Source of the DNA: an uncultured virus (IMG/VR IMGVR_UViG_3300021399_000011)
Lineage: Duplodnaviria; Heunggongvirae; Uroviricota; Caudoviricetes
Reading direction: 5' to 3' (one strand)
Virus record (IMG/VR): IMGVR_UViG_3300021399_000011
DNA length: 64,000 bases
Shown here piece after piece: positions 1 to 64,000 of the stretch (positions are counted from its first letter, which is position 1; each line of letters begins with the position of its first letter). The translations under genes were made by a program, and so were the position numbers. The notes under the pieces were generated by a model, which ran no database searches, was not told where the DNA came from, and saw only the letters and a list, made by a program, of their open reading frames with translations.

Positions 1-1
1 G

Positions 2-1060
2 GTTTCTATAGAAACGCTTGTGCTGGAGGAGCACAAGGGAGAGAGCGGCGAAGATGTCGAAGAAAAATATCTTGTCCTCGGCGTCACGATCCTTGGCAAC
101 GGCGTTGAGCCTGCCGTGGCCGGAGCGAATATCCGCACCCTCTCCGAACTTTCCGAGCTTCGCAGCAATCAGGCGGAAAACATTCTGAAAGCCGCCAGTT
201 ACGCGAAGCAAGAAGAGAATCCAGAGGAAGATGACCCGGACGATGATCCTGATGAAGATAAACCCGACGTGGAAAATCCAGAGGATGATACCGATGATGA
301 GTCTTCCGAAAGCGAACCCCAAAACAACAATCAAAAAGGAGTGAAAAAGCGCATGACCTATTTTTCCCGCAAGGAACTGGCGGAGCTTGGCAAGAAGTTC
401 CCGGATTTCAAGGTTCTGGCTGCCGCGCAGAATGAAAGCGGCATCCAGGTCTGCCTGATGGCGAAAGACGCCAGCACTTCCAGCTATACGATGGAAAGTC
501 TCGATGACACCATTGTGCCGGAGAAGTTCCGCCACGCCCGCGTCCTCGCCAGTTTTGAAATGGGCGAAGGCTGCGACAACGTGGATGTTGATGTCAACGA
601 GATGGTTGACACGCTCGCCGCCGAGGTTGCCGAAGCGTGTGACAACGCCGAGAAGCTTCAGGCGCAGCTCAACGCCGCCAATGAGCGCATCAAGGCGATG
701 GAGACTGCCGAACGCGCCCGCCGTGTGCAGGCCGCGAAGGAAAAGGCCAAAGCCGTGCTCGCCAATCTGAACGCCAACCGTGACGCCAAGATGAAGTTCG
801 ATGAGTCCATTCTGGCTCCCATCAACGCTGACATCGAGGCCGGTAAGTACACCGAGAAGGTGAACTCCGACGGGCTGTGGATCGGCGATGCCGAGGTGGA
901 GCGCGATGTGAAGTGCGCCGCCATGAGCGAGCAGGAGAAGATGGACGCCAAGGCCAACGAGGCCAAGCAGACCACCTTCATTCTGGACAAATTCAACAAT
1001 GCCAAGGGCGAGCAGCCCCAGGGAATCGAGGCCATTCTCGCTGGTCTCGACAAAATTTAA
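2..1060 (+). CDS. Prohead protease/scaffold protein, 5'-truncated by the window edge
   Basis: Frame is open from base 2. GVTILG..VEPAV..ANI protease-like segment, acidic linker, coiled-coil C-terminus; directly upstream of the capsid genes. Confidence 0.6.
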   Translation, partial: VSIETLVLEEHKGESGEDVEEKYLVLGVTILGNGVEPAVAGANIRTLSELSELRSNQAENILKAASYAKQEENPEEDDPDDDPDEDKPDVENPEDDTDDESSESEPQNNNQKGVKKRMTYFSRKELAELGKKFPDFKVLAAAQNESGIQVCLMAKDASTSSYTMESLDDTIVPEKFRHARVLASFEMGEGCDNVDVDVNEMVDTLAAEVAEACDNAEKLQAQLNAANERIKAMETAERARRVQAAKEKAKAVLANLNANRDAKMKFDESILAPINADIEAGKYTEKVNSDGLWIGDAEVERDVKCAAMSEQEKMDAKANEAKQTTFILDKFNNAKGEQPQGIEAILAGLDKI

Positions 1061-1076
1061 AGGAGAGTGAGCAAGA

Positions 1077-1649
1077 ATGGCTTTTATCGCTAATACTGCT
1101 TTTGAAGCCCGCATCGTCAACGACCGTTTCGACGATATGGCAAACATCGCCGGTGTGTGCGATGAAAACTGCTCCGCCGGTCTGCTCTGCGTCAGCAATG
1201 GGCAGACCGAATGCGAGGGCTTCCCCAACATTATGAACGAGAACGCTTGGAACATGATCCCCGCCGGTGCCGACGCGAACATTGATGTTCCTGTGTACGC
1301 CTGCGATCCCCATGACTGGCCGCTCGTCGGCAATGGCCGCAACCTGTGGGCTGTCGGCGTTGAGACTCTGGGTCTCGGCATTACCGCCGGTCGCTACGGT
1401 TCTTTCCGCCGCATCCACTTCGATAACGTCTCCGTTTATCGTTTCGGTATCGGCAACCTGAGTGCGGCTCTGGGTGATAACATCTATTTTACCATCGCTG
1501 ACGGCCTGCTCGTTCCCGCTGCCGCCGCTCCCACCGCTGCTGGCAGCATCTACTTCCAGCTCCGTGGCACCGGCAACTTCACCGAGGGTACTACCGCCAG
1601 CTTCCAGTACGTCGATGTCGTGGCTTGCCGCGTCTCGGTGGCTGCGTAA
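1077..1649 (+). CDS. Capsid decoration/minor capsid protein
   Basis: AAGGAG RBS; 190 aa; lies between scaffold and major capsid; strong codon bias. Confidence 0.55.
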   Translation: MAFIANTAFEARIVNDRFDDMANIAGVCDENCSAGLLCVSNGQTECEGFPNIMNENAWNMIPAGADANIDVPVYACDPHDWPLVGNGRNLWAVGVETLGLGITAGRYGSFRRIHFDNVSVYRFGIGNLSAALGDNIYFTIADGLLVPAAAAPTAAGSIYFQLRGTGNFTEGTTASFQYVDVVACRVSVAA

Positions 1650-1669
1650 TCGGAAGGAGGTAAGACATA

Positions 1670-2905
1670 ATGAAGCTTTCTATGAACAGCATCAACCCCG
1701 ATCTCTTCCGGGTTTCTGCTTCTGACTCCGTGGGTAAGGATCAGGGCCGCGCCAACATCGTTGCCGCCGGTCGTCTGCTCGCCTACGAGTACGCCCGCAA
1801 AGGCACCAACGCCCTGCGCACCGCGCTCGGCAACAAGGACAACCAGCTCGCCGCCGCGATGACCGACGCTGAGTATCGTGAAATGAACTCCAAGTTCCAG
1901 TCCGCACACCTCGTATACGCCGCGAACATGGCCGATGCTATGCTCGGCATGGTCGGCCCCAAGGACTTCGAGGAGTTCAAGAAGAACGGCCAGCGCTACG
2001 TCAAGAACGACAACTTCCTGAAAGTCCTCATGGGCATCTATCAGGAAGTGCTGACACCCATCCTGCCCCGCGTCTACTCCGAGGCTGTGAGCGAGTTCGC
2101 CGAGGTCGTTGAGGTCGGTTTCGGTGAGACCTACGAGCTGACCATTTCCTCGAACGACATTCCCGTGTTTCAGGACAGCGCTTGGGGCGCTTCCCGCAGT
2201 GTGCCGCGCAATCGTTTCTACGATAAGCAGTACACCCTGAACCCCAGCCCCCGCACGGCGCAGATCAACGCCAAGTGGACACAGCTCGTCGGCAACAACG
2301 TGGACTTCGGTAAGTTCTTCGCCAACCTGTCCGCCGGTATGTATGCCAAGACGATGGGTCTGTGGAATGCGGCCATGACCTCCGCCATCGCTGACACCTC
2401 TCTGGTGCCTGCCAACCTGTCCACCACTTTCTCCACCCAGAACTGGGTCAAGTTGGCGAACCGTCTGAGCGCTGTGAACAGCACCGCGATCAGCAACATC
2501 TTCGCTCTCGGCTCCTACCCCGCTCTGGCGCAGGTTCTGCCCCAGGATGTGACCGGCAGCACCAACGTGAACATGGACGCCGCCATCGCTACCCTGCTCG
2601 GTGCTGACTACACCCGCACCGGCTACCTCGGCGAGTACATGGCCGTCATGCTCCGTCCGCTGATTGATGTCATCATCCCCGGCACACAGAACACCACGGT
2701 CGATACCATGCTGCCCGATGACACCATCTACATGATGGCTGGCAATGGCCGCAAGCCTTTGACCCTGGGTTACAACAGCGCCACGCCGATCACTCTGGAA
2801 GTCGATCCTTCCAAGTCCGGCGACATGGAGATGGCCATTAACGTGACCATCGCCCTGGACTCTGTTGCAGTCTTCGCCGATCACATCGGCGTGGTCACCA
2901 TCTGA
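1670..2905 (+). CDS. Major capsid protein
   Basis: 411 aa, GGAGG RBS, highly biased codons, position in the head module, followed by a terminator-like hairpin. Confidence 0.7.
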   Translation: MKLSMNSINPDLFRVSASDSVGKDQGRANIVAAGRLLAYEYARKGTNALRTALGNKDNQLAAAMTDAEYREMNSKFQSAHLVYAANMADAMLGMVGPKDFEEFKKNGQRYVKNDNFLKVLMGIYQEVLTPILPRVYSEAVSEFAEVVEVGFGETYELTISSNDIPVFQDSAWGASRSVPRNRFYDKQYTLNPSPRTAQINAKWTQLVGNNVDFGKFFANLSAGMYAKTMGLWNAAMTSAIADTSLVPANLSTTFSTQNWVKLANRLSAVNSTAISNIFALGSYPALAQVLPQDVTGSTNVNMDAAIATLLGADYTRTGYLGEYMAVMLRPLIDVIIPGTQNTTVDTMLPDDTIYMMAGNGRKPLTLGYNSATPITLEVDPSKSGDMEMAINVTIALDSVAVFADHIGVVTI

Positions 2906-2914
2906 TGACCAATA

Positions 2915-2946
2915 ACGAGGGGCGGAATCCCCGTCCCTCGTTTCTA
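2915..2946 (+). terminator. Intrinsic terminator-like hairpin after the capsid gene
   Basis: ACGAGGGGCGG-loop-CCGTCCCTCGT followed by TTTCT. Confidence 0.6.
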
Positions 2947-2947
2947 T

Positions 2948-3022
2948 GCTGTCATGGCGCAATGGTAGCGCAACGTCCTTGTAAGTCGTAGGTTGTAGGT
3001 TCGACTCCTACTGACAGCCCCA
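2948..3022 (+). tRNA. tRNA-Thr(UGU)
   Basis: Acceptor GCTGTCA/TGACAGC, D arm GCGC/GCGC, anticodon loop CT-TGT-AA, T arm GTAGG-TTCGACT-CCTAC, encoded CCA; one U-U mismatch in the anticodon stem. Confidence 0.9.
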
Positions 3023-3068
3023 AAACATAAAACAGAATGACACAAAAAGCCAAAAAGGAGATTTATGT

Positions 3069-3881
3069 ATGGCTAATTACGCAACCACTAAAAAGGAAGA
3101 GCTGATTGCTCTGGCGCAGGAGAAAGGCATTGAAGCTGACGCTTCCATGACCAAGGCCGAAATCATCGCCAAACTCGAAGAAGCGGAAAAACGTGATGAA
3201 CTCACGGAAAAATCCACGGAAAAACGTGACGAAGCGGCGGAAATTCCTGCCGAAAAAGTGGAAGACCCCACGCTGAAAGCCCTTCGGGAGCAGAACGAAA
3301 TGCTCCAGAAGCAGATGGAACAGCTCCAGGCGCAGTTGCTTGCCATGCAGAAGCCGCAGGTAATTCAGGTGGCCGCTGACACGGAGCGCGTGTATTTCCT
3401 GTGGCAGGCGGAAGTAGCCGACTACAACCTCGTGACCTTCGGCCCCGGCGGTATGTACGGCAGCATCACGGGCAAGACCGGCACCTTCAGCGTTCCGAAG
3501 AACGAACTGAGCCGAATCCTTGACAACCGCACCCGTGGCTTCATCCAGAAGCGGTGGCTCATCGTTCTGGACGGCCTTACCGATGACGAGCGCGAGAGTC
3601 TGGGGGTTGCCTACAAAGAGGGCGAGATCCTTGACCGCAAGGCGTTCGAGCGCATGGTGGATATCCCCAAGGATGCTATCTGCGAGATCTACAGCAAGCT
3701 ATGTCTGAGCCACAAGGAGATGGTCGCTCGCCGCTTCTATGAGGCGTGGACGAACCGCAACGAGAACGTGACCCGTGACAAGGTTCTGGCGCTGCGTCGT
3801 ATGACCAAGGATATGGGTATGGACATTCAGGCGTTCCAGCAGATCCTAAAGGAAATGAACGCCAACGAAGAGGAGGAATAA
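3069..3881 (+). CDS. Phage protein with N-terminal HeH/Rho-N-like helix pair
   Basis: KKEELIALAQEKGIEADASMTKAEIIAKL motif; AGGAG RBS. Confidence 0.55.
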   Translation: MANYATTKKEELIALAQEKGIEADASMTKAEIIAKLEEAEKRDELTEKSTEKRDEAAEIPAEKVEDPTLKALREQNEMLQKQMEQLQAQLLAMQKPQVIQVAADTERVYFLWQAEVADYNLVTFGPGGMYGSITGKTGTFSVPKNELSRILDNRTRGFIQKRWLIVLDGLTDDERESLGVAYKEGEILDRKAFERMVDIPKDAICEIYSKLCLSHKEMVARRFYEAWTNRNENVTRDKVLALRRMTKDMGMDIQAFQQILKEMNANEEEE

Positions 3882-3885
3882 TCCA

Positions 3886-4059
3886 ATGGCAGTGAAACCT
3901 ATGAACATGGCGCAGACCTTTACCGGCCTGTCAACAGACACCAAGCCGCTTGACGGCGTGTATCAGGGTTCGATGTTCATCGAGATCGACACCGGCGATG
4001 TCTATATGTATGACGGAGCTTCTGGCGCGTGGGTGAAGCAGTTCAGTATGCAGGGGTGA
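3886..4059 (+). CDS. Small virion-associated protein, 57 aa (not in the ORF track)
   Basis: GAGGAG RBS; MAVKPMNMAQTFTGLSTDTKPLDGVYQGSMFIEIDTGDVYMYDGASGAWVKQFSMQG; GLSTDTKP...F.E.DTG..Y.YD...W pattern common in Firmicutes phages. Confidence 0.7.
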   Translation: MAVKPMNMAQTFTGLSTDTKPLDGVYQGSMFIEIDTGDVYMYDGASGAWVKQFSMQG

Positions 4060-4065
4060 TGAGCC

Positions 4066-4827
4066 ATGAATACAGATTTTCTTCTTGGCTTCGGAGCCGG
4101 TAAAGCGGCATCAGGCGGCGGGGGTTCTTCTGTAGACGTGGAACCACTGTCCGTGACCGAAAACGGCACATACACTGCGCCCACGGGCAAAGCGTACAGC
4201 CCTGTCAATGTCAACGTGCCGAACAGCTACGCAGCAGCCGACGAGGGCAAAGTCGTTTCAAACGGCGCTCTGGTGGCACAGACCTCCGACACGGTGACGC
4301 AGAACGGCACCGTCGATACTACGCTGATAAACTCGCTGCTGGTGAACGTCAGCGGCGGCGGCGCGTCCAACATCGTGACCGGGACGTTCACAGGCACGAC
4401 CGCTGGCGCGGCGATGGATGTGACGCTGAATTACAGCGGGACGGGCTATCCGATTGCGGCGTTAATATTCCCAACCGAGGGGCCGCGCACAAATGGCAGT
4501 TTCGCTAATCTTGTACAGAGATATGCAATTTGTCTATTCTGCGCTGTAAAGCAAAACGTATTGGTTGCGCCAACCTATGAAACATATGTCGGGTATAATG
4601 CTATGCTTATGTTGCACAACTATAAAAGTGCGGAAGCAAACGCAAAACAATACGCCAACGGCGGGGAAGCATCTGCGTATATTTTGAAAGATGAAGATGC
4701 AGCATCGGGAAGTGGGACTTACGTTAGAATACGAAGCGCAAAAAAAATGTCCGTCTTTATCGCAGACACGTCCTACGGCTTCGCCGCCAACATTGAGTAC
4801 ACCTACTATGTAATCTACTCCGAATAA
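4066..4827 (+). CDS. Putative head/tail fibre or surface-displayed virion protein
   Basis: LSVTENGTYTAP..KAYSPVNVNVP fibre-type motif, Gly linkers, AT-richer C-terminal domain. Confidence 0.5.
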   Translation: MNTDFLLGFGAGKAASGGGGSSVDVEPLSVTENGTYTAPTGKAYSPVNVNVPNSYAAADEGKVVSNGALVAQTSDTVTQNGTVDTTLINSLLVNVSGGGASNIVTGTFTGTTAGAAMDVTLNYSGTGYPIAALIFPTEGPRTNGSFANLVQRYAICLFCAVKQNVLVAPTYETYVGYNAMLMLHNYKSAEANAKQYANGGEASAYILKDEDAASGSGTYVRIRSAKKMSVFIADTSYGFAANIEYTYYVIYSE

Positions 4828-4864
4828 TCAAGCACAACATACACTTATGTGGAGGAATAATCCA

Positions 4865-5302
4865 ATGAAAGAAGTTCATGATGTTCTTATTGAAGTTGGC
4901 ACACAGGTCGTGTTTGAACTGCTTATGCTCGTCATCGGCGTGGCGTTTGCGTATCTGACCAAGCTCATCGGCAAGAGCCAAAAGCTTGAGCACATCGCGT
5001 CGGCGATGGAGGAACTGGAGCGCGTCGTGAAGAACGTGGTCGGCGATTTGCAGCAGACGGTCGTTGAGGGGCTGAAAGATGCCAGCGTTGACGGCAAGCT
5101 GTCACAGGAAGAGATTTACGACCTCGGCAAAATGCTCGTGATGAAAGTTTCGGAACAGCTCAGTGACCCCGCATCTACTACTATCAAGGCGGCGGGCATC
5201 GACATGACCGAAGCAATCCACAGCATTGCCGAAGCCTACATTGCCAAAATCAAGCGCGAGAACAACTTTATTGCTATCGGGGAAGTTGCGGAGACGGCGT
5301 AA
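4865..5302 (+). CDS. Holin-like protein (LL-H type)
   Basis: GGAGG RBS before ATG 4865; one N-terminal TM helix; V..LQQT.V..LK...DGKL..EE and IEA.I..IK-like C-terminus. Confidence 0.6.
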   Translation: MKEVHDVLIEVGTQVVFELLMLVIGVAFAYLTKLIGKSQKLEHIASAMEELERVVKNVVGDLQQTVVEGLKDASVDGKLSQEEIYDLGKMLVMKVSEQLSDPASTTIKAAGIDMTEAIHSIAEAYIAKIKRENNFIAIGEVAETA

Positions 5303-5346
5303 GCCCTCTCCCCTTCCCGCCACATCATAAATTGGAGGACACCGAA

Positions 5347-5649
5347 ATGGCTATGTCACTGGAAGATCAGGCGGTCTTGCTCAAAGAAGTTGAAGACCGA
5401 AGCAAGGGAAACACCCGTCGCATCGAAAGCCTTGAGAACAAGGTGGACAATCTGGCCGATGTAGTCGGTGTCCTCCAAGCTATGCAGAAAGACCTTGAGC
5501 ACTTGTCAAAGGATGTAACGGAGACAAGAGCCGATGTTAAGGAAATGAAAGAAAAACCGGCCAAGCGCTGGGACGCGCTTGTGGAGAAAATACTCTGGGG
5601 CGTGGTCGGCGCTGTGCTCACGTTCATTCTCGCCAAAGGCGGTCTTTGA
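5347..5649 (+). CDS. XhlA/holin-like coiled-coil membrane protein
   Basis: Coiled coil followed by KPAKRWD and a C-terminal TM helix. Confidence 0.55.
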   Translation: MAMSLEDQAVLLKEVEDRSKGNTRRIESLENKVDNLADVVGVLQAMQKDLEHLSKDVTETRADVKEMKEKPAKRWDALVEKILWGVVGAVLTFILAKGGL

Positions 5650-5664
5650 TACACAAAAATACAC

Positions 5665-5738
5665 ACCGATCTGGTGTAATGGCAGCACACGGGACTTTGA
5701 CTCCTGCGGTGTTGGTTCGAGTCCAGCGGTCGGTGCCA
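5665..5738 (+). tRNA. tRNA-Gln(UUG)
   Basis: Acceptor ACCGATC/GGTCGGT, anticodon loop CT-TTG-AC in stem CGGGA/TCCTG, T arm GTTGG-TTCGAGT-CCAGC, G73 and CCA. Confidence 0.9.
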
Positions 5739-5980
5739 AAGGAACTGAACTGGGTGTTCCTTGTCGGGGAGCGACAGAAATACTCCACATTCATGCCGGA
5801 AGTAATGGCCGGACTGTGCTGGGCATCACGGAAAACTGCCCCCCAAAGTTCCATTCAAAGTGCCAAAGTGTCACTTTAGAAATCCCAAAAATGTCACTTT
5901 AAGGGGCTTTTTTGTGAAAAAATCTCAAAAATGTCCGCTTAAACGGCAAAAACCGTCACATTAAAAAGGAGACGATCCCG

Positions 5981-6679
5981 ATGGGGACTACATTTGAACA
6001 GCTTGAATGTCAGGCGATGACCTACATCAAGAACGATTTGTCCCTTGACTGGGACTTAAAAAACAGACTGCCGGTTTTCTACCGGCGGATGTGGAACTAT
6101 ATGCAGGCGGCGATCCCTCTGTTCAACAAACCGCCCGTCATGATGACGCGGCTTCGGAAAATGACCGAGCCGGAATACTCCGATGTCCTTTTCACCGTTT
6201 CGGAAGTGAGCGAAGACAGCACAGTAACCATTGAAACTGGAATCACGGAGATGGATCTATGTTCTGCCGGTATCGTTACAGAGGACGAGTTTGGGAACCC
6301 GCAGTATCTGCCTTTGACCGTGGACAGCTACGACGCCGAAACCGGCACCGTGATTATCTCCGGCGCTGTCGCCGCCGGGGACGAAGTAGATGTTGACTTC
6401 TACAAGTCCGGCTCCTTTGATGCCGAACTGAACGCCACAGAATGCGACATCCTCGCGTTTTGCATCTACGACGTGTGGGAGCATCGGTTTGACAACAACG
6501 CTCTGGAGAGAGCTTCCAAGATCCGTGATGCGAACTTCACGACTATCAGCGAAGCCAGCCAGACAAATGCCGGGACAGACCGGCAGAGGGAAGTCGATTC
6601 CCAGCTCTTTGATAAGCTGAGAATGTACGAGCAGACAGCGGCGTACTTGAAGACCGTTGCAAAGAGTCCCCTGTTTTAA
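5981..6679 (+). CDS. Putative head-tail adaptor/neck protein
   Basis: AGGAG RBS; position after the head genes; call rests on synteny only. Confidence 0.45.
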   Translation: MGTTFEQLECQAMTYIKNDLSLDWDLKNRLPVFYRRMWNYMQAAIPLFNKPPVMMTRLRKMTEPEYSDVLFTVSEVSEDSTVTIETGITEMDLCSAGIVTEDEFGNPQYLPLTVDSYDAETGTVIISGAVAAGDEVDVDFYKSGSFDAELNATECDILAFCIYDVWEHRFDNNALERASKIRDANFTTISEASQTNAGTDRQREVDSQLFDKLRMYEQTAAYLKTVAKSPLF

Positions 6680-6690
6680 GAACGAAAGGT

Positions 6691-8016
6691 GTGAGTGTTA
6701 CGGCTGATATTGCGAAAATGGCGAGAACCGCCGGAACGCTCTGCGGCGGTGTGTGGGCGAAGCCGTCCAACCGTTCCATGAAGGACGGAAGCCTGCAAAA
6801 CCAGTATTTCCAGTCGGAGACAGCGGCATACACACAGCACATGGGGCAGTATGCTTCCAATGTTTACGCCGCCGACTGTCAGGGATTGAACCCGGACAGC
6901 TTCTATGACTGGCAAAAGGTCAAACTCCGCTCCATCCGTGCGGCGCAGGCGCAGACGGGCGAGACCATGCCGGATGACTGGCAGAGGATTTACCTCATCT
7001 CTCCCGCCAACTATACATATATCCCCCAGGGCGCGATGCTCAAGTATGCGGACAACACATGGATCGTATACAAGGGGAAAAACGTATCGGCCATCCTTGG
7101 CTCGGCCATCGTGCGGCGGTGCAACGCCGTTATCAATGTTCTCGACTGGTACGGCAACATCGTGACGGTGCCTCTGAGCTACGCCAAAATGGGTACGCTC
7201 GGCAACGCGCCGCATACCACCGAAAACACCATCACTTCCAAGAACTACATCGCCTGTATCTGCCAGCTCAACGAGTACAGCAAGAGTTTCCATGAGAACA
7301 CGCGCATCCTTCTGGGCGACACGGCCTACGCCATGCGCGGCATGGATGACTTCACACGGGAGTTTACCGACGATCTCGACAGCGTACACCTCCTGTCGTT
7401 TACGATTGAGCGCGTCGAGGTGCAGCCGTTTGATAACGTGGAACTGGGAGTTGCGGACTACGGCGGTTTCTCGTGGAACATTTCAGTAGACTGGAACAAT
7501 TCCATGATGGTGGGTATGACGCAGGCCATCAAGCCCACGAGCAGCCGAAACAATGTGGCCGTGGAGAACAGCGAAGAGCATCCCATCTCCTACCTGTACT
7601 CCTCTTCGGATGAGTCCGTTCTGACGGTGGATGAAAACGGCGTGGTAACGGCGGTCGGAGAGGGTACGGCGAGCATCACCGTGACTCTGGAGCAGAACGA
7701 GAACATCTCACAGACGGTGGAGATTGAAGTCCCCGCCGCAGAGAACGAGTATGTCGCCTTTACCACTACGATTCCGGCGAAAATGCACGAATATGATGCT
7801 CTGACCGTAAAAGCCGCCTACTTTGAGAACGGTGAAGCCACGGTCACTGAACTGAAATTCAGTTTCACGGGGCCGGAAAACGGCGCGTATACGGTCGAGC
7901 AGACCGACGCCAACACATATAAGATCATGACCTTCCGCGCCTCGCCTGTTCCGCTGACGATCACGGCAGAGTTCGAGGGACACAGCGCCGAGGCGGTAAT
8001 CAACATCACGACCTGA
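6691..8016 (+). CDS. Putative head-closure/neck protein with Ig-like (Big_2) domain
   Basis: YSSSDESVLTVDENGVVTAVGEGTASITVT is a Big_2 signature; synteny. Confidence 0.55.
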   Translation: MSVTADIAKMARTAGTLCGGVWAKPSNRSMKDGSLQNQYFQSETAAYTQHMGQYASNVYAADCQGLNPDSFYDWQKVKLRSIRAAQAQTGETMPDDWQRIYLISPANYTYIPQGAMLKYADNTWIVYKGKNVSAILGSAIVRRCNAVINVLDWYGNIVTVPLSYAKMGTLGNAPHTTENTITSKNYIACICQLNEYSKSFHENTRILLGDTAYAMRGMDDFTREFTDDLDSVHLLSFTIERVEVQPFDNVELGVADYGGFSWNISVDWNNSMMVGMTQAIKPTSSRNNVAVENSEEHPISYLYSSSDESVLTVDENGVVTAVGEGTASITVTLEQNENISQTVEIEVPAAENEYVAFTTTIPAKMHEYDALTVKAAYFENGEATVTELKFSFTGPENGAYTVEQTDANTYKIMTFRASPVPLTITAEFEGHSAEAVINITT

Positions 8017-8064
8017 AAACAATTGGATCAATGTGGGAACACATGTCGCTTTTAACGAGCCGGG

Positions 8065-9165
8065 GTGGGAGCTTGCGACATAGAGGGGAGTTTAAATTTG
8101 CGACAAACAATCCCTTTAGAGGTTAAAAGAGAGTGCGTTGAGCTGCGCAAAAGCGGCGTCAGCTCGCCGGAGATCTACCGCGACTACTTCTGCAAGGTGC
8201 ATCCGGGAATGTCCTACGAGACCTTCCGTCACAAGATAAAGCACTGGATGAAGCAGACGTTCGCCGACCCGGAAACGCTGCAAAGCGGAACATATCCGGG
8301 ATTCATCGCCCACGGCGCGACCGTTCAGGTCGATAGAAAAGGCCAAATCGTACAGGCGTGGATAAAAGAACACGCCGATGACAACCAGATGGGCAGGCTT
8401 CTTGAGTACATCGAGAAGAACACAGCGCCTATCATCATAAGGGACAGCTACGGTGGGGAAACCGCGCCGGAGATGCTTGAAATCCCCCTTTTTGACCAGC
8501 ACTTCCCCTTCTGCGACTGGGAAGAAACCTACAATAACATCGAAGACATCGTGCGGACGCGCCGCTGGGAGGAAATAAACCTCATCATCGGGCAGGATAT
8601 GCTACACAACGATGACATGAGAGGCCGGACATCTTCCGGCAGACCCATTGAGAAAGTGGACATGGTAGATGCGTGGGATACCGCCAGACGCTTCTGGTGC
8701 AACCTCGTCGCGCTGTGTTTGAAATACACAGATAGGTTAAAAATTACCTATTCCAAGGGAAATCACGACGAGAGCATGACATGGGCGTTCGTCCAGATGC
8801 TCAAAGCGCAGTTCCCACAGGCCGAAGTGGACGATTCTATGGAACAGCGCAAGTGCATCGCATGGCGCGATTGCTTCATCGGCGTTACCCACGGCGCTTA
8901 CAAAAAATCCACGAACAACGACCTGCGCGGACAGTTTACGATACAGTTTCCCATTGAGTTTGCCTCTGCCAAGGTCAGAGAGATCCACGCCGGACACCTT
9001 CACCACGAGGAATCCAACGACATCTATGGCGTAATGTGTCGAAGATTGTCGAGAAACGGCGAAACCGACGAGTGGAGCAACGACGAGGGATATGTGGGAG
9101 CGCATAAGCGCTTCATGGTATTCCGATGGAAACCGGGCCGACTGGCCGGGATAGATTACGTTTAA
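8065..9165 (+). CDS. Calcineurin-like metallophosphoesterase with N-terminal HTH-like region (start may be TTG 8098)
   Basis: Motifs D-Q-H, GQD..HND, GNHD, TH and GHLH in canonical order. Confidence 0.75.
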   Translation: MGACDIEGSLNLRQTIPLEVKRECVELRKSGVSSPEIYRDYFCKVHPGMSYETFRHKIKHWMKQTFADPETLQSGTYPGFIAHGATVQVDRKGQIVQAWIKEHADDNQMGRLLEYIEKNTAPIIIRDSYGGETAPEMLEIPLFDQHFPFCDWEETYNNIEDIVRTRRWEEINLIIGQDMLHNDDMRGRTSSGRPIEKVDMVDAWDTARRFWCNLVALCLKYTDRLKITYSKGNHDESMTWAFVQMLKAQFPQAEVDDSMEQRKCIAWRDCFIGVTHGAYKKSTNNDLRGQFTIQFPIEFASAKVREIHAGHLHHEESNDIYGVMCRRLSRNGETDEWSNDEGYVGAHKRFMVFRWKPGRLAGIDYV

Positions 9166-9177
9166 GGAGACAAAAAT

Positions 9178-9471
9178 ATGGAGTGTCGCTACGCCTACAT
9201 GAAGCCGAATATCGACTATGTTCTGTGCAAAAAAGAGCCGGAACCCACCAGATACGACCGCGACAAGCTTTTCCACGCTGTCTGCGCCCATCAGGTGCAT
9301 TGCCCCAAAGAGAACTGCCACAAGCTGTCCGCCGGATGGCAGAACTGCGCGAAGCTCAGAGAAACGCCCACGAGCGCCTCTGCCGAAGTTTCCGCCAACG
9401 AGGTGCAGACACCTGACCTCGTGCAGAAACAGGCCAGAAAGAGCCACAGGAGAGCCAAAACCGAGGAATAA
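9178..9471 (+). CDS. Hypothetical Cys-rich protein
   Basis: AAGGAG RBS; 97 aa. Confidence 0.5.
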   Translation: MECRYAYMKPNIDYVLCKKEPEPTRYDRDKLFHAVCAHQVHCPKENCHKLSAGWQNCAKLRETPTSASAEVSANEVQTPDLVQKQARKSHRRAKTEE

Positions 9472-9513
9472 CTCCTTACATTATAATATATACAGCCGAA
9501 GGGAGAAAGTTAT

Positions 9514-10086
9514 ATGGCTGATTACCCTGTTACGATCACCGAGCAGGACATCCTGGATGCCGCCAGCTACATCGGCATAAGCACAAAGGAGACCTTTACA
9601 CGGGCTATCGCTTTCGCGTGTCTTGAGCCGGTGAACGTGCAACTGGACAATGACGGCGATACGCTGCCGACAATGTTCCGCGAGAACAAGAAGATCAAGG
9701 CGCAGTACATGATGGGAACGCTCGCCACGCTGCTCGGCAAGCCGTTCGAGAGCGAAAAGATTCAGCCCAGTGGAGAGCTGACCGGCTGCATGGCGGAAGC
9801 CGACTACGACCGTTGGGCGCAGAGCCATGTGATGAACCAACTGGAGCGACTGAAGAAGGTCAAAAACTCCGAAGTCGTGAACAAGCTGTTCGATGTGCTC
9901 TATGAGTACAAGGCCATCGAGCTGACGCTGACCGGCGCTATCAAGGATGAGCTGGAAGTCCGAAACGATCCTTTCAACCGCGCCATGCAGTGGCTTACGC
10001 TGTCGGTGGCCGACGCCGGAGTAAAGGAACTCGTCAACATCGCCATGAAACAGGCGGTCGAGAACGAAAAGGGTGATTCCAAGTGA
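9514..10086 (+). CDS. Hypothetical morphogenesis protein
   Basis: GGGAG RBS; GTGA overlap with the next gene. Confidence 0.55.
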   Translation: MADYPVTITEQDILDAASYIGISTKETFTRAIAFACLEPVNVQLDNDGDTLPTMFRENKKIKAQYMMGTLATLLGKPFESEKIQPSGELTGCMAEADYDRWAQSHVMNQLERLKKVKNSEVVNKLFDVLYEYKAIELTLTGAIKDELEVRNDPFNRAMQWLTLSVADAGVKELVNIAMKQAVENEKGDSK

Positions 10087-10763
10087 GCGATTTCTGGACG
10101 GGACAGGAACCGAACCACGCCAGTCCCTACTGGCCGTACCGAAAGGTCGTGGATGCCGACACGCTCGCCGGGATGGAACAGATCCCATACATCGTGTGCC
10201 GATATCTGATGGACTTGCCGGACGGTACTGGGTATATCCCCCCTACCGACAACAGTTTTCCCCGCGTCCGACTGAAGAAGCTGCTCTACTACGACACACC
10301 GCTTCCGCTGAACAATCCGTGTCCCACGCCGGAGCAGGTAAAGAGCCTGTTCTTCGACCCAGAAAACCCGGATCGACCGCCGGATGAGGAGCGAGGCTAC
10401 CGCATCTTCCCCCAGAATATGACGGAGCAGAGCATTGCCATGAGCAAGAGCTTCATCCGCATATATCTTTCCGATGCGAGTGTTCTGCCGAGCAAAGAAA
10501 CCTTTATAACACGTCAGGACGTAGTTTTCGACATTGTGGTGAACGCTGCCATAGAGAGCAACACCGGGATGACGGCATCCAGCCGGTCGTATGACATTCT
10601 ACAATGCATCAAAGAGGCTACGGCGGGCGTGAACTTCGGCGGAGTCGGCCCCATGACTGTGCGGCGCATCACGAAAATCGACGATGAGCGGTACAACCTT
10701 GGATACAAGCTTTATACCTACATCGACTGGTGCGCGGACGCGCCGAACCCCTATTTCACTTGA
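10083..10763 (+). CDS. Putative tail terminator/completion protein
   Basis: Synteny; LKKLLYYD..P and FDIVV..R.Y.I patterns. Confidence 0.45.
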   Translation: MSDFWTGQEPNHASPYWPYRKVVDADTLAGMEQIPYIVCRYLMDLPDGTGYIPPTDNSFPRVRLKKLLYYDTPLPLNNPCPTPEQVKSLFFDPENPDRPPDEERGYRIFPQNMTEQSIAMSKSFIRIYLSDASVLPSKETFITRQDVVFDIVVNAAIESNTGMTASSRSYDILQCIKEATAGVNFGGVGPMTVRRITKIDDERYNLGYKLYTYIDWCADAPNPYFT

Positions 10764-10918
10764 CACTTGTCAAGTAGATTTCGATTTTGCTTGACATTTC
10801 AATAAGCAAAGTGGTCGAAAAACACCACTTTTCAGAGCGCCGAGAGCGCCATTTTGCCGACGTTGGCAATATGGTGGCTCTTTATTTTTTTGTATTGACA
10901 AGCCGAAGGAGATTTTAG

Positions 10919-11725
10919 ATGGCTTCTATCAATAAATACCAGCTTCAGGCGGCGGGAGATGCCCCTGTCATCTTCAACGACCTGGAATTTCATCCGCTGC
11001 TGGTGCGGGAATACACCATTTACGCGAGGGCGAAACGGGCAATGGAACTGATGCAAAGCTCATTGCATCCGAAGTACGCCAAATTCACATGGTGTGAGTG
11101 TTTGTGGGAACTGGACAAGGAATGCGAAAAGCAGACGGGACAGTACGGTGATTTTCTTGTGTCCGTGATGCTTGCCGTTGCGAAGGCTTTACGGCTCGAA
11201 GCCCCGGACGGCGAAGTGACTCTCCCTCTGCGCCCTGTATTTTCGCAGGACGGCCATCTCACGGCGCTCATGATCGGTGAAGCATACGGCAACTACACAT
11301 TGCTCAATATGCATCACATGAACGAAGTGCGGCTTATCCTTGCGGCTCAGAACGGATACGACATCCCGGACGAGAACTGGAACCCGGAACTCGTTCGCGC
11401 CGCACAGCAAAACGCCGAGGGAAACAATGCGGGGCTGGACATAGATTTTGACACCCTTCTCTACTCGGTCGCGCTGAACGCCCATTGCAGAGCAAAAGAC
11501 ATTCTCGACTGGTCGATACGGGAGTTTCACGGAATGCAGGACGCCATCGACCGCACACTCGGCTATGAGATCTACACTCTGGCGGAAATGAGCGGATTTG
11601 TGGAGTTCAAAAAAGGAAACCCCTATCCGACTTGGAAGTTTAACCGAAAGAGCGACATGCCCACCGGCTTCAAATCCATTGCGGAACTGGACGCCGGAGC
11701 AAAGGGACTTGTCGCAGGAACCTAA
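10919..11725 (+). CDS. Putative tail assembly chaperone-like protein
   Basis: AAGGAG RBS; I.DWSIREF......I motif typical of tail chaperone C-termini. Confidence 0.45.
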   Translation: MASINKYQLQAAGDAPVIFNDLEFHPLLVREYTIYARAKRAMELMQSSLHPKYAKFTWCECLWELDKECEKQTGQYGDFLVSVMLAVAKALRLEAPDGEVTLPLRPVFSQDGHLTALMIGEAYGNYTLLNMHHMNEVRLILAAQNGYDIPDENWNPELVRAAQQNAEGNNAGLDIDFDTLLYSVALNAHCRAKDILDWSIREFHGMQDAIDRTLGYEIYTLAEMSGFVEFKKGNPYPTWKFNRKSDMPTGFKSIAELDAGAKGLVAGT

Positions 11726-11752
11726 TCACAATCATAAGGAGTGAATTACATT

Positions 11753-12880
11753 ATGGCTTTCACCTTTAAGCCCGAAGAGCTGTTCTCGAAGGGTATCGTG
11801 TACGCCGAGTTCTTCGATCCCGCCACCGATGACCTTCTGGGTTACAGCCGCTATGTTGCGGACTTCTCTCTGGCCGGTGCGATGAATAACGGCGAAGTCG
11901 AAGCTGGCCCCGGCAACGGTCTGGTCATGATGATCCCCGACAGCGCCCGTCTGAACATCACCGCTACAACTGCGGACTCCAGCCTGAACAACATGGCTCT
12001 GCCCGTGGGCGGCGTTCTGAGTGGCAACGGCGTCGTGGAGACCACCACCGCCCTCACCGCCACCGGCGACAGCCTGCTTCTGGCGAACGCCGTCGCCCCT
12101 CTCGGCGGCGAGAACGGCGCTGTGTGCTACGTCCTTACTTCCACCGGCAACGACCGTGCGGATGTTGAGGCGCAGAGCGGCGTTGCACACGCTGTCGTGG
12201 ACGGCGCGATCCAGGACTTCACCGCCGTGAGCGGAAACACTTACTGCGTGAAGTATTTCTACAACAACTCTTCTGCCCAGCAGCTCACCGTTCCGGCCAT
12301 GTACGCCGCCAAGGTAGTCCGCGCCCACTTCGCGGTCAACTGCTACGCCAAGAAGACCGGCGGCGATGTGCTGTCGTCCAGCCTGTTCAAGATCCGTCAC
12401 TACGTTTTCCCGTACTACTACTTCACCAACCCGATGGAAGACACTCTGAGCCAGACGGCTACCGGCACGGTCAACCTGTCCGGCACCTGCCTGTCCTATC
12501 AGGAAGCCGCCTCCGAGGGCGTGTGCAACGTGGATACCGCCGGTGTCTACGGCTACGTTGTGGACGAGTATGTGGGTGGCGAGAACACCTCTACCGCCGC
12601 TGTTGACGGCATCTACTTCATCGGCCTCGGTGCCGGTGTTTCCGTTGCCGCAAACGCGACCCTGACTCTGCCCATCAAGTACAGCGTCAACGGCATTCTG
12701 ACCACGATTTCCGACATGGGCGCGGTCACCTTCGAGTCCAGCGCCACCGGCGTCGCCACCGTGGACGGCAACATCGTTTCCGGCGTGAGCGCGGGTACTG
12801 CGGTCATCAGTGCAAGCGTGACCAACAGCCGCACTCAGCAGACCTACACCGACACCATTACCGTGACGGTCACGGCGTAA
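11753..12880 (+). CDS. Major tail (tube) protein with C-terminal Ig-like domain
   Basis: Highly biased codons; VTFESSATGVATVDGNIVSGVSAGTAVISAS Big_2 motif; followed by a hairpin. Confidence 0.7.
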   Translation: MAFTFKPEELFSKGIVYAEFFDPATDDLLGYSRYVADFSLAGAMNNGEVEAGPGNGLVMMIPDSARLNITATTADSSLNNMALPVGGVLSGNGVVETTTALTATGDSLLLANAVAPLGGENGAVCYVLTSTGNDRADVEAQSGVAHAVVDGAIQDFTAVSGNTYCVKYFYNNSSAQQLTVPAMYAAKVVRAHFAVNCYAKKTGGDVLSSSLFKIRHYVFPYYYFTNPMEDTLSQTATGTVNLSGTCLSYQEAASEGVCNVDTAGVYGYVVDEYVGGENTSTAAVDGIYFIGLGAGVSVAANATLTLPIKYSVNGILTTISDMGAVTFESSATGVATVDGNIVSGVSAGTAVISASVTNSRTQQTYTDTITVTVTA

Positions 12881-12886
12881 GCCAAT

Positions 12887-12918
12887 GCAGCCCCGGCCCA
12901 TTACCGGGTCGGGGCTGC
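12887..12918 (+). terminator. GC hairpin after the tail tube gene
   Basis: GCAGCCCCGGCCC-ATTAC-CGGGTCGGGGCTGC; U-tract is weak. Confidence 0.45.
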
Positions 12919-12998
12919 TCCTATATATATTTCGCGTTTTCCCCAAAAATCACAGATTGCGAAGTTTGGGGAGCACACGAGAGAAAGGAGATGCGAAT

Positions 12999-13427
12999 AT
13001 GGCCGGTGGACTTCAAGGAGAACTTGATGCGGTAATGGGTGAAGTTATTTCCGCTGTTCAACTCGCACTCGGAGGCCCTATACGCGAGGGACTGGAAGCG
13101 GAAATCGCAAAGTACGCCGAGAGAAATGTGTACAGCTACGACGCCGCACCGTACTTCAAAGCAAAACGGCGCGGATCACTTGAAAACAAAGGCGAATATG
13201 ATGTAACGGTTGGAGACCTGTCCATCACCATTGACGGCAGCGGGATAGCCCTACAATACGGTGTCGGCGGAGAGGTTGACATCGTTGAACAAGGAGCCGG
13301 TTGGCATCAACCTGGGCCGCGTCCATATATGAATGAAGCATTGGAAAACTATATCGCATCCGGCGAAGCGGACAGAGCGTTGGCAACTGTATTACAAGGA
13401 ATGGGCTTTGAGGCTACCGTTGGATAA
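12999..13427 (+). CDS. Putative tail completion (HK97 gp10-like) protein
   Basis: AAAGGAG RBS; VY..Y....RRG.L ... VE.G ... PRPYM..A pattern. Confidence 0.5.
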   Translation: MAGGLQGELDAVMGEVISAVQLALGGPIREGLEAEIAKYAERNVYSYDAAPYFKAKRRGSLENKGEYDVTVGDLSITIDGSGIALQYGVGGEVDIVEQGAGWHQPGPRPYMNEALENYIASGEADRALATVLQGMGFEATVG

Positions 13428-13450
13428 GCAAACGGTATGGAGGTAAGTAA

Positions 13451-16400
13451 ATGCCAGCAAGCGTAACTCTTAACGTAAGTATAAACAAGGCCGACGCAGA
13501 GGCTGGCCTGAAAAAAATCTCTGAGGCCATTAAGCCGTTAACCACGCCTGTAAAACTGAATATTGACACGAAAGCCGCTGTATCCAGTCTAAAAGATTTG
13601 AACACCATTGCGTCAAATTTTGAAAAAACTCTTCAAAAGGCAGGGGCTTCCGGGCTTTTAGCAGACAAAATCAAAAATGGATATGCCTCCAAGAATAATG
13701 TGCTTGATGAGGCTATTCGGGCGAGCGAAGCAGCATCGAGAGCCTATTCAACTGCATTAAGAGAGCAGATGCTGGCAGAGCAGGAAGCGGCAAAAGCCCA
13801 TGAGGGGATGCGCTCTTCCTATAACGAGTACGACCAGGCTATCCAGAAGCGAGAGGCCGAAGGTCACGCATTTGCCGCTGCACTCAAGCAACAAATGTTG
13901 GCAGAAAGAGAGGCGGAGCAAGAGGCAAGACGAGCTGGGAGCGCCATGTCGGAAGCGGGCAATGCGGCGGCTCAGTCTGGTAGTTCTGCGGCATCCGGTG
14001 CAAGCGGTTGGACTGTCCTTGGTGGGGCGATTTCCAGCGCCCTCGGGCATCTGGCATCCCGCGCACTGACAGCCGCTTTCAGTAAAATACGCCAAGCCAT
14101 CCGCGAAGCTCTTACGGAGATGAAAAACGTCGATACACAGTTGACGAACATCTCCAAGGTCAGCGGAAAAACCGGCGAAGAACTTGCCGCCATCGGAGAC
14201 CGCGCCTACGACACGGCGTCCAAATACGGCGAAGCCGCGAGCACATACCTGGAATCTGTCTACAACATGCAGAAAGCCGGTATGGGCGACCAGTCCGAGG
14301 CTATGGGCGAACTGGCCATCAAGACCATGCTCGTGGGCGATACCACCGAGGATGTTGCCTCCAAGTTCCTCATTGCGTCCAACGCCGCATGGCAACTGGA
14401 CGGCAATATGACGCGCCTCACACAGATCGTAGACGAGGCCGACTATATCAACAACAACTACGCGACAAGCCTGGATAAGCTTGCCGCCGGTATGCCCATT
14501 GTCGCATCCATCGCCGCGCAGACGGGCATGACCGCCGAGGAAACGATGGCGGCTATCGGCACTATTACCGCTGCGACGCAGGAGTCAGGAACTAAAGCCG
14601 CCACAGCGCTCCGCGCACTCATTTTGAACATCTCCGGCGAGGTCGGCAAGTACCTCACCGAAGAGGGCGAAGAGTTCGAGGTCACGGAAAAGAGCGTCAA
14701 ATCGATGCAGGGTCTGCTCGAAAAGTACGCCAAGACCGAGATGGATGCGGCGAAAGCAGCCGGTCAGCTCATCGACCCAATGACCGCCATCCGCGCCATC
14801 TTCAAGGGCATGAAGGAAGATGACCTCACCGATGTAGAACTCTTCAACCTGCTGTCCGGCATGGGTGGCAAGCTCCGTACAAACCAACTCACCGCTCTGG
14901 TTCAAAACTTTGATACGCTGTATCAGGACATGATGAACGGCATGAAAGATGCCGCCGGTACAGCAGATTCAGAGATCGAGCGCATGATGCAGTCTTGGGA
15001 GCGAAAGACCCAGAAGCTCAAAAACACATGGACTGAGTTCATCGCAGATATTGTCGAAACCGACACAATCAAGGGCGGAATCGATCTGCTGACCAGCTTC
15101 GTTGAAGGTCTGGACAACATGGTCGGACGGGCCAAAAACCCGTTTTTCGACAGCGAGCAAACTGAAAGTGACATTGACTCCACCAAAGAGAAAGTTGATG
15201 CCCTCGTAAAAGCCATTATGGAGCTGCGTGATAGTGGCACAGACAGGAATGATGCTCGCCTCAAAGAACTGCAAGAAGAACTGAAATATCAGCAACAGAT
15301 CCTTGAAACAAAGCAAAAGCAATATCAGCTGGAGCATGAACAGGAGGCAAGGCAGCTCCAAAGCAAACTGAAAGGTCAAGCGCCGGATATGCTCTCCGGC
15401 ATTGATTCCGACGCGGCTGGCATCGTTGCAGGCGGAAATGTCCAAGAGTACCAACAGAGTCTGACCGGCGTTCTATCGAAATACCAGGAATACTATGACC
15501 AGTTGGTCATGATAAGAGACGCTGGCATCGCAATGTCGGAAGAGGAAAGCTCGTTTATTTCTTATTTCGATGCGATGAAAGCTGTTGCCACGGATACATC
15601 GCTGAGTCTTGGCAATGCCGTAAACGGTCAGCGTGAGTTTGTCGATGGCGAAGGCAACGTTGTCGCTGTTGCGCGTGATGGCATTAAAATTCAGGAAGAA
15701 ATAAACAACGCCATCGACGATTACAACGAAAAAACATCTGAAGCAGTCGATAAAATGGCGCAGGCGATGCAGGACTATGACGCCGCATATGCCGACTATG
15801 CGCAAGCGAAGGAAGATAAGGAGAACGCAAAGACTGCCGAGGAGCGGGCGGATGCCATCGCCCGCGAAGCCGAAGCCTATGAGCGCATGGGCGAGGCGGA
15901 AGAAAGAATAAACAAGTATTCCGAAGAGCAGCTCAGACTTAACCAGGAAACCGCAGACGCGACAGATGGAATAGTCAGCCAGTATGACGACGCTGGAATT
16001 GCAGTACAAAGAGCGGCTGAAAACGCACTTGCGATGCAGCAGGCTCAAACTGATGCGACCGCCGGTGCCGGGGAACTGGATACAGCGGCAGCAGGGGTTA
16101 CGGGAGAAATAGAAGCGGCCTCTTCGGCGGCGGGGAGCATCGACTTTTCTTCCGCTACAGCAGGCGCAAACGCGCTAACCGGAGCACTACAGGGGGCTGC
16201 TGCCGCTGCCCAGTCCATCAGCGTAGGCGCTATCGGGGTTGGAGGCGGAGGCCATGCCACCGGCACGAAAAACGCCCCCGGTGGTCCAACGCTGGTTAAC
16301 GAGCTTGGCCCGGAGCTAATCAGCGAAAACGGCAGAGCCTATATCGCCAACGGCGGTAAACCCGGAGTTGTCAATCTTTCTAAAGGCGCTATCGTTCTGA

Positions 16401-17815
16401 CAGCAAGAGAAACAAGAGACGCACTTCGGGGTGGCAACGGCGCTGTGCGAAATATGTATGCCGCATCTGGAGGCAAGAGAAACAGCGCCCCAGTCGTAGG
16501 CGGTGGCGGTGCTCTCATCATTAAGCCTTCAACCGGAAACAAGCCATCAACCCCAAATACATTTTTCTCAAGCATTCAAAGTCAGCAAATCACGCCCGTT
16601 GGGACAAGGAAAAACCCAAACAATCCACTGGATTTTCGCGTAGTTATACCCGAAGCACAAGAGCACGGCCCGTCCATTGCGGTCAGCGAGTTCAAAACGA
16701 GAGATAAACGCCGAGGAAACTACGGCGGCGGTGGCGGCTCCACCGAAAAAACGGTCGAAGACCTCGCCAAAGAGACCAAGGACATCCTCTCCAACCTTGA
16801 GAAGCAGGCAAAGCTGGCGGATAACCGCAAGCAGTACGATAAGGAAGCATCGCTTTACGCGCAAGGCCAGAAAGAAATCGACAAGATGGTCGCGGCCTAC
16901 AAAAAGGCCGGATACAAAGAGACCGACGATGAAGTCCTTGACCTGCTGAACAAGCGCTACGACTACGAGAAGAAAAAGGACGCGGCGAGCAAGAAGACCA
17001 TTGAGGAAGCCGCCAAGGAACTCAAGGATAAGCTCTCCAATCTGGAAAAGCAAGCCGACGTAGCCGAGAAGCAAGAGGACTATCTCAGTCAGGTCAAGTT
17101 CTACGAGCAGGCGCAGGAAGCCATCAAGACGATGGTGGATCGCTACCGCAAGGCGGGATATAAGGATGACTCCGATGAGATCCTTGACCTGCTCAAAAAG
17201 AACTACGACTACGCTGACAAGCAGGTAAACATCTACAAAGACCGTTGGAACGAACTGATCGACGCTCTGGAAACGGACACCGAACAGCAGGAACTCGCCA
17301 ACGCTCTGGCAGAGAAACAGCAAGCGCTTGAGGATGCGCGGCTCTCTCTGGAGAATGCACAGAAACAGCGCACCATCCGCACATACAACGCCGCTACCGG
17401 CCAGTGGGAATGGGTACGCGATGAAGCCAAGGTCAAGAGCGCACAGGAATCTCTTACGAAAGCCGAAAAGGACTATGCCGATGAGGTAAAAGACCAGGCT
17501 ATCCAAGAGATCGAGAAGATGCGTGACACGCTGGCCGACCTGAACGACGTTGTTCTCGGCCCCGCGCTCACATCGGTGATGGCGATGGCGGAAAGCTCCA
17601 ATGAGTTCCAGAACTTCGCCCGTGCGCTCAACGCCGTGTACGGCGTAGGCTCGTATCTCAGCTCCACGGAGGGCAGCTCCAAGGTCATTTCCACCGCCAG
17701 TGACAGCCACGACACCATTTATACCTTCGGCAACGTAACGCTGACCGAGGAACAGGCAAGCACCATGAGCGTAGCGCAGCTCGCGCAGAAGCTCCAAGTG
17801 CTGAAAATCTCGTGA
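13451..17815 (+). CDS. Tail tape measure protein
   Basis: 1454 aa, Ala-rich helical; TP901-type core (DTQLTNISKVSG...NNYAT...ESGTKAATALR); HATGT...LVNELGPELI motif; internal C-terminal duplication. Confidence 0.9.
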   Translation: MPASVTLNVSINKADAEAGLKKISEAIKPLTTPVKLNIDTKAAVSSLKDLNTIASNFEKTLQKAGASGLLADKIKNGYASKNNVLDEAIRASEAASRAYSTALREQMLAEQEAAKAHEGMRSSYNEYDQAIQKREAEGHAFAAALKQQMLAEREAEQEARRAGSAMSEAGNAAAQSGSSAASGASGWTVLGGAISSALGHLASRALTAAFSKIRQAIREALTEMKNVDTQLTNISKVSGKTGEELAAIGDRAYDTASKYGEAASTYLESVYNMQKAGMGDQSEAMGELAIKTMLVGDTTEDVASKFLIASNAAWQLDGNMTRLTQIVDEADYINNNYATSLDKLAAGMPIVASIAAQTGMTAEETMAAIGTITAATQESGTKAATALRALILNISGEVGKYLTEEGEEFEVTEKSVKSMQGLLEKYAKTEMDAAKAAGQLIDPMTAIRAIFKGMKEDDLTDVELFNLLSGMGGKLRTNQLTALVQNFDTLYQDMMNGMKDAAGTADSEIERMMQSWERKTQKLKNTWTEFIADIVETDTIKGGIDLLTSFVEGLDNMVGRAKNPFFDSEQTESDIDSTKEKVDALVKAIMELRDSGTDRNDARLKELQEELKYQQQILETKQKQYQLEHEQEARQLQSKLKGQAPDMLSGIDSDAAGIVAGGNVQEYQQSLTGVLSKYQEYYDQLVMIRDAGIAMSEEESSFISYFDAMKAVATDTSLSLGNAVNGQREFVDGEGNVVAVARDGIKIQEEINNAIDDYNEKTSEAVDKMAQAMQDYDAAYADYAQAKEDKENAKTAEERADAIAREAEAYERMGEAEERINKYSEEQLRLNQETADATDGIVSQYDDAGIAVQRAAENALAMQQAQTDATAGAGELDTAAAGVTGEIEAASSAAGSIDFSSATAGANALTGALQGAAAAAQSISVGAIGVGGGGHATGTKNAPGGPTLVNELGPELISENGRAYIANGGKPGVVNLSKGAIVLTARETRDALRGGNGAVRNMYAASGGKRNSAPVVGGGGALIIKPSTGNKPSTPNTFFSSIQSQQITPVGTRKNPNNPLDFRVVIPEAQEHGPSIAVSEFKTRDKRRGNYGGGGGSTEKTVEDLAKETKDILSNLEKQAKLADNRKQYDKEASLYAQGQKEIDKMVAAYKKAGYKETDDEVLDLLNKRYDYEKKKDAASKKTIEEAAKELKDKLSNLEKQADVAEKQEDYLSQVKFYEQAQEAIKTMVDRYRKAGYKDDSDEILDLLKKNYDYADKQVNIYKDRWNELIDALETDTEQQELANALAEKQQALEDARLSLENAQKQRTIRTYNAATGQWEWVRDEAKVKSAQESLTKAEKDYADEVKDQAIQEIEKMRDTLADLNDVVLGPALTSVMAMAESSNEFQNFARALNAVYGVGSYLSSTEGSSKVISTASDSHDTIYTFGNVTLTEEQASTMSVAQLAQKLQVLKIS

Positions 17816-17830
17816 GGGAGGAAGATCAAC

Positions 17831-18568
17831 TTGCTGAACGATGCACAGCGATTCTGGGATGCCATCGTCGGTAAAGTGCGCCGGACGGCGCAGGACGAGT
17901 CCAAGAACGCCCTGCGCCTTGAACGGTACGAGGTAACGACTGCCGCGAACGGCACAAAGATGGGCGTAACGCTCCCCATGGGGACAAAAGAAATCTTTCT
18001 CCCCTACTCCAACGAGGTGGCGTCGGCGAGCGTGGGAACCCCCGTCCTTGTCGGATGGTGGGGAAGCATGAGCAACGCGAAGGTCTATTACTTTGCGGAC
18101 GGATACAAGGGGGTAAGCGGGCATGGCGGAAATCCGTTGGACTCATATCCAATTGGATCGTTCTACATAAGCGCAAACTCCACGTCTCCCGCAGAACGCT
18201 TCGGTGGCGATTGGGAGCGGGTCACAGGGCAGTTTCTCTTCGGCACGGACACGACGGAAAATGATCCGGGAACCTATCCTGCCGGGAGCACCGGCGGCGA
18301 GGCAGAGCATTTGCTGACCGGCGCAGAGAGCGGTCAGAAGGCCCTGACGAATGTCGGTTCTCACCATCACCCGGCCTATTTCCGAAGAATGACTGCCAAC
18401 AGCTACGTTACATCGGGCGGCGCTATCGTTTGGGGCAGTAGCGCCAACAACAACGGTACATGGAACACGAATGATGCGACTATTTCTATCAGCGCGTCCA
18501 ATGCGTCCAGCGCCCACAACAACATGCCGCCCTATCTGGCGGTGTACATCTGGAAGAGGGTGGCCTGA
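17831..18568 (+). CDS. Baseplate/tail protein with gp10-C-like domain
   Basis: YPIGSFYISANSTSPAERFGGDWER...TGGEAEHLLT...HNNMPPYLAVYIWKRVA. Confidence 0.7.
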   Translation: MLNDAQRFWDAIVGKVRRTAQDESKNALRLERYEVTTAANGTKMGVTLPMGTKEIFLPYSNEVASASVGTPVLVGWWGSMSNAKVYYFADGYKGVSGHGGNPLDSYPIGSFYISANSTSPAERFGGDWERVTGQFLFGTDTTENDPGTYPAGSTGGEAEHLLTGAESGQKALTNVGSHHHPAYFRRMTANSYVTSGGAIVWGSSANNNGTWNTNDATISISASNASSAHNNMPPYLAVYIWKRVA

Positions 18569-19008
18569 TGAGAATCATTGATGAAAACGGGAACGAGATC
18601 CTGAACCCGGATTATACCAAGGGCTACACGACCGAAGAAGAAATCTTCATCGCCCATCACGATGCCATCCCAGGCGTGGAAGAAGTGTGGCACTACGAGG
18701 TGGTGCGCACCTACCCCAACGGCGGTAAGGATGTGGAAAAGGTCATCGACGTTCCGGGCGTTCCGGCACAGGACGCATGGGATGAGACGGAGAAAATACT
18801 TCGATATATTCCCTACTCGGAAGAAGAACTTGCCCATCAAGCGGAAGAACAGGCGGCGAAGGAAGCCGAAGAACGCGAAAAGCGCGAGGCGGAAGAAGCG
18901 CTTGCCAGAGAAAACGCCAAGCTCAAAGCACAGGTTGCGGCGCTCATGGAAAACCAACAGTTTCTGGAGGACTGCATCGCAGAGATGGCAGAAATCGTAT
19001 ATGCGTAA
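18568..19008 (+). CDS. Tail-associated protein (fibre chaperone-like)
   Basis: Translationally coupled; C-terminal LEDCIAEMAEIVY motif. Confidence 0.55.
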   Translation: MRIIDENGNEILNPDYTKGYTTEEEIFIAHHDAIPGVEEVWHYEVVRTYPNGGKDVEKVIDVPGVPAQDAWDETEKILRYIPYSEEELAHQAEEQAAKEAEEREKREAEEALARENAKLKAQVAALMENQQFLEDCIAEMAEIVYA

Positions 19009-19039
19009 ACTCAAATCAATTATAGAAAGGATACTTGAA

Positions 19040-19189
19040 ATGATGGCTATGCTTTTTGCGATTCGGGTGGTAGAGGAACGCACCACCTTCGAGCGAGTTC
19101 CCAACAAACTCAAGGCACAGGTGGCGGAGATCATTGTACACGACTTCGGCCTGCCGGAACTCGTAAGCGAGGAATACCGCGACATCTAA
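19040..19189 (+). CDS. Small CD1375/XkdX-like protein
   Basis: MMAMLFAIRVVEERTTFERVPNKLKAQVAEII motif; AAGGA RBS. Confidence 0.55.
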   Translation: MMAMLFAIRVVEERTTFERVPNKLKAQVAEIIVHDFGLPELVSEEYRDI

Positions 19190-19213
19190 TCATACCACGG
19201 GAGGAAATATCCC

Positions 19214-20845
19214 ATGCTCTTTCAACCTTCAAACATAACCCCAGATGAACTCAATGGGACGGGAACCGTGGATGTATCGGAAGATGTAGAAATCCAATGG
19301 ACGGTCAACGGCAACTCCGCCATGACCGCCTACCAGATCTCTTTCTTCCAGAACAACGCCGCTTCCACCGCTGTGTGGAGTACCGGGCAGGTAACGCTCG
19401 TCACCCCCTTCTGGGGCGTGAGCTATGACGGCACGGAAACTCCGTTTTCCGTTACGCTCTCTGGGCTTGCCTCGCACGGTCTTTCCAACGGCAACGAGTA
19501 CAAGATGCTCATTACCCAGTGGTGGAGCGCCGATGACTCCGTGACACAGATGACGTCTTCCCTGTTCCTCACGAGGGCGAACCCCACAATAACCATAGAT
19601 ACCATCGATGATCCCGTGGACAGCACGTTCTATACCTTCACCGCCACCTATGCGCAGGCACAGGGAGATTCCATCAAGTGGGTGCGGTGGCAGATAGCCT
19701 ATGCGGATGACACCGCGAACCCCTTCGTCGATACGGGGAACATATACGGCACCGGCGAACTGAAAGTGGAGTATGACGGCTTCCTCACGGGAACGACATA
19801 TTCCATCAACTGCACCGTGGAGACGGCAAACAGCGTACAGGCTACGACCGGGTGGCAAGACTTCGATGTGGAGTATGAACTCACAACGACCACCGGCACA
19901 GCCGATGCCTGCCAACTCAAGAACGAGTGCTGCGTGTGGGTTTCGTGGGATCGCGTGGAAAGCGCCGATGGCTACACCATCTTCCGGCAACGAGCCGGGG
20001 AAAATCGTCTGTTCAAAATCGCCGACGTGGAAGCGACCGCCGGTCAGCTTCGTGACTACAGCGCAAAGTCAGGGCAGACATATACATACTATGTCTTCCC
20101 GGTCGGCCCACTCGCCTATCTTACTGAGCCGATGGTATCCGCACCGGTAAAGGTTCAGTATTGGTTCTGGGCTATCGTGGAAGCTACGGAGATTTCCAAC
20201 AACAACTACGCCGTTTCAGGCACATATTACTTCAAATACGGTGCGGGTGGCGTGGCCGAGGGGCAGTTCAGCAACAACAACGCACCACAGCTTGAGATGA
20301 ACTTCACGCGCTATCCAACGCGGCAAGGCTCGACCAGCAACTATTTGACCGGCACGGTGGCGGGATATATTGGAACAATCTCCAGACCGTCTATCCAGTA
20401 TTCCGACACCATAGCACAAAGCGATGCTCTATTCAAGCTGTCAAACTCGGAGAATGCACTGTTCCTCATCGACCCCAAGGGACATTTCCTGCGCATCCAC
20501 ACATCGGCGGCGGTCACGCTCCAAATCGACCACAAGAGCCGAGAGATGCCGCAGACGGTCACAATGTCGTGGGCAGAGATTGGAAGCACCGACAACGTAC
20601 ATCTCATCATGTATCAGGGCGGCGACTTCTACCCGGTTGACCGTGTTATCCTCACGACCGTTTCCGTGGACATCAACAACGGCGTCCTTTACTGGGAGAC
20701 GCCGGATGATTATTCCAGCACGGGTTCTGTTTTGTCTATAGCGGACGGCGCACTCATTCAAGATGATACAGGCTCGTTCATTTCCGCTGTTATGGCAATA
20801 GAACCTGAGACAGCAGAACTCACCGCCACGCTGCCGGACAGCTAA
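19214..20845 (+). CDS. Tail/baseplate protein with FN3-like domains (distal-tail-like)
   Basis: Beta-rich; W....ADGYTIFR...DYSAKSGQTYTYYV.PV FN3 pattern. Confidence 0.55.
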   Translation: MLFQPSNITPDELNGTGTVDVSEDVEIQWTVNGNSAMTAYQISFFQNNAASTAVWSTGQVTLVTPFWGVSYDGTETPFSVTLSGLASHGLSNGNEYKMLITQWWSADDSVTQMTSSLFLTRANPTITIDTIDDPVDSTFYTFTATYAQAQGDSIKWVRWQIAYADDTANPFVDTGNIYGTGELKVEYDGFLTGTTYSINCTVETANSVQATTGWQDFDVEYELTTTTGTADACQLKNECCVWVSWDRVESADGYTIFRQRAGENRLFKIADVEATAGQLRDYSAKSGQTYTYYVFPVGPLAYLTEPMVSAPVKVQYWFWAIVEATEISNNNYAVSGTYYFKYGAGGVAEGQFSNNNAPQLEMNFTRYPTRQGSTSNYLTGTVAGYIGTISRPSIQYSDTIAQSDALFKLSNSENALFLIDPKGHFLRIHTSAAVTLQIDHKSREMPQTVTMSWAEIGSTDNVHLIMYQGGDFYPVDRVILTTVSVDINNGVLYWETPDDYSSTGSVLSIADGALIQDDTGSFISAVMAIEPETAELTATLPDS

Positions 20846-20855
20846 AGGAGGGGCT

Positions 20856-22121
20856 ATGACTCCTTTTCAATCCTATCTCGCCATGCTGCGGGAAGACTTC
20901 ACAAAAATCGCCAAGCTGGAATTTCTCAATCCAGACGGAAACGTGGCGTTCTCACTGGACAACAATGCCCTTAACCGCAGGTCGGGAGCGTTCATCCAGA
21001 ACGGCACCATTTCCTGCAACCTCAACAACGGCAAGCGCCGCCAAGCGACGGTGACGCTTGCCAACCTCGATCACGAGTATGATTACGCCGTAAACCGCAT
21101 CTGGTTTGGACAGCAGATACGGCTCTCCGAGGGACTGATCCTGCCGGACGGCACGGAGTATTACATCCCGCAGGGCGTATTTGAGATCGAAAACCCGCAG
21201 GAAGCACTCAAGCCGAATCTGCGGACGGTCACATACCAGCTCTCCGACAAATGGGTCAACCTTGATGGCACTCTGTTTGGGAATCTGGAAGACGTATACC
21301 AAGTGCTCGTCGGTACGAACATCTTCGACGCGATGGCATCGGTACTGCGGCTCGACCGCTACACGATGGAGAGCGACGGAGACCACCCCATCGACCCAGT
21401 TGCCCCGCTGTTTACGGATTACTACAACGGAAGAACGCAGACGCTCACGGACGGAAGCGTGGTATCGCTCATAGAAGCGCCGCACGATTTTCTCTCCAAC
21501 AGTTCGGGAACGCTGGCGGAAGTAATGCTCGGACTGAACGACATGATTGCCGGTGACATCGGATACAACCAGGTGGGACGGCTCGTAGTCAACCCATCGC
21601 AGGATGACATCCTCGACACGGACAAGCCCATTCTGTGGGAGTTCCGTCAGAACGAGAAATCGTTCCTCGGAGCGGACTATACCGTCAAGAACGCCGATGT
21701 ATACAACGACGTTATCGTAGTGGGCGCGACTTCCGACACGAACTATACGCCGAGAGGCCGGGTACAAAACCTCGACCCGGCGTCGGACACATGTATCAGC
21801 CGCATTGGGATGAAGACAAAGCGCATCGAAATGTCTGACTACTACAGCGACCAGATGTGCGTGGATTACGCCGAGTGGCAGCTCAAGCGGCTATCGACTT
21901 TGGCCAAGGAAGTTACCATTACCGCCACGCAGATGTTCCACATTGTGGAGAACGAACTCATAACCGTAGAGAGAAGCGACAAGCCGGGAAGCCCCATTGA
22001 GCGCCATGTAGTAAAGGGATTCAGCCGCCCCATCGGACAGAAAGGTGCCATGACAATCAACTGCATCAGCGTAAACGACTTTCCGACCGCAACCATAATC
22101 AACGAATCTGAAGGAGAATAA
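20856..22121 (+). CDS. Baseplate hub/tail-associated protein
   Basis: RRQATVTL, YIPQGVF, DVYNDVIVVG, SRIG.K patterns of siphophage hub proteins. Confidence 0.55.
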   Translation: MTPFQSYLAMLREDFTKIAKLEFLNPDGNVAFSLDNNALNRRSGAFIQNGTISCNLNNGKRRQATVTLANLDHEYDYAVNRIWFGQQIRLSEGLILPDGTEYYIPQGVFEIENPQEALKPNLRTVTYQLSDKWVNLDGTLFGNLEDVYQVLVGTNIFDAMASVLRLDRYTMESDGDHPIDPVAPLFTDYYNGRTQTLTDGSVVSLIEAPHDFLSNSSGTLAEVMLGLNDMIAGDIGYNQVGRLVVNPSQDDILDTDKPILWEFRQNEKSFLGADYTVKNADVYNDVIVVGATSDTNYTPRGRVQNLDPASDTCISRIGMKTKRIEMSDYYSDQMCVDYAEWQLKRLSTLAKEVTITATQMFHIVENELITVERSDKPGSPIERHVVKGFSRPIGQKGAMTINCISVNDFPTATIINESEGE

Positions 22122-22123
22122 CT

Positions 22124-22615
22124 ATGGCGAGATACAATCTTGGTCAGGTGGCTATCGTAAACAAGGGGGCATGGAGCGCTTCGGCGAACTATGCTCCGCT
22201 CAACACCGTAACGCACAACGGCGGCTCGTTCATGGCTATCGCCGCAAGCGCCAACATCGAGCCGGGTGTGGCTGCTTCGTGGGATACATACTGGGTGCCG
22301 ATGGCAAAGGGCATCAAGACCGTGGCGGTCACGGCTCTGAGCGAGAGCACAGCGCAAGTGAACATCACCTTGTCCGATGGTACGGTCATCGTGGGCGGAA
22401 CATACAATACTGCGACCGTAGCGCCGGGGAGTATCGGGACTGCACAAATCGCAGCCCTCGGCGTTACGACAGAAAAAGTCGCCAACGGCGCTATTACAGG
22501 GGAAAAGCTGGCAAGCACCGTTCTTCCGGCCAACGTGGGCTTCAAATTCGGCACCGCAGTACCCACCACAGCCGACATTTCCAACGGACAGGTGTATCTC
22601 AAATATGAGGCGTAA
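22124..22615 (+). CDS. Tail fibre-like protein
   Basis: KGAWSASANY...VTHNGGSF carbohydrate-binding-like segment; VTTEKVA/ITGEKLA repeats. Confidence 0.55.
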   Translation: MARYNLGQVAIVNKGAWSASANYAPLNTVTHNGGSFMAIAASANIEPGVAASWDTYWVPMAKGIKTVAVTALSESTAQVNITLSDGTVIVGGTYNTATVAPGSIGTAQIAALGVTTEKVANGAITGEKLASTVLPANVGFKFGTAVPTTADISNGQVYLKYEA

Positions 22616-22628
22616 GGGGGAGTGACCT

Positions 22629-23615
22629 ATGGCATGGTCTACATCTGCGCCAAGTGGAATCACATGGCAGTCGTGGAAAGAGACCGACGGCATAAAACTG
22701 AACTACTTGTGGTTCTGGATCAAAGCCCGTGTCGGTCGTGGTGCGAACAACACTATTGCTGTGCAGGTGCAACTCGTCGCCAACCGCTTCGACTATAACA
22801 CTCCGGGCGCAACAATTACCGCTCACGCCGAAGTGTCTGTCAACAACGGCAGCACCTACTCGGCCTCTTCCAATTACTCCGCAGGGCCGTTCGCCTTTAG
22901 CACCGATACCACGATCAAAACCGTATACTACACTGGCACTGCGAATCAGGGCGTAAGCATTAAAGTTCGTGGGTATACTCCATCTGTATACACAGGTGTG
23001 CTATCGTGGTCTGCCCCGGCGTATACGACAAAGTACACAATCAGCTACAACGCCAATGGCGGCAGCGGCGCACCGGCAAGCCAGACGAAAACCTACGGAA
23101 CAGCGCTGACGCTCAGTTCCACGAGGCCGACCAGAAGCGGCTACAACTTTCTCGGATGGTCTACATCCAGCACGGCGACCACAGCGACTTACCAACCGGG
23201 CGGAAGCTATACCGCCAACGCCGCCGCCACGCTCTATGCTGTATGGCAGCTTATCACATACCCCGTCACATTCAACGGAAACGGCAATGACGGCGGTGAA
23301 ACGGCGGCACAGTCCAAGGTATACGGTACACCGTTGGTGCTATCGCAGAACGGCTTCACGCGAACCAACTACACATTCCTATACTGGAATACAGCGGCAG
23401 ATGGGAGCGGAACGACCTACGCCGCAGGCGCGTCCTACGGCACAAACGCCGCGCTGACGCTCTATGCCATCTGGAAGAAAAACAACATTCCTGTGTATGT
23501 CAATGACAACGGCACGATCCGTCAAGTGGAGAAAGCCTACATCAATGATAACGGCACCATCAAGGAATGTACCGTTTATTTGAATGTCAACGACAGTATT
23601 TATATCATTCAATGA
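22629..23615 (+). CDS. Virion protein with two InlB B-repeat (Flg_new) domains, candidate receptor-binding protein
   Basis: YNANGGSGAP...PTRSGYNFLGWST...TLYAVW and FNGNG...FTRTNYTFLYWNT...TLYAIW. Confidence 0.75.
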   Translation: MAWSTSAPSGITWQSWKETDGIKLNYLWFWIKARVGRGANNTIAVQVQLVANRFDYNTPGATITAHAEVSVNNGSTYSASSNYSAGPFAFSTDTTIKTVYYTGTANQGVSIKVRGYTPSVYTGVLSWSAPAYTTKYTISYNANGGSGAPASQTKTYGTALTLSSTRPTRSGYNFLGWSTSSTATTATYQPGGSYTANAAATLYAVWQLITYPVTFNGNGNDGGETAAQSKVYGTPLVLSQNGFTRTNYTFLYWNTAADGSGTTYAAGASYGTNAALTLYAIWKKNNIPVYVNDNGTIRQVEKAYINDNGTIKECTVYLNVNDSIYIIQ

Positions 23616-23629
23616 GGGAGTGTAAATAA

Positions 23630-24520
23630 ATGAATCTCATTGATATTGCCTCGTGGCAATCGGGGATCGACCTGAACTATCTATTCAGAAACAACAACCT
23701 CGACGGCGTTATCGCCAAGGCGACCCAGGGTACCGGCTACGTCAACCCGGAGTTTGCGGCGTGGATGAAATGGCTCACCGAAAACGGCAAGCCCTTCGGC
23801 ATGTACCACTACTGTGACGGCGGCGACGCCGAAGCGGAAGCCGTGCATTTCTACAAAACGGTAAAGCCTTACATCGGGCGCGGCATTCCCGTGGCCGACT
23901 ACGAGGGAGAAGCCCTACAAAAAGGCACGGTCTGGCTCGGTAAGTTTCTGGAGAAGTTCCGCGCTCTGTCCGGCGTTCGCTGCATGATCTACTGTTCCCT
24001 GTCGGTCATCTTTGAGCAGAATTTCCGTGCGCTGACGGATTATCCGCTGTGGATCGCGCAGTATGCGGATATGGTCACAGTCTACGGATTTCTGGAAAAG
24101 CCGTGGCAGAAAGGATCGGTGTCCCCCTTCCCCAAATACTGGATGCACCAGTATACTTCGTGCGGCAGGCTCAACGGATGGGGCGGACATCTCGACTTCG
24201 ACAAGTTCTACGGCACGGTCGAGGACTGGAACGCGCTGGCAAAGGGCAACGCCCCAGATGTACAGCCGACTCCGACTCCTGCGCCAATTCCCGCCACGCC
24301 GTACAAACCGGCTGACCCGGACATCGTACTGCGCACACTAAAGAATGAGTTTGGCATCGGCACGGAGCGCATCATGAACCTGCGCGAGGCCGGGTACGAC
24401 CCAGACTCCGTACAGAAGAAAATAAACCAGGTCTACCTCATCGCCGGTAACGTGAAGAAAGACATCGGAAACGAGATGTCCTATCTCAATTCCATCCTGT
24501 GGATAGCGAGGGCAATATGA
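23630..24520 (+). CDS. Endolysin, GH25 muramidase with Cpl-7-like C-terminal domain
   Basis: IDIASWQ, IAKATQG, GMYHY, ADYE, LWIAQY, HQYTS, LDFD motifs; FGIGTERIMNLREAGYDPDSVQ C-terminus. Confidence 0.85.
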   Translation: MNLIDIASWQSGIDLNYLFRNNNLDGVIAKATQGTGYVNPEFAAWMKWLTENGKPFGMYHYCDGGDAEAEAVHFYKTVKPYIGRGIPVADYEGEALQKGTVWLGKFLEKFRALSGVRCMIYCSLSVIFEQNFRALTDYPLWIAQYADMVTVYGFLEKPWQKGSVSPFPKYWMHQYTSCGRLNGWGGHLDFDKFYGTVEDWNALAKGNAPDVQPTPTPAPIPATPYKPADPDIVLRTLKNEFGIGTERIMNLREAGYDPDSVQKKINQVYLIAGNVKKDIGNEMSYLNSILWIARAI

Positions 24521-24747
24521 ACATCATCGCATATGAACCGCCATACCCCGGTGCGGTGGTCAACGAGGACTTCTACGTTGTCAAAGACGGGGACACGCTG
24601 AAAAGCATTGCCGAAGAGTTTTTGGGCAAAGAGGGGTTATATCCCCTACTCACCCAGCTCAACGGCGTAAACGGAAAAAACATCCATCCGGGCATGGTGC
24701 TTCTGCTCCACCCGGATGGATGCGAAAAAATTACAAAGGAGAAATGA
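24517..24747 (+). CDS. LysM domain protein
   Basis: YVVKDGDTLKSIAEEFLG....YPLLTQLNG....IHPGMVL; ATGA overlap with the endolysin stop. Confidence 0.75.
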   Translation: MNIIAYEPPYPGAVVNEDFYVVKDGDTLKSIAEEFLGKEGLYPLLTQLNGVNGKNIHPGMVLLLHPDGCEKITKEK

Positions 24748-24750
24748 AAA

Positions 24751-25221
24751 ATGGCACTGACGATTTTGAATGAACAGTAACCTCCCCGCAAGCCGAAGCT
24801 CACGCTGACCGCCGACAGCCTTGACGAACTGCCGACCGAGGGCGTGGCCGAGGGAAGTACGGCGACCGTAGGCGGCACGGAATACAGCTATGACAGCAAC
24901 GCAGGATGGATCGTTCCCGGCGAAGGTGGCGGTGGCTCCGGCGGTGGCTCCGCCGTTTCTGTCGTTATTACAAATGATGGAACGACTATAACTGCGGAAA
25001 AAACATGGGATGAGATCTCTGAGGCCATCCAAGCGGGAAGTTTGGTTTGGCTCAGGGATTGGCGTCAGGCAAGAACCGCTTTCTATGCGGGACTCTGGGA
25101 TAATAAAGATGCGTTTGTTTCTGTATATTATGACCAATATTCGCAAGTTCATTTTGGGAAATATAGCGTGGATTCTAATAACATATGGACATATGAAGAA
25201 CTCACGCTCCCCTCGTCTTAA
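24751..25221 (+). pseudogene. Virion-type gene interrupted by an in-frame TAA at 24778-24780
   Basis: AAGGAG RBS, ATG 24751, MALTILNEQ*PPRKPKLTLTADSLDELPTEGVAEGSTAT continues in frame into ORF 24844..25221. Confidence 0.55.
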
Positions 25222-25249
25222 CCGGAGATATGGTCGGAAAAGTGAAATA

Positions 25250-25295
25250 AATAATCCACTTGCAGGCGCAAAATCGCCTGCAAGTGGATTTTATT
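25250..25295. terminator. Bidirectional terminator between the convergent late and early blocks
   Basis: AATCCACTTGCAGGCG-CAAAAT-CGCCTGCAAGTGGATT with A/T tracts on both sides. Confidence 0.8.
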
Positions 25296-25307
25296 ATACC
25301 TATGCAG

Positions 25308-26300
25308 TTATCGGCTCAACGCCCGAAGATTACTCACAGAGCGTCTGAGCGCGTCTGAGACGAAAGAAAAGGCTTCCGGCGTAGTTTCCGGGCAGAACGA
25401 AAGGCGGATGGTGGACAGCGCTTCCTCTTCGGTGAGTCCAGACGCCAGCAAAGTGCGCGAGGGTTCATCTGCGTCGGCGGAACACGCCGCACCTGCGGAA
25501 GCATAGACTCCGTTCACATCCAACATGGAAAGAAGCTCTCTGGCATTCACTCCGTCGAATCGGACGGACAGAATGTTGGGGAGTCTTCTTTTGTCCAGAC
25601 AGTTGATGTGCGCTCCGGGGATAGTCATGATGCGGGATATGAGCGCCATGCGCTGTGACAACAGGTAGTTCATGCTCTCAATGATATTGTTGGTGCGGTA
25701 CTCCAAAGCCCGCGCCATTGCCACGGCGAGAGCCACCGGCGGAGTGCCGGGAAAGGTGTCGTCATCCTTAACTCCCCCACGCACATAGATAAAGCCGATG
25801 CCTGGGTAGCCGCCGAATTTATGAGCGCCTGCGGCGAGAGCAGTCACGCCCAAGTCCTGCACATCAACCGGGATCTGCCCCACGGCGGCGGTGGCGTCAG
25901 TAAAAACGGTGTATTTTTCTGACAGCTCTTTCACCTTGCCATAGTAGATCTCGCCGGTCTCGTTGTTGGCAAGCATATGAGCGTAGCCGTTCGTGGTTAT
26001 AAAGTGGTACAGTTCAGAAACCGCCTTATGCTCATAAGGGGAACTGATATAACACTCACACGCATTGAATCCGATGGCACAGGCTTTTGTGGCCGATGGC
26101 GTGAACGCGATCTCTTCCGGCTCGGCGTTGATACAATGGGCTATGATTTCCCGCGCATCTTCCAAGGCTCTGCGCGATTCGCGCCCCAGGGTGTGACCGC
26201 TGTTGGGGTTGGCGTAGCTCCAATTTGCCATGACCTCGCAGGCGCATTTGAGCGGCGGCGCTGACGCGGCGCAGTCGGCGTATACTTCTTTAATAGCCAT
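25308..26300 (-). CDS. iscS: Cysteine desulfurase (IscS/NifS family, PLP-dependent)
   Basis: YADCAASAP, ANPNSGH, ANNETG, DAT.AVG, GAHKFGG (PLP Lys), GTP, SAGAACS (catalytic Cys), TIRLSF; compact 330 aa. Confidence 0.85.
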   Translation of the reverse strand: MAIKEVYADCAASAPPLKCACEVMANWSYANPNSGHTLGRESRRALEDAREIIAHCINAEPEEIAFTPSATKACAIGFNACECYISSPYEHKAVSELYHFITTNGYAHMLANNETGEIYYGKVKELSEKYTVFTDATAAVGQIPVDVQDLGVTALAAGAHKFGGYPGIGFIYVRGGVKDDDTFPGTPPVALAVAMARALEYRTNNIIESMNYLLSQRMALISRIMTIPGAHINCLDKRRLPNILSVRFDGVNARELLSMLDVNGVYASAGAACSADADEPSRTLLASGLTEEEALSTIRLSFCPETTPEAFSFVSDALRRSVSNLRALSR

Positions 26301-26580
26301 AAACTCTTCCCCCATACCTCTCATAGGATTTCATGCGGTGGTAGTCACGCAGACCTGCGGTACGCTTATCATCGCGGCATTTGTGGCAGCAGGTAGACAC
26401 ACCGGCCCGGAGATTATTCCCCGGAACGATGCCCCATTCCCCGCAGTCGCATTTGCACACCCACTGGGGGATGGAGTGACGGTTCTGTGCATCGCCGGAA
26501 ACATAGTCCTCATTACATCTGTGCATGACGAGCCACGATCCGAATCGTTTTCCCGTCAGATCAATCAGCGGTCTTGCCAT
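26290..26580 (-). CDS. Zn-binding domain protein of the type found N-terminal in phage AP2/HNH endonucleases
   Basis: DLTGKRFGSW.V...W.CKCDCG......NLR.G.STCC..C; no nuclease domain follows. Confidence 0.6.
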   Translation of the reverse strand: MARPLIDLTGKRFGSWLVMHRCNEDYVSGDAQNRHSIPQWVCKCDCGEWGIVPGNNLRAGVSTCCHKCRDDKRTAGLRDYHRMKSYERYGGRVYGY

Positions 26581-28174
26581 CTTCTATCTCCACAGGCTCC
26601 GCTGTCCACATCCACGAGCCGCCGGACATGGCGGCATCGGATGCAATTTGGAACGCTTCGTCTTCGCTGTCGGCCTCGATGTCATCGTATTCACATTCGA
26701 GGCATACCCATACTTTGTATGTCATATCTCTACCTCCACTGGGTCTTCCCACTCATACTCTTCATAAATTTCTTCATCATTGTCTGCTTTGTCCATAGCG
26801 TCCCATTTGTCCTCGGCTTCGACAATGACAAAGCCGGTATATTCAATTCGGTACCTCATTCCTCTCCCTCCGTCAGACCAAACACTTTTTCTATCCGTTC
26901 AACTTGAACGTCAATGTCCCCGGCAACAAAACACGGCGGTAGCGAATCGGTATCCATCCTTAATCGACGCAGGGCAGAAACGACTTCTTTATAGTCCAAC
27001 TCATCTATCATTACTATATGCTTCATCGCTCGTCCTCCTCTTTCGGCAACTCTCTCCCGCACAACGGGCAAAACCTAATAGGCCATATACTGTCGTAACA
27101 GATACCACCATCCCACGAATTTGATTGATATAAGGTATCTCCATACTCCAACTCGTCGTACTTGCAAAGCGGGCAATTTTCTTTTGTGTAAACGGGGTCT
27201 GCCATCAATCGCCCTCCTTATCTGCCCATCTATCCCCAACAGTCAAGTTGTAAGGAACATTTACAGGTTCGGGAAAAAACGTTTTCGGTTTGAAACACCA
27301 CTTGCCCTGCCCATCTGCTTTTTCTGGCAGAGGCTCATATCCGAGTTCGTGCATTTTTTGCACGGACTGAAAAGAGACTTGAATATACGCTTGCTTCCTG
27401 CCGTGGCCACAACAGCTCCCGATAGTGTTGATATTGTGTTTGAAAATCAGATCATGAATCTCATGCTGTAAACAGGTGTCAACGCAAATCGGTTCACGTC
27501 CACTCTGCGGGGAAAATTGAATTTCCACCGCGCATCGGTACTCCCCGATAGGGCTGTCAATGCACACGGCATCATTTCTTAAATACGCCAGTGTTTGTGC
27601 GTCCCTGTGCGATAACCACGACTGGCTTCGGAGATATTCAGTTATTGTTTCAGCGAGATTTAGTTGCTCATTCCACATTTACTCTCCCTCCTTATCTGCC
27701 GGGATGATGGTGGGAGCGCGGTCAAGCATTGTATGCATCAGTTTTTTTACAGTGTCAAATGTGCAACCGTTCCTTTCATCTTCTGGAGACCACGGTTTTA
27801 TACATCCTCTTGCTGCATTCCGGTCTATCAAATCCCCGTGATTGGGGACGGAGATGACTTTAAAAATATTCCCAATTCCATCAATGCATGTTCCGTCTTT
27901 GTGTAACATCAACACGCGCACATAGTCCCCATCAGGGATCTTTGCTTTTGGGATATAGATACCGCTCATCAATCTTTCACCTCAAATCTCCCGATTCCTT
28001 TGTTATACTCTCTTGCTTCTGAAATGACGGCTTGCAACTTATTGGTTATCGTATTGAGCCTACTGCACAAGTCTCCGCTATTTACGCTCATATAATAGAA
28101 TCCGCTTACTTGCTCAATCAAGTCTCGCGCCTCTTCTAATTTGCGTATGTCGAACTCGTCAACCATGCGATGTA

Positions 28175-28660
28175 TCATTCTGTTTCCTCCTCTGGCGGCA
28201 CGGGCTTCTCCATCCAATGCGAAACATAAAACCCGTTCACCTTATCCACGAACTCAAGGTGCGCGTTGTACGCCTCATACGGTTCATTCTGCCACAGTCC
28301 CTGCTCGATATCGTATTGGAGTAAATCTACATAGCCATAGTTATAATCAGCCATCCAATCGGCTTCCTTCACGTCGGTAGGCTCGTGAATCCAGACGAGA
28401 TACATTCCCGGTTTTTCGGGAAGCCTTTCTTCCGAAGATATCCACTTGGGATATTTGTCCAAGAGTTCACGGATTGTTTTCATCCCCTTGTCGGTCAAGT
28501 CGCGGTACAGAGCCTCATAGTTTAAAAGATTATCTATGGCATCGGCGGCTTCTCTTTGTAGCATTCCTCGGCATCCAATCTGCACAAGGTCATTCTTACA
28601 CCCGGCGCAGGATGCTTCTGCGCATTGCCTAAGAGACTTTACCAGTTCGCTATAATCCAT
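28175..28660 (-). CDS. DUF551-like phage protein
   Basis: WIS.EERLPE..G.YLV ... VSHWM..P.PP signature. Confidence 0.65.
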   Translation of the reverse strand: MDYSELVKSLRQCAEASCAGCKNDLVQIGCRGMLQREAADAIDNLLNYEALYRDLTDKGMKTIRELLDKYPKWISSEERLPEKPGMYLVWIHEPTDVKEADWMADYNYGYVDLLQYDIEQGLWQNEPYEAYNAHLEFVDKVNGFYVSHWMEKPVPPEEETE

Positions 28661-31409
28661 CAGACCTTCCTCTCAAACTTGCCACAGTCGCACGGTGCGC
28701 TGCGATGATGTGAGTAGTTCCTCGTGAATGGGCATCGCCCATAGTATTCCGACTTAGCCTCTTTCGCCCAGTGCTTACAGTCCTGACAATGGCTCCTCGC
28801 CATGCCAAACTGCTCACGGACTTCATCGGCGAGTTCTGCCAGATACTTCTCGATCCTTTCCTCGCGCCCATGCTTCGTGAACCACTTGGCTTTGAACGCA
28901 TCACGAGCCTCGTTCCAGTCCCCAACGCCGGTATCTGCGGATAAATACCACTCCCGGTCGTGGAACAGCTCGGCAAGGTCATGAACCAGTTCGTTCAGTT
29001 CCTTGTCACCGAAGTCATTCTCATGATCCTGAAGAGTGCAGTAAAAGTAATCAAGAGATCCACCGCTCATTCACTTCTCCCCTTTCCAAAAAATCTCAAA
29101 TAAATAGCTCGCCGTCAAAACGACGAATTGTGCCACATACACCCAATCAGGCACATTTGTTGTGCCGCGCATGATGGTAAGAGCCGCGCAGCCGATGATG
29201 TATACCATCCCACTCATGTTCCGCTCTCCCTTTTCTGATCTAACAGACTCATCTTCCACTCACGCCACTTCGGATCGGCTTCGGTGCAGTACATGCAGGT
29301 GCGCTCATCGACGCCCCATAGCTCATTCGGATGAAGTGAGCACATCGTAATGGATGCATTCCCATCGCGCTCGAAATACATATAGGGGCAGTTATCCATA
29401 GTTCGCACCCCACCACATCTTCGCCGCTTCCGGCGAGTCAAAGCTCAGATCACCCATTGCAAGAGCCTGGGCAACCCACGGCTTTCCGTAGGCGTAGCCG
29501 ACAGGATGAGACTCACCATCCTCGCCTATCTCATAGTTGACGTAGAGCATCAGCTCCGTGCTGTCATCACCGTAGGTAGTCATCTGGTTCTCTCCTTATA
29601 ATCCTGACACGGATAGTCACTTTTCAAACGATCCTCCAAGCTTTCATACGGACAATCCAACGCCCGGTCTTCGGCAAGATGGGCGACACAATATATACTG
29701 TCATCGACACACACCGCTTGCTCTTGACAGAACAGCGTTCTCATCCACTCTTCACACCCAATGTCTTTGTCCGGCTGTTCAAAATCTACTTCCCCATTGT
29801 GTTTCCAACAATGACCATAATCTTCGATCTCTTCTCCATCTCCACCATAATAGCAGTTGTAACAGGTATGCTTCATTCTTCCTCCTCAATATGTCTTATA
29901 TGAATGTTGATGGCAGTGACGGAACAAAGGGCTGTGAAAACCGCCAGATAAATCAGCAACTCTATCACTGCGACTCTCCATAGGTATCTTCGGCGCAGCC
30001 GTCACACATGAACCACCCACTACCGTCCGGTGCAAGATATTCGCCGTAGAATTTACAGAGCACCGAGTGCTTTTTCACTTCCAGATGCGGACAGTTCTTA
30101 TCGCAGTTGTATTTTGTGAACTCCGTTTTCAGTCGGCTTCGTGTGTCACGGTCAATTTGCATCCGCCTGTTCCTTTCTCGCCCGGTCAATGTTATACGGA
30201 TTCTCAATCCTGCGAACGGTCATGAAGTGGCTCAAAGCGTCGGCAAGAGCGACACCATATCCACGGCAATCAACATATGCAACGGTATCATGACCACAGT
30301 ACCACGCGATCTCGGCGGCATAGTCTCTTACGCTTTTTTTATTGTCGATTTGAGTGATAGTTCCAACGGCCTCGCCACGAATGGTTATGTACGCCTGCCC
30401 CATTTCGTTTCTCATGTAGTTCTCAATAAAAATAATCATTCCGTGTCCTGCTCTTTCTTAGCGATTCCATTCGCCCTATTTTTATATCTCTGCGGAAGGT
30501 CAAGCACCGTGATGAGAACGTTATCTGAGAAAATCCACACCTTTTCCGCATACACACGGATGTTATTGGCTTCCTCATTGTAGTGGTACAGATAGTCCAA
30601 ATAGCGCCGCAGACTCCCGGAGAAGTCATGCCTTGTGTAGCCCTCGGCCATAGCTTTCCGCGCTATCTTCTCCACGGCACTGCGGTTGACGCCGATGCGC
30701 TTGCGCATACGCTTGTCTGCATGGCGTGTGACTCTCACTGCTCCGCCCCCAATCTCTTCATGCGCTCGACGTTGGCTGCAAGAGACGCAAGCTGTTCATC
30801 CATGTCGTACCACTTTCCGTTGTCCGCGCTGAAAGCGTACAGTTCCCCCGCTACGAGAGGATACTTGATCCCATCGTCATCGAAGGAAATCTGCTCTTTG
30901 AGCCAGGAAAACAGGCTCTCGGCTTTCGCTCCGCTCCGAATGAAGATATAGAATGCGTAGCTCTCTATCTCTTCCAACGTGGGAGAATCCATGTAGTTCA
31001 TATCATCATCGAAGATGGCGACAGCCCCCATGCAGTCCTTCTGAAACTGCTCGTAGGCACGGCACTCTTCCTCGGACTCAAACTCGGTATCATCATCGGC
31101 AAAGTATTTTGTTTCAATTCTCATCGTATCGTCTCCCTTCTTATCTCTGAATTTGTGTTGTCTGTTTTGTCGGCACCACTCGCACGAGCCGTGGTTGCGG
31201 CAGGTACAGTCGTAGGATTTAGTCCCACGGTAAGGCTTGCGGTGTTCTTTACCGTACTCTATAGCTTTATCAAGACTCATTTGCGCCGCCTATAAAGCTG
31301 TTCCAGTTTACCCAGTTCTACAGCGGCAATCACAGCGCAGATAATTGCCACACTCAAGCACACTATTTTTACGAGTGTGAGGATCGTTGTCAGCGTTTCC
31401 ACCGTTCTC

Positions 31410-32342
31410 TCACCCCCTGTTATTGAAAACATTGGCGACCGCCATCGCCGGAGCATTCACATTGAAACGCGCAGCGTAGATTTTCGTGGTCGCCACGCTG
31501 CTGTGACCCATCGTCTCGGAAATCAGTTCCATCGGCACATCGTTCTCCAAAAGCACCGAAGCGTAGCAGTGACGGAGCGCATGAGACCGTGTGGCCTTTT
31601 CTTCACCAAGGACGGCCTTGGTGTAATACTTGATTCGCTCGGAGAGCTTGTCCCGATCCATCTGCTTCCACGTTCCGTCAGCTCCCACAGAGCCGAAGAG
31701 GAAGTCTTCATCTCCGACCCATGCAGGGCGAAGCCCGCTGTTCAAATACGCTCTCACGGCGTTCTGAGCCGCCTGAGAGAATACGACGGCGCGAGGCTTG
31801 TCGCCCTTAGTGTCCTGCGGATACGCCACACCGTTGACCCAATCCAGATCGACAGGGCGAAGAGAACGAAGCTCGGAGTTGCGAAGCCCGGACTGAAGAA
31901 GCATCGTTACCTCGGCCTTTTCCCGAAGCCAGGTCGGAGACTTCCGACCGTACTTGGGCTTGACGCAGTTGATAAGAGCCTCGGCGTCCTTATCGGTAAG
32001 GACGTGCTCGTACTGCTTATGCCGTGCCGTGTTCAGCTTTTTCTTCGGCGGCATCATCTCCATCTGGAAGAACGGCTCGGACACCGTTCCACGGGACATG
32101 GCGTGATTGGAGAGCGCCCGGATGTGCGTGAGGTACAGCGCAAGGCTCGTGAGCTGCACTTCGGAGTGGTCTTTGAAATTCCACACCGCGTCGGCAGACA
32201 CGTCCTCGAAACCGCCGTCCACCATGCTCTGGCGAAGCATCCGGTAGGTCTTGCTGTAACTGGTGATGCTGTCCTCGGACAACTCGTTGCGCTTCATGTT
32301 GGCGACGAAATCCGCCACCGCCTTATCGAATTTTTCAAACAT
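31410..32342 (-). CDS. Tyrosine recombinase (XerC/D-like), second recombinase of the phage
   Basis: SAM-like N-terminus; SGLRNSE (R), TKGDK (K), HALRH, MGHSS..TT.IY catalytic residues intact. Confidence 0.85.
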   Translation of the reverse strand: MFEKFDKAVADFVANMKRNELSEDSITSYSKTYRMLRQSMVDGGFEDVSADAVWNFKDHSEVQLTSLALYLTHIRALSNHAMSRGTVSEPFFQMEMMPPKKKLNTARHKQYEHVLTDKDAEALINCVKPKYGRKSPTWLREKAEVTMLLQSGLRNSELRSLRPVDLDWVNGVAYPQDTKGDKPRAVVFSQAAQNAVRAYLNSGLRPAWVGDEDFLFGSVGADGTWKQMDRDKLSERIKYYTKAVLGEEKATRSHALRHCYASVLLENDVPMELISETMGHSSVATTKIYAARFNVNAPAMAVANVFNNRG

Positions 32343-32369
32343 GAGATCCACTCCTTTCTCTTTTCACTT

Positions 32370-32400
32370 TATAGGGAACGAAAACGACGTTTTGCGTCAC
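32370..32400 (-). promoter_or_regulatory. Candidate phage-sigma promoter GTGACGCAAA-N10-CGTTCCCTATA
   Basis: Both boxes and the spacer length are identical to the copies at 46109-46139 and 46212-46242; just upstream of the recombinase RBS. Confidence 0.65.
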
Positions 32401-33283
32401 TTTCCGTTGACCATCTCATTGAGCTTTGCCACGGCCTCTTTCAGACTATCCGCATGGATTCTGTGACGGGTGAGTTCGTACTCGTCCCCGGCCAGATTGA
32501 GGTAGACCACGATGGTGAAGGTATCCTTCGTCACCTGGTTTTTAGGTACGCCTTTCAGTGCCACGATATGTCCTCCTGTCTTTAAAATTCGAGCGGAACC
32601 GAATCATAGCGGCTTACATACTCTTGCTGCACAGTGATGGTTGTGACTTTCCCCACTACCTGCGCCGGTGGAAAGTAACCGCCGTTGGCTTCGCACAGCA
32701 CTTTGGTCATGTTCTCCGACGCCAACCAGTTCTCACAGAACGCCGTGACCGGGTGGCTCCCGCGCCTATCCTCAACGTACAGCCGGTCTCCCCGCTTCAC
32801 ATCCTTGTCAAGCGGCAGTTCGTACAGATACGCCCGCCGGTCATCGCTGTGGTGCTTGCAGTACACAAGATTGCGATACTTCATTACCTATAACCTCCCA
32901 TATTGTTTTCCATGTATTCCAGAATCTGCTTGCGCAGTTTTACCGCTTCCTTGCGTGTGACACAGGCGAAGTCCGAAAGGATCTGAAGTTCTTCCTCGTC
33001 GCCACGGAATCGGCTGTATAACTCCGCGAGTTCTTCCACCGAATATCCGTGCATCTTTGTTGTCTGCGGTTCCCGGTAGACGCGCCGTTCAAACGGCTTG
33101 GTTATGTCCTCTCCGTTTGCCATCCGCTTACGCAGGACATCGTAGTTGAGACCGAATCTTCTGGCGAACTCTCCGGCAGTCATGACTTCATCGTGGTATC
33201 GGATGTAATACTTCGGTTTCGATGTGCTCACCACCATCCTCGTTTTCTGTGAAGATGATATGTATATTGTCAAGTGCGGATAA

Positions 33284-33326
33284 AAAAAGAACCGTGACAA
33301 TCCGTCACGGTTTTGTGTGGGTCTTG
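33284..33326 (-). terminator. Terminator preceded by CAAGACCCACAC box
   Basis: AACCGTGAC/GTCACGGTT stem with U tract on the - strand. Confidence 0.65.
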
Positions 33327-36259
33327 TTATGTTATGTGTGGATCACTCGAAGTTACTCCATATATTATGAATCTGGAATATGGCTACAGCAACTCCGTGC
33401 TCAATGCGCATCATGGAATGATCGGCTACCGCCATCATCTTTTTGAGGGTATTCTTTTCGGCTTCGTTCATATTCTCGGAGAAAAACGCAAGCTTTGCCT
33501 GCGTCCAATCAGATTCCGGGTCGAACACCGGGATGCCCAGCAGAATCACATCGGGATTGTTGGCAAGGATGTCGGCACACCTTGTCAGGAGTTTTGCCTT
33601 TCTCACGGCATCCCAGTTCTTTACCCCGTCGATGGTCTGCGCTCCGTCCGGTTCATCGCCGAAGAGAACGTCCTCGATGTTGTCATCGTTGATCCCCACA
33701 TCAGCGAGAATCTTTGCAGCTTCACCGGCGGTCATCGGCTTCTGGTCAGCGACAAAACGAAGCGCATCGTCAACGTCCAGCTCTACGCCGCCCTCGTGCG
33801 ACTCCATCATCTGCTCGGTCGCAAGACCAATCACGTTCCTGTCGGTGATTTCCGGGTGAGCTTTCATCAGCTTGCGAATGTAGCTGCGCTTGTAGTCGAA
33901 TTGATCCTGGTCGAAATATGCAAGAAGCTCGTCATGCTCCCGCATTTTCTCGACTTCCTTATCTACGGATTCCCAGTCCACATCGTCGAACATCTTGTCC
34001 CATGTGCTGTCGGCCATTACTCTTCATCCTCCAGACAGTGATAGTAGAATGTGACGGCCATTGTGCCGTCCTCGTTGTCCTCCATTTCGGTGTGGTGCGC
34101 ATCGTCACGCATGGCGTTCAGGATCGTCTGCGCATTATCGGTCAGCTCGCCGTCGCGCATGGTCACGCGCACCCACCACGGGTTATCGTTCCACCCGGAT
34201 ATGTCACTCTTCACAACACAAGGCTCATGGCGAAGCATTACCGCATTGTGCAGCAGCGTATCACGCGCCGTCTCATACCCGGCGCGGCTCCCCGTTGTGG
34301 TCTGCTCGCCATTCATGTGTTTTGTCCACGCCTCTCGCGGCGTCATCAGATTTTCTCCCATATATGTCCCCCGTTTCTGTGTGGTTCTTGATACTAATAT
34401 AATTATAGTGGACTGATATAGAAATATCAAGCCACATCTCGTTTGCGAACGGGAAGAAGGATCGCATCTCCCCTGTCGCTTGTGAAGTAGATCATGCGTG
34501 TTGTGCTGTTTCGCTCCGTGACGGCCTTGGCGTCGGGCAGACAGTCCATAACGTCTTTGAGAAATCCCGCATCCACCATCGGAAGATCTTCGCCGAAGTC
34601 GTATACAGACTGCGCTCCCCGCCAATTTCCGAGCTTCCGCTTTTTGATCTTCAGCTCTCCGGGTGTGGGGATTTCCACGTCCACAGGATCAGTGAAGTAT
34701 GTGCTGTTCGGGAACACCTTGTCCAGATCCATTCCTGGGACGCTCGCAAAGCCCTCCATAGGCTTTTTCAGCCGCACGGCTACATACCCGTCACAGACGC
34801 AGGAACGCCCCTCACTGTCCGTCCAGACGCCCTGCAAGCTTTTTCTGTGGTCGGGAATACGCTTGATGATCCGTTTGAACGCGGAGTACGCTGTGCCGCC
34901 CTTGGCCTTGCCCAGCTCGTCCTTCGCCATGTTGTAAATCTCCAGAGCGGGAAGCGCATCGTTCCACAGGTAGCGGTCAGAGGCACACAGGTAAAGCTCT
35001 GGGTCTTTCACCATCAGATTGTAAAGATCCCTTCCACCTACCTCGTCGCCCTTGTGTACGGCAAGGCAGGCAAGACGCAGGGCTTCGCTTGCGTTCTCGA
35101 ATAGTCTTTCAGTGTTCATCGTTTAGCCTCCTTATTCTCGTTGGTTTTCATCAGCGCCTTGGCGTAGGTCACGCTGTTTTCGGAAAACGCCTGCGGATTG
35201 TTGTTGTGGAACGACAGCGCTGCGCGGTCATACTTCTCGAAGACTTTCATGCAGTCCTCTCTACTCATGTCGGCCATTATTGTCCTCCTTTATCAATTCT
35301 ATCTCGTCTCCACGCATTGCTATCGGATGGTCTATGCCGTTCCACTTCACACTGTAGATATTCCAACTCCCGGAATCATCTGTCACTATTCCACGCTCGT
35401 ATCGCTCCGGCTCCACGTTTACAGCCTTTGCTCTCGGTGCGAGTGCCACCACGTCACCCTTGGAAAAACGCATCAAACCGCCTCCTCTCCCGGCATGAAA
35501 ATAACGACCCCCGAAAGATTGTGATTCGTCAGTGTCTTGCTTGCGTCAACCTTCATCGCAATTTCTCCTTTTTGAAAAGTCGATCCGCCGTTTCGAGCGC
35601 ATTCACAAAACGTGCGTCCACCGCATCGAAGTTCCCAGTATCTCCAAGACAATAAGCAACGCCGCGAAGCACTCCAATTTCGTTGAGGAGTTTTCTTTCC
35701 ATCCCCTCTGATTCATAGAACGCACAGTTTTTGAGAGTCCTTTCGTACACATCGACCATGCGATCCCTATGTGTTTTTCTTGCCAATTCCATTCGCCTCC
35801 TCTCCGGCCAGAAAAATCACACACCACGACAGGGTGTGGTTCAACAGGGATTTGCTTGCGAACCTGTCAGCCCTGTACGCGCTTGGAAACTCCTTTTCAA
35901 AGTAGAAGTCAGGCACGTCAGGCCAAATGCTATGCTTCTTGAATTTGTATTTCATGCGCCAACCTCCAAAACATATTGTAGATTTTCGCGTTTCTCCATC
36001 CGATAGAACGCCCAGTACATTTTCAAGACGCGGTTGTATCTCTTGGAACGCTTGATGCAGGAATACTCAAACGGACGGTAGTAGGGATTTCTCCTGGCGT
36101 TATTCTCCGCAAGGCAGTTCAGCTTGTTGAACGCCTCAATGCTGTTATTCGGGGTCTCGCTCAAGCGCAGATTCTCGCCGAGAAAATCAGACTTGATATA
36201 GCTGAATCGTTCCAAATCATCACCTCCAATAGCATTGTCCGTAGATTGTCAAGGGCATG

Positions 36260-36295
36260 AAAAAACCGCCCCGTAGGGCGGTCGTGTGGGTCTTG
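36260..36295 (-). terminator. Terminator preceded by CAAGACCCACAC box
   Basis: ACCGCCC-TACG-GGGCGGT followed by TTTTT on the - strand. Confidence 0.7.
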
Positions 36296-37141
36296 CGTAT
36301 TTATTTCAGCTCGTAGCCTATCAAGATTCCCTGATCTCGTTCATCGTCCCATTCGTACACGGGGCGAAGTTCATAGCCGTCGGCGTCCCAGCTCTCCCCG
36401 TTCCAGAAGTCCATGCCGTAGAGATTAAACCATTCCCCAAGAGCTTCCAGATTCTCGGTTGTGGGATTATCTATCGCGGCCTTGCGCAGCTCGTCATAGT
36501 TGTATCGTCCGACGTACACTGTTTACCTCCTCATCCGCACTCGTATTCCGAATACTCGATCCTGTCGAAGTTTTCCTTGATGCGAACGTCCAGTTCCTCC
36601 ACGATCTCGTCGTTCTCGTCGCAGACAAAGGCAAAGTCGGGGAAGTAGTTTTTGCCGTACTTCTTTTTGAAGCGCATGAAGGTGGGCCAGTCGTGATCCG
36701 CGATAGCCTGCTCCACCTTTTTGGCGTCGCCGTTGGAGCGCAGCAGCAGATGGTCATACCAGAAGTATACGATTTCCATACTCTCGGCCTCCTTTACGGT
36801 CAGCTATCGTAAACACCGTAGGTTTCAATTTCCTGTGCAGATGCAATGTGGAGCTGATCCCAAAGGGATTCTTTTGTCACGCCGTCCACCGCCCACTCAG
36901 CAATCAGACGCTCGGCCTCGGCCTTGTCGATGCAAACAGCCGGACCGTTTCCGAACCAATTGTCGTCAAATCCACCATTGGGGAAATAATAATTCTTTTT
37001 CATGTTTTCGACCTCCTTTGTGTAGTTTTCTATAGTATACACTGACGGGGAGCCTTTTACAAAAAGATTTCTCCGTCATTTTGCACAAATTTGTGTGGAT
37101 TTTCGTAGATGAATGGGACTGAATATTATTCATCCAGACAT

Positions 37142-37741
37142 TCAATCGCAATAGGCTCGGTAGTAAGCCTCGTAGTCCTTCCGCTTGCGCTCATTGACAG
37201 GTTCACGAGCTTCGCGGGCGGCGTCGATACACTCGTCCATCGTCACGCCCCAGTCGTTTTCGTCTCGCGGAGCCATGCGCTTCCAGTCATCCGCCGACAG
37301 ACCGGCAAGGGCGTCGATCAGGTATTCCTCCTTGTTTGTGTAGAGCTTGTCGAAGCCCAACCGCTTCGCCGTTTTACCGGGTTCCTTGCTAACGGTATAC
37401 TGCACTGTCCAGTTGCCGTCCTCAACGTAGAAAGTGTAGTTGAACTCTTCCCGCTGCGTGGGATCGCACTGTTCCCACGCTTCGCCACGGGAAGTGTAGG
37501 TCTTGCAGAAGCGGCTGTCGCGGCGCTTACTAATGTCCCAATCGGCGGGATCGTCGGGCTTGATCTCCGGGCCGAGGCAGGACAGATTTCCGAGAGCAAG
37601 CAGGCGCTCTACCTTTTCGGCGGTGTTGTAATACTTCTGGAGAATTGCGCCGTTCCACTCCAGATAGCCGTCAGAGTGACAATAAATCCGGGCGGTATCG
37701 TTATACCCCCGGACGATTCCGATTGTGCTTCTCGTGGACAA
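37142..37741 (-). CDS. Conserved phage early protein
   Basis: MSTRSTIG...IYCHSDGY....G..L...Y pattern recurring in phages; GGAGG RBS. Confidence 0.55.
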   Translation of the reverse strand: MSTRSTIGIVRGYNDTARIYCHSDGYLEWNGAILQKYYNTAEKVERLLALGNLSCLGPEIKPDDPADWDISKRRDSRFCKTYTSRGEAWEQCDPTQREEFNYTFYVEDGNWTVQYTVSKEPGKTAKRLGFDKLYTNKEEYLIDALAGLSADDWKRMAPRDENDWGVTMDECIDAAREAREPVNERKRKDYEAYYRAYCD

Positions 37742-40700
37742 TTTACATTACCTCCTTACCATTTTTCATTGAAGTGATGTTCCACTTCGACATAACCCTC
37801 CGGCACTTCGTTCTCCACGGAGATCAGATCACCAGCCCAGGCGCCGACAGATTCCAGATCATCCTCGCTGAAATAATCACCGCCGCCTTTTCCGTTTCCT
37901 ACGGCGGTCAGGAGCGGCAGCGGATGGACTACCCATCCATCTTCGTCCAGATCTTCCAGTGCGGCGTGATACTTGTCGCAGTTCATGCAAATGCGGCGTG
38001 TATGGTTGCACAGGATCGTCGCATAGAGCTTGAAATTGTCCGGGGAAGTAATCACTTCCGGCTCGGATTTCTCACCGTGGGCGGTTTCATAGGCTTTCAG
38101 AAGGATCGGATCAGTTTCGGGATATGGATAATACCGCCCATCTTCGCCGCGATACTTGTCCACGGCGTAGTCGCCAATCCACCAAAGGTGCTGGGGATTT
38201 TTGTACAGTTCTTCGGCCACGGCGTTGGGCAGCTCCGCGTTCCACCAGCTATGCTCCATGAGCTTCAGACCGCCGCGCTCTTTGGCTCGATACGCCCTAA
38301 AGTCTGTCTTCCCGTCCTTGCTCAAAACGGGGTAATAATACTGTCCCATATTTCAGTTACCTCCTTACAGATTTTCCAGAATGTCACTCACCGGGACGAT
38401 GAAATACTCATAGTTCCAGTGGCCGGTTGCCCCGTGCTCACGATAGCCGTTGTAGCGATCCGCGATTTTCTTTGCTCCATGCTGGCTGAACTGCCAGACC
38501 TCTTCCGGGAAATATCGGATATACTCGGCGCTGCACCACTTTTTGTCCAGGCATTTGCACATCTGATATTCGACGCGCCCTGTGAATTTGCTCTTTCGCG
38601 CCACATAGTATTTCATACGCCACACTCCTTTCCAGATTTCTTATCGGCTCAATGCGTCGTAGTCCTTCCAGCTTTCCTGCCTGTCATGCACAGGAATAGC
38701 GGCGTACAGATCGCCGCACAGCGCATGGAAACGGCTGTCAGAGGTTGCGGCGTAGTTGCCGCCCATCATCCACCCTGCACCCGTAGGACGCGCCACAGGC
38801 TCGATGTGGTACACGTCTCGGCCAAACAGATGACGCTTGACAACCTTGCACAGATTTTCAGGCGGATTGTTCTCGTCCACGTCCTCGAACCCGTCCGGGC
38901 AGAGTACCAGCAGACGCTTGTATCTGGAGGTAATCCCTCCGTTGGAACAGTCCGAAATGAAGTCGGAACGGTAGACAGATACGGGCAAGGCTTTCATGTA
39001 TCAAATTCCCCTTTCTTTTATCAGTTTTTTGAAAAGATTACTCGTGAGAATCGGTACTTTTGGCCGACTTCCATCCTTCTCGATGCGGACTACCGACTTC
39101 ACTGGGAAACCATGCGCATACCAACAATCCACGATATAAAAGCACAATTCTTCAAAGCTATCGCACTCGATAAAAGCTCCCTCTCCTGCGAATCCTTTCA
39201 CATGGTACAGGTTTCCGATGATTTCATGTGCCATTTTTACACCTCCATGTAGTTGCAGATTTTTGTGTTGAGCCGGACAAGCTCCTTGATGTAGTCATCA
39301 AGTTGGTCGTACAGGTTTCCGTCAACGACATAGCTTTTAGCTTTGCCGGTTTCTTCCATCAGTCTGATTACGGCGCTCGACATGATAGACAGCTCGCGGT
39401 CGGTAAATTCCATTACTGTTCCTCCTTTTCCGGGTAGTCCTTGATGATTTCTCCGTAGCACTCCGGGCACATGATTCTGTCGGTCTCGAAAGATCCGATC
39501 ATACCGTCGCGCAGAACCTTGTCCCACGCCTTACGACCCCACCGATCTATGAAACACTTTTCACAGAAGATTTTGCCGCAATCCTCGCACTCCCACATAT
39601 TGCCGTGAACATCGTCGTTCTCGTCGAACTTTGACTGGAACCCGCAGAAGTCACACTCATACATGTCTGTACCCATGATGTACATTCGCAGCACTTCCTT
39701 TCAGATTTTTACAGAGCCGCACGGCTCGTCGATGATCTCTCGCCAGTAGGACAGAATCGCCATGGCCGTGTTGGCCCTCATGTGCTCCACGACCTCTCCG
39801 GCATGATTTTTACGGCTTGCAAATCGGTCAGCGGCTTTCTGGTGCTTCGCAGCATACTCCGACAGCGCAGCGGCGACGATTTCTTTCTCCGTCTTTGTCA
39901 TATAGACCTCCTTTTCACTTGCCCATAGAAGCAAGGATCGTATCACGCGCCGTCGCCATGTCGTAGACACGGCAATAGTCTGCGTTGGTGATATTCATAT
40001 CATCGGCTGCCTGCTCCACAATCATGCAGAGCGTATCAAAGTCCTGCGCAGCGGCGATCATTTCTTTGTAGATTTCCATGTCAGTCCTCCTCATCGAAAA
40101 CAGAAATGTCAAAGATAGTTTCCGACACATCAAAGTCGGAAAGCGTCAAGGCTTTCCCCTTCTCCCATGCCTCATCTTCGTTCTCGGCTTCTACTGTGGC
40201 GTAGCCGTACAGATCGGCACAGATGACAAACTTTTTCATGTAGATCACTCCTTTCAGTGAACACCGCGAATAAAGTCTGAAGGTCTCATGCCCGGAGCGT
40301 CCCACGGATTGCTCGGCCCGTAGTCTGGATCGTCCTGAATTTCCAGATCAATGTCCTCGTCTTCGTCGAGTTCAAAGTCTTCCGACTCGTCCTCGCGGAT
40401 TGCATAGATTTCATCGGTATGGATATAGTATAAGTCGTCTGCAATCAGAAGATCAGGCGCACTGATTGTCAGCTCTGTGCAGTTCAGAACTCCGCCGTCG
40501 TTGTAGTATATTTTCATTCAGACACCTCCTCAAAAACTGAACATGATTGTGTAGCTCTCACAGTGCCGCTCGTCAAAGTACGCGGAGACGCGCTCCATAA
40601 AACTGTATGGGATGTAGTTGGCCCATCCTTTTTCATCGGTAGGGATCACATTCCCAAGTATGGTGCTCCACTTGTCCTCTACTTCAAGGTAGATTTCGAG

Positions 40701-43700
40701 AAGCGCCATGGGAGTTCCATTTACCTCTTTCGCTATCAGCCGATAGTGGTTCATGTCAGTCCTCCTTAAACCACTTCTTGCAGTCACTGTCGGCGCAGTA
40801 CCCAGCGGCGCTCTCGAAAAACTCCTTCGCCTTGCGGAGCTTTCTTTTCCAGACCTTATCTTCCGGGTCGTCCACACATACGCAGGCGTTCTCTCCATAG
40901 ATTTCGATTTCATAGTCAAGCACTTCTGCGAAGTGCTCCTCACCTTCCGGCGTCAACTCCTGCGGCCCGCAGAACGCGATTGCCAGCGCCTCGCATACAT
41001 CGTCGTACACGTCCATGTCGATTTCCATTTTAATGAAGTCTCGTACTTTCATTCAGCACCACTCTCCTTCATAGTTATCTTCCCACTGATCCGGCGGAGT
41101 TAGCTCCTGACCGAACAGGTTGTACCACCTTCCGCACTCCGGGCACTCGCAGGCTCCGAGGTACTGATTGTAGAGATACAGCTCATAGCCGCACTCGCAC
41201 GTTCCGTGGGCCATTTCTTTGTACTTGTGCGTCTCCCGGATCACTTTGTTGAAGCGCACATATCTCTCCGGGTGAGCGAGAGCATCTTGCAGATTTCTCT
41301 GCCGAGCTTCGTCCACCTTTTTGCGGTCAAGGCTCGGATGCTCTGGCGCAGGCAGAATGTTGCCGTCCTTATCACACGGGAAGCACAGACCGTTGCCGCG
41401 CCCATCGTCAAAGACAAGCTCGTAGTATGTTTCTTCCTTCCACTCGGACGGGACATAATTTTGCAGCATAGCTTTACCTCCTTTATACAGATTTCAGCGC
41501 AAGGACGCTTCCAGTTCTTTGTTCAGATAGCAGTAGCAGTACAGGTCATAGTTTCCACGGCTGGGAAACATTCGCATGATAAGGCTGTAGACACTGTGCG
41601 TCTCGGGGTACTCTGACGGGAACACGTCCATGCGGAAAAAGAAGTTCTCTCCTTCACGGGCATCGGGAAACTCGGAGCAGTATTTTCTCATGGCAGAGCG
41701 GCTGTGCAGCGGATTGATCTCTCCGGTTTCCCGGCGCAAAAGATTGATGGCGTCGTCAAATGCGTCTGCAAACTCCTGCGTTTTCAGCTCCGTGTGGTTG
41801 TGATCGAACCACCTTGCCCAGAACTCGTTACCGCTGCTGCCGAAGTCGGCCCGCAGATGGCCGATACATTTGCAGATTTCATCACCTTTTTCGCAGGTGT
41901 AGGCAAACTTGCGCTGTTCCTTCGGGGCCGGAAAGAACGCCCAGCTATACAGCCCGTACATATTCAGTCCTCCTCTTCTTCGTCGTAGCTCCGGCTCATG
42001 GTTTCACAGATTTTATCCAGAGCTTCCATGTTCAGGTTGCCGAACTCGTCCATCAGGCGCTGATCGCACAGGAAGTCGTGGAAAAGCTCGACGAGGTTTT
42101 TGAACCACTGGATTTCTTCGTCAGATACTTCGTACTCTGCGTACTGGCCGACGTGTTTCTCCACGTCATTCAGACAGCGCCAGAGTTCTTTGTAGGTTCC
42201 TTCGTACTTGCAGTAGCTCATGTACATATCTGCGTCTCCTTTCAGTCAAGATAGGGGAAGAAGTCCCACTGACCAAACACGGCCACTTCAGGGTAGCTCC
42301 CAGCGGGAGACTCCTGCCACCGCTGCTTTTTCTCCGACCAGCGAAAGGTCTTGAGCTGTCCGCTGGGATCGTCTTCGATGAAATCCGGCATGGTATCATA
42401 GTACCGCACACCGAGAAACACGGGCCGTGCAGCCCGGACGGTGATCGTGTTGCCATTGACAGCCGCCACCGTGTAGGGATTGCGGACGGCGCTGACATAG
42501 TAGGAATTGCAGGGCGTGTATGTGTAGAGCTTTTCTCCAACTGCCGGGATGTGTTTCATGTTCATTCTCCCTTCACTCTATAAGACACTCTCTCGTTTGT
42601 TTTGAGCCACGTTTTTGAAGATTTTTTTACGGCCAAAAATCATCCACGGAGAACCATATGTCCCCGTAGTGTTCCACGATAACGTCGTAGGGGATAAGCT
42701 CGTCTGCGTTGAACAGATCGTCGTAGCTTGGTTCGTCGTAGTCTACGCCCATAACTTCGGCAAACGTCCCCTCCTTCACCAGCTCGCTCATATAGGCGCA
42801 TTTTAGAAAGATTATCTGCTCCCTTGTCAGCTCCGAATAGGTCATTTTAACCTCCTTTGTGCAGATCGTCAGACGGCGCAAGCCGCCGCCTTGATTGTCC
42901 CGGCTCGTTCATAGACCGCCTCGCCGTTGCTGAAATGTCCGATGCAGACGATTTCCTCAAAGTCGAAGTCATCCGCAAGCTGCGCCAGCTTCTTCCCCAG
43001 CTTCCGGCACTCACGCTGATACCGGCGCAGCATTTCACTTCGGCAGCAGTCAAAGTAGAAATGCGCGTCCTCGTTGTCCAGCTCTTCAGGATCGCCAGCC
43101 TTTCCCCAACCGCGGATTTCCTTCCAGTCCACGTCAAACTGGACGCCGACGTAATAGCCGCTCTTGAGACCTACCTCGAAAAATGCCAGTTCTTTGTTGA
43201 TCTCGTCCATGCAGCTTTTCACTTCGTCGCACAGCCATTCTTCCTGCACGTCGTCGTAGCGTTCCTCGGCATCCGCCAAAGACGCTCCGCACTCGTAGCA
43301 CGTTTCTTCCTCGGCGTTATTCCATGCTCCGCACTCCGGGCAGACCTTGCTGTATACGTCCTCGTGAACGTACAGCGGAAAGCCAAGCTGATTGCTGTTG
43401 AAATTTGCGGTGCTCATTGATAGACCTCCATTCTGTAGATTTTTATAGTTTGGGCCGGTGCCGTTATCGCACGACCGGCCAGAGCGTTAAATAGCCGCCT
43501 CCCCGACGATCTTTTCACCCGTCCGCACGTTGTAGATAAGGCGCAGACCCGTGAACTTGTTTTCAAACTCCACCAGACCGTTGCCACGGTCGGCAAAGAA
43601 AGCAAAGCCGCTTTTATAGAGCATATCCATAATGTCAACCTCCCTTTTCAGGTTCTCAACGGCGCGGTATCTTCCTCGTAAAGCTCCACGATAAACCGCT

Positions 43701-43817
43701 TCAGATCCACAGACTGATAAAAGCCGTATTTTTCTTTTGCTTCGGCCAGCGTCAGCCCATAATAGGCCAGCGCAATTTGCCACTTTTCCATAATGTCAAC
43801 CTCCCTTTTGCAGATCT

Positions 43818-44432
43818 TCAGGCATACCAGGATTCATAAACCTTGATGGTATCGCCGCCGCAGTAATACGCATCGGCAAAGCTTGCCAGATAGAATTGCG
43901 GATTGCTTTTGCCGTCCGCCGCATAGCTCTTCAGGCGCTTCAAATCGCCTTTTTCCTGATCTTTGATGAACACAGAGAACGGCGCAGCGGGCAGCAGCTC
44001 TTTCGTGTTCTCGAACACTCGATCCTCAGCCATTGGGCCGGTTGCGCGGCTCTCAATCATAGGCGGATTGACCTCACGCACCCGCACAGAGCTTTCACCC
44101 ACCAGCGCGATAACCTGAAAGAAATCGTTGTTTGTCTGATCGTAGCCCCACGACGCCCGGAACAGATCGCCCACCTTGACGCCGAATTTGTTTGACTTGA
44201 CCACGGGCACCTTGTAGATTTTGGCCTCGGTTTTGCAGCTCTCGCCACTCTCCGCGCCGTCAATAGCCGCCCTGACTTCGGCCTCGTCCTTGTAGCCGTA
44301 CCAGCACTTTTTCTGCCCGTGCCAGCGAAAGCGCAGAGCCTTGAGCGCGTCGCGCACAGCCTCCGCCGGTTTGCCGTCGAAAATGACCTCGACGCTGTTG
44401 TACTGATCGTTTTTCGTGATTGTGTATTCCAT
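43818..44432 (-). CDS. Polyvalent-protein-type early protein
   Basis: EV.FDGKP.EAVRDALKALRFRWH..KKCWY domain plus VKVGDLF..SWGYDQTN.DFFQV domain, both typical of leading-region proteins of mobile elements. Confidence 0.5.
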   Translation of the reverse strand: MEYTITKNDQYNSVEVIFDGKPAEAVRDALKALRFRWHGQKKCWYGYKDEAEVRAAIDGAESGESCKTEAKIYKVPVVKSNKFGVKVGDLFRASWGYDQTNNDFFQVIALVGESSVRVREVNPPMIESRATGPMAEDRVFENTKELLPAAPFSVFIKDQEKGDLKRLKSYAADGKSNPQFYLASFADAYYCGGDTIKVYESWYA

Positions 44433-45540
44433 GATAAATCCTCCTTGTTTGTGCAGATTTTGGCCTGTCTCGTCAGTGCCGGATAGCCGTCCCCGGCAGA
44501 CGATCCCCCAGGCGGGGGATCGTTTCGACATTTCTTTGCAGATTTTTAGATTGTGCGGCACTCTCGCAGCGTGGTAAAACCCTCGCGCACAAGAAAACGC
44601 TCAAAGGCGGGATCGCCCTCATCAAAGGCATATTCCCGCCCGTCCTGTAGATAGCAAGCAAAAATCGAACCGTCGAAAATCACTTGCATTGTCTGTTCTT
44701 TTTCGTCATTGGTGAACCAAAACTCAGCCATTTTTGTTCAGACCTCCCATACATGAGTTGCTTTCGCGCGGCATTCCGTCACTAAGGCGATCACCCGCGT
44801 TTTTCGTCGCAGGTAATCGGCGTATGCGCTCGCCTCTTTTAACGTGGCGAAAATGTGGCCGCGTTTTGTGTCGTGAACCTTGTAAGACATAGTTGTGCAG
44901 ACCTCCTTAAATTCCCAACCGCGCATAGTCGGCGGCATGATCGGCAAAGTATTTATCGGCCATAGCCCGGCCAAAGTTGTGCAGAGTTTCCCAAAAGCCA
45001 TTTACAAGCTTTTCCGCCTCGGCGTTATTGTTCTTGACGATGTTCCAGTCTTCCAGAGTCCAGAGACGGACAACTTTATTCCAGTAATACGCCTCCCATT
45101 CCGCGCCCTTGATCCGCGCCACTTTTGCACAGATTTTGTCATAGTCGGCATAGTCAACCGCGCAAAACTCCGCGAATGTCGTGCCGTATTTTCCAGCTCG
45201 CAGAATATACCCCGCGCCGGTGCTTTTTTTGACTTTGTTCGCAAGTGTACAGATTTTCATGCCATAACCTCCACATTTTCCCGGCCATAAATACCCCACA
45301 GAGTTTTGAGCGCGTCCAGGCGCGTCCGGCCCCACTCGCAGCGCGTGAATACCTCGCCATTAACCTTGAGCTTGATTGTGTAGATTTTCATAGTTTTTGA
45401 CCTCTTTCATGCAGATTTTTATAAAAGTCCAAACAAAAACAGCGCCGCATATTTGCGCCGCTTTTGTCCAGATTTTTATATATGGGGCCGTCGGCGTGTC
45501 CGGCTTTTGCCGTTAGCGCGGCCCCATGTTTTTCCCTTTT

Positions 45541-45882
45541 TCAGAAAATATAAAGTTCGTTATTCACCTCCACAGAAACAGCCTCTTGATGCATTGCCTC
45601 TTTCATATCCAGCGCGAATTTTTCCACGTCGGCGGCGTGTTCGTTTAATCCCTCCTCCGTACAATAGGCATATACTATGGTCGTATTTTCCAATACAAGC
45701 CCGTGCTTTTCCGACATCCACGCGCCCCGGCTTTCCTGGATCGTCGCGCCTCCGAAAAAGGCCGACAGCATAGCCGCGCACTTTTTAACCATGGCGTCGT
45801 TATTGACGGCATGGTTGACATTATCCGTCGCCGGAACATATACGGCGATCCGCTGACCAAGCTTGATTGCATTTTTGAACAT
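45541..45882 (-). CDS. Small GlnB/PII-like-fold (DUF3574-like) protein, first gene of the leftward block
   Basis: FGGAT.....G.W......LV.E....VY.Y ... MK..M.QEAV.VE pattern. Confidence 0.45.
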   Translation of the reverse strand: MFKNAIKLGQRIAVYVPATDNVNHAVNNDAMVKKCAAMLSAFFGGATIQESRGAWMSEKHGLVLENTTIVYAYCTEEGLNEHAADVEKFALDMKEAMHQEAVSVEVNNELYIF

Positions 45883-46108
45883 TGTTTTTTCCTCTTTTCT
45901 TTTTGATTGGCATGAAAAAGCGCCGGGCGTTCACGGCAAACCGGCGCTTTTTCATTTATTTGATTGTGTAGTCGGTGCCTTTGCGCGGTTTTTCCGGTCT
46001 GCCCCCGCAGCTTGCTACAATCCGGCCTCTCGCGCATTACATTAACGATTTTCGTCGATCCTTATTGCCACAATCAAATTTTTTCTTTCGCTTGCCTCCT
46101 CTCTGCCC

Positions 46109-46242
46109 TATAGGGAACGGCGGCGGCGCTTTGCGTCACGCCAGCCGGTTACAAATTATTACAAGTAACCGCGCCGCCGTGCTGCGCCGTGTCCGCTGTC
46201 CCTCTCTGCCCTATAGGGAACGCCGCGCCCCGTTTGCGTCAC
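46109..46242 (-). promoter_or_regulatory. Two tandem candidate phage-sigma promoters driving the leftward block
   Basis: TATAGGGAACG-N10-TTTGCGTCAC at 46109-46139 and 46212-46242 (+ strand spelling). Confidence 0.65.
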
Positions 46243-46308
46243 GGATCGAAAAATATTTTTTCCCGCTTGTTATACATATAGTTATATATCGCCCATTGCC
46301 AGGATAAA

Positions 46309-46356
46309 ACACAATATATAGTGTTATGTCCCTATTATTAAAACAATATATAGTGT
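46309..46356. promoter_or_regulatory. Tandem NrdR-box-like operators
   Basis: ACACAATATATAGTGT (46309-46324) and AAACAATATATAGTGT (46341-46356), 32 bp apart; match the acaCwAtATaTwGtgt consensus. Confidence 0.65.
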
Positions 46357-46450
46357 TAGCAATATGCACAAAAAGCCGATTTGATTATTTTTTATGACGC
46401 AAAAAGCCCGAAAAGCCTTGTATTTTCAAGGCTTTCCGGGCTTGTGATTT

Positions 46451-46479
46451 TATACATATTTCATTTTTGACATTATAAT
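46451..46479 (+). promoter_or_regulatory. Sigma70-type promoter for the phage sigma gene
   Basis: TATACA-17 bp-TATAAT. Confidence 0.5.
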
Positions 46480-46644
46480 GGTATTGACAGGGTGAAGGGG
46501 GCCACCGCCCGCGCCGCGCTACCGGCCCGGCCCGGAGGCCCCCCCGGCGGGAACGCTACAACCCGCCGCCCGTCAATATATCACGCGCCCCCCGCCGCCG
46601 TCAAGAGCGGGAGCCGGGCCACACGCCCGGGGAAAGGATCGACT

Positions 46645-47670
46645 ATGAAACGCTACACCACTACCGCCCGCGAGGGCATGACCGCCGCCGACGTGCTGAA
46701 CATGTCCGGCGAGGATCTCCAGACGCTGGCCGCCGCCGCCGTTGAGAACGCCATGAAACGCCGCGAGGCCGACAGCGGTCGGGACCTGCTCCAGATGCGC
46801 GTCAAGTATCAGGAGGACGCCAGGCAAGAGGCTATCGCCGACATGCTCGAGCGGGCTTTGGGGGACTGGATCGGCGGCACGATGGAGGACGGAACGCCCC
46901 GCGCCGCGCTGCCGCTGGCCTATTTCGCCGCCCTTTGTGCCGGGAGGGCCGTTGATCGTCTTATGTACGCCGACGGAGGGCGGGCCGTCAAGCTAACTGC
47001 CCGCGAGCGCCGCGAGTATTACAGCGGACGCGAGGACGCCCCCCGCCCGACGCTGGAGCAACTGTCCGACATGGCCGACGCCGTGACCGCTGGCGAGCTT
47101 GCCCCGGAGGCATACACGGACGCCGCCCGCGCCTATTACGCCGGATCGAGCGAGGCATACACGGAAACGCGCCGCACGTCGTCCCCCGTCGCCCCCGCGC
47201 CGGAGGCCGCCGCGATAGAGGCGGAGCGCGTCGAGCGTATTTTCTCCGCGCTGCCATCCGAAACGCTGCTCCGCGCCCTTGACCTTGCCCGCGAGCTTTA
47301 CGCCGGGGCCGACAGCATCCGCGAGGCCGGACGGCTGGCCGGATTGACGGAGGCAACAGCACGCCGGACGTGGGCCGCCGTGAAAGCTGCAGCTGCTGAT
47401 GTTCTCCGCGAGGACGGTGACAGCGCCGCCCTGGAGCGTATGATTGAAGAGGGCGAGCGCCGCCGCGCCGCGAAAGACCGCGCTGCCCGTGACGCGAGCG
47501 AGGCCGCCCGCGCGAAAGCCCTGAAGGCTGCCGCCCCCGCGCCCGCTGGCGCTGTCCGGTTTACGGCTGGCCGCCCGGATCGGCTCGCCAGCACGGCAAA
47601 GCACACGCCCGAAAGCCTGGAGGCGCTGCGCAAGCTGGCCCGCGCCCTATTCGACGCGCAAGCCAAATAA
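46645..47670 (+). CDS. Phage-encoded ECF-like RNA polymerase sigma factor (divergent)
   Basis: GAAAGGA RBS; region-2-like EDARQEAIADML...YFAALCAGRAVD; region-4-like PEAAAIEAERVERIFSALP...LYAGADSIREAGRLAGLTEATARR HTH; unusually GC-rich. Confidence 0.6.
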   Translation: MKRYTTTAREGMTAADVLNMSGEDLQTLAAAAVENAMKRREADSGRDLLQMRVKYQEDARQEAIADMLERALGDWIGGTMEDGTPRAALPLAYFAALCAGRAVDRLMYADGGRAVKLTARERREYYSGREDAPRPTLEQLSDMADAVTAGELAPEAYTDAARAYYAGSSEAYTETRRTSSPVAPAPEAAAIEAERVERIFSALPSETLLRALDLARELYAGADSIREAGRLAGLTEATARRTWAAVKAAAADVLREDGDSAALERMIEEGERRRAAKDRAARDASEAARAKALKAAAPAPAGAVRFTAGRPDRLASTAKHTPESLEALRKLARALFDAQAK

Positions 47671-47693
47671 ACCCCGCCCACGCCCTATATTAT

Positions 47694-47721
47694 AGCCCGC
47701 CGCCCGGCGGGCTTTTTCTTT
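47694..47721 (+). terminator. Intrinsic terminator after the sigma gene
   Basis: AGCCCGCC-GCCC-GGCGGGCT-TTTTCTTT. Confidence 0.85.
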
Positions 47722-47782
47722 GCCCTATTTTAATAGCGTGCTATCAATCTATACGCCGCGCGCCCGCGCGCGTATGAATATA

Positions 47783-47880
47783 CTATTATTGTATTATATA
47801 TAATTGTATTCTTATTATTGTATTTATGCATTATTGTATTCAATCTATTATCATTGTATTATGTGATTATAGTATTATGT
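47783..47880. repeat. AT-rich iterated ATTGTATT repeats
   Basis: Copies at 47788, 47803, 47817, 47833, 47853 and a variant at 47869. Confidence 0.75.
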
Positions 47881-48538
47881 TTTCATGTGTGCGTAAGCAT
47901 TTGTTGTTGTATGTAGGATTAAATGACCTTTTCGCGGACACGAGATTATCTAATATGCCATATTAGCAAGCCGTCGCCCCGGATGTATTCGATAGCTTGC
48001 TTTCAATATCGTGTTATCAATAGCGTGCTTTCGTCTTTCGGCGTGTTCGTGGTGGCGTTATCCATATAAACCACCCACGGAGGCCCCCCTGTTTCGGAAT
48101 CAATTTAATTGAATCCAATTGAAGTCTCGGCAACGCACCCCCGAAACAGGGTTCCGTTTATGTTTCCAAACCAAATCACGACACGCTTCGCGGAATGACA
48201 CAAACATGTATGACGCGCCACGGAATGTATGCTGACTGGCGTTTGAAGATCACATGGGTGTATATGTGGCTTATGATACGAAAATGCATCTCACGGCGGT
48301 CTGGTGAATGTGAGAAGAAAAATTTCATCGAAGTGCTTGACAAAGTTGGACATGGATGGTATAGTACCGTGGTTTTGCCAAGAAGGGGCTGCATGAGACG
48401 GTTCTTTGGTGAGATCTCCTTTCTTCATCTTCTGTATGGGTATGGCCCTGTGCGGTATATCGGCATGGCTGTATGGGGCCAATACTCATATAGGGTGCAT
48501 GAAAAAAATTGCGCGGTCGCTTGCGCGACAATATATAC

Positions 48539-48610
48539 GCCGGAGTAGCATAGGGGTAAGTGCGCCGGATTTTTAAGCCGGTGACGCGGGTTCGATTCCC
48601 GTCTCTGGTT
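48539..48610 (+). tRNA. tRNA-Lys(UUU), no encoded CCA
   Basis: Acceptor GCCGGAG/CTCTGGT, anticodon loop TT-TTT-AA, T arm GCGGG-TTCGATT-CCCGT; A31-G39 mismatch. Confidence 0.8.
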
Positions 48611-48784
48611 AAGACAGTAGGTGCGAATCTGTATAAACCAAACGCATCTTGGCAAGCAGGGGCAAACTGCTGCTGGTGAGGTAGTCAGGCTCACCAATCG
48701 GATGGGGACGCCCATCTGGGGCCTGCGTGTGCAGGCGAACAGTATCACGCCGGGAGGCTGTATAAAGATCGCCCGGTCTTTTAT

Positions 48785-48857
48785 GGCGGAGCGAATTGGT
48801 ATTCACACTGGTCTCATAAACCAGCTTCCGATGGTTCGATTCCATCCTCCGCAACCA
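48785..48857 (+). tRNA. tRNA with CAU anticodon (Met/fMet-like or Ile2)
   Basis: GGCGGAG/CTCCGCA with 1:72 mismatch, CTGGT-CTCATAA-ACCAG, T arm GATGG-TTCGATT-CCATC, ACCA; reduced D arm. Confidence 0.8.
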
Positions 48858-49046
48858 ATTCTCCGTGGACTATTGGCCGTAAGTCTCGCTGCGTCACGCC
48901 ACAGCGCTGTAAGTCCAAGAATAGCCGGATGGGGTAGGAAGTCCTGAACGATCCCCGTCGAGCCTCGGTTGTCTAATTGCGGGTATGAGGATTATCCTAA
49001 AGCGGGGCATCTTCCTCCGTGGGTACTACGTCAGTGCCAACAATAT

Positions 49047-49134
49047 GCTTGCGTACAGTAATGGTAACTGCCCGGTCTTGAAAACCGAGAGAGGATGGAA
49101 GTCCTTGTGGGTTCAAATCCTACCGCAAGCGCCA
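49047..49134 (+). tRNA. tRNA-Ser(UGA)
   Basis: GCTTGCG/CGCAAGC, loop CT-TGA-AA, long variable arm, G73 and CCA. Confidence 0.9.
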
Positions 49135-49371
49135 AAGGCGCATTTCTTTAGTGCTTTCTTGTTCGGGCCTATGACGTGAAAGAAAGCGTGTGGGCCATGC
49201 CGCATCAAAACATGGAGCGCCGCCAACCGGGCGCTATAAATGCGTGGAGTAGGTTGGCAGACGTGCCATCCGTGAAGCCGGACGGATCAAAACCGATAGA
49301 GCCTCATAAGTACGACTGCGGCGTAAGGATGGGTAAGGGGCGTTTGTGAATCCCATCACCGCAGACAATAT

Positions 49372-49460
49372 GCAGACTTGACCGAGTTGGTAAGGTGCCG
49401 GATTGCTAATCCGAGGTCAGGGGAAACCCTGCGGGAGTTCAAGTCTCTCAGTCTGCGCCA
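49372..49460 (+). tRNA. tRNA-Ser(GCU)
   Basis: GCAGACT/AGTCTGC, loop TT-GCT-AA, long variable arm CAGGG-GAAA-CCCTG, G73 and CCA. Confidence 0.9.
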
Positions 49461-49559
49461 GAGAAGCGAGGGAATCTTTCTCGTTAGTATTGCGCACTAC
49501 GGCGGGACGGAGAAACAGATGTGCAATATACCTCGTAAGGCACTTCTCACCAACAATAT

Positions 49560-49652
49560 GCCGACATAGCTCAAAGGCAGAGCTTCGGTGCGTGAAGGGA
49601 TAGAGCACCTGAATACCCCTTGATGTTGGTTCGAGTCCAACTGTCGGTACAA
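49560..49652 (+). ncRNA. tRNA-like RNA with a pseudoknot in place of the anticodon arm
   Basis: Acceptor GCCGACA/TGTCGGT, D arm GCTC/GAGC and T arm GTTGG-TTCGAGT-CCAAC are canonical; the middle is GGTGC/GCACC with loop AAGGG complementary to downstream CCCTT. Confidence 0.7.
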
Positions 49653-49738
49653 GTGGCCGGGTCGCTCCCGGATGATGTGGTTGGTGGCGGAATCCCCACA
49701 GAGAAGAAGAAAATGCCCGAAAGGGAATCGTACAATAT

Positions 49739-49824
49739 GCGGTGTCCCTGATGGAGAACCGAGCGTTGCGGTAGCGCTGCAACGTAACGCAAGGGTGCAG
49801 GCTCACCACCTGCTCACCGCCCCA
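49739..49824 (+). ncRNA. tRNA-like RNA lacking canonical D/anticodon arms, ending in CCCA
   Basis: GCGGTG/CACCGC acceptor, GCAGG-7nt-CCTGC T-like arm, same CAATAT leader as neighbouring tRNAs. Confidence 0.5.
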
Positions 49825-50045
49825 AAGCGCAACGTCTGTAATGACAGGCAGGGCGTACCATTCGTTGCTCGTGTAGAGCAGCGAGCGCCTGGGAGGAAAG
49901 GCTGCGCTTATTTATGGAGCAGAGCCACCCCGCATGGGGAGGACACATCAGGCGACGGGGACATTTTTTCGAAGAGCCAAAGGGGTGCAAGACCCCGCTG
50001 CCCCTTTCTTATGCTATCTCTCTTCTTTCCATTTGGCCTCCAGGG

Positions 50046-50078
50046 GAAGGGCCATCGCTTCGGCGGTGGCCCTTCTTC
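50046..50078 (+). terminator. Terminator at the end of the tRNA/ncRNA cluster
   Basis: GAAGGGCCATCGC-TTCG-GCGGTGGCCCTTC followed by a pyrimidine tract. Confidence 0.75.
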
Positions 50079-50082
50079 CCTC

Positions 50083-50363
50083 TTTACTTTTATGATCGTA
50101 TGTGGTATAAGATAGGTGGGCATCCTTGGTTAGTGGTGTTTCCGAGGGTGTTTCACCCCTTTATAGGAAGGCGCTCGTCACCTATGTGGCGGGCGTCTTT
50201 CTGTTTTACCTTTACAATTTACCTTGTGCGTGGTATAATATGTACAGGTGGACATGGGTTCGTGGTGGTTCCCGTGGACATCTCCTTTCAAACGGTAGGA
50301 GTTTTGTTTTTTTCTCCTGCCGGGGAGGCGCTCGTCACTTCAGTGTCGGGCGTCTTTCTATTT
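50083..50363 (+). ncRNA. Two tandem promoter-hairpin-terminator sRNA units
   Basis: TTTACT-17-TATAAG and TTTACA-17-TATAAT promoters with extended TG; both units end in AGGCGCTCGTCAC-loop-GTG(G/T)CGGGCGTCTTTC. Confidence 0.6.
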
Positions 50364-50757
50364 ACCTCCGGCGTGTCGGCAGCCTACCGGCAGCGCATTG
50401 TCAGCTGCGCATCGCCCCAAAGTGCAATATTTGCACCAGTAATTACACTTTCACGATAACTACTGGAGAAAATATAGTTAATGTTATAGTTAATATCGCG
50501 GAAATTATAGTTAGTATCGTGGTAATATAATTTCGATTATTATACCCTCCCCTACTTTCAAAATCTTAATATGATTTTCAAGACCGCTTTTGGGCGGTCT
50601 TTTTTATTTTTTTAAAAAAAATTTCGCAGAAAGTGAATAACCATACCACCGATGCGCCTTAAAAACTTGACAATGTGCATACGATCTTAATGGTCAAGAG
50701 AAGACCTCATGATTTTGGAGGAAAATTGGGAAGGGAGAAGCGTATTAAGGAGGCCAT

Positions 50758-51513
50758 ATGCCAGAATCCATAGCATACAACATGGACTGCATGGAATGCA
50801 TGAAGGATATTCCTGATAAGTATTTTGATATTTCATGCGTCGATCCGCCTTACGGCGGTGGTGGTGCCGACAACGAGTATAAGGGCGCGGTGGTCGGGAG
50901 ATTTGGTGGGCGATTTGAGAAGTACCACCTCTCCACGGAGATAACGGCGGAGAGGCGCGGGCATGGGCACAATAAATATGGTGATGGCGAACTTTCCGCA
51001 AAGCATTGGGACTATGCGCCTCCGCCAGAATATTTCCAGGAACTCGCTCGCGTAAGCAAGAACCAGATCATCTGGGGCGGGAACTATTTTGCCCTTCCCC
51101 CTACCCGGTGCTTTCTGGTATGGCGCAAGCTGACGATCTCCGAGAACTTCACAATGGCGATGGCCGAGTATGCGTGGACGAGATTCAACGAGAATGCCAA
51201 GGTATTCGAGTTTGCCCCGCAAGGCAAGAAGGGCGATACACGATTCCATCCGACGCAGAAGCCGGTTGAGCTTTATGCGTGGATCTACCGGCTTTTTACC
51301 AAGCCAGGTATGAAGATACTCGACACGCACTTGGGAAGCGGCAGTAGCCGCATAGCAGCCTATGACGCCGGATTGGATTTCGTTGGTTGTGAGATAGACC
51401 CAGTGTATTTCAAACTACAAGAAGAACGATTTGCCAAGCATATACAACAGCGCAGCATATTCGATGCCGACTACGGCACAGCGGAACAGACGGGACTATG
51501 GGAGAATCTATGA
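50758..51513 (+). CDS. DNA amino-methyltransferase (N6-A/N4-C, beta class)
   Basis: DPPY, HPTQKP and LDTHLGSGSS motifs. Confidence 0.9.
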   Translation: MPESIAYNMDCMECMKDIPDKYFDISCVDPPYGGGGADNEYKGAVVGRFGGRFEKYHLSTEITAERRGHGHNKYGDGELSAKHWDYAPPPEYFQELARVSKNQIIWGGNYFALPPTRCFLVWRKLTISENFTMAMAEYAWTRFNENAKVFEFAPQGKKGDTRFHPTQKPVELYAWIYRLFTKPGMKILDTHLGSGSSRIAAYDAGLDFVGCEIDPVYFKLQEERFAKHIQQRSIFDADYGTAEQTGLWENL

Positions 51514-52351
51514 CAGAAAAATCTTGCTTAAATTGCGGAGCGCCCATATCCAAGGAAACCTGCGAGGGATTCCCAGAGGTGTGCGAATCGTGGAGGCCAA
51601 TAAAGCCTCAAAGTAATTATGACAAACTCCACAACATGACGCTTAATCAGTTGGTCGTATGGCTCCGCGCGTTCTATCCAGACGTATGCCCATTATATGA
51701 AAGCTGCCCTGGTGAGGATGATTGCGCGGTTTGTTGGCTTGACTGGTTCAAAAGCACGGAAGGAGAGGATATATGACAACTGAGCACGAAGAATTGTTAA
51801 AGCGGCTGACAGATGCGATGAAACAAAAGAGTGACCGCAAAAAGGCGGAGCTAACCGCAGAGCTGAAGATGCAAGACGAACTATGGAACGCCTATTACGA
51901 CGGCGTGTATGACGCTATCAAGGAGATTGAACAGAATGCGCTGTGGGCGACGGTAAAGGAAAAATCCAATGCTGAATAAGAATGGGTATGTCTCAAAGGA
52001 AACTGTTTGCGCAGAGATTGCCAGATTCAAAGGCTATCTTGATGAAGATATGATCCACCGGCTTCAAGTGGCAATCAAACGTCTGCCGGATGAAATAACC
52101 GAAGTTCTTCCCGCTGAATACGACAGCTTCAATAGAAAGATGATGGAGATGGAGGGTCGATAATGCAGTTTATCAAGCTACACACCAAAGCGGGGGACGA
52201 AGTATATATCAATACCGCCGCCATTGAAAGTATGCGATACGACACCGATGTTGCTGGAACCGTCCTAACAACGCTCGGGTGCGATGATGGGTGGTTCAAT
52301 ATCTGCGAAAACCCAGAAGAAATCCTTCAAATGATTCGGGGTGGCGAATGA
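51510..52351 (+). other. Four small coupled hypothetical genes (51510-51776, 51773-51979, 51969-52163, 52163-52351)
   Basis: Overlapping start/stop codons and RBSs; the last has a FlbD-like FIKLH....V.IN...IE pattern. Confidence 0.55.
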
Positions 52352-53109
52352 GACCGATTACCGTGTATACGCATAGAGAGCAATATGAACTCATCTGTGG
52401 CGACTGCCTTGAAGTGCTCCCACTTATTCCCACGGCATCAGTCGATATGATTCTGACTGATCTTCCCTATGGCTCTACAAAAAACGAGTGGGATCATGTT
52501 CTCGACCTGGACGCTCTATGGAAAGAGTATGAGCGGGTCATAAAGGATAACGGCGTGATCGCGTTGTGGGCGCAGTCTCCATTTGACAAGGTGCTGGCCT
52601 GTAGTAACTTGAAGCACTACCGCTATGAGTGGGTGATCGAGAAAACGTCGGCCACGGGCTTTCTAAACGCGCACAAGATGCCGATGAAAGCCCACGAGCA
52701 AATCCTTATCTTTTACAAGAAGCTGCCGACCTACAATCCCCAAATGGAGCACGGCCACGTTCGCAAGGTGTCTACCGCAGAGCACAAGCGGAACTCAAAG
52801 GTTACGACCAATTACGGCAAGCATGGGCTGACGAGCTACGACAGCACCGACAGATACCCGCGTGATGTTCTGCGGTTCAAGTGGGACAAACAGAAGTCAT
52901 CCCTATCCCCCACACAAAAGCCTGTTGCTGCCTGTGAGTATATGATCCGAACCTATACGAACACGGGTGATACCATCTTGGATTCCTGCATGGGCAGCGG
53001 TACGACTGGCGTAGCCGCTATGAACCTTGGCAGGAAGTTTATAGGAATTGAGATCGACCCGGATATGTACGAGATAGCATCACACAGAATTGGAGACAAC
53101 GAGCAATGA
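52348..53109 (+). CDS. Second DNA amino-methyltransferase (beta class)
   Basis: GDCLE, TDLPY, PTQKP and LDSCMGSGTTG motifs; ATGA-coupled start. Confidence 0.9.
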   Translation: MRPITVYTHREQYELICGDCLEVLPLIPTASVDMILTDLPYGSTKNEWDHVLDLDALWKEYERVIKDNGVIALWAQSPFDKVLACSNLKHYRYEWVIEKTSATGFLNAHKMPMKAHEQILIFYKKLPTYNPQMEHGHVRKVSTAEHKRNSKVTTNYGKHGLTSYDSTDRYPRDVLRFKWDKQKSSLSPTQKPVAACEYMIRTYTNTGDTILDSCMGSGTTGVAAMNLGRKFIGIEIDPDMYEIASHRIGDNEQ

Positions 53110-53816
53110 AGCCACCTATTTATGAACCAACTGGCAAAGCCAAGGAATACGGAGACCTTGCGCTGAACATCTACACCGGCTGTCCGCACCGATGCTACTA
53201 CTGCTTCGCGCCGAACGTCCTACATAAAGCCAAAGAGCAGTTTCACTCGTGCGTTGAACCGCGCCATGGTATCGCGGATGAAGTCAGAAAACAGCTCATG
53301 CGTGAGAATATCACCGACAAGCTGATCCACCTGTGCTTCACCTGCGATCCATACCCGACAGGCTATGATACCACAGACACGAGGGAAATAATCAAAGTCC
53401 TGAAACTGTATGGAAACCACGTTCAGATTCTCACCAAAGGCGATGGCCGTCGTGACTTCGATCTTCTGGATAGGAACGATTGGTTCGGCGTGACTGTTTC
53501 AAGCATGAGCTATCTGGCAGATGCGTCAGAGCCTGGGGCAATCGCACCGGAGTTCCGAATGTGGGAGATCGTGGAAGCATACCGGCGCGGCATCAAAACG
53601 TGGGTTTCGTTTGAGCCGGTCATTTGCCCTGACGATATTTTCACGGTCATCGACGTATATCACGACTACATCGACAAGGTGAAGATCGGTAAACTCAACT
53701 ACCATCCGTCAGACATCAACTGGAAAGAGTTCGGCTTACAGATCGCCGGTGTTTGTGAAGCCTACCACATGGACTACTACATCAAAGACAGTCTTCGGAA
53801 GGAGATGGAAAGATGA
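53106..53816 (+). CDS. Radical SAM protein (SplB/Rv2578c-like)
   Basis: NIYTGCPHRCYYC (CxxxCxxC), DPYP, ILTK, SFEP. Confidence 0.8.
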   Translation: MKPPIYEPTGKAKEYGDLALNIYTGCPHRCYYCFAPNVLHKAKEQFHSCVEPRHGIADEVRKQLMRENITDKLIHLCFTCDPYPTGYDTTDTREIIKVLKLYGNHVQILTKGDGRRDFDLLDRNDWFGVTVSSMSYLADASEPGAIAPEFRMWEIVEAYRRGIKTWVSFEPVICPDDIFTVIDVYHDYIDKVKIGKLNYHPSDINWKEFGLQIAGVCEAYHMDYYIKDSLRKEMER

Positions 53817-55614
53817 ATGATCTGAACGGTCGAATCGTGACGGACACAAGTACGGCGAATCCGCCCTCCTATAATACTTGGAAGGGGGCTGATAGGGAAA
53901 CTCTTATGAATGCTGTGCTGATGTTTGAAGAAGCAAACAAAAAGATCAATAAAGAAAACATTGCGCTCCGCGCTGACATGGCGAAACTCGAAGCAGAAAA
54001 CGCCGAGCTGCGCGAGAAGTGCATGACGCGGTTTGAAAGAATCCAGAAAGCAAGCCCAGAACAGATGGCAGCAACGATAGCGTTTATATACGACATCGGC
54101 TACACCGATGGACGAGAAGATGCGGATGATGACCACCACTGGCTTGAGTGGCTACAGGAGATAGGAACGATATGACAGAACAGGACAAAGCGATCCAAGA
54201 CCTCCGTATGAGGGTAAAAAAAATAGAGGGTCGGCTAAAAGCCGCCCTCTCTGATCTGGTGTATGTGCTCAATCAGCACAGTCTATGTGAAATATGTAAG
54301 TACCGGGACGCCGACTGCAAGCCGGACAGTGGGAGCTGCGTTCCGCAATGGAGGGGAATGTAATGCGGTTCAAACTGGATGGATGTGACATTTCTTTTTA
54401 CGCAGAAGCCCCGGAGGACATCACCCTCAAACAGCTTCTGAAGCAGTGCGATAGGATCAGACCCGATTGGTGCGCCTGTGGTATTCGGTCTTGTAACGAC
54501 AAGGAAATATTCCCCACAGAAATCTATATCGACTACGATGATGTCCGTAAAGCGAATGATGATGTTGCTTGCAGCATCCGGCCAAAGGAGGATTGTAATG
54601 GGGTATAGACAGTACCTTTATTCTGCGGACACCTGGCTTGTAGATGAAATCCGAAAGTGCAAGACCAACGAAGATTTCATCAAGACCATGCAGAAGTTCC
54701 GCAATGACATCGTGGAGTATGATTCGTTCGATGACCGCTATTATGTCATGCTTCACAATATCGGTGATGTACTGTTCGAGTTTGGCAAATACTATGAGAA
54801 CTCGGACGAGATGTACAAGCACGGAGACAGTCTGTTCACATCCGAAGAGCTGAACAGGTATTACAGCGACTACGGTGCAATCGTTCTTGATCCCGAAGGA
54901 ATCTTGTGCGCGATTGAGTGGCAGAGAAACCATGTCATTGAGATGTATGAAGACCTGCTCCGGAAGAAGTCTTCACGGGAATGGGATTCAAGATCTCAAC
55001 TTGATAGGCTCATCGAAAACGCGAAAGATTATCTGAGGTGGTGGCAATATGGCCCAGCCGACCTCAATTTAGAGCATGAAAATTTGGCCCATTCTTGGTT
55101 GTATGAACACACGTTTTTCGATTTGGTGAGGATCTATAAAACCTTCGATTGGGACAACGAGTCCATGCTTTTCATGGGGTGGTGAAGTATGAGGGCTGAT
55201 CCTCTCGATCTGCGTTTCCAACGCAAGTATATATCCGCTGCGGAGATGGAGTCTTTTCTTGATGCCATACCTACCGAAACAGAGGAAGGTCGAATGATTC
55301 TCGGGATCGCAAGAGCCTATCTTCATTCGTACAAGTCAATCGACCACGAGACAGACATAATTGTTCTACACCGCTGCCCCATCTGCAAACAGTTCCCCTC
55401 GTTTGGCTATGCCAAAGTGGTAGACTCTACCACCACCAACCCATCGATCGAAATCTCAGTGCGATGCAAATGCCCAGTCGGAGTGCGGATACGTTATATA
55501 TTCCCCTCTTGGGCGATGCAGAGAGTAGACAGGGATATTTCCGAAGCGGAACACGGCGCAGTGAATCACTGGAACGATTTGGTAGAGGAAAGAAAAAAGG
55601 AGGTAGAAAAATGA
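53813..55614 (+). other. Run of hypothetical genes (53813-54175, 54172-54363, 54363-54608, 54598-55185, 55189-55614)
   Basis: Coupled ORFs with RBSs; no recognisable family. Confidence 0.55.
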
Positions 55615-56048
55615 GCAAGGTCTATTTAGCGCACCCAATCACCGGGCTGAAGTCCGAGGATGTCTTCAACTACTACGACGCCATCAGCGACGAACTTGGA
55701 AAACGCCATACCATTTTGTCTCCGATGACCGGGAAAGATTATCTTCGTAACGAAACTGTCATGCAGAAGTCCTATGAGGAATACCCAATCAGCCGAGGTC
55801 ACGCCATCTTTGAGCGCGATCAGTGGATGGTGTCAACCTCGGACATCGTTTTGTGCGATTTCACTGGAGCCAAAACGGTATCTATCGGCTGTTGCATGGA
55901 AATGGCGTGGGCTGCGAAACTCGGAAAGCATTCGGTTGTTGTTATGGATGATGGGAACCCACACAATCATCAGTTTATAAGAGAGGCTGCCGACATCGTA
56001 TTTTCAACGATGGAAGAGGCCATGGCCTATATCAAACAGTTGCCGTGA
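55611..56048 (+). CDS. Nucleoside 2-deoxyribosyltransferase/nucleotide hydrolase-like protein
   Basis: KVYLAHPI, IFERD...V..SDIV, S.G...EMAWA..LGK motifs. Confidence 0.75.
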   Translation: MSKVYLAHPITGLKSEDVFNYYDAISDELGKRHTILSPMTGKDYLRNETVMQKSYEEYPISRGHAIFERDQWMVSTSDIVLCDFTGAKTVSIGCCMEMAWAAKLGKHSVVVMDDGNPHNHQFIREAADIVFSTMEEAMAYIKQLP

Positions 56049-56491
56049 GTAAACTTGAATTAAAACCGTGTGACTTCCAAACCGCTGCTGATTTTGTTGG
56101 TCTGTACCACCGGCACAACAAGCCGCCTGTTGGTCATAAGTTTTCAATCGCTTGTTATGACAATGACCGTCTCTGCGGTGTGTGTATGGTTGGCAGACCG
56201 ATAGGACGATATCTTGATGATGGACTGACGCTTGAAGTCAACCGCTGCTGCACAGACGGAACAAAGAATGCCTGCACTATGTTGTACGGCGCAGCGCAGA
56301 GGGCAGCAAAAGCCCTTGGGTACAAACGAATTGTTACCTACACGCTTGAAAGCGAAAACGGATCAAGCCTCCGGGCATCTAACTGGATCTGCGATGGCCA
56401 GGCCGGCGGAACACACTGGACCGGGCAGCGATACGAGCAAACAGAAATCGTTCTTGGCGAAATGAAAGTACGTTGGAGGAAAGAATTATGA
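56045..56491 (+). CDS. XF1762-family/Mom-like GNAT acetyltransferase
   Basis: HRH..P..GHKFSI, GV..VGRP..R.LDDG.TLEV.R.CTDG..NAC..LY, VTYTL.SE.G.SLRASNW. Confidence 0.65.
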   Translation: MSKLELKPCDFQTAADFVGLYHRHNKPPVGHKFSIACYDNDRLCGVCMVGRPIGRYLDDGLTLEVNRCCTDGTKNACTMLYGAAQRAAKALGYKRIVTYTLESENGSSLRASNWICDGQAGGTHWTGQRYEQTEIVLGEMKVRWRKEL

Positions 56492-57604
56492 AACCGTGCT
56501 ACGGTCTGTGCGACCGCTGCGTATGGCAGACCAATGGGGGGTGCATCCATTGGACAAGAAACTGAACCCACGCAAAATCCCACGATCCCAAGCCGATGTA
56601 GAAAAAGCCTACGGCCTTGGCTTCGAGGATGGTATGCGTGACCTCATGGATGTGATGGTCTACACGCTCGGTACGGATATGGAAGAGTCGGACGCGTGGC
56701 TCGACTTCTTCCATTCCCGGTTTATGAAAAATCTTGAGTGCCATGTTCACGGAGAACTGACAACCCATGATATGCGCACTACAACTTATGCAGAAAAAGG
56801 ATGGGAGGTTGAAGTGAAGTGAATTGCGGAGATTGCAAATACTCCCACGACACTGGCTTGGGCCTATTGTGTTGGGGCGAGAAAGAAGCACCGCCGGTCG
56901 ATCCAGACCACTGGTGCAAAGGATGGAAACCAAAGAGAGGATGCGCCGCATGGACATCACCGCGCAAGTCTCTGCCGGAGCCGTTCGTTAGTGTACAGGT
57001 ATACATCCCCTCGCAAGCGCCATTCCCCACCGTGCATGAGGGATATGTTCTTGCGGATGACAACGGAATCCCATACGGATGGTTCATCCCGGCGCTACGC
57101 GATAGATGCGACCTATACGATGCTGTCGAAGCCTGGACGCCGTTTGTCGAACCTGAAACGGTAAAACTATGAGCAAGCAGTGTCCTTCCTGTGAGTTTTT
57201 CTGCTCCACTCCGCCTAACGATGGCAAGCGCAATGTCACGTTGCAGCCTGTGTGTCTCTGTGACCAGTGCGATCAATACACACCATACATACCACGGCGA
57301 GCAAAAGACGAGACTTTGGATACTATTTTAAGCGCATTGGACAAGATGTGCGATATACAAATAGCATCTGGAATAAATCTCGGAATGATTATTGATAGAC
57401 ATAGCCAGGATACATGCTTCTCTTGCGGTTCACCTCTTCGCATCATGATTCGAGGCAAAAAGAAATACTGCGCCGTGTGCGGATGTTATTTGCCTGAAAT
57501 CGTCTATGGTGAACAATTCCGCGACTTCACGAAATTGATAAGCCCGATGGAAATACAACGGCCAAAACCAATGCCTACAGTATATTCACATTAGAGGAGG
57601 ATAT

Positions 57605-58138
57605 ATGGAAGTATCACTTTTGAAATGTCCGTCCGATACGGACTGGCTTCTCGTAAAGCGAGCTGCGCTCGAAACCGTCGGGCGATCCGTGAAGACACTT
57701 CCCGGCATTGAGTGGAAGAAGTCGATTCTGGAAGCCCGCCACAGCCCCATCAGGCTGCTCCATTTCGTTTTTGAACTCAGAGATATACCGTACTGGGTCA
57801 GCGGCCATCTCTGCCGTCATGTCCACTCAACGCCGTTCGTGAAGTCCCAGAGGAATGACCGGCAGTCAGATTATGACCGCAACGCTGCGCGGCAGGATGC
57901 CCCAGTCAATATGATGTGGGAGATGAACGCCGAGGAACTCTGCGTGATCGCAAATAAGCGCCTATGCAACATGGCCGCAAAGGAAACCAGAGAAGTCGTG
58001 GCGAGAATGTGCGAGCTGGTAATCGTCAACTGCCCAGAGTTCAAAGATGTTCTTGTACCTATGTGCGAGTATAACGGCGTCTGCCATGAAATGAACGGTG
58101 GATGCGGAAAGATGAAAAGGAGAACCGATATTGTCTGA
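57605..58138 (+). CDS. thyX: FAD-dependent thymidylate synthase (ThyX-like, short form)
   Basis: ARHSPI, VS.HL.RH....FVKSQR, NAEEL......RLC..A..E.R motifs. Confidence 0.7.
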   Translation: MEVSLLKCPSDTDWLLVKRAALETVGRSVKTLPGIEWKKSILEARHSPIRLLHFVFELRDIPYWVSGHLCRHVHSTPFVKSQRNDRQSDYDRNAARQDAPVNMMWEMNAEELCVIANKRLCNMAAKETREVVARMCELVIVNCPEFKDVLVPMCEYNGVCHEMNGGCGKMKRRTDIV

Positions 58139-58692
58139 CGAACGTATTACGAAAGAAGACGAACTCAACGGCATCGAACTCTGGAACATGGCGCTGTTCA
58201 AGCCGCACTGGTGGAAGCCCTGGCTGACATTCTTCTACATCGACTGCCCGCAATATCTATCATTCAACCTCTTCGACAAGTACGACATACAGCCATTTTT
58301 CTTCCGGTTCAGCGAGCATAAAGACGGAAAGTATATTGGCGTGAAGTGCTGCGTCAAGAAAAGCCGTATAGATGATTTCCTCGTCTGTATGCACGAGATG
58401 CAGCGCAACATGACGATCTGCGGATACAGCGACTACGAAGAGTTCTGCCGGAAGTGGCAGGAAGATCTCAAAGAGGAGGACGACGCCGATGAATGACGAG
58501 CAGCTTAAATGCGCAGCCATGGGCATTATCACATACCACTACCTTCTGAATATGGATGAGCCGCCGGATGTGGAGATAGGCGATATGCTCACGATTGATG
58601 CCGAGTTGGACGATGGCGTACTTGAAGCGACGATGGAACTGCTATCCACCATAAGCACGGAAGAGTTGGAACTATACGAAGAAGAATTATAA
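58131..58692 (+). other. Two hypothetical genes (58131-58496, 58489-58692)
   Basis: RBSs and overlaps; followed by a hairpin at about 58707-58741. Confidence 0.5.
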
Positions 58693-58912
58693 TCAGCAAA
58701 ATACACAAGGGTGGCACAGCAAAATCGCTGTACCGCCCTTATTTACTATGTTTTTTGGCTCTTTTTTTGGCACACATAGCGGCTTTTGGCACATTTTTGG
58801 CACATCATAATTGACGCTTTTTGACGATTTCTGACGGTCGCTTTAGTGTAATATGACGAACGCAAAAATAAAGAAAAAACCCTGGAACCATTGAAATTCC
58901 AAGGTTTTTTGT

Positions 58913-58959
58913 TGGAGCTGGATGCGAGACTCGAACTCGCGACCTCATGATTACGAATC
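58913..58959 (-). mobile_element. attP core: 3' half of tRNA-Thr(CGU)
   Basis: The - strand reads GATTCGTAATCATGAGGTCGCGAGTTCGAGTCTCGCATCCAGCTCCA (anticodon arm, T arm, CCA) with no 5' half; downstream of the integrase; terminator at 58875-58910; TTTTGGC(A/G)C arm-type repeats on both sides. Confidence 0.85.
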
Positions 58960-59004
58960 GTTTTGACCCATCCCTATACCCATTGAAAATACTGGATTTT
59001 TTGA

Positions 59005-60261
59005 CTACTCCGATTTTTTTGGCGCAGTATTTGGCGCAGCGTTTTCTTTGTTCAAAATGCCGGTGGCGCGGATCGCTTCCGGCTTTCCAGCATCCACATA
59101 GATATTTGCCGTGGTAGAAATATCAGAGTGACCCATGAGGTATTTCGTGACTTCAATAGGCACTTCCGCCCTTTGCATATCCGTTCCGAAGGTGTGGCGA
59201 AGACAGTATGTGCATATCTCTGGTGACAGCTTGTGGCCGTTGCGCGGTTTCTTCGGATCGGCGGGGTCTGGGTATAACGGTGTACCGTCAGCCTTTAAAT
59301 CAGCTGGGTCGTAGATGTGACCTCGACTGTCATGTTCTGCTCCCATCTCCAAGTCCCATTGGCGGGAGAAAGACTTCCAGTATGTCTTGAACGCCTGACG
59401 GGTGAGCATAGACTTGCCATCGGACTTGGTGAACAGAAACTCTGCTTTATCCCTCTCCCCTATCATGGCGGCAAGGTCGGCGAGTATGGCCGGATCGTCC
59501 TTTGTGTTGATGGCAGTAAAGCGGACGCCGGATGCCGTCTTTGGCGTACTTATCGTCTTTGTTCCCGTCTCGACCGCCTGCGTGACATGGACGATTTTTT
59601 CTTCAAGGTCAACATCTCCCACCTTGATAGCCGCCAGCTCGTTAGGTCGGACGCCGGTGGCCGCGAGGAATCGGAAGAGAAGCCCATGCTTGTTTTTATC
59701 TGCCGCTTTGAAGAAAAAATTTCTTTCTTCGGCAGTTATCGACCGCCTTTTCCCTTTTTTGGCAGCGGGAAGCGACAAACCTACAGATGGGTCGAATGGT
59801 ATAATACGGTCAATGTAAGCCTGCGAGAACATCTTCTTTATCGTGATGTTCAGCTTTGCCACCTGAGAGAAAGACATATCCTTATGCTCGTTTAGGATCT
59901 GCTGTAGGTGGGTCGGCTTCACATCGCGCATCCGCATATTCCCAATGGCCGGTACGATATAGTTGCGAGACAACTGCTCATAGGATTTATACGTTGCCTC
60001 GTTCATTGTCCCCCGAAGCTTCGGCTCCCCCGGCTTGCGCACCCTCGGCTTGTTATATGTATCCAGCCAAGTGTTCGCCCAGGTACTCACCTTCATGGCC
60101 GTGGATATGCCAAGGTCTCCGTTCTTTACGGCGTCGATCTTCCGGTTGAGCTTGCGGTAGGCTTCCGCCTTTGTCTTCCCTCTCGCCGTATAGCGGACAC
60201 CCTCATAGGTCTCGCTGACGCGCTCATAATCGTATTCTTTTGTCGGCTTACCCTTCGGCAA
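59005..60261 (-). CDS. int: Phage integrase (tyrosine recombinase)
   Basis: Arm-binding N-terminus, TGVRPNE, PKT, YCLRHTF, MGHSDISTTANIY; adjacent to attP. Confidence 0.92.
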   Translation of the reverse strand: MPKGKPTKEYDYERVSETYEGVRYTARGKTKAEAYRKLNRKIDAVKNGDLGISTAMKVSTWANTWLDTYNKPRVRKPGEPKLRGTMNEATYKSYEQLSRNYIVPAIGNMRMRDVKPTHLQQILNEHKDMSFSQVAKLNITIKKMFSQAYIDRIIPFDPSVGLSLPAAKKGKRRSITAEERNFFFKAADKNKHGLLFRFLAATGVRPNELAAIKVGDVDLEEKIVHVTQAVETGTKTISTPKTASGVRFTAINTKDDPAILADLAAMIGERDKAEFLFTKSDGKSMLTRQAFKTYWKSFSRQWDLEMGAEHDSRGHIYDPADLKADGTPLYPDPADPKKPRNGHKLSPEICTYCLRHTFGTDMQRAEVPIEVTKYLMGHSDISTTANIYVDAGKPEAIRATGILNKENAAPNTAPKKSE

Positions 60262-60315
60262 TAGCGCACCTCACATTTCGTGTATTTTGACGAATGGAAT
60301 TTACGTTCTGTGTAC

Positions 60316-60344
60316 TTGACAAATTTAGCTTTATAGGCTAATAT
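60316..60344 (+). promoter_or_regulatory. Sigma70 promoter overlapped by TAGCTT..A(A/G)GCTA palindromes
   Basis: TTGACA-17-TAATAT; palindromes at about 60326-60340 and 60356-60372. Confidence 0.5.
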
Positions 60345-60712
60345 CAATAGCGTGGTTAGCTTGTTAAGCTAATTCTCGGTGGTTGACCTTTTTAACGGAC
60401 GCTCATGGTGTTACCATATACTCACCAGAAGATAAAGGGGGAACGATGGATTGACCAAAGAAGAAGCCAAGGCTTTTGTCGATAGTCTCACTGACGAGGA
60501 AGTAATCTTCGTGAAACAGTTCCTCGATAAACTTGATAAAGAAAAGGAGTCTAAAAATGGACAAGACCACGTTTGATATTGAGCTGACCAACTTTGAGGA
60601 AGCATCGGCTATAGCCCGACAGCTACAGGTTGAAATCGACAAAGCGGTGGAAGCCGCGCAACGGCTCTCCGATTTGTTGCTTCACCTTGAGGTCAAGATA
60701 AACGAAAACCCA

Positions 60713-60913
60713 TCAGCCAGGATCACGGGAGAAGGGTAAGTCAACAATCGCGCCGCAGAAAGGACAAGTCACCCTTCTATCGTATCGCTCTATGTCAGTC
60801 CCACATTTGGGGCAAACGCCATAATACAGCGTTGCTGTCATTTTTGAGAGCGCCTTATCTTTCTCCTTCTTTAGTGCCTTTTGGTACTCTCTTTCAACGT
60901 CTGACTTACTCAT
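60713..60913 (-). CDS. Small Zn-ribbon protein co-transcribed with the repressor
   Basis: CPKC...CPFC; overlaps the repressor stop. Confidence 0.6.
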   Translation of the reverse strand: MSKSDVEREYQKALKKEKDKALSKMTATLYYGVCPKCGTDIERYDRRVTCPFCGAIVDLPFSRDPG

Positions 60914-61262
60914 TCTTGCTATCCCCTTTCTGCATATAAGCAGCCAGTTCGCCCATGAGCCGAATCACTTCGGCCTGCGACAGATTCGCTACCCTCGGCA
61001 TGATCTCATCACGAATAACGTCCACATTGCCCGTCACTTCGGTGGTGGGCTTTTTTGTTTCTGTATCGCTAAGTAATTCTTCAACACTTACATTGAAGTA
61101 TTCGGCAAATCGCATGAGCACGTTATCTCTTGGAACAGACCCATTTTTCTTCCATCCGGTTACTGTTCCAGAACTCTTTACGCCACCGATGTTCCTTGCG
61201 ACTACATTTGGAGCTTTTCCAACTTCATCGCATAGCCGCACGAAATTGTTATAAAACGACAA
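60906..61262 (-). CDS. CI-like XRE/HTH repressor
   Basis: GAGGTG RBS and TTG start; VARNIG...GTVTGWKK.GS.P......FAEYFNVSVEELL; divergent from cro. Confidence 0.8.
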   Translation of the reverse strand: MSFYNNFVRLCDEVGKAPNVVARNIGGVKSSGTVTGWKKNGSVPRDNVLMRFAEYFNVSVEELLSDTETKKPTTEVTGNVDVIRDEIMPRVANLSQAEVIRLMGELAAYMQKGDSKNE

Positions 61263-61270
61263 ATTCACCA

Positions 61271-61480
61271 CCTCATTTTTATCAGTTTTGCCAAATGTGA
61301 GAAAAATGAGAAAAACCACTTTACAAAATGAGAAAAATGAGATAAGATAGCCTTGCACTTGCGGATAAGGGTGCAAAAACACGACCCCTCAGAGAGTGGC
61401 TTTTCAAAATATTTGTTGGCACTCATATTTTATCAGCACTCTCCGGGGATGTCAATAAGAAAACTCATATTTGTGAGAAA
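61271..61480. promoter_or_regulatory. Lysis-lysogeny switch region with repeated TGAGAAAAATGAG/CTCAT(A/T)TTT operator-like boxes
   Basis: AAATGAG/CTCAT motifs recur several times between the divergent cI and cro genes. Confidence 0.55.
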
Positions 61481-61495
61481 GGAGAGTGATAACCT

Positions 61496-61687
61496 TTGAC
61501 GCTCAAAGAGCGAAGAAAGGCTGCGGGACTCACGCAGCAGGAACTTGGTACCATGATTGGTGTCGATCAGTCGGCCATCCACTTATGGGAAGCCGGAAAG
61601 ACAAAGCCCCGAAAGGCGCATCTGGCGGAACTCGCCAAACTGTATAAGTGCTCCGAAAAGGAGCTGACCCAGGATTTAGACCAGTGA
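61496..61687 (+). CDS. cro: Cro-like HTH protein
   Basis: LKERRKAAGLTQQELG..IGVDQSAI..WE.GK..P; AAGGAG RBS. Confidence 0.85.
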   Translation: MTLKERRKAAGLTQQELGTMIGVDQSAIHLWEAGKTKPRKAHLAELAKLYKCSEKELTQDLDQ

Positions 61688-61733
61688 GCCGACACTGGTG
61701 AATGCAAACAAGATGAAGAAAGGAACATAAAAC

Positions 61734-62318
61734 ATGAAGTATCTGGAAGTAACTTGGAACGGCACCTCCCCCCTCATTGAGAACTCTCCCAAATGTGTCA
61801 ACCCCCTTCACCCCATCGCCAAAGAGAAGAGCGCACTGACTTCCAAGCGGAAGAAAACCGAAGAGGATCTGGAGAAAATCTCCGACCTCGAATGGGAAGC
61901 CGGTGTCTACTGGGACGATAACATCGGCCTGGTCATCCCCAACGAGTGCATCGCAGCGACAATCCTCAATGGGGCAAAGATGAACAAGAACGGCTCTGCG
62001 ATCCAGAAGTACGTTCAGGTGGTTGACAGCCTTGCACCGCTCGACATCGGAGAGGTTCAGAACTACGAGAAGATGAAGGTCGATCCCCGATTCCGCGATG
62101 TCCGTACCGTCTGCGTCATGCGTTCGCGTGTCATTCGCACCCGCCCCCGGTTCAACACTTGGCGTGTCCGCTTCAAGCTGATGTATGACGAGTCGAAAAT
62201 TGATGTCGATGACATCGCCCTCGCTGTTGAGAACGCTGGTAACTATGTCGGTCTGTGCGAGATGCGGAAGATGGGCTACGGTCGTTTCGCCGCTTCCATC
62301 TCTGAAGTCGAAGCCTAA
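61734..62318 (+). CDS. Stand-alone RAMP/Cas7-like RNA-binding protein
   Basis: Beta1 plus GTSPL; IP...I...I..GA helix; RTRPRF..W...F.L; C-terminal Gly-rich loop GNYVGLCEMRKMGYGRF; AAGGA RBS; no other cas genes in the window. Confidence 0.75.
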   Translation: MKYLEVTWNGTSPLIENSPKCVNPLHPIAKEKSALTSKRKKTEEDLEKISDLEWEAGVYWDDNIGLVIPNECIAATILNGAKMNKNGSAIQKYVQVVDSLAPLDIGEVQNYEKMKVDPRFRDVRTVCVMRSRVIRTRPRFNTWRVRFKLMYDESKIDVDDIALAVENAGNYVGLCEMRKMGYGRFAASISEVEA

Positions 62319-62329
62319 CTGATTTTTAC

Positions 62330-62359
62330 GGGGAGCCGTGTGCTCCGGCTCCCCCTTTT
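62330..62359 (+). terminator. Hairpin between the RAMP gene and the array (terminator or processing element)
   Basis: GGGGAGCCG-TGTGCTC-CGGCTCCCC-CTTTT. Confidence 0.65.
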
Positions 62360-62368
62360 GGAATATAT

Positions 62369-62635
62369 GTTTCGGCTTGGTATCGTAGGGTTCTGTTCGG
62401 TACGGCTTCTAAGGTTTGATGTGGTAGGGCATGGTAGTGTTCGCTACGGATTATAAGTTCCGTTACGCAAGGGTATGGCTTGGTTGGCTTTGGTTAGGTA
62501 TCTACGGATTGGTTAGGCGCGGATAGGTAAGGCTTGTTATGGTCTGCTGCGGATTATTCGGTGGAGCATGGTTAGGTCAGGTCTGGTCTGGTGGGGATTC
62601 TTCGGTGCGGACAGATAAATCTTTGGTGCGGATAA
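62369..62635 (+). repeat. Non-coding array of 5-nt GGY-NN units in about five blocks; candidate guide RNA(s)
   Basis: For example 62511-62555 GGT-TA GGC-GC GGA-TA GGT-AA GGC-TT GTT-AT GGT-CT GCT-GC GGA-TT; blocks end in GG(A/C)TT; no ORF in the track covers it. Confidence 0.85.
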
Positions 62636-62656
62636 ATCTCAAATAGGAGGCAAAAG

Positions 62657-63106
62657 ATGAACAGGAAGGATAAGGTGGACAAAATCGTGGAAACATTCGC
62701 CTGTATGGACTACGGCGAATCCATGACCCACGGACAGATTGCCGAACTTGTCGGTGTGAAGAAGACAGACAGCGAGTACCGCTATCTGATCCATCAGTCG
62801 CAGAAGCATCTGCTTGACCACGGGAAAATGGTCGAGAGTATTCGCGGCGTAGGTTACAGGGTGGTCAACCCCGATGACTATACGGCGGTATCTTCCCGGT
62901 ACATGACCACGGGAGTGCGGTGCATCAACAAGAGCGCCAATGTACTGGCCCACGCACCAGTAGCCAGTATGACGCCGGAGGGATTGCAGGCTTACAACCA
63001 CGTCCGTGATCGGATGGCAATTCTACAGGCGGCTGTGACCGGGGCAAAGGTTGAAATCAATATGCTCGCCCAGAAGCGGGAACACCCTCTGGCGGTGAAG
63101 CGATGA
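62657..63106 (+). CDS. Winged-helix-like protein, candidate accessory of the RAMP-array locus
   Basis: AGGAGG RBS; YGESMTHGQIAELVG ... ESIRGVGYRVV wing motif. Confidence 0.6.
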   Translation: MNRKDKVDKIVETFACMDYGESMTHGQIAELVGVKKTDSEYRYLIHQSQKHLLDHGKMVESIRGVGYRVVNPDDYTAVSSRYMTTGVRCINKSANVLAHAPVASMTPEGLQAYNHVRDRMAILQAAVTGAKVEINMLAQKREHPLAVKR

Positions 63107-63333
63107 TACCCAGCGCACCGTGTATGAAAGACGGCATTGACTGCGACAATCGCAACGTCGGATGCCAGTCGAAGTGTGATGCGTACAAGGCATTCCGCGC
63201 CGCCATCGACAAGGCCAATGCCGAGCGGCACAAGGAGGATGTGAGTAAGCAGTACGCATCAGACATGATCTGGCGAGACCGCCAGAAACTGAAGTACACC
63301 GCCGATGGGAGACGGGTATTAGGCCAGAGGTGA
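63103..63333 (+). CDS. Small Cys-rich phage protein
   Basis: PC.....C..R.VGC.SKC.AY pattern; ATGA coupling. Confidence 0.6.
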   Translation: MIPSAPCMKDGIDCDNRNVGCQSKCDAYKAFRAAIDKANAERHKEDVSKQYASDMIWRDRQKLKYTADGRRVLGQR

Positions 63334-63339
63334 TTCCCC

Positions 63340-63585
63340 ATGCCGAGAGTGAATCTCAACCAGAACAAGCTGACTACGGATCGTAGGCAACTGCTCTACT
63401 CCCGCTACGGCGGATTCATGACGATTCAAAACGTCATGGCAGAACTGGGCGTGAGCCGCAACACCGCAAAGAAGTTTGCGGCCACGCTCCCCGCCTACTC
63501 CCTCACCGGGAAGCCTGTATATGACGTTAATGATGTGGCGACAAAAATCGAAGCCACACGCACTCCACCGAAGGAGGCTCAATGA
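63340..63585 (+). CDS. HTH/excisionase-like DNA-binding protein
   Basis: FMT..NV.AELGVSRNTA ... Y.V.DVA pattern; GAGGTG RBS. Confidence 0.55.
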   Translation: MPRVNLNQNKLTTDRRQLLYSRYGGFMTIQNVMAELGVSRNTAKKFAATLPAYSLTGKPVYDVNDVATKIEATRTPPKEAQ

Positions 63586-63800
63586 ACAACACAATCCCCT
63601 ACGCAGTCCGTCCGTGGGACGGCCCATTCGCCAAATCTGAAACGCCGGAGAAACGCCACAAACGGTACATCCCGGCCCAGATGCCACCGCAGAGGGAAAT
63701 AGATATGTGCTTGAGCTGTCCGCTTCCTGATTGTGATGGCTCGGAACGGAAGTGCCGGAGCTACCGCGCACACTACGTTGCGAAGAGGGTACACCAATGA
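63582..63800 (+). CDS. Small Cys-rich hypothetical protein
   Basis: GGAGG RBS; AVRPW ... IDMCLSCP..DC. Confidence 0.6.
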   Translation: MNNTIPYAVRPWDGPFAKSETPEKRHKRYIPAQMPPQREIDMCLSCPLPDCDGSERKCRSYRAHYVAKRVHQ

Positions 63801-64000
63801 CAACTCAGGAGATGGTTCGTAGCGCAACACGCGCCGTAAAGCCGTGGGCGAGCTTGGATGCTACGGTTTACGATCTGCGTACCGTCAGCAAGTCCGACGT
63901 GTTCACCGACCAGGCAACCATTGAAATCTGTCTGAACTGTCCTCGCACCGAGTGCTGTAACTGTCTCGACGGGTGGAAATCCATATCGGCCATACGGCCA
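63797..64000 (+). CDS. Paralogue of the preceding gene, 3'-truncated by the window edge
   Basis: ATGA-coupled; MTTQEMVRSATRAVKPWASLD...IEICLNCPRTECCNC. Confidence 0.55.
   Translation, partial: MTTQEMVRSATRAVKPWASLDATVYDLRTVSKSDVFTDQATIEICLNCPRTECCNCLDGWKSISAIRP

What the first reader, a model, noticed from the sequence alone, without database searches (positions are those of the whole stretch)
62369..62599. The array is segmented into ~45-nt blocks whose dinucleotides may spell gapped targets
Seen: block 1 62369-62408 (NN = TC TT AT AG TC TC AC TT); block 2 62413-62452 (TT GT AG AT AG TC AC TT); block 3 62456-62510 (with 1-nt register slips); block 4 62511-62555 (TA GC TA AA TT AT CT GC TT); block 5 62560-62599 (GG AT TA CA CT CT GG TT). 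Each ends in a shared (G/C)T-RS-GG(A/C)TT tail, usually followed by a 3-4 nt register break; two short GGTGCGGA..ATAAATCT remnants follow. Speculative, post hoc reading: reverse-complement the NNs and allow one skipped base between them. Block 5 then gives AGnAGnTGnTAnATnCC, which fits a Shine-Dalgarno plus start such as AGGAGGTGATAnATGCC. Block 1 gives GTn GAn GAn CTn ATn AAn GAn (V-D/E-D/E-L-I-K-E), resembling the C-terminal helix of Cro/XRE proteins with wobble positions skipped. I saw no exact self-match in this window, but did not search exhaustively.
Basis: partly seen in the sequence, partly recalled or inferred. Interest (0 to 1): 0.85.

Follow-up and report, generated by a model that had tools for sequence, protein, structure and literature searches.

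The report
Phage VIPR guide-RNA array
The repeat array is the guide-RNA array of a prophage VIPR system, a CRISPR-like silencing machine first described in 2026 preprints, and one of its guides spells a conserved motif of the DNA-binding replication gene of rival phages.

Summary
Window 62369-62640 is a G/T-rich track of GGY-NN pentamers, cut into units of 44, 44, 54, 49 and 44 nt, each closed by a GG(A/C)TT+4 nt motif.

It is a known kind of element. The gene just upstream (61734-62318) folds like Cas7/Csm3. It is 34% identical (E 3e-40) to the Vipr protein of phage SUSP1. SUSP1 is the reference for VIPR systems (bioRxiv 10.64898/2026.04.26.720920), where NN dinucleotides pair with DNA while one base is skipped.

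- Block 4 gives GCnAGnATnAAnTTnTAnGCnTA. Of 35 exact matches in viral contigs, 22 fall in wobble phase on the motif ASINFYAY of Gp2.5-like phage ssDNA-binding proteins.
- A relative's variant guide predicted RASINLYAFN, and 44 of 44 metagenome matches lie in that gene.

This is a new member of a known kind.

The parts
59005..60261 (-). Tyrosine integrase; marks the prophage end
   Evidence: PF00589 E 8.6e-19, phrog_1 E 3e-49
60906..61382 (-). cI-like repressor candidate (HTH)
   Evidence: phrog_8 E 4e-11; weak HTH_3/HTH_26 Pfam matches below cut-off
61496..61687 (+). Cro-like HTH_3 regulator; first gene of the rightward early operon
   Evidence: PF01381 E 3.5e-15
61734..62318 (+). vipr: 194-aa minimal RAMP (Cas7-like) protein
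   Evidence: phrog_4652 E 3e-50. AF2 pLDDT 88.3. Foldseek top hits Csm3 5yjd_A E 3.2e-5, also type VII Cas7 and type IV Csf2. 34% identity, E 3e-40, full length to the SUSP1 protein that sits between GGY/NN tracts.
62330..62359 (+). Hairpin (9-bp G+C stem, 62330-62338 / 62346-62354) followed by CTTTT. Possible weak terminator or RNA end between vipr and the array.
   Evidence: Read from the sequence. Also present in L001, absent in L002 and L003. Not listed by the consensus terminator scan.
62360..62368 (+). Leading tail-like motif GGAATATAT that opens the array
   Evidence: Matches the tail regex
62369..62412 (+). vrRNA unit U1 (44 nt). NN = TC TT AT AG TC TC AC, then tail GGCTT CTAA. Target unknown.
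   Evidence: No match above shuffles.
62413..62456 (+). vrRNA unit U2 (44 nt). NN = TT GT AG AT AG TC AC, then tail GGATT ATAA. Shared with L001. Target unresolved.
   Evidence: 93% identical to L001 3703. 7 exact 1-skip hits in 401 genomes, 6 spelling VDLILTK in wobble phase but in different gene families.
62457..62510 (+). vrRNA unit U3 (54 nt, internal 4- and 6-nt steps). Tail GGATT without the 4-nt spacer. Target unknown.
   Evidence: The 9-NN pattern gave 6 viral hits, none in wobble phase.
62511..62559 (+). vrRNA unit U4 (49 nt). NN = TA GC TA AA TT AT CT GC, then tail GGATT ATTC. Guide against the ASINFYAY motif of Gp2.5-like phage SSB genes.
   Evidence: The same 8 NN recur in L001 and L137 on a diverged scaffold.
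62560..62603 (+). vrRNA unit U5 (44 nt). NN = GG AT TA CA CT CT GG, then tail GGATT CTTC. Target unknown.
   Evidence: No match above shuffles.
62604..62640 (+). Two truncated units (GGTGC GGA.. ATAAATCT) that close the array
   Evidence: The last copy is conserved in L001.
62645..62650 (+). Shine-Dalgarno AGGAGG of the downstream gene
   Evidence: Read from the sequence
62657..63106 (+). vap candidate: 149-aa winged-helix protein with two long C-terminal helices
   Evidence: phrog_5926 E 1.8e-10. AF2 pLDDT 88.6. Only weak Foldseek hits, to wHTH regulators. 22% identity, E 3e-5, colinear with the second gene of the SUSP1 locus, sharing GVGYRVV.P. Follows the array in 10 related contigs.

Best explanation
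Window 61734-63106 is a VIPR (Viral Interference Programmable Repeat) locus of a temperate phage. It holds vipr (a Cas7-like RAMP protein), a 'staggered' array of five vrRNA units plus two remnants, and a winged-helix accessory gene.

By homology with the SUSP1 system, the mechanism would run as follows (inferred, not shown here):
- The array is transcribed and cut into units.
- One Vipr protomer binds each pentamer, burying GGY and presenting NN.
- The filament pairs the NN dinucleotides with double-stranded DNA, skipping every third target base.
- Binding represses transcription of the target.

What is shown here for unit U4: its eight NN, read by that rule, spell the first two bases of the codons for A-S-I-N-F-Y-A-Y. 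This is a conserved motif of the Gp2.5-like ssDNA-binding gene of other phages, a gene family that VIPR-bearing relatives do not carry. The likely function is to silence a replication gene of competing phages in the same host. Targets of the other four units are not known.
For: Protein:
- AF2 model pLDDT 88.3.
- 46 Foldseek PDB hits at E <= 0.001, led by Csm3, type VII Cas7 and type IV Csf2.
- Full-length homology to the SUSP1 protein (E 8e-34; BLASTP 34% identity, E 3e-40). That gene is flanked by one upstream and three downstream GGY/NN tracts, as the preprint describes.
- Of the SUSP1 contact residues named in preprint 720927, R137 and R178 are invariant in 30 of 30 aligned homologs. E176 stands for D177 and M177 for W178.

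Array:
- 11 of 11 related viral contigs with a full-length gene carry a GGY/NN array directly downstream.
- A blind scan for (GGTNN)x7 returned 121 loci, and 12 of them encode distant homologs (23-53% identity) of the protein. In the nine whose positions I compared, the gene lies on the array's strand, upstream of an array.
- Of 231 pentamers, 212 have Y at position 3, and all 16 NN occur.
- Unit lengths follow 5n+4. This fits the preprint's 'staggered arrays' with 1-nt overlap (legend of fig. S18).
- The RNA has no structure beyond shuffles (z -0.76).

Target of U4:
- 35 exact 1-skip matches in viral contigs. 22 form one homologous cluster with 14 distinct matched strings, diverged to 64% nucleotide identity. 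All 22 are in wobble phase on ASINFYAY.
- PF10991 E 3.8e-76 and phrog_112 on 4 of 4 tested.
- The same 8 NN recur in L001 (0 of 16 NN differences against 4 of 24 scaffold differences) and in L137.
- The L005/L006 unit differs at three NN. By the rule it predicts RASINLYAFN with Ser as TCn. 44 of 44 exact metagenome matches lie in SSB homologs at that motif, with 18 distinct strings.

Self versus non-self:
- No match in the window above shuffles at skip 0-3.
- PF10991 is in 0 of 10 VIPR-bearing records (two at least 90% complete), against 3 of 3 target phages as positive control.
- Vipr is in 0 of 5 target-phage records.
Against: - Only one of five units has a convincing target.
- Controls are few: one shuffled order, one scan each at skip 0 and skip 2, and no collection scan at skip 3. 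The shuffled control also hit small family clusters (largest 7 loci; two further singleton loci spell a closely similar peptide, KALYAIYFG and NALYAIYLA against KALYAMYFG), so family clustering alone is not proof.
- No exact U4 target was found in 401 genomes of the family of the one Oscillibacter MAG that carries a relative, so the target phage's host is unknown.
- Window units hold 7-10 pentamers, fewer than the 9-16 reported. The tail is a 9-nt motif rather than a structured tail. The GGY scaffold is degenerate in places.
- Residue 17 is Asn, where 27 of 30 homologs and SUSP1 have the G1-contacting His.
- A hairpin with a short T run separates vipr from the array.
- Expression and processing are not shown. 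RNA-library contigs of the source sample cover vipr and vap but not the array. One contig of another RNA library spans the array in a 90-95% relative, and such libraries can hold DNA.
Confidence: 0.9

Rival explanations
1. The array is a decaying or inactive VIPR relic. The units are short and degenerate, and the protein carries a substitution at a guanine-contacting residue, so the locus no longer silences anything.
For: Units of 7-10 pentamers. Scaffold triplets such as CGT, TGT, GAT, AGC and GCT. U3 has internal 4- and 6-nt steps. Two truncated units sit at the end. N17 stands in place of the near-invariant H17. Four of five units have no target found.
Against: vipr and vap are intact ORFs. 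Unit lengths still obey 5n+4. The U4 NN are perfectly conserved across three arrays while the scaffold drifts, which argues for selection on the guide. N17 is shared by a sublineage (window, P0001, P0012, L001). Relatives with H17 have equally degenerate scaffolds.
Confidence: 0.07
2. The track is a cis-regulatory RNA site. An oligomeric protein reads GGU triplets at 5-nt spacing, as TRAP reads GAG/UAG, to control translation of the gene that starts 17 nt after the array.
For: In the relatives I read, the array ends a few to about 50 nt before the start of the downstream gene. The spacing equals TRAP's optimum (recalled, not from a call).
Against: This does not explain why NN are conserved in U4 while GGY drifts, or why the NN strings of two guide variants spell two variants of one foreign protein motif. 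In SUSP1 the arrays lie elsewhere relative to the genes. Published experiments show trans DNA targeting.
Confidence: 0.02
3. The array is a DNA-level element: a run of two-tetrad G-quadruplexes, an R-loop-prone G-rich non-template strand, or replication-origin iterons of 44 bp.
For: GG occurs every 5 nt. Composition is G 37% and T 34% on the coding strand. There is a 44-nt higher-order period.
Against: Position 3 is a pyrimidine in 212 of 231 pentamers, which quadruplex loops do not require. Blocks hold varying numbers of GG runs, not multiples of four. There are no inverted repeats or an AT-rich unwinding region. The link to a RAMP gene holds across distant phages. Guide-target matches exist.
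Confidence: 0.01

Closest known systems
Type II VIPR system of Escherichia phage SUSP1 (Vipr + Vap1 + vrRNAs). bioRxiv 10.64898/2026.04.26.720920 (Results, Discussion and four Methods sections read), 10.64898/2026.04.26.720927 (abstract and one Results section read), 10.64898/2026.10.15.759431 (abstract and found passages only).
   Same: Homologous Vipr (34% identity, E 3e-40) and a homologous second gene (E 3e-5). GGY/NN pentamer guides next to the gene. The 1-nt skip reading finds a coding target in wobble phase. The target lies in a competing mobile element and not in the phage itself. Prophage or phage context.
   Different: - Gene order is vipr - array - vap, instead of vrRNA - vipr - vap - vrRNAs.
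- Units abut one another with a 9-nt GGATTATAA-type motif, instead of about 100-nt vrRNAs with a structured tail.
- Units hold 7-10 pentamers (up to about 15 in relatives), against 9-16.
- Scaffold triplets are often degenerate.
- G-loop residues are E-M-R instead of D-W-R, and N17 replaces H17.
- The decoded target is a Gp2.5-like SSB gene, rather than a satellite recombinase or prophage regulators.
'Staggered' vrRNA arrays of VIPR systems (fig. S18 of preprint 720920; legend only seen)
   Same: Units follow one another without spacers. Their lengths are 5n+4, as expected if whole numbers of pentamers overlap by 1 nt.
   Different: I could not see the figure or learn which VIPR type it belongs to. 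The supplement held (one PDF) carries no locus tables.
Cas7 backbone of class 1 CRISPR effectors (Csm3 of type III-A, e.g. PDB 5yjd and 6ifn)
   Same: RRM fold with G-rich loop and thumb hairpin. The protein polymerises along a guide RNA with a fixed nucleotide period.
   Different: - Period 5 with three buried bases, rather than period 6 with one flipped base.
- No CRISPR repeats (none reported by Tandem Repeats Finder in 60000-64000).
- No other cas gene among the nine ORFs of 59005-63800 that I scanned.
- About 12% sequence identity to Csm3.

Membership tests
VIPR system | Small (about 20 kDa) stand-alone RAMP protein with RRM core, G-rich loop and thumb | tested here: met
   194 aa. AF2 pLDDT 88.3 with a beta-hairpin at 121-140 (Arg-rich, the thumb) and a low-confidence G-Y-G-R-F loop at 178-184. 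Foldseek top hits are Csm3/Cas7.
VIPR system | Sequence homology to an experimentally studied Vipr | tested here: met
   SUSP1 record KT454805.2, 28495-29061: E 8.1e-34. BLASTP 34% identity over 190 aa, E 3e-40.
VIPR system | GGY-contacting residues of SUSP1 Vipr (H17, R138, D177, W178, R179; preprint 720927) | tested here: inconclusive
   By the BLASTP alignment and alignment A1: R137 and R178 are kept in 30 of 30. D is replaced by E176 and W by M177, each in 29 of 30. H17 is N in the window and in 2 other rows of 30 (also in L001, which is not in A1).
VIPR system | Tandem YNNGG (GGY/NN) repeats, at least four units, beside vipr | tested here: met
   Five units of 7-10 pentamers at 62369-62603. 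Lag-5 z 5.4.
VIPR system | GGY conserved, NN hypervariable among relatives | tested here: met
   Position 3 is Y in 212 of 231 pentamers and all 16 NN occur. U1, U3 and U5 have no counterpart above 68% identity in 12 related arrays.
VIPR system | Invariable 3' tail after the repeat tract | tested here: inconclusive
   A conserved 9-nt GG(A/C)TT+4 motif ends each unit. It is short, and the array RNA shows no structure beyond shuffles. The preprint describes a structured tail for the SUSP1 clade only.
VIPR system | NN spell a natural target with one skipped base, the skip on the codon wobble position | tested here: met
   Met for U4: 22 of 35 viral matches fall on ASINFYAY of PF10991 genes in wobble phase. 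Met for the L005/L006 variant: 44 of 44. Not met, or not resolvable, for U1, U2, U3 and U5.
VIPR system | No self-targeting | tested here: met
   Best window matches equal the shuffled controls at skip 0-3. No PF10991 gene in the window or in 10 VIPR-bearing records (positive control). The prophage continues beyond the window end, so the test is incomplete.
VIPR system | Accessory vap gene with a predicted DNA-interacting fold | tested here: met
   The 149-aa protein has a winged helix plus two long helices. Foldseek gives only weak hits to wHTH regulators, best E 2.7e-3. E 3e-5 to the SUSP1 second gene.
VIPR system | vrRNAs expressed, processed and bound by Vipr | not testable with these tools
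   Only assembled contigs of RNA libraries were available. vipr and vap are covered in the source sample's RNA library, the array is not. One contig of a relative spans the array.
VIPR system | Viral or proviral context | tested here: met
   Integrase, cI-like and Cro-like genes lie directly upstream. Relatives lie in IMG/VR contigs.
CRISPR-Cas (type III/IV/VII) | CRISPR repeat-spacer array and further cas genes (Cas10/Cas5/Cas6 etc.) | tested here: not met
   No direct repeats of CRISPR type in 60000-64000. The nine neighbouring ORFs carry no cas family. The rest of the window was not scanned for cas genes.

The most novel reading that the evidence does not exclude
This rumen/gut prophage clade may be a compact VIPR architecture that the preprints mention only in a figure legend. 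Its units abut one another, are 44-79 nt long (5n+4), and end in a 9-nt tail.

Its guide family also appears to record an arms race with rival phages over one SSB motif. Sister phages carry guides for ASINFYAY(N) with Ser as AGn, for RASINLYAFN with Ser as TCn, and for RATINLYAF. Switching the serine codon family is the kind of change that defeats a wobble-skipping guide, and each variant would be answered by a matching guide.
Probability: 0.45. Interest if true: 0.5.

Novelty: new member of a known kind. Interest (0 to 1): 0.35.

Why it matters
For the scan, the main result is that a striking and real repeat is already explained. VIPR systems were described in three 2026 preprints, and this scan's notebook already holds 137 notes that mention them.

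What this locus adds is modest but concrete:
- An independent, purely computational confirmation of the 1-nt skip rule in a distant clade. The clade comes from animal and human gut metagenomes, with 34% identity to the model protein.
- A successful prediction made before the search: 44 of 44 matches in the predicted gene.
- A natural target class not named in the parts of the preprints I read, namely a Gp2.5-like ssDNA-binding replication gene.
- A compact array architecture with very short units.
- Guide variants that follow codon-family and residue variants of one target motif.

Tried and rejected
- My first hypotheses were a TRAP-like RNA track, a G-quadruplex array, origin iterons, and a C-rich rut site on the minus strand. 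I dropped them once the neighbour gene folded as Cas7 and the preprint was found.
- Rfam found nothing relevant: one sub-threshold snoRNA hit at 61973-62042.
- blastn of 61734-63106 against cultured phages gave no match.
- No whole genome is held for the window, so a host-genome target search was impossible.
- The genome-contig scan gave only two loci.
- U3 read as 9 NN gave 6 viral hits, none in wobble phase, which I take as chance.
- U1 and U2 against five SSB-bearing phage records gave only 2-mismatch hits, similar to the reversed-pattern control.
- Seven-pentamer windows (111) from 13 related arrays, tested against 17 SSB loci, matched only for the U4 family.
- U4 has no exact match in 401 genomes of the family of G016, and none within one mismatch in the two MAGs that carry relatives.
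- U2 in the same 401 genomes gave 7 exact hits, against 1 for the reversed control. Six spell VDLILTK in phase, but they lie in two large serine recombinases, two PF05183-like proteins, one MmeI-type enzyme and one doubtful frame. There is no convergence, so this is a lead only.
- RNA-library contigs: no contig of run X4 covers 62144-62647, and nothing was laid from X21. Neither shows absence.
- The supplement of the preprint's PMC copy holds methods and legends only, so the VIPR type of this clade could not be looked up.
- The link between N17 and scaffold degeneracy was considered and dropped, because H17 relatives are equally degenerate.
Full report
**1. The observation**

Printed in fives, blocks 1, 2, 4 and 5 give xGY-NN pentamers with exactly the NN lists given. 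Each block ends in GG(A/C)TT followed by 4 nt, and two GGTGCGGA..ATAAATCT remnants follow.

Composition is G 85, T 80, A 35, C 32 of 232 bases. Same-base frequency at lag 5 is 0.449, against 0.292 +/- 0.029 in 2000 shuffles (z 5.4). At lag 44 it is 0.553 (z 8.25). The ten windows with the highest lag-5 excess in the whole 64 kb all start at 62301-62411. Tandem Repeats Finder sees only two short rows inside the array, and a whole-region Fourier power at period 5 is unremarkable. Both follow from the register shifting by one base between blocks.

Splitting at the tail motif gives units of 44, 44, 54, 49 and 44 nt (the 103-nt interval there is my split into 54 + 49). In 12 related arrays, 28 of 37 tail-to-tail intervals are 4 mod 5. 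The other nine are 3, 2 or 1 mod 5, as expected for two, three or four units whose tail my regex missed (inference).

**2. Context**

The array sits in the early region of a prophage:
- integrase, 59005-60261 (-)
- a cI-like gene, 60906-61382 (-)
- a Cro-like HTH gene, 61496-61687 (+)
- a 194-aa ORF, 61734-62318 (+)
- a G+C hairpin with a short T run, 62330-62359
- the array
- a 149-aa ORF, 62657-63106 (+), behind an AGGAGG

The 194-aa protein has no Pfam family. It matches phrog_4652 end to end (E 3e-50, function unknown) and has 1103 homologs at E <= 0.001 among 1198 candidates. Rfam finds nothing relevant.

**3. The array travels with the gene**

Scans of viral contigs with the protein and its alignment gave 12 contigs. 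Eleven hold a full-length gene, and all eleven have a G/T-rich GGY-NN array directly downstream. The twelfth (L015) holds only residues 1-83 and has no array. In ten of the contigs a homolog of the 149-aa gene follows the array. L008 is the cleanest: five units of 49 or 54 nt, made of GGYNN pentamers, then GGATT, then ATNN.

The reverse test also works. In 12 of them tblastn finds distant homologs of the 194-aa protein (23-53% identity). In the nine whose positions I compared (L020, L041, L042, L045, L050, L072, L079, L086, L087), the gene lies on the array's strand and upstream of an array. I read the arrays themselves in five of these.

Over 231 pentamers from nine arrays, position 3 is C or T in 212, and all 16 dinucleotides occur at positions 4-5.

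**4. What the protein is**

The AlphaFold model (pLDDT 88.3) matches Cas7-family RAMP proteins. There are 46 PDB chains at E <= 0.001, led by Csm3 (5yjd_A, E 3.2e-5, TM 0.54), and including type VII Cas7 and type IV Csf2.

A literature search then found the explanation. VIPR systems are described in bioRxiv 10.64898/2026.04.26.720920. I read its Results, Discussion and Methods sections 18, 20, 26 and 27. The system works as follows:
- A minimal RAMP protein, Vipr, binds vrRNAs made of 9-16 GGY/NN pentamers plus a 3' tail.
- The NN pair with double-stranded DNA while one target base is skipped.
- The skip usually falls on the codon wobble position.
- Natural targets are competing phages, satellites and prophage regulators.
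- A vap gene accompanies vipr.
- 'Staggered arrays' with 1-nt overlapping vrRNAs exist (legend of fig. S18).

A companion preprint (720927; abstract and one section read) shows one protomer per pentamer in a helical filament, and names the GGY-contacting residues. A third preprint (759431; abstract and passages only) shows that SUSP1 VIPR silences a satellite's recombinase.

**5. Membership**

- The window protein is 34% identical over 190 residues to a protein of phage phiSUSP1 (E 8e-34; E 3e-40).
- That gene has one GGY/NN tract upstream and three downstream of a second gene. This is the layout the preprint gives for the SUSP1 VIPR locus.
- The window's 149-aa protein aligns colinearly with that second gene (22% identity, E 3e-5, shared GVGYRVV.P).
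- It folds as a winged helix plus two long helices (pLDDT 88.6). Foldseek gives only weak hits to wHTH regulators, none at E <= 0.001.
- Of the contact residues, R137 and R178 are invariant in 30 of 30 homologs. E176 and M177 stand for Asp and Trp. Residue 17 is Asn in the window, P0001, P0012 and L001, where 27 of 30 homologs and SUSP1 have His.
- 130 cultured-phage records hold homologs, all below 60% identity.

The unit lengths of 5n+4 are what whole numbers of pentamers overlapping by one base would give. This fits the 'staggered' legend, but I could not see the figure. The one supplement held lists no loci, so the VIPR type is not assigned.

**6.

*Self-targeting.* In the window itself, with the array masked, no unit matches better than shuffled NN orders at skips 0-3. 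This agrees with the preprint's finding of no self-targets.

*Unit U4.* For U4 (62511-62559, NN = TA GC TA AA TT AT CT GC), a scan of viral contigs with the 1-skip pattern gave 35 exact matches:
- 22 form one homologous cluster, diverged to 64% nucleotide identity, with 14 distinct matched strings.
- In all 22 the reverse complement lies in frame on A-S-I-N-F-Y-A-Y, within open frames of 187-234 codons, with the skipped bases at codon position 3.
- Four of four tested are PF10991 (E down to 3.8e-76) and phrog_112, the Gp2.5-like ssDNA-binding and annealing protein.
- In 11 of the 22, the next codon is Asn. That also matches the TT of the preceding GGATT, which in the window lies in register.
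- The remaining 13 hits are one AT-rich family with a single identical string out of wobble phase (8 loci) and 5 singletons.

*Controls.*
- A shuffled NN order at skip 1 gave 27 loci. The largest cluster was 7, and every cluster had a single matched string. Two further singletons spell a closely similar peptide.
- Skip 2 gave 14 loci: 12 singletons and one pair.
- Skip 3 was tested only locally.

These controls are few, and the shuffled one shows that small family clusters arise by chance.

**7. Independent support**

The same eight NN recur in L001 (95% Vipr identity), with 0 of 16 NN differences against 4 of 24 scaffold differences. They also recur in L137 (82% identity), on scaffold triplets as aberrant as GTC, GCA and GAA. 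So the NN are held while the scaffold drifts.

L005 and L006 carry a unit with NN = TT AA GC TA AG TT AT GA GC CG. L013 has the same unit with GT in place of GA. By the rule these decode to R-A-S-I-N-L-Y-A-(F/L)-(N/K), with Ser as TCn, and to R-A-T-I-N-L-Y-A-... That is the same motif with variant residues and the other serine codon family.

I wrote this prediction down before the scan of metagenome contigs with the 20 specified bases. The scan gave 44 exact matches. All 44 lie in open frames BLASTP-similar to the SSB of L141 (52-80% identity), at the homologous motif, with 18 distinct strings.

The VIPR-bearing records do not carry this gene family: PF10991 is in 0 of 10 records, two of them at least 90% complete, against 3 of 3 target phages as positive control. 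Five target-phage records do not carry Vipr.

**8. What remains open**

- U1, U2, U3 and U5 have no convincing target.
- U2 has 7 exact hits in 401 genomes, against 1 for the reversed control. Six spell VDLILTK in phase, two of them in large serine recombinases, but the hits are spread over several families. This is a lead and nothing more.
- U4's pattern has no exact match in 401 genomes of the family of the Oscillibacter MAG that carries a relative, so the host of the target phages is unknown.
- Expression is only hinted at. RNA-library contigs of the source sample cover vipr (61779-62143) and 62648-63367, but not the array. One 1601-nt contig from another RNA library spans 61405-63018 in a 90-95% relative. 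Such libraries can contain DNA, and contigs cannot show RNA ends.
- The array RNA has no structure beyond shuffles (z -0.76), as expected for a protein-coated guide.

**9. Verdict**

The locus is a new member of a known kind. It has a compact staggered array, short units, and a decoded natural target in a rival phage's ssDNA-binding gene.

Noticed in passing
window 61734-62318, residue 17: The Vipr of the window, L001, P0001 and P0012 has Asn where 27 of 30 aligned homologs and SUSP1 have the His that contacts the first G of GGY, according to preprint 720927. This is a lineage-specific change of unknown effect.
   Followed up: partly
L002 4350-4640: One relative carries a second GGY/NN array after the vap homolog, so array position and number vary within the clade.
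   Followed up: partly
L072 2300-2770 (-), L042 2380-2700 (+): In distant VIPR-like loci, the (GGTNN)n tracts alternate with a repeated hairpin-forming element of about 45 nt, like repeats and spacers of a CRISPR array. In L045 the blocks are separated only by GGCA.
   Followed up: no
L005 / L006 / L013 versus window 62511-62559: Sister arrays hold guide variants for ASINFYAY (Ser AGn), ASINLYAF (Ser TCn) and ATINLYAF. This may be a record of target escape and guide replacement.
   Followed up: partly
window 48000-58700: A block of phage-like small genes on the + strand lies just before the integrase. It includes a ThyX-like ORF at 57605-58138 (read from the translation only) and several Cys-rich ORFs. 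It may belong to a neighbouring element.
   Followed up: no
window 63103-64000: A run of small Cys-rich ORFs follows vap: 76, 72 and at least 83 aa, with CxxC-type pairs, plus an 81-aa HTH ORF. Their function is unknown.
   Followed up: no
L390, L396: Two bacterial ORFs of about 855 aa with a weak PF05183 (RNA-dependent RNA polymerase) match carry the VDLILTK string hit by the U2 pattern.
   Followed up: no
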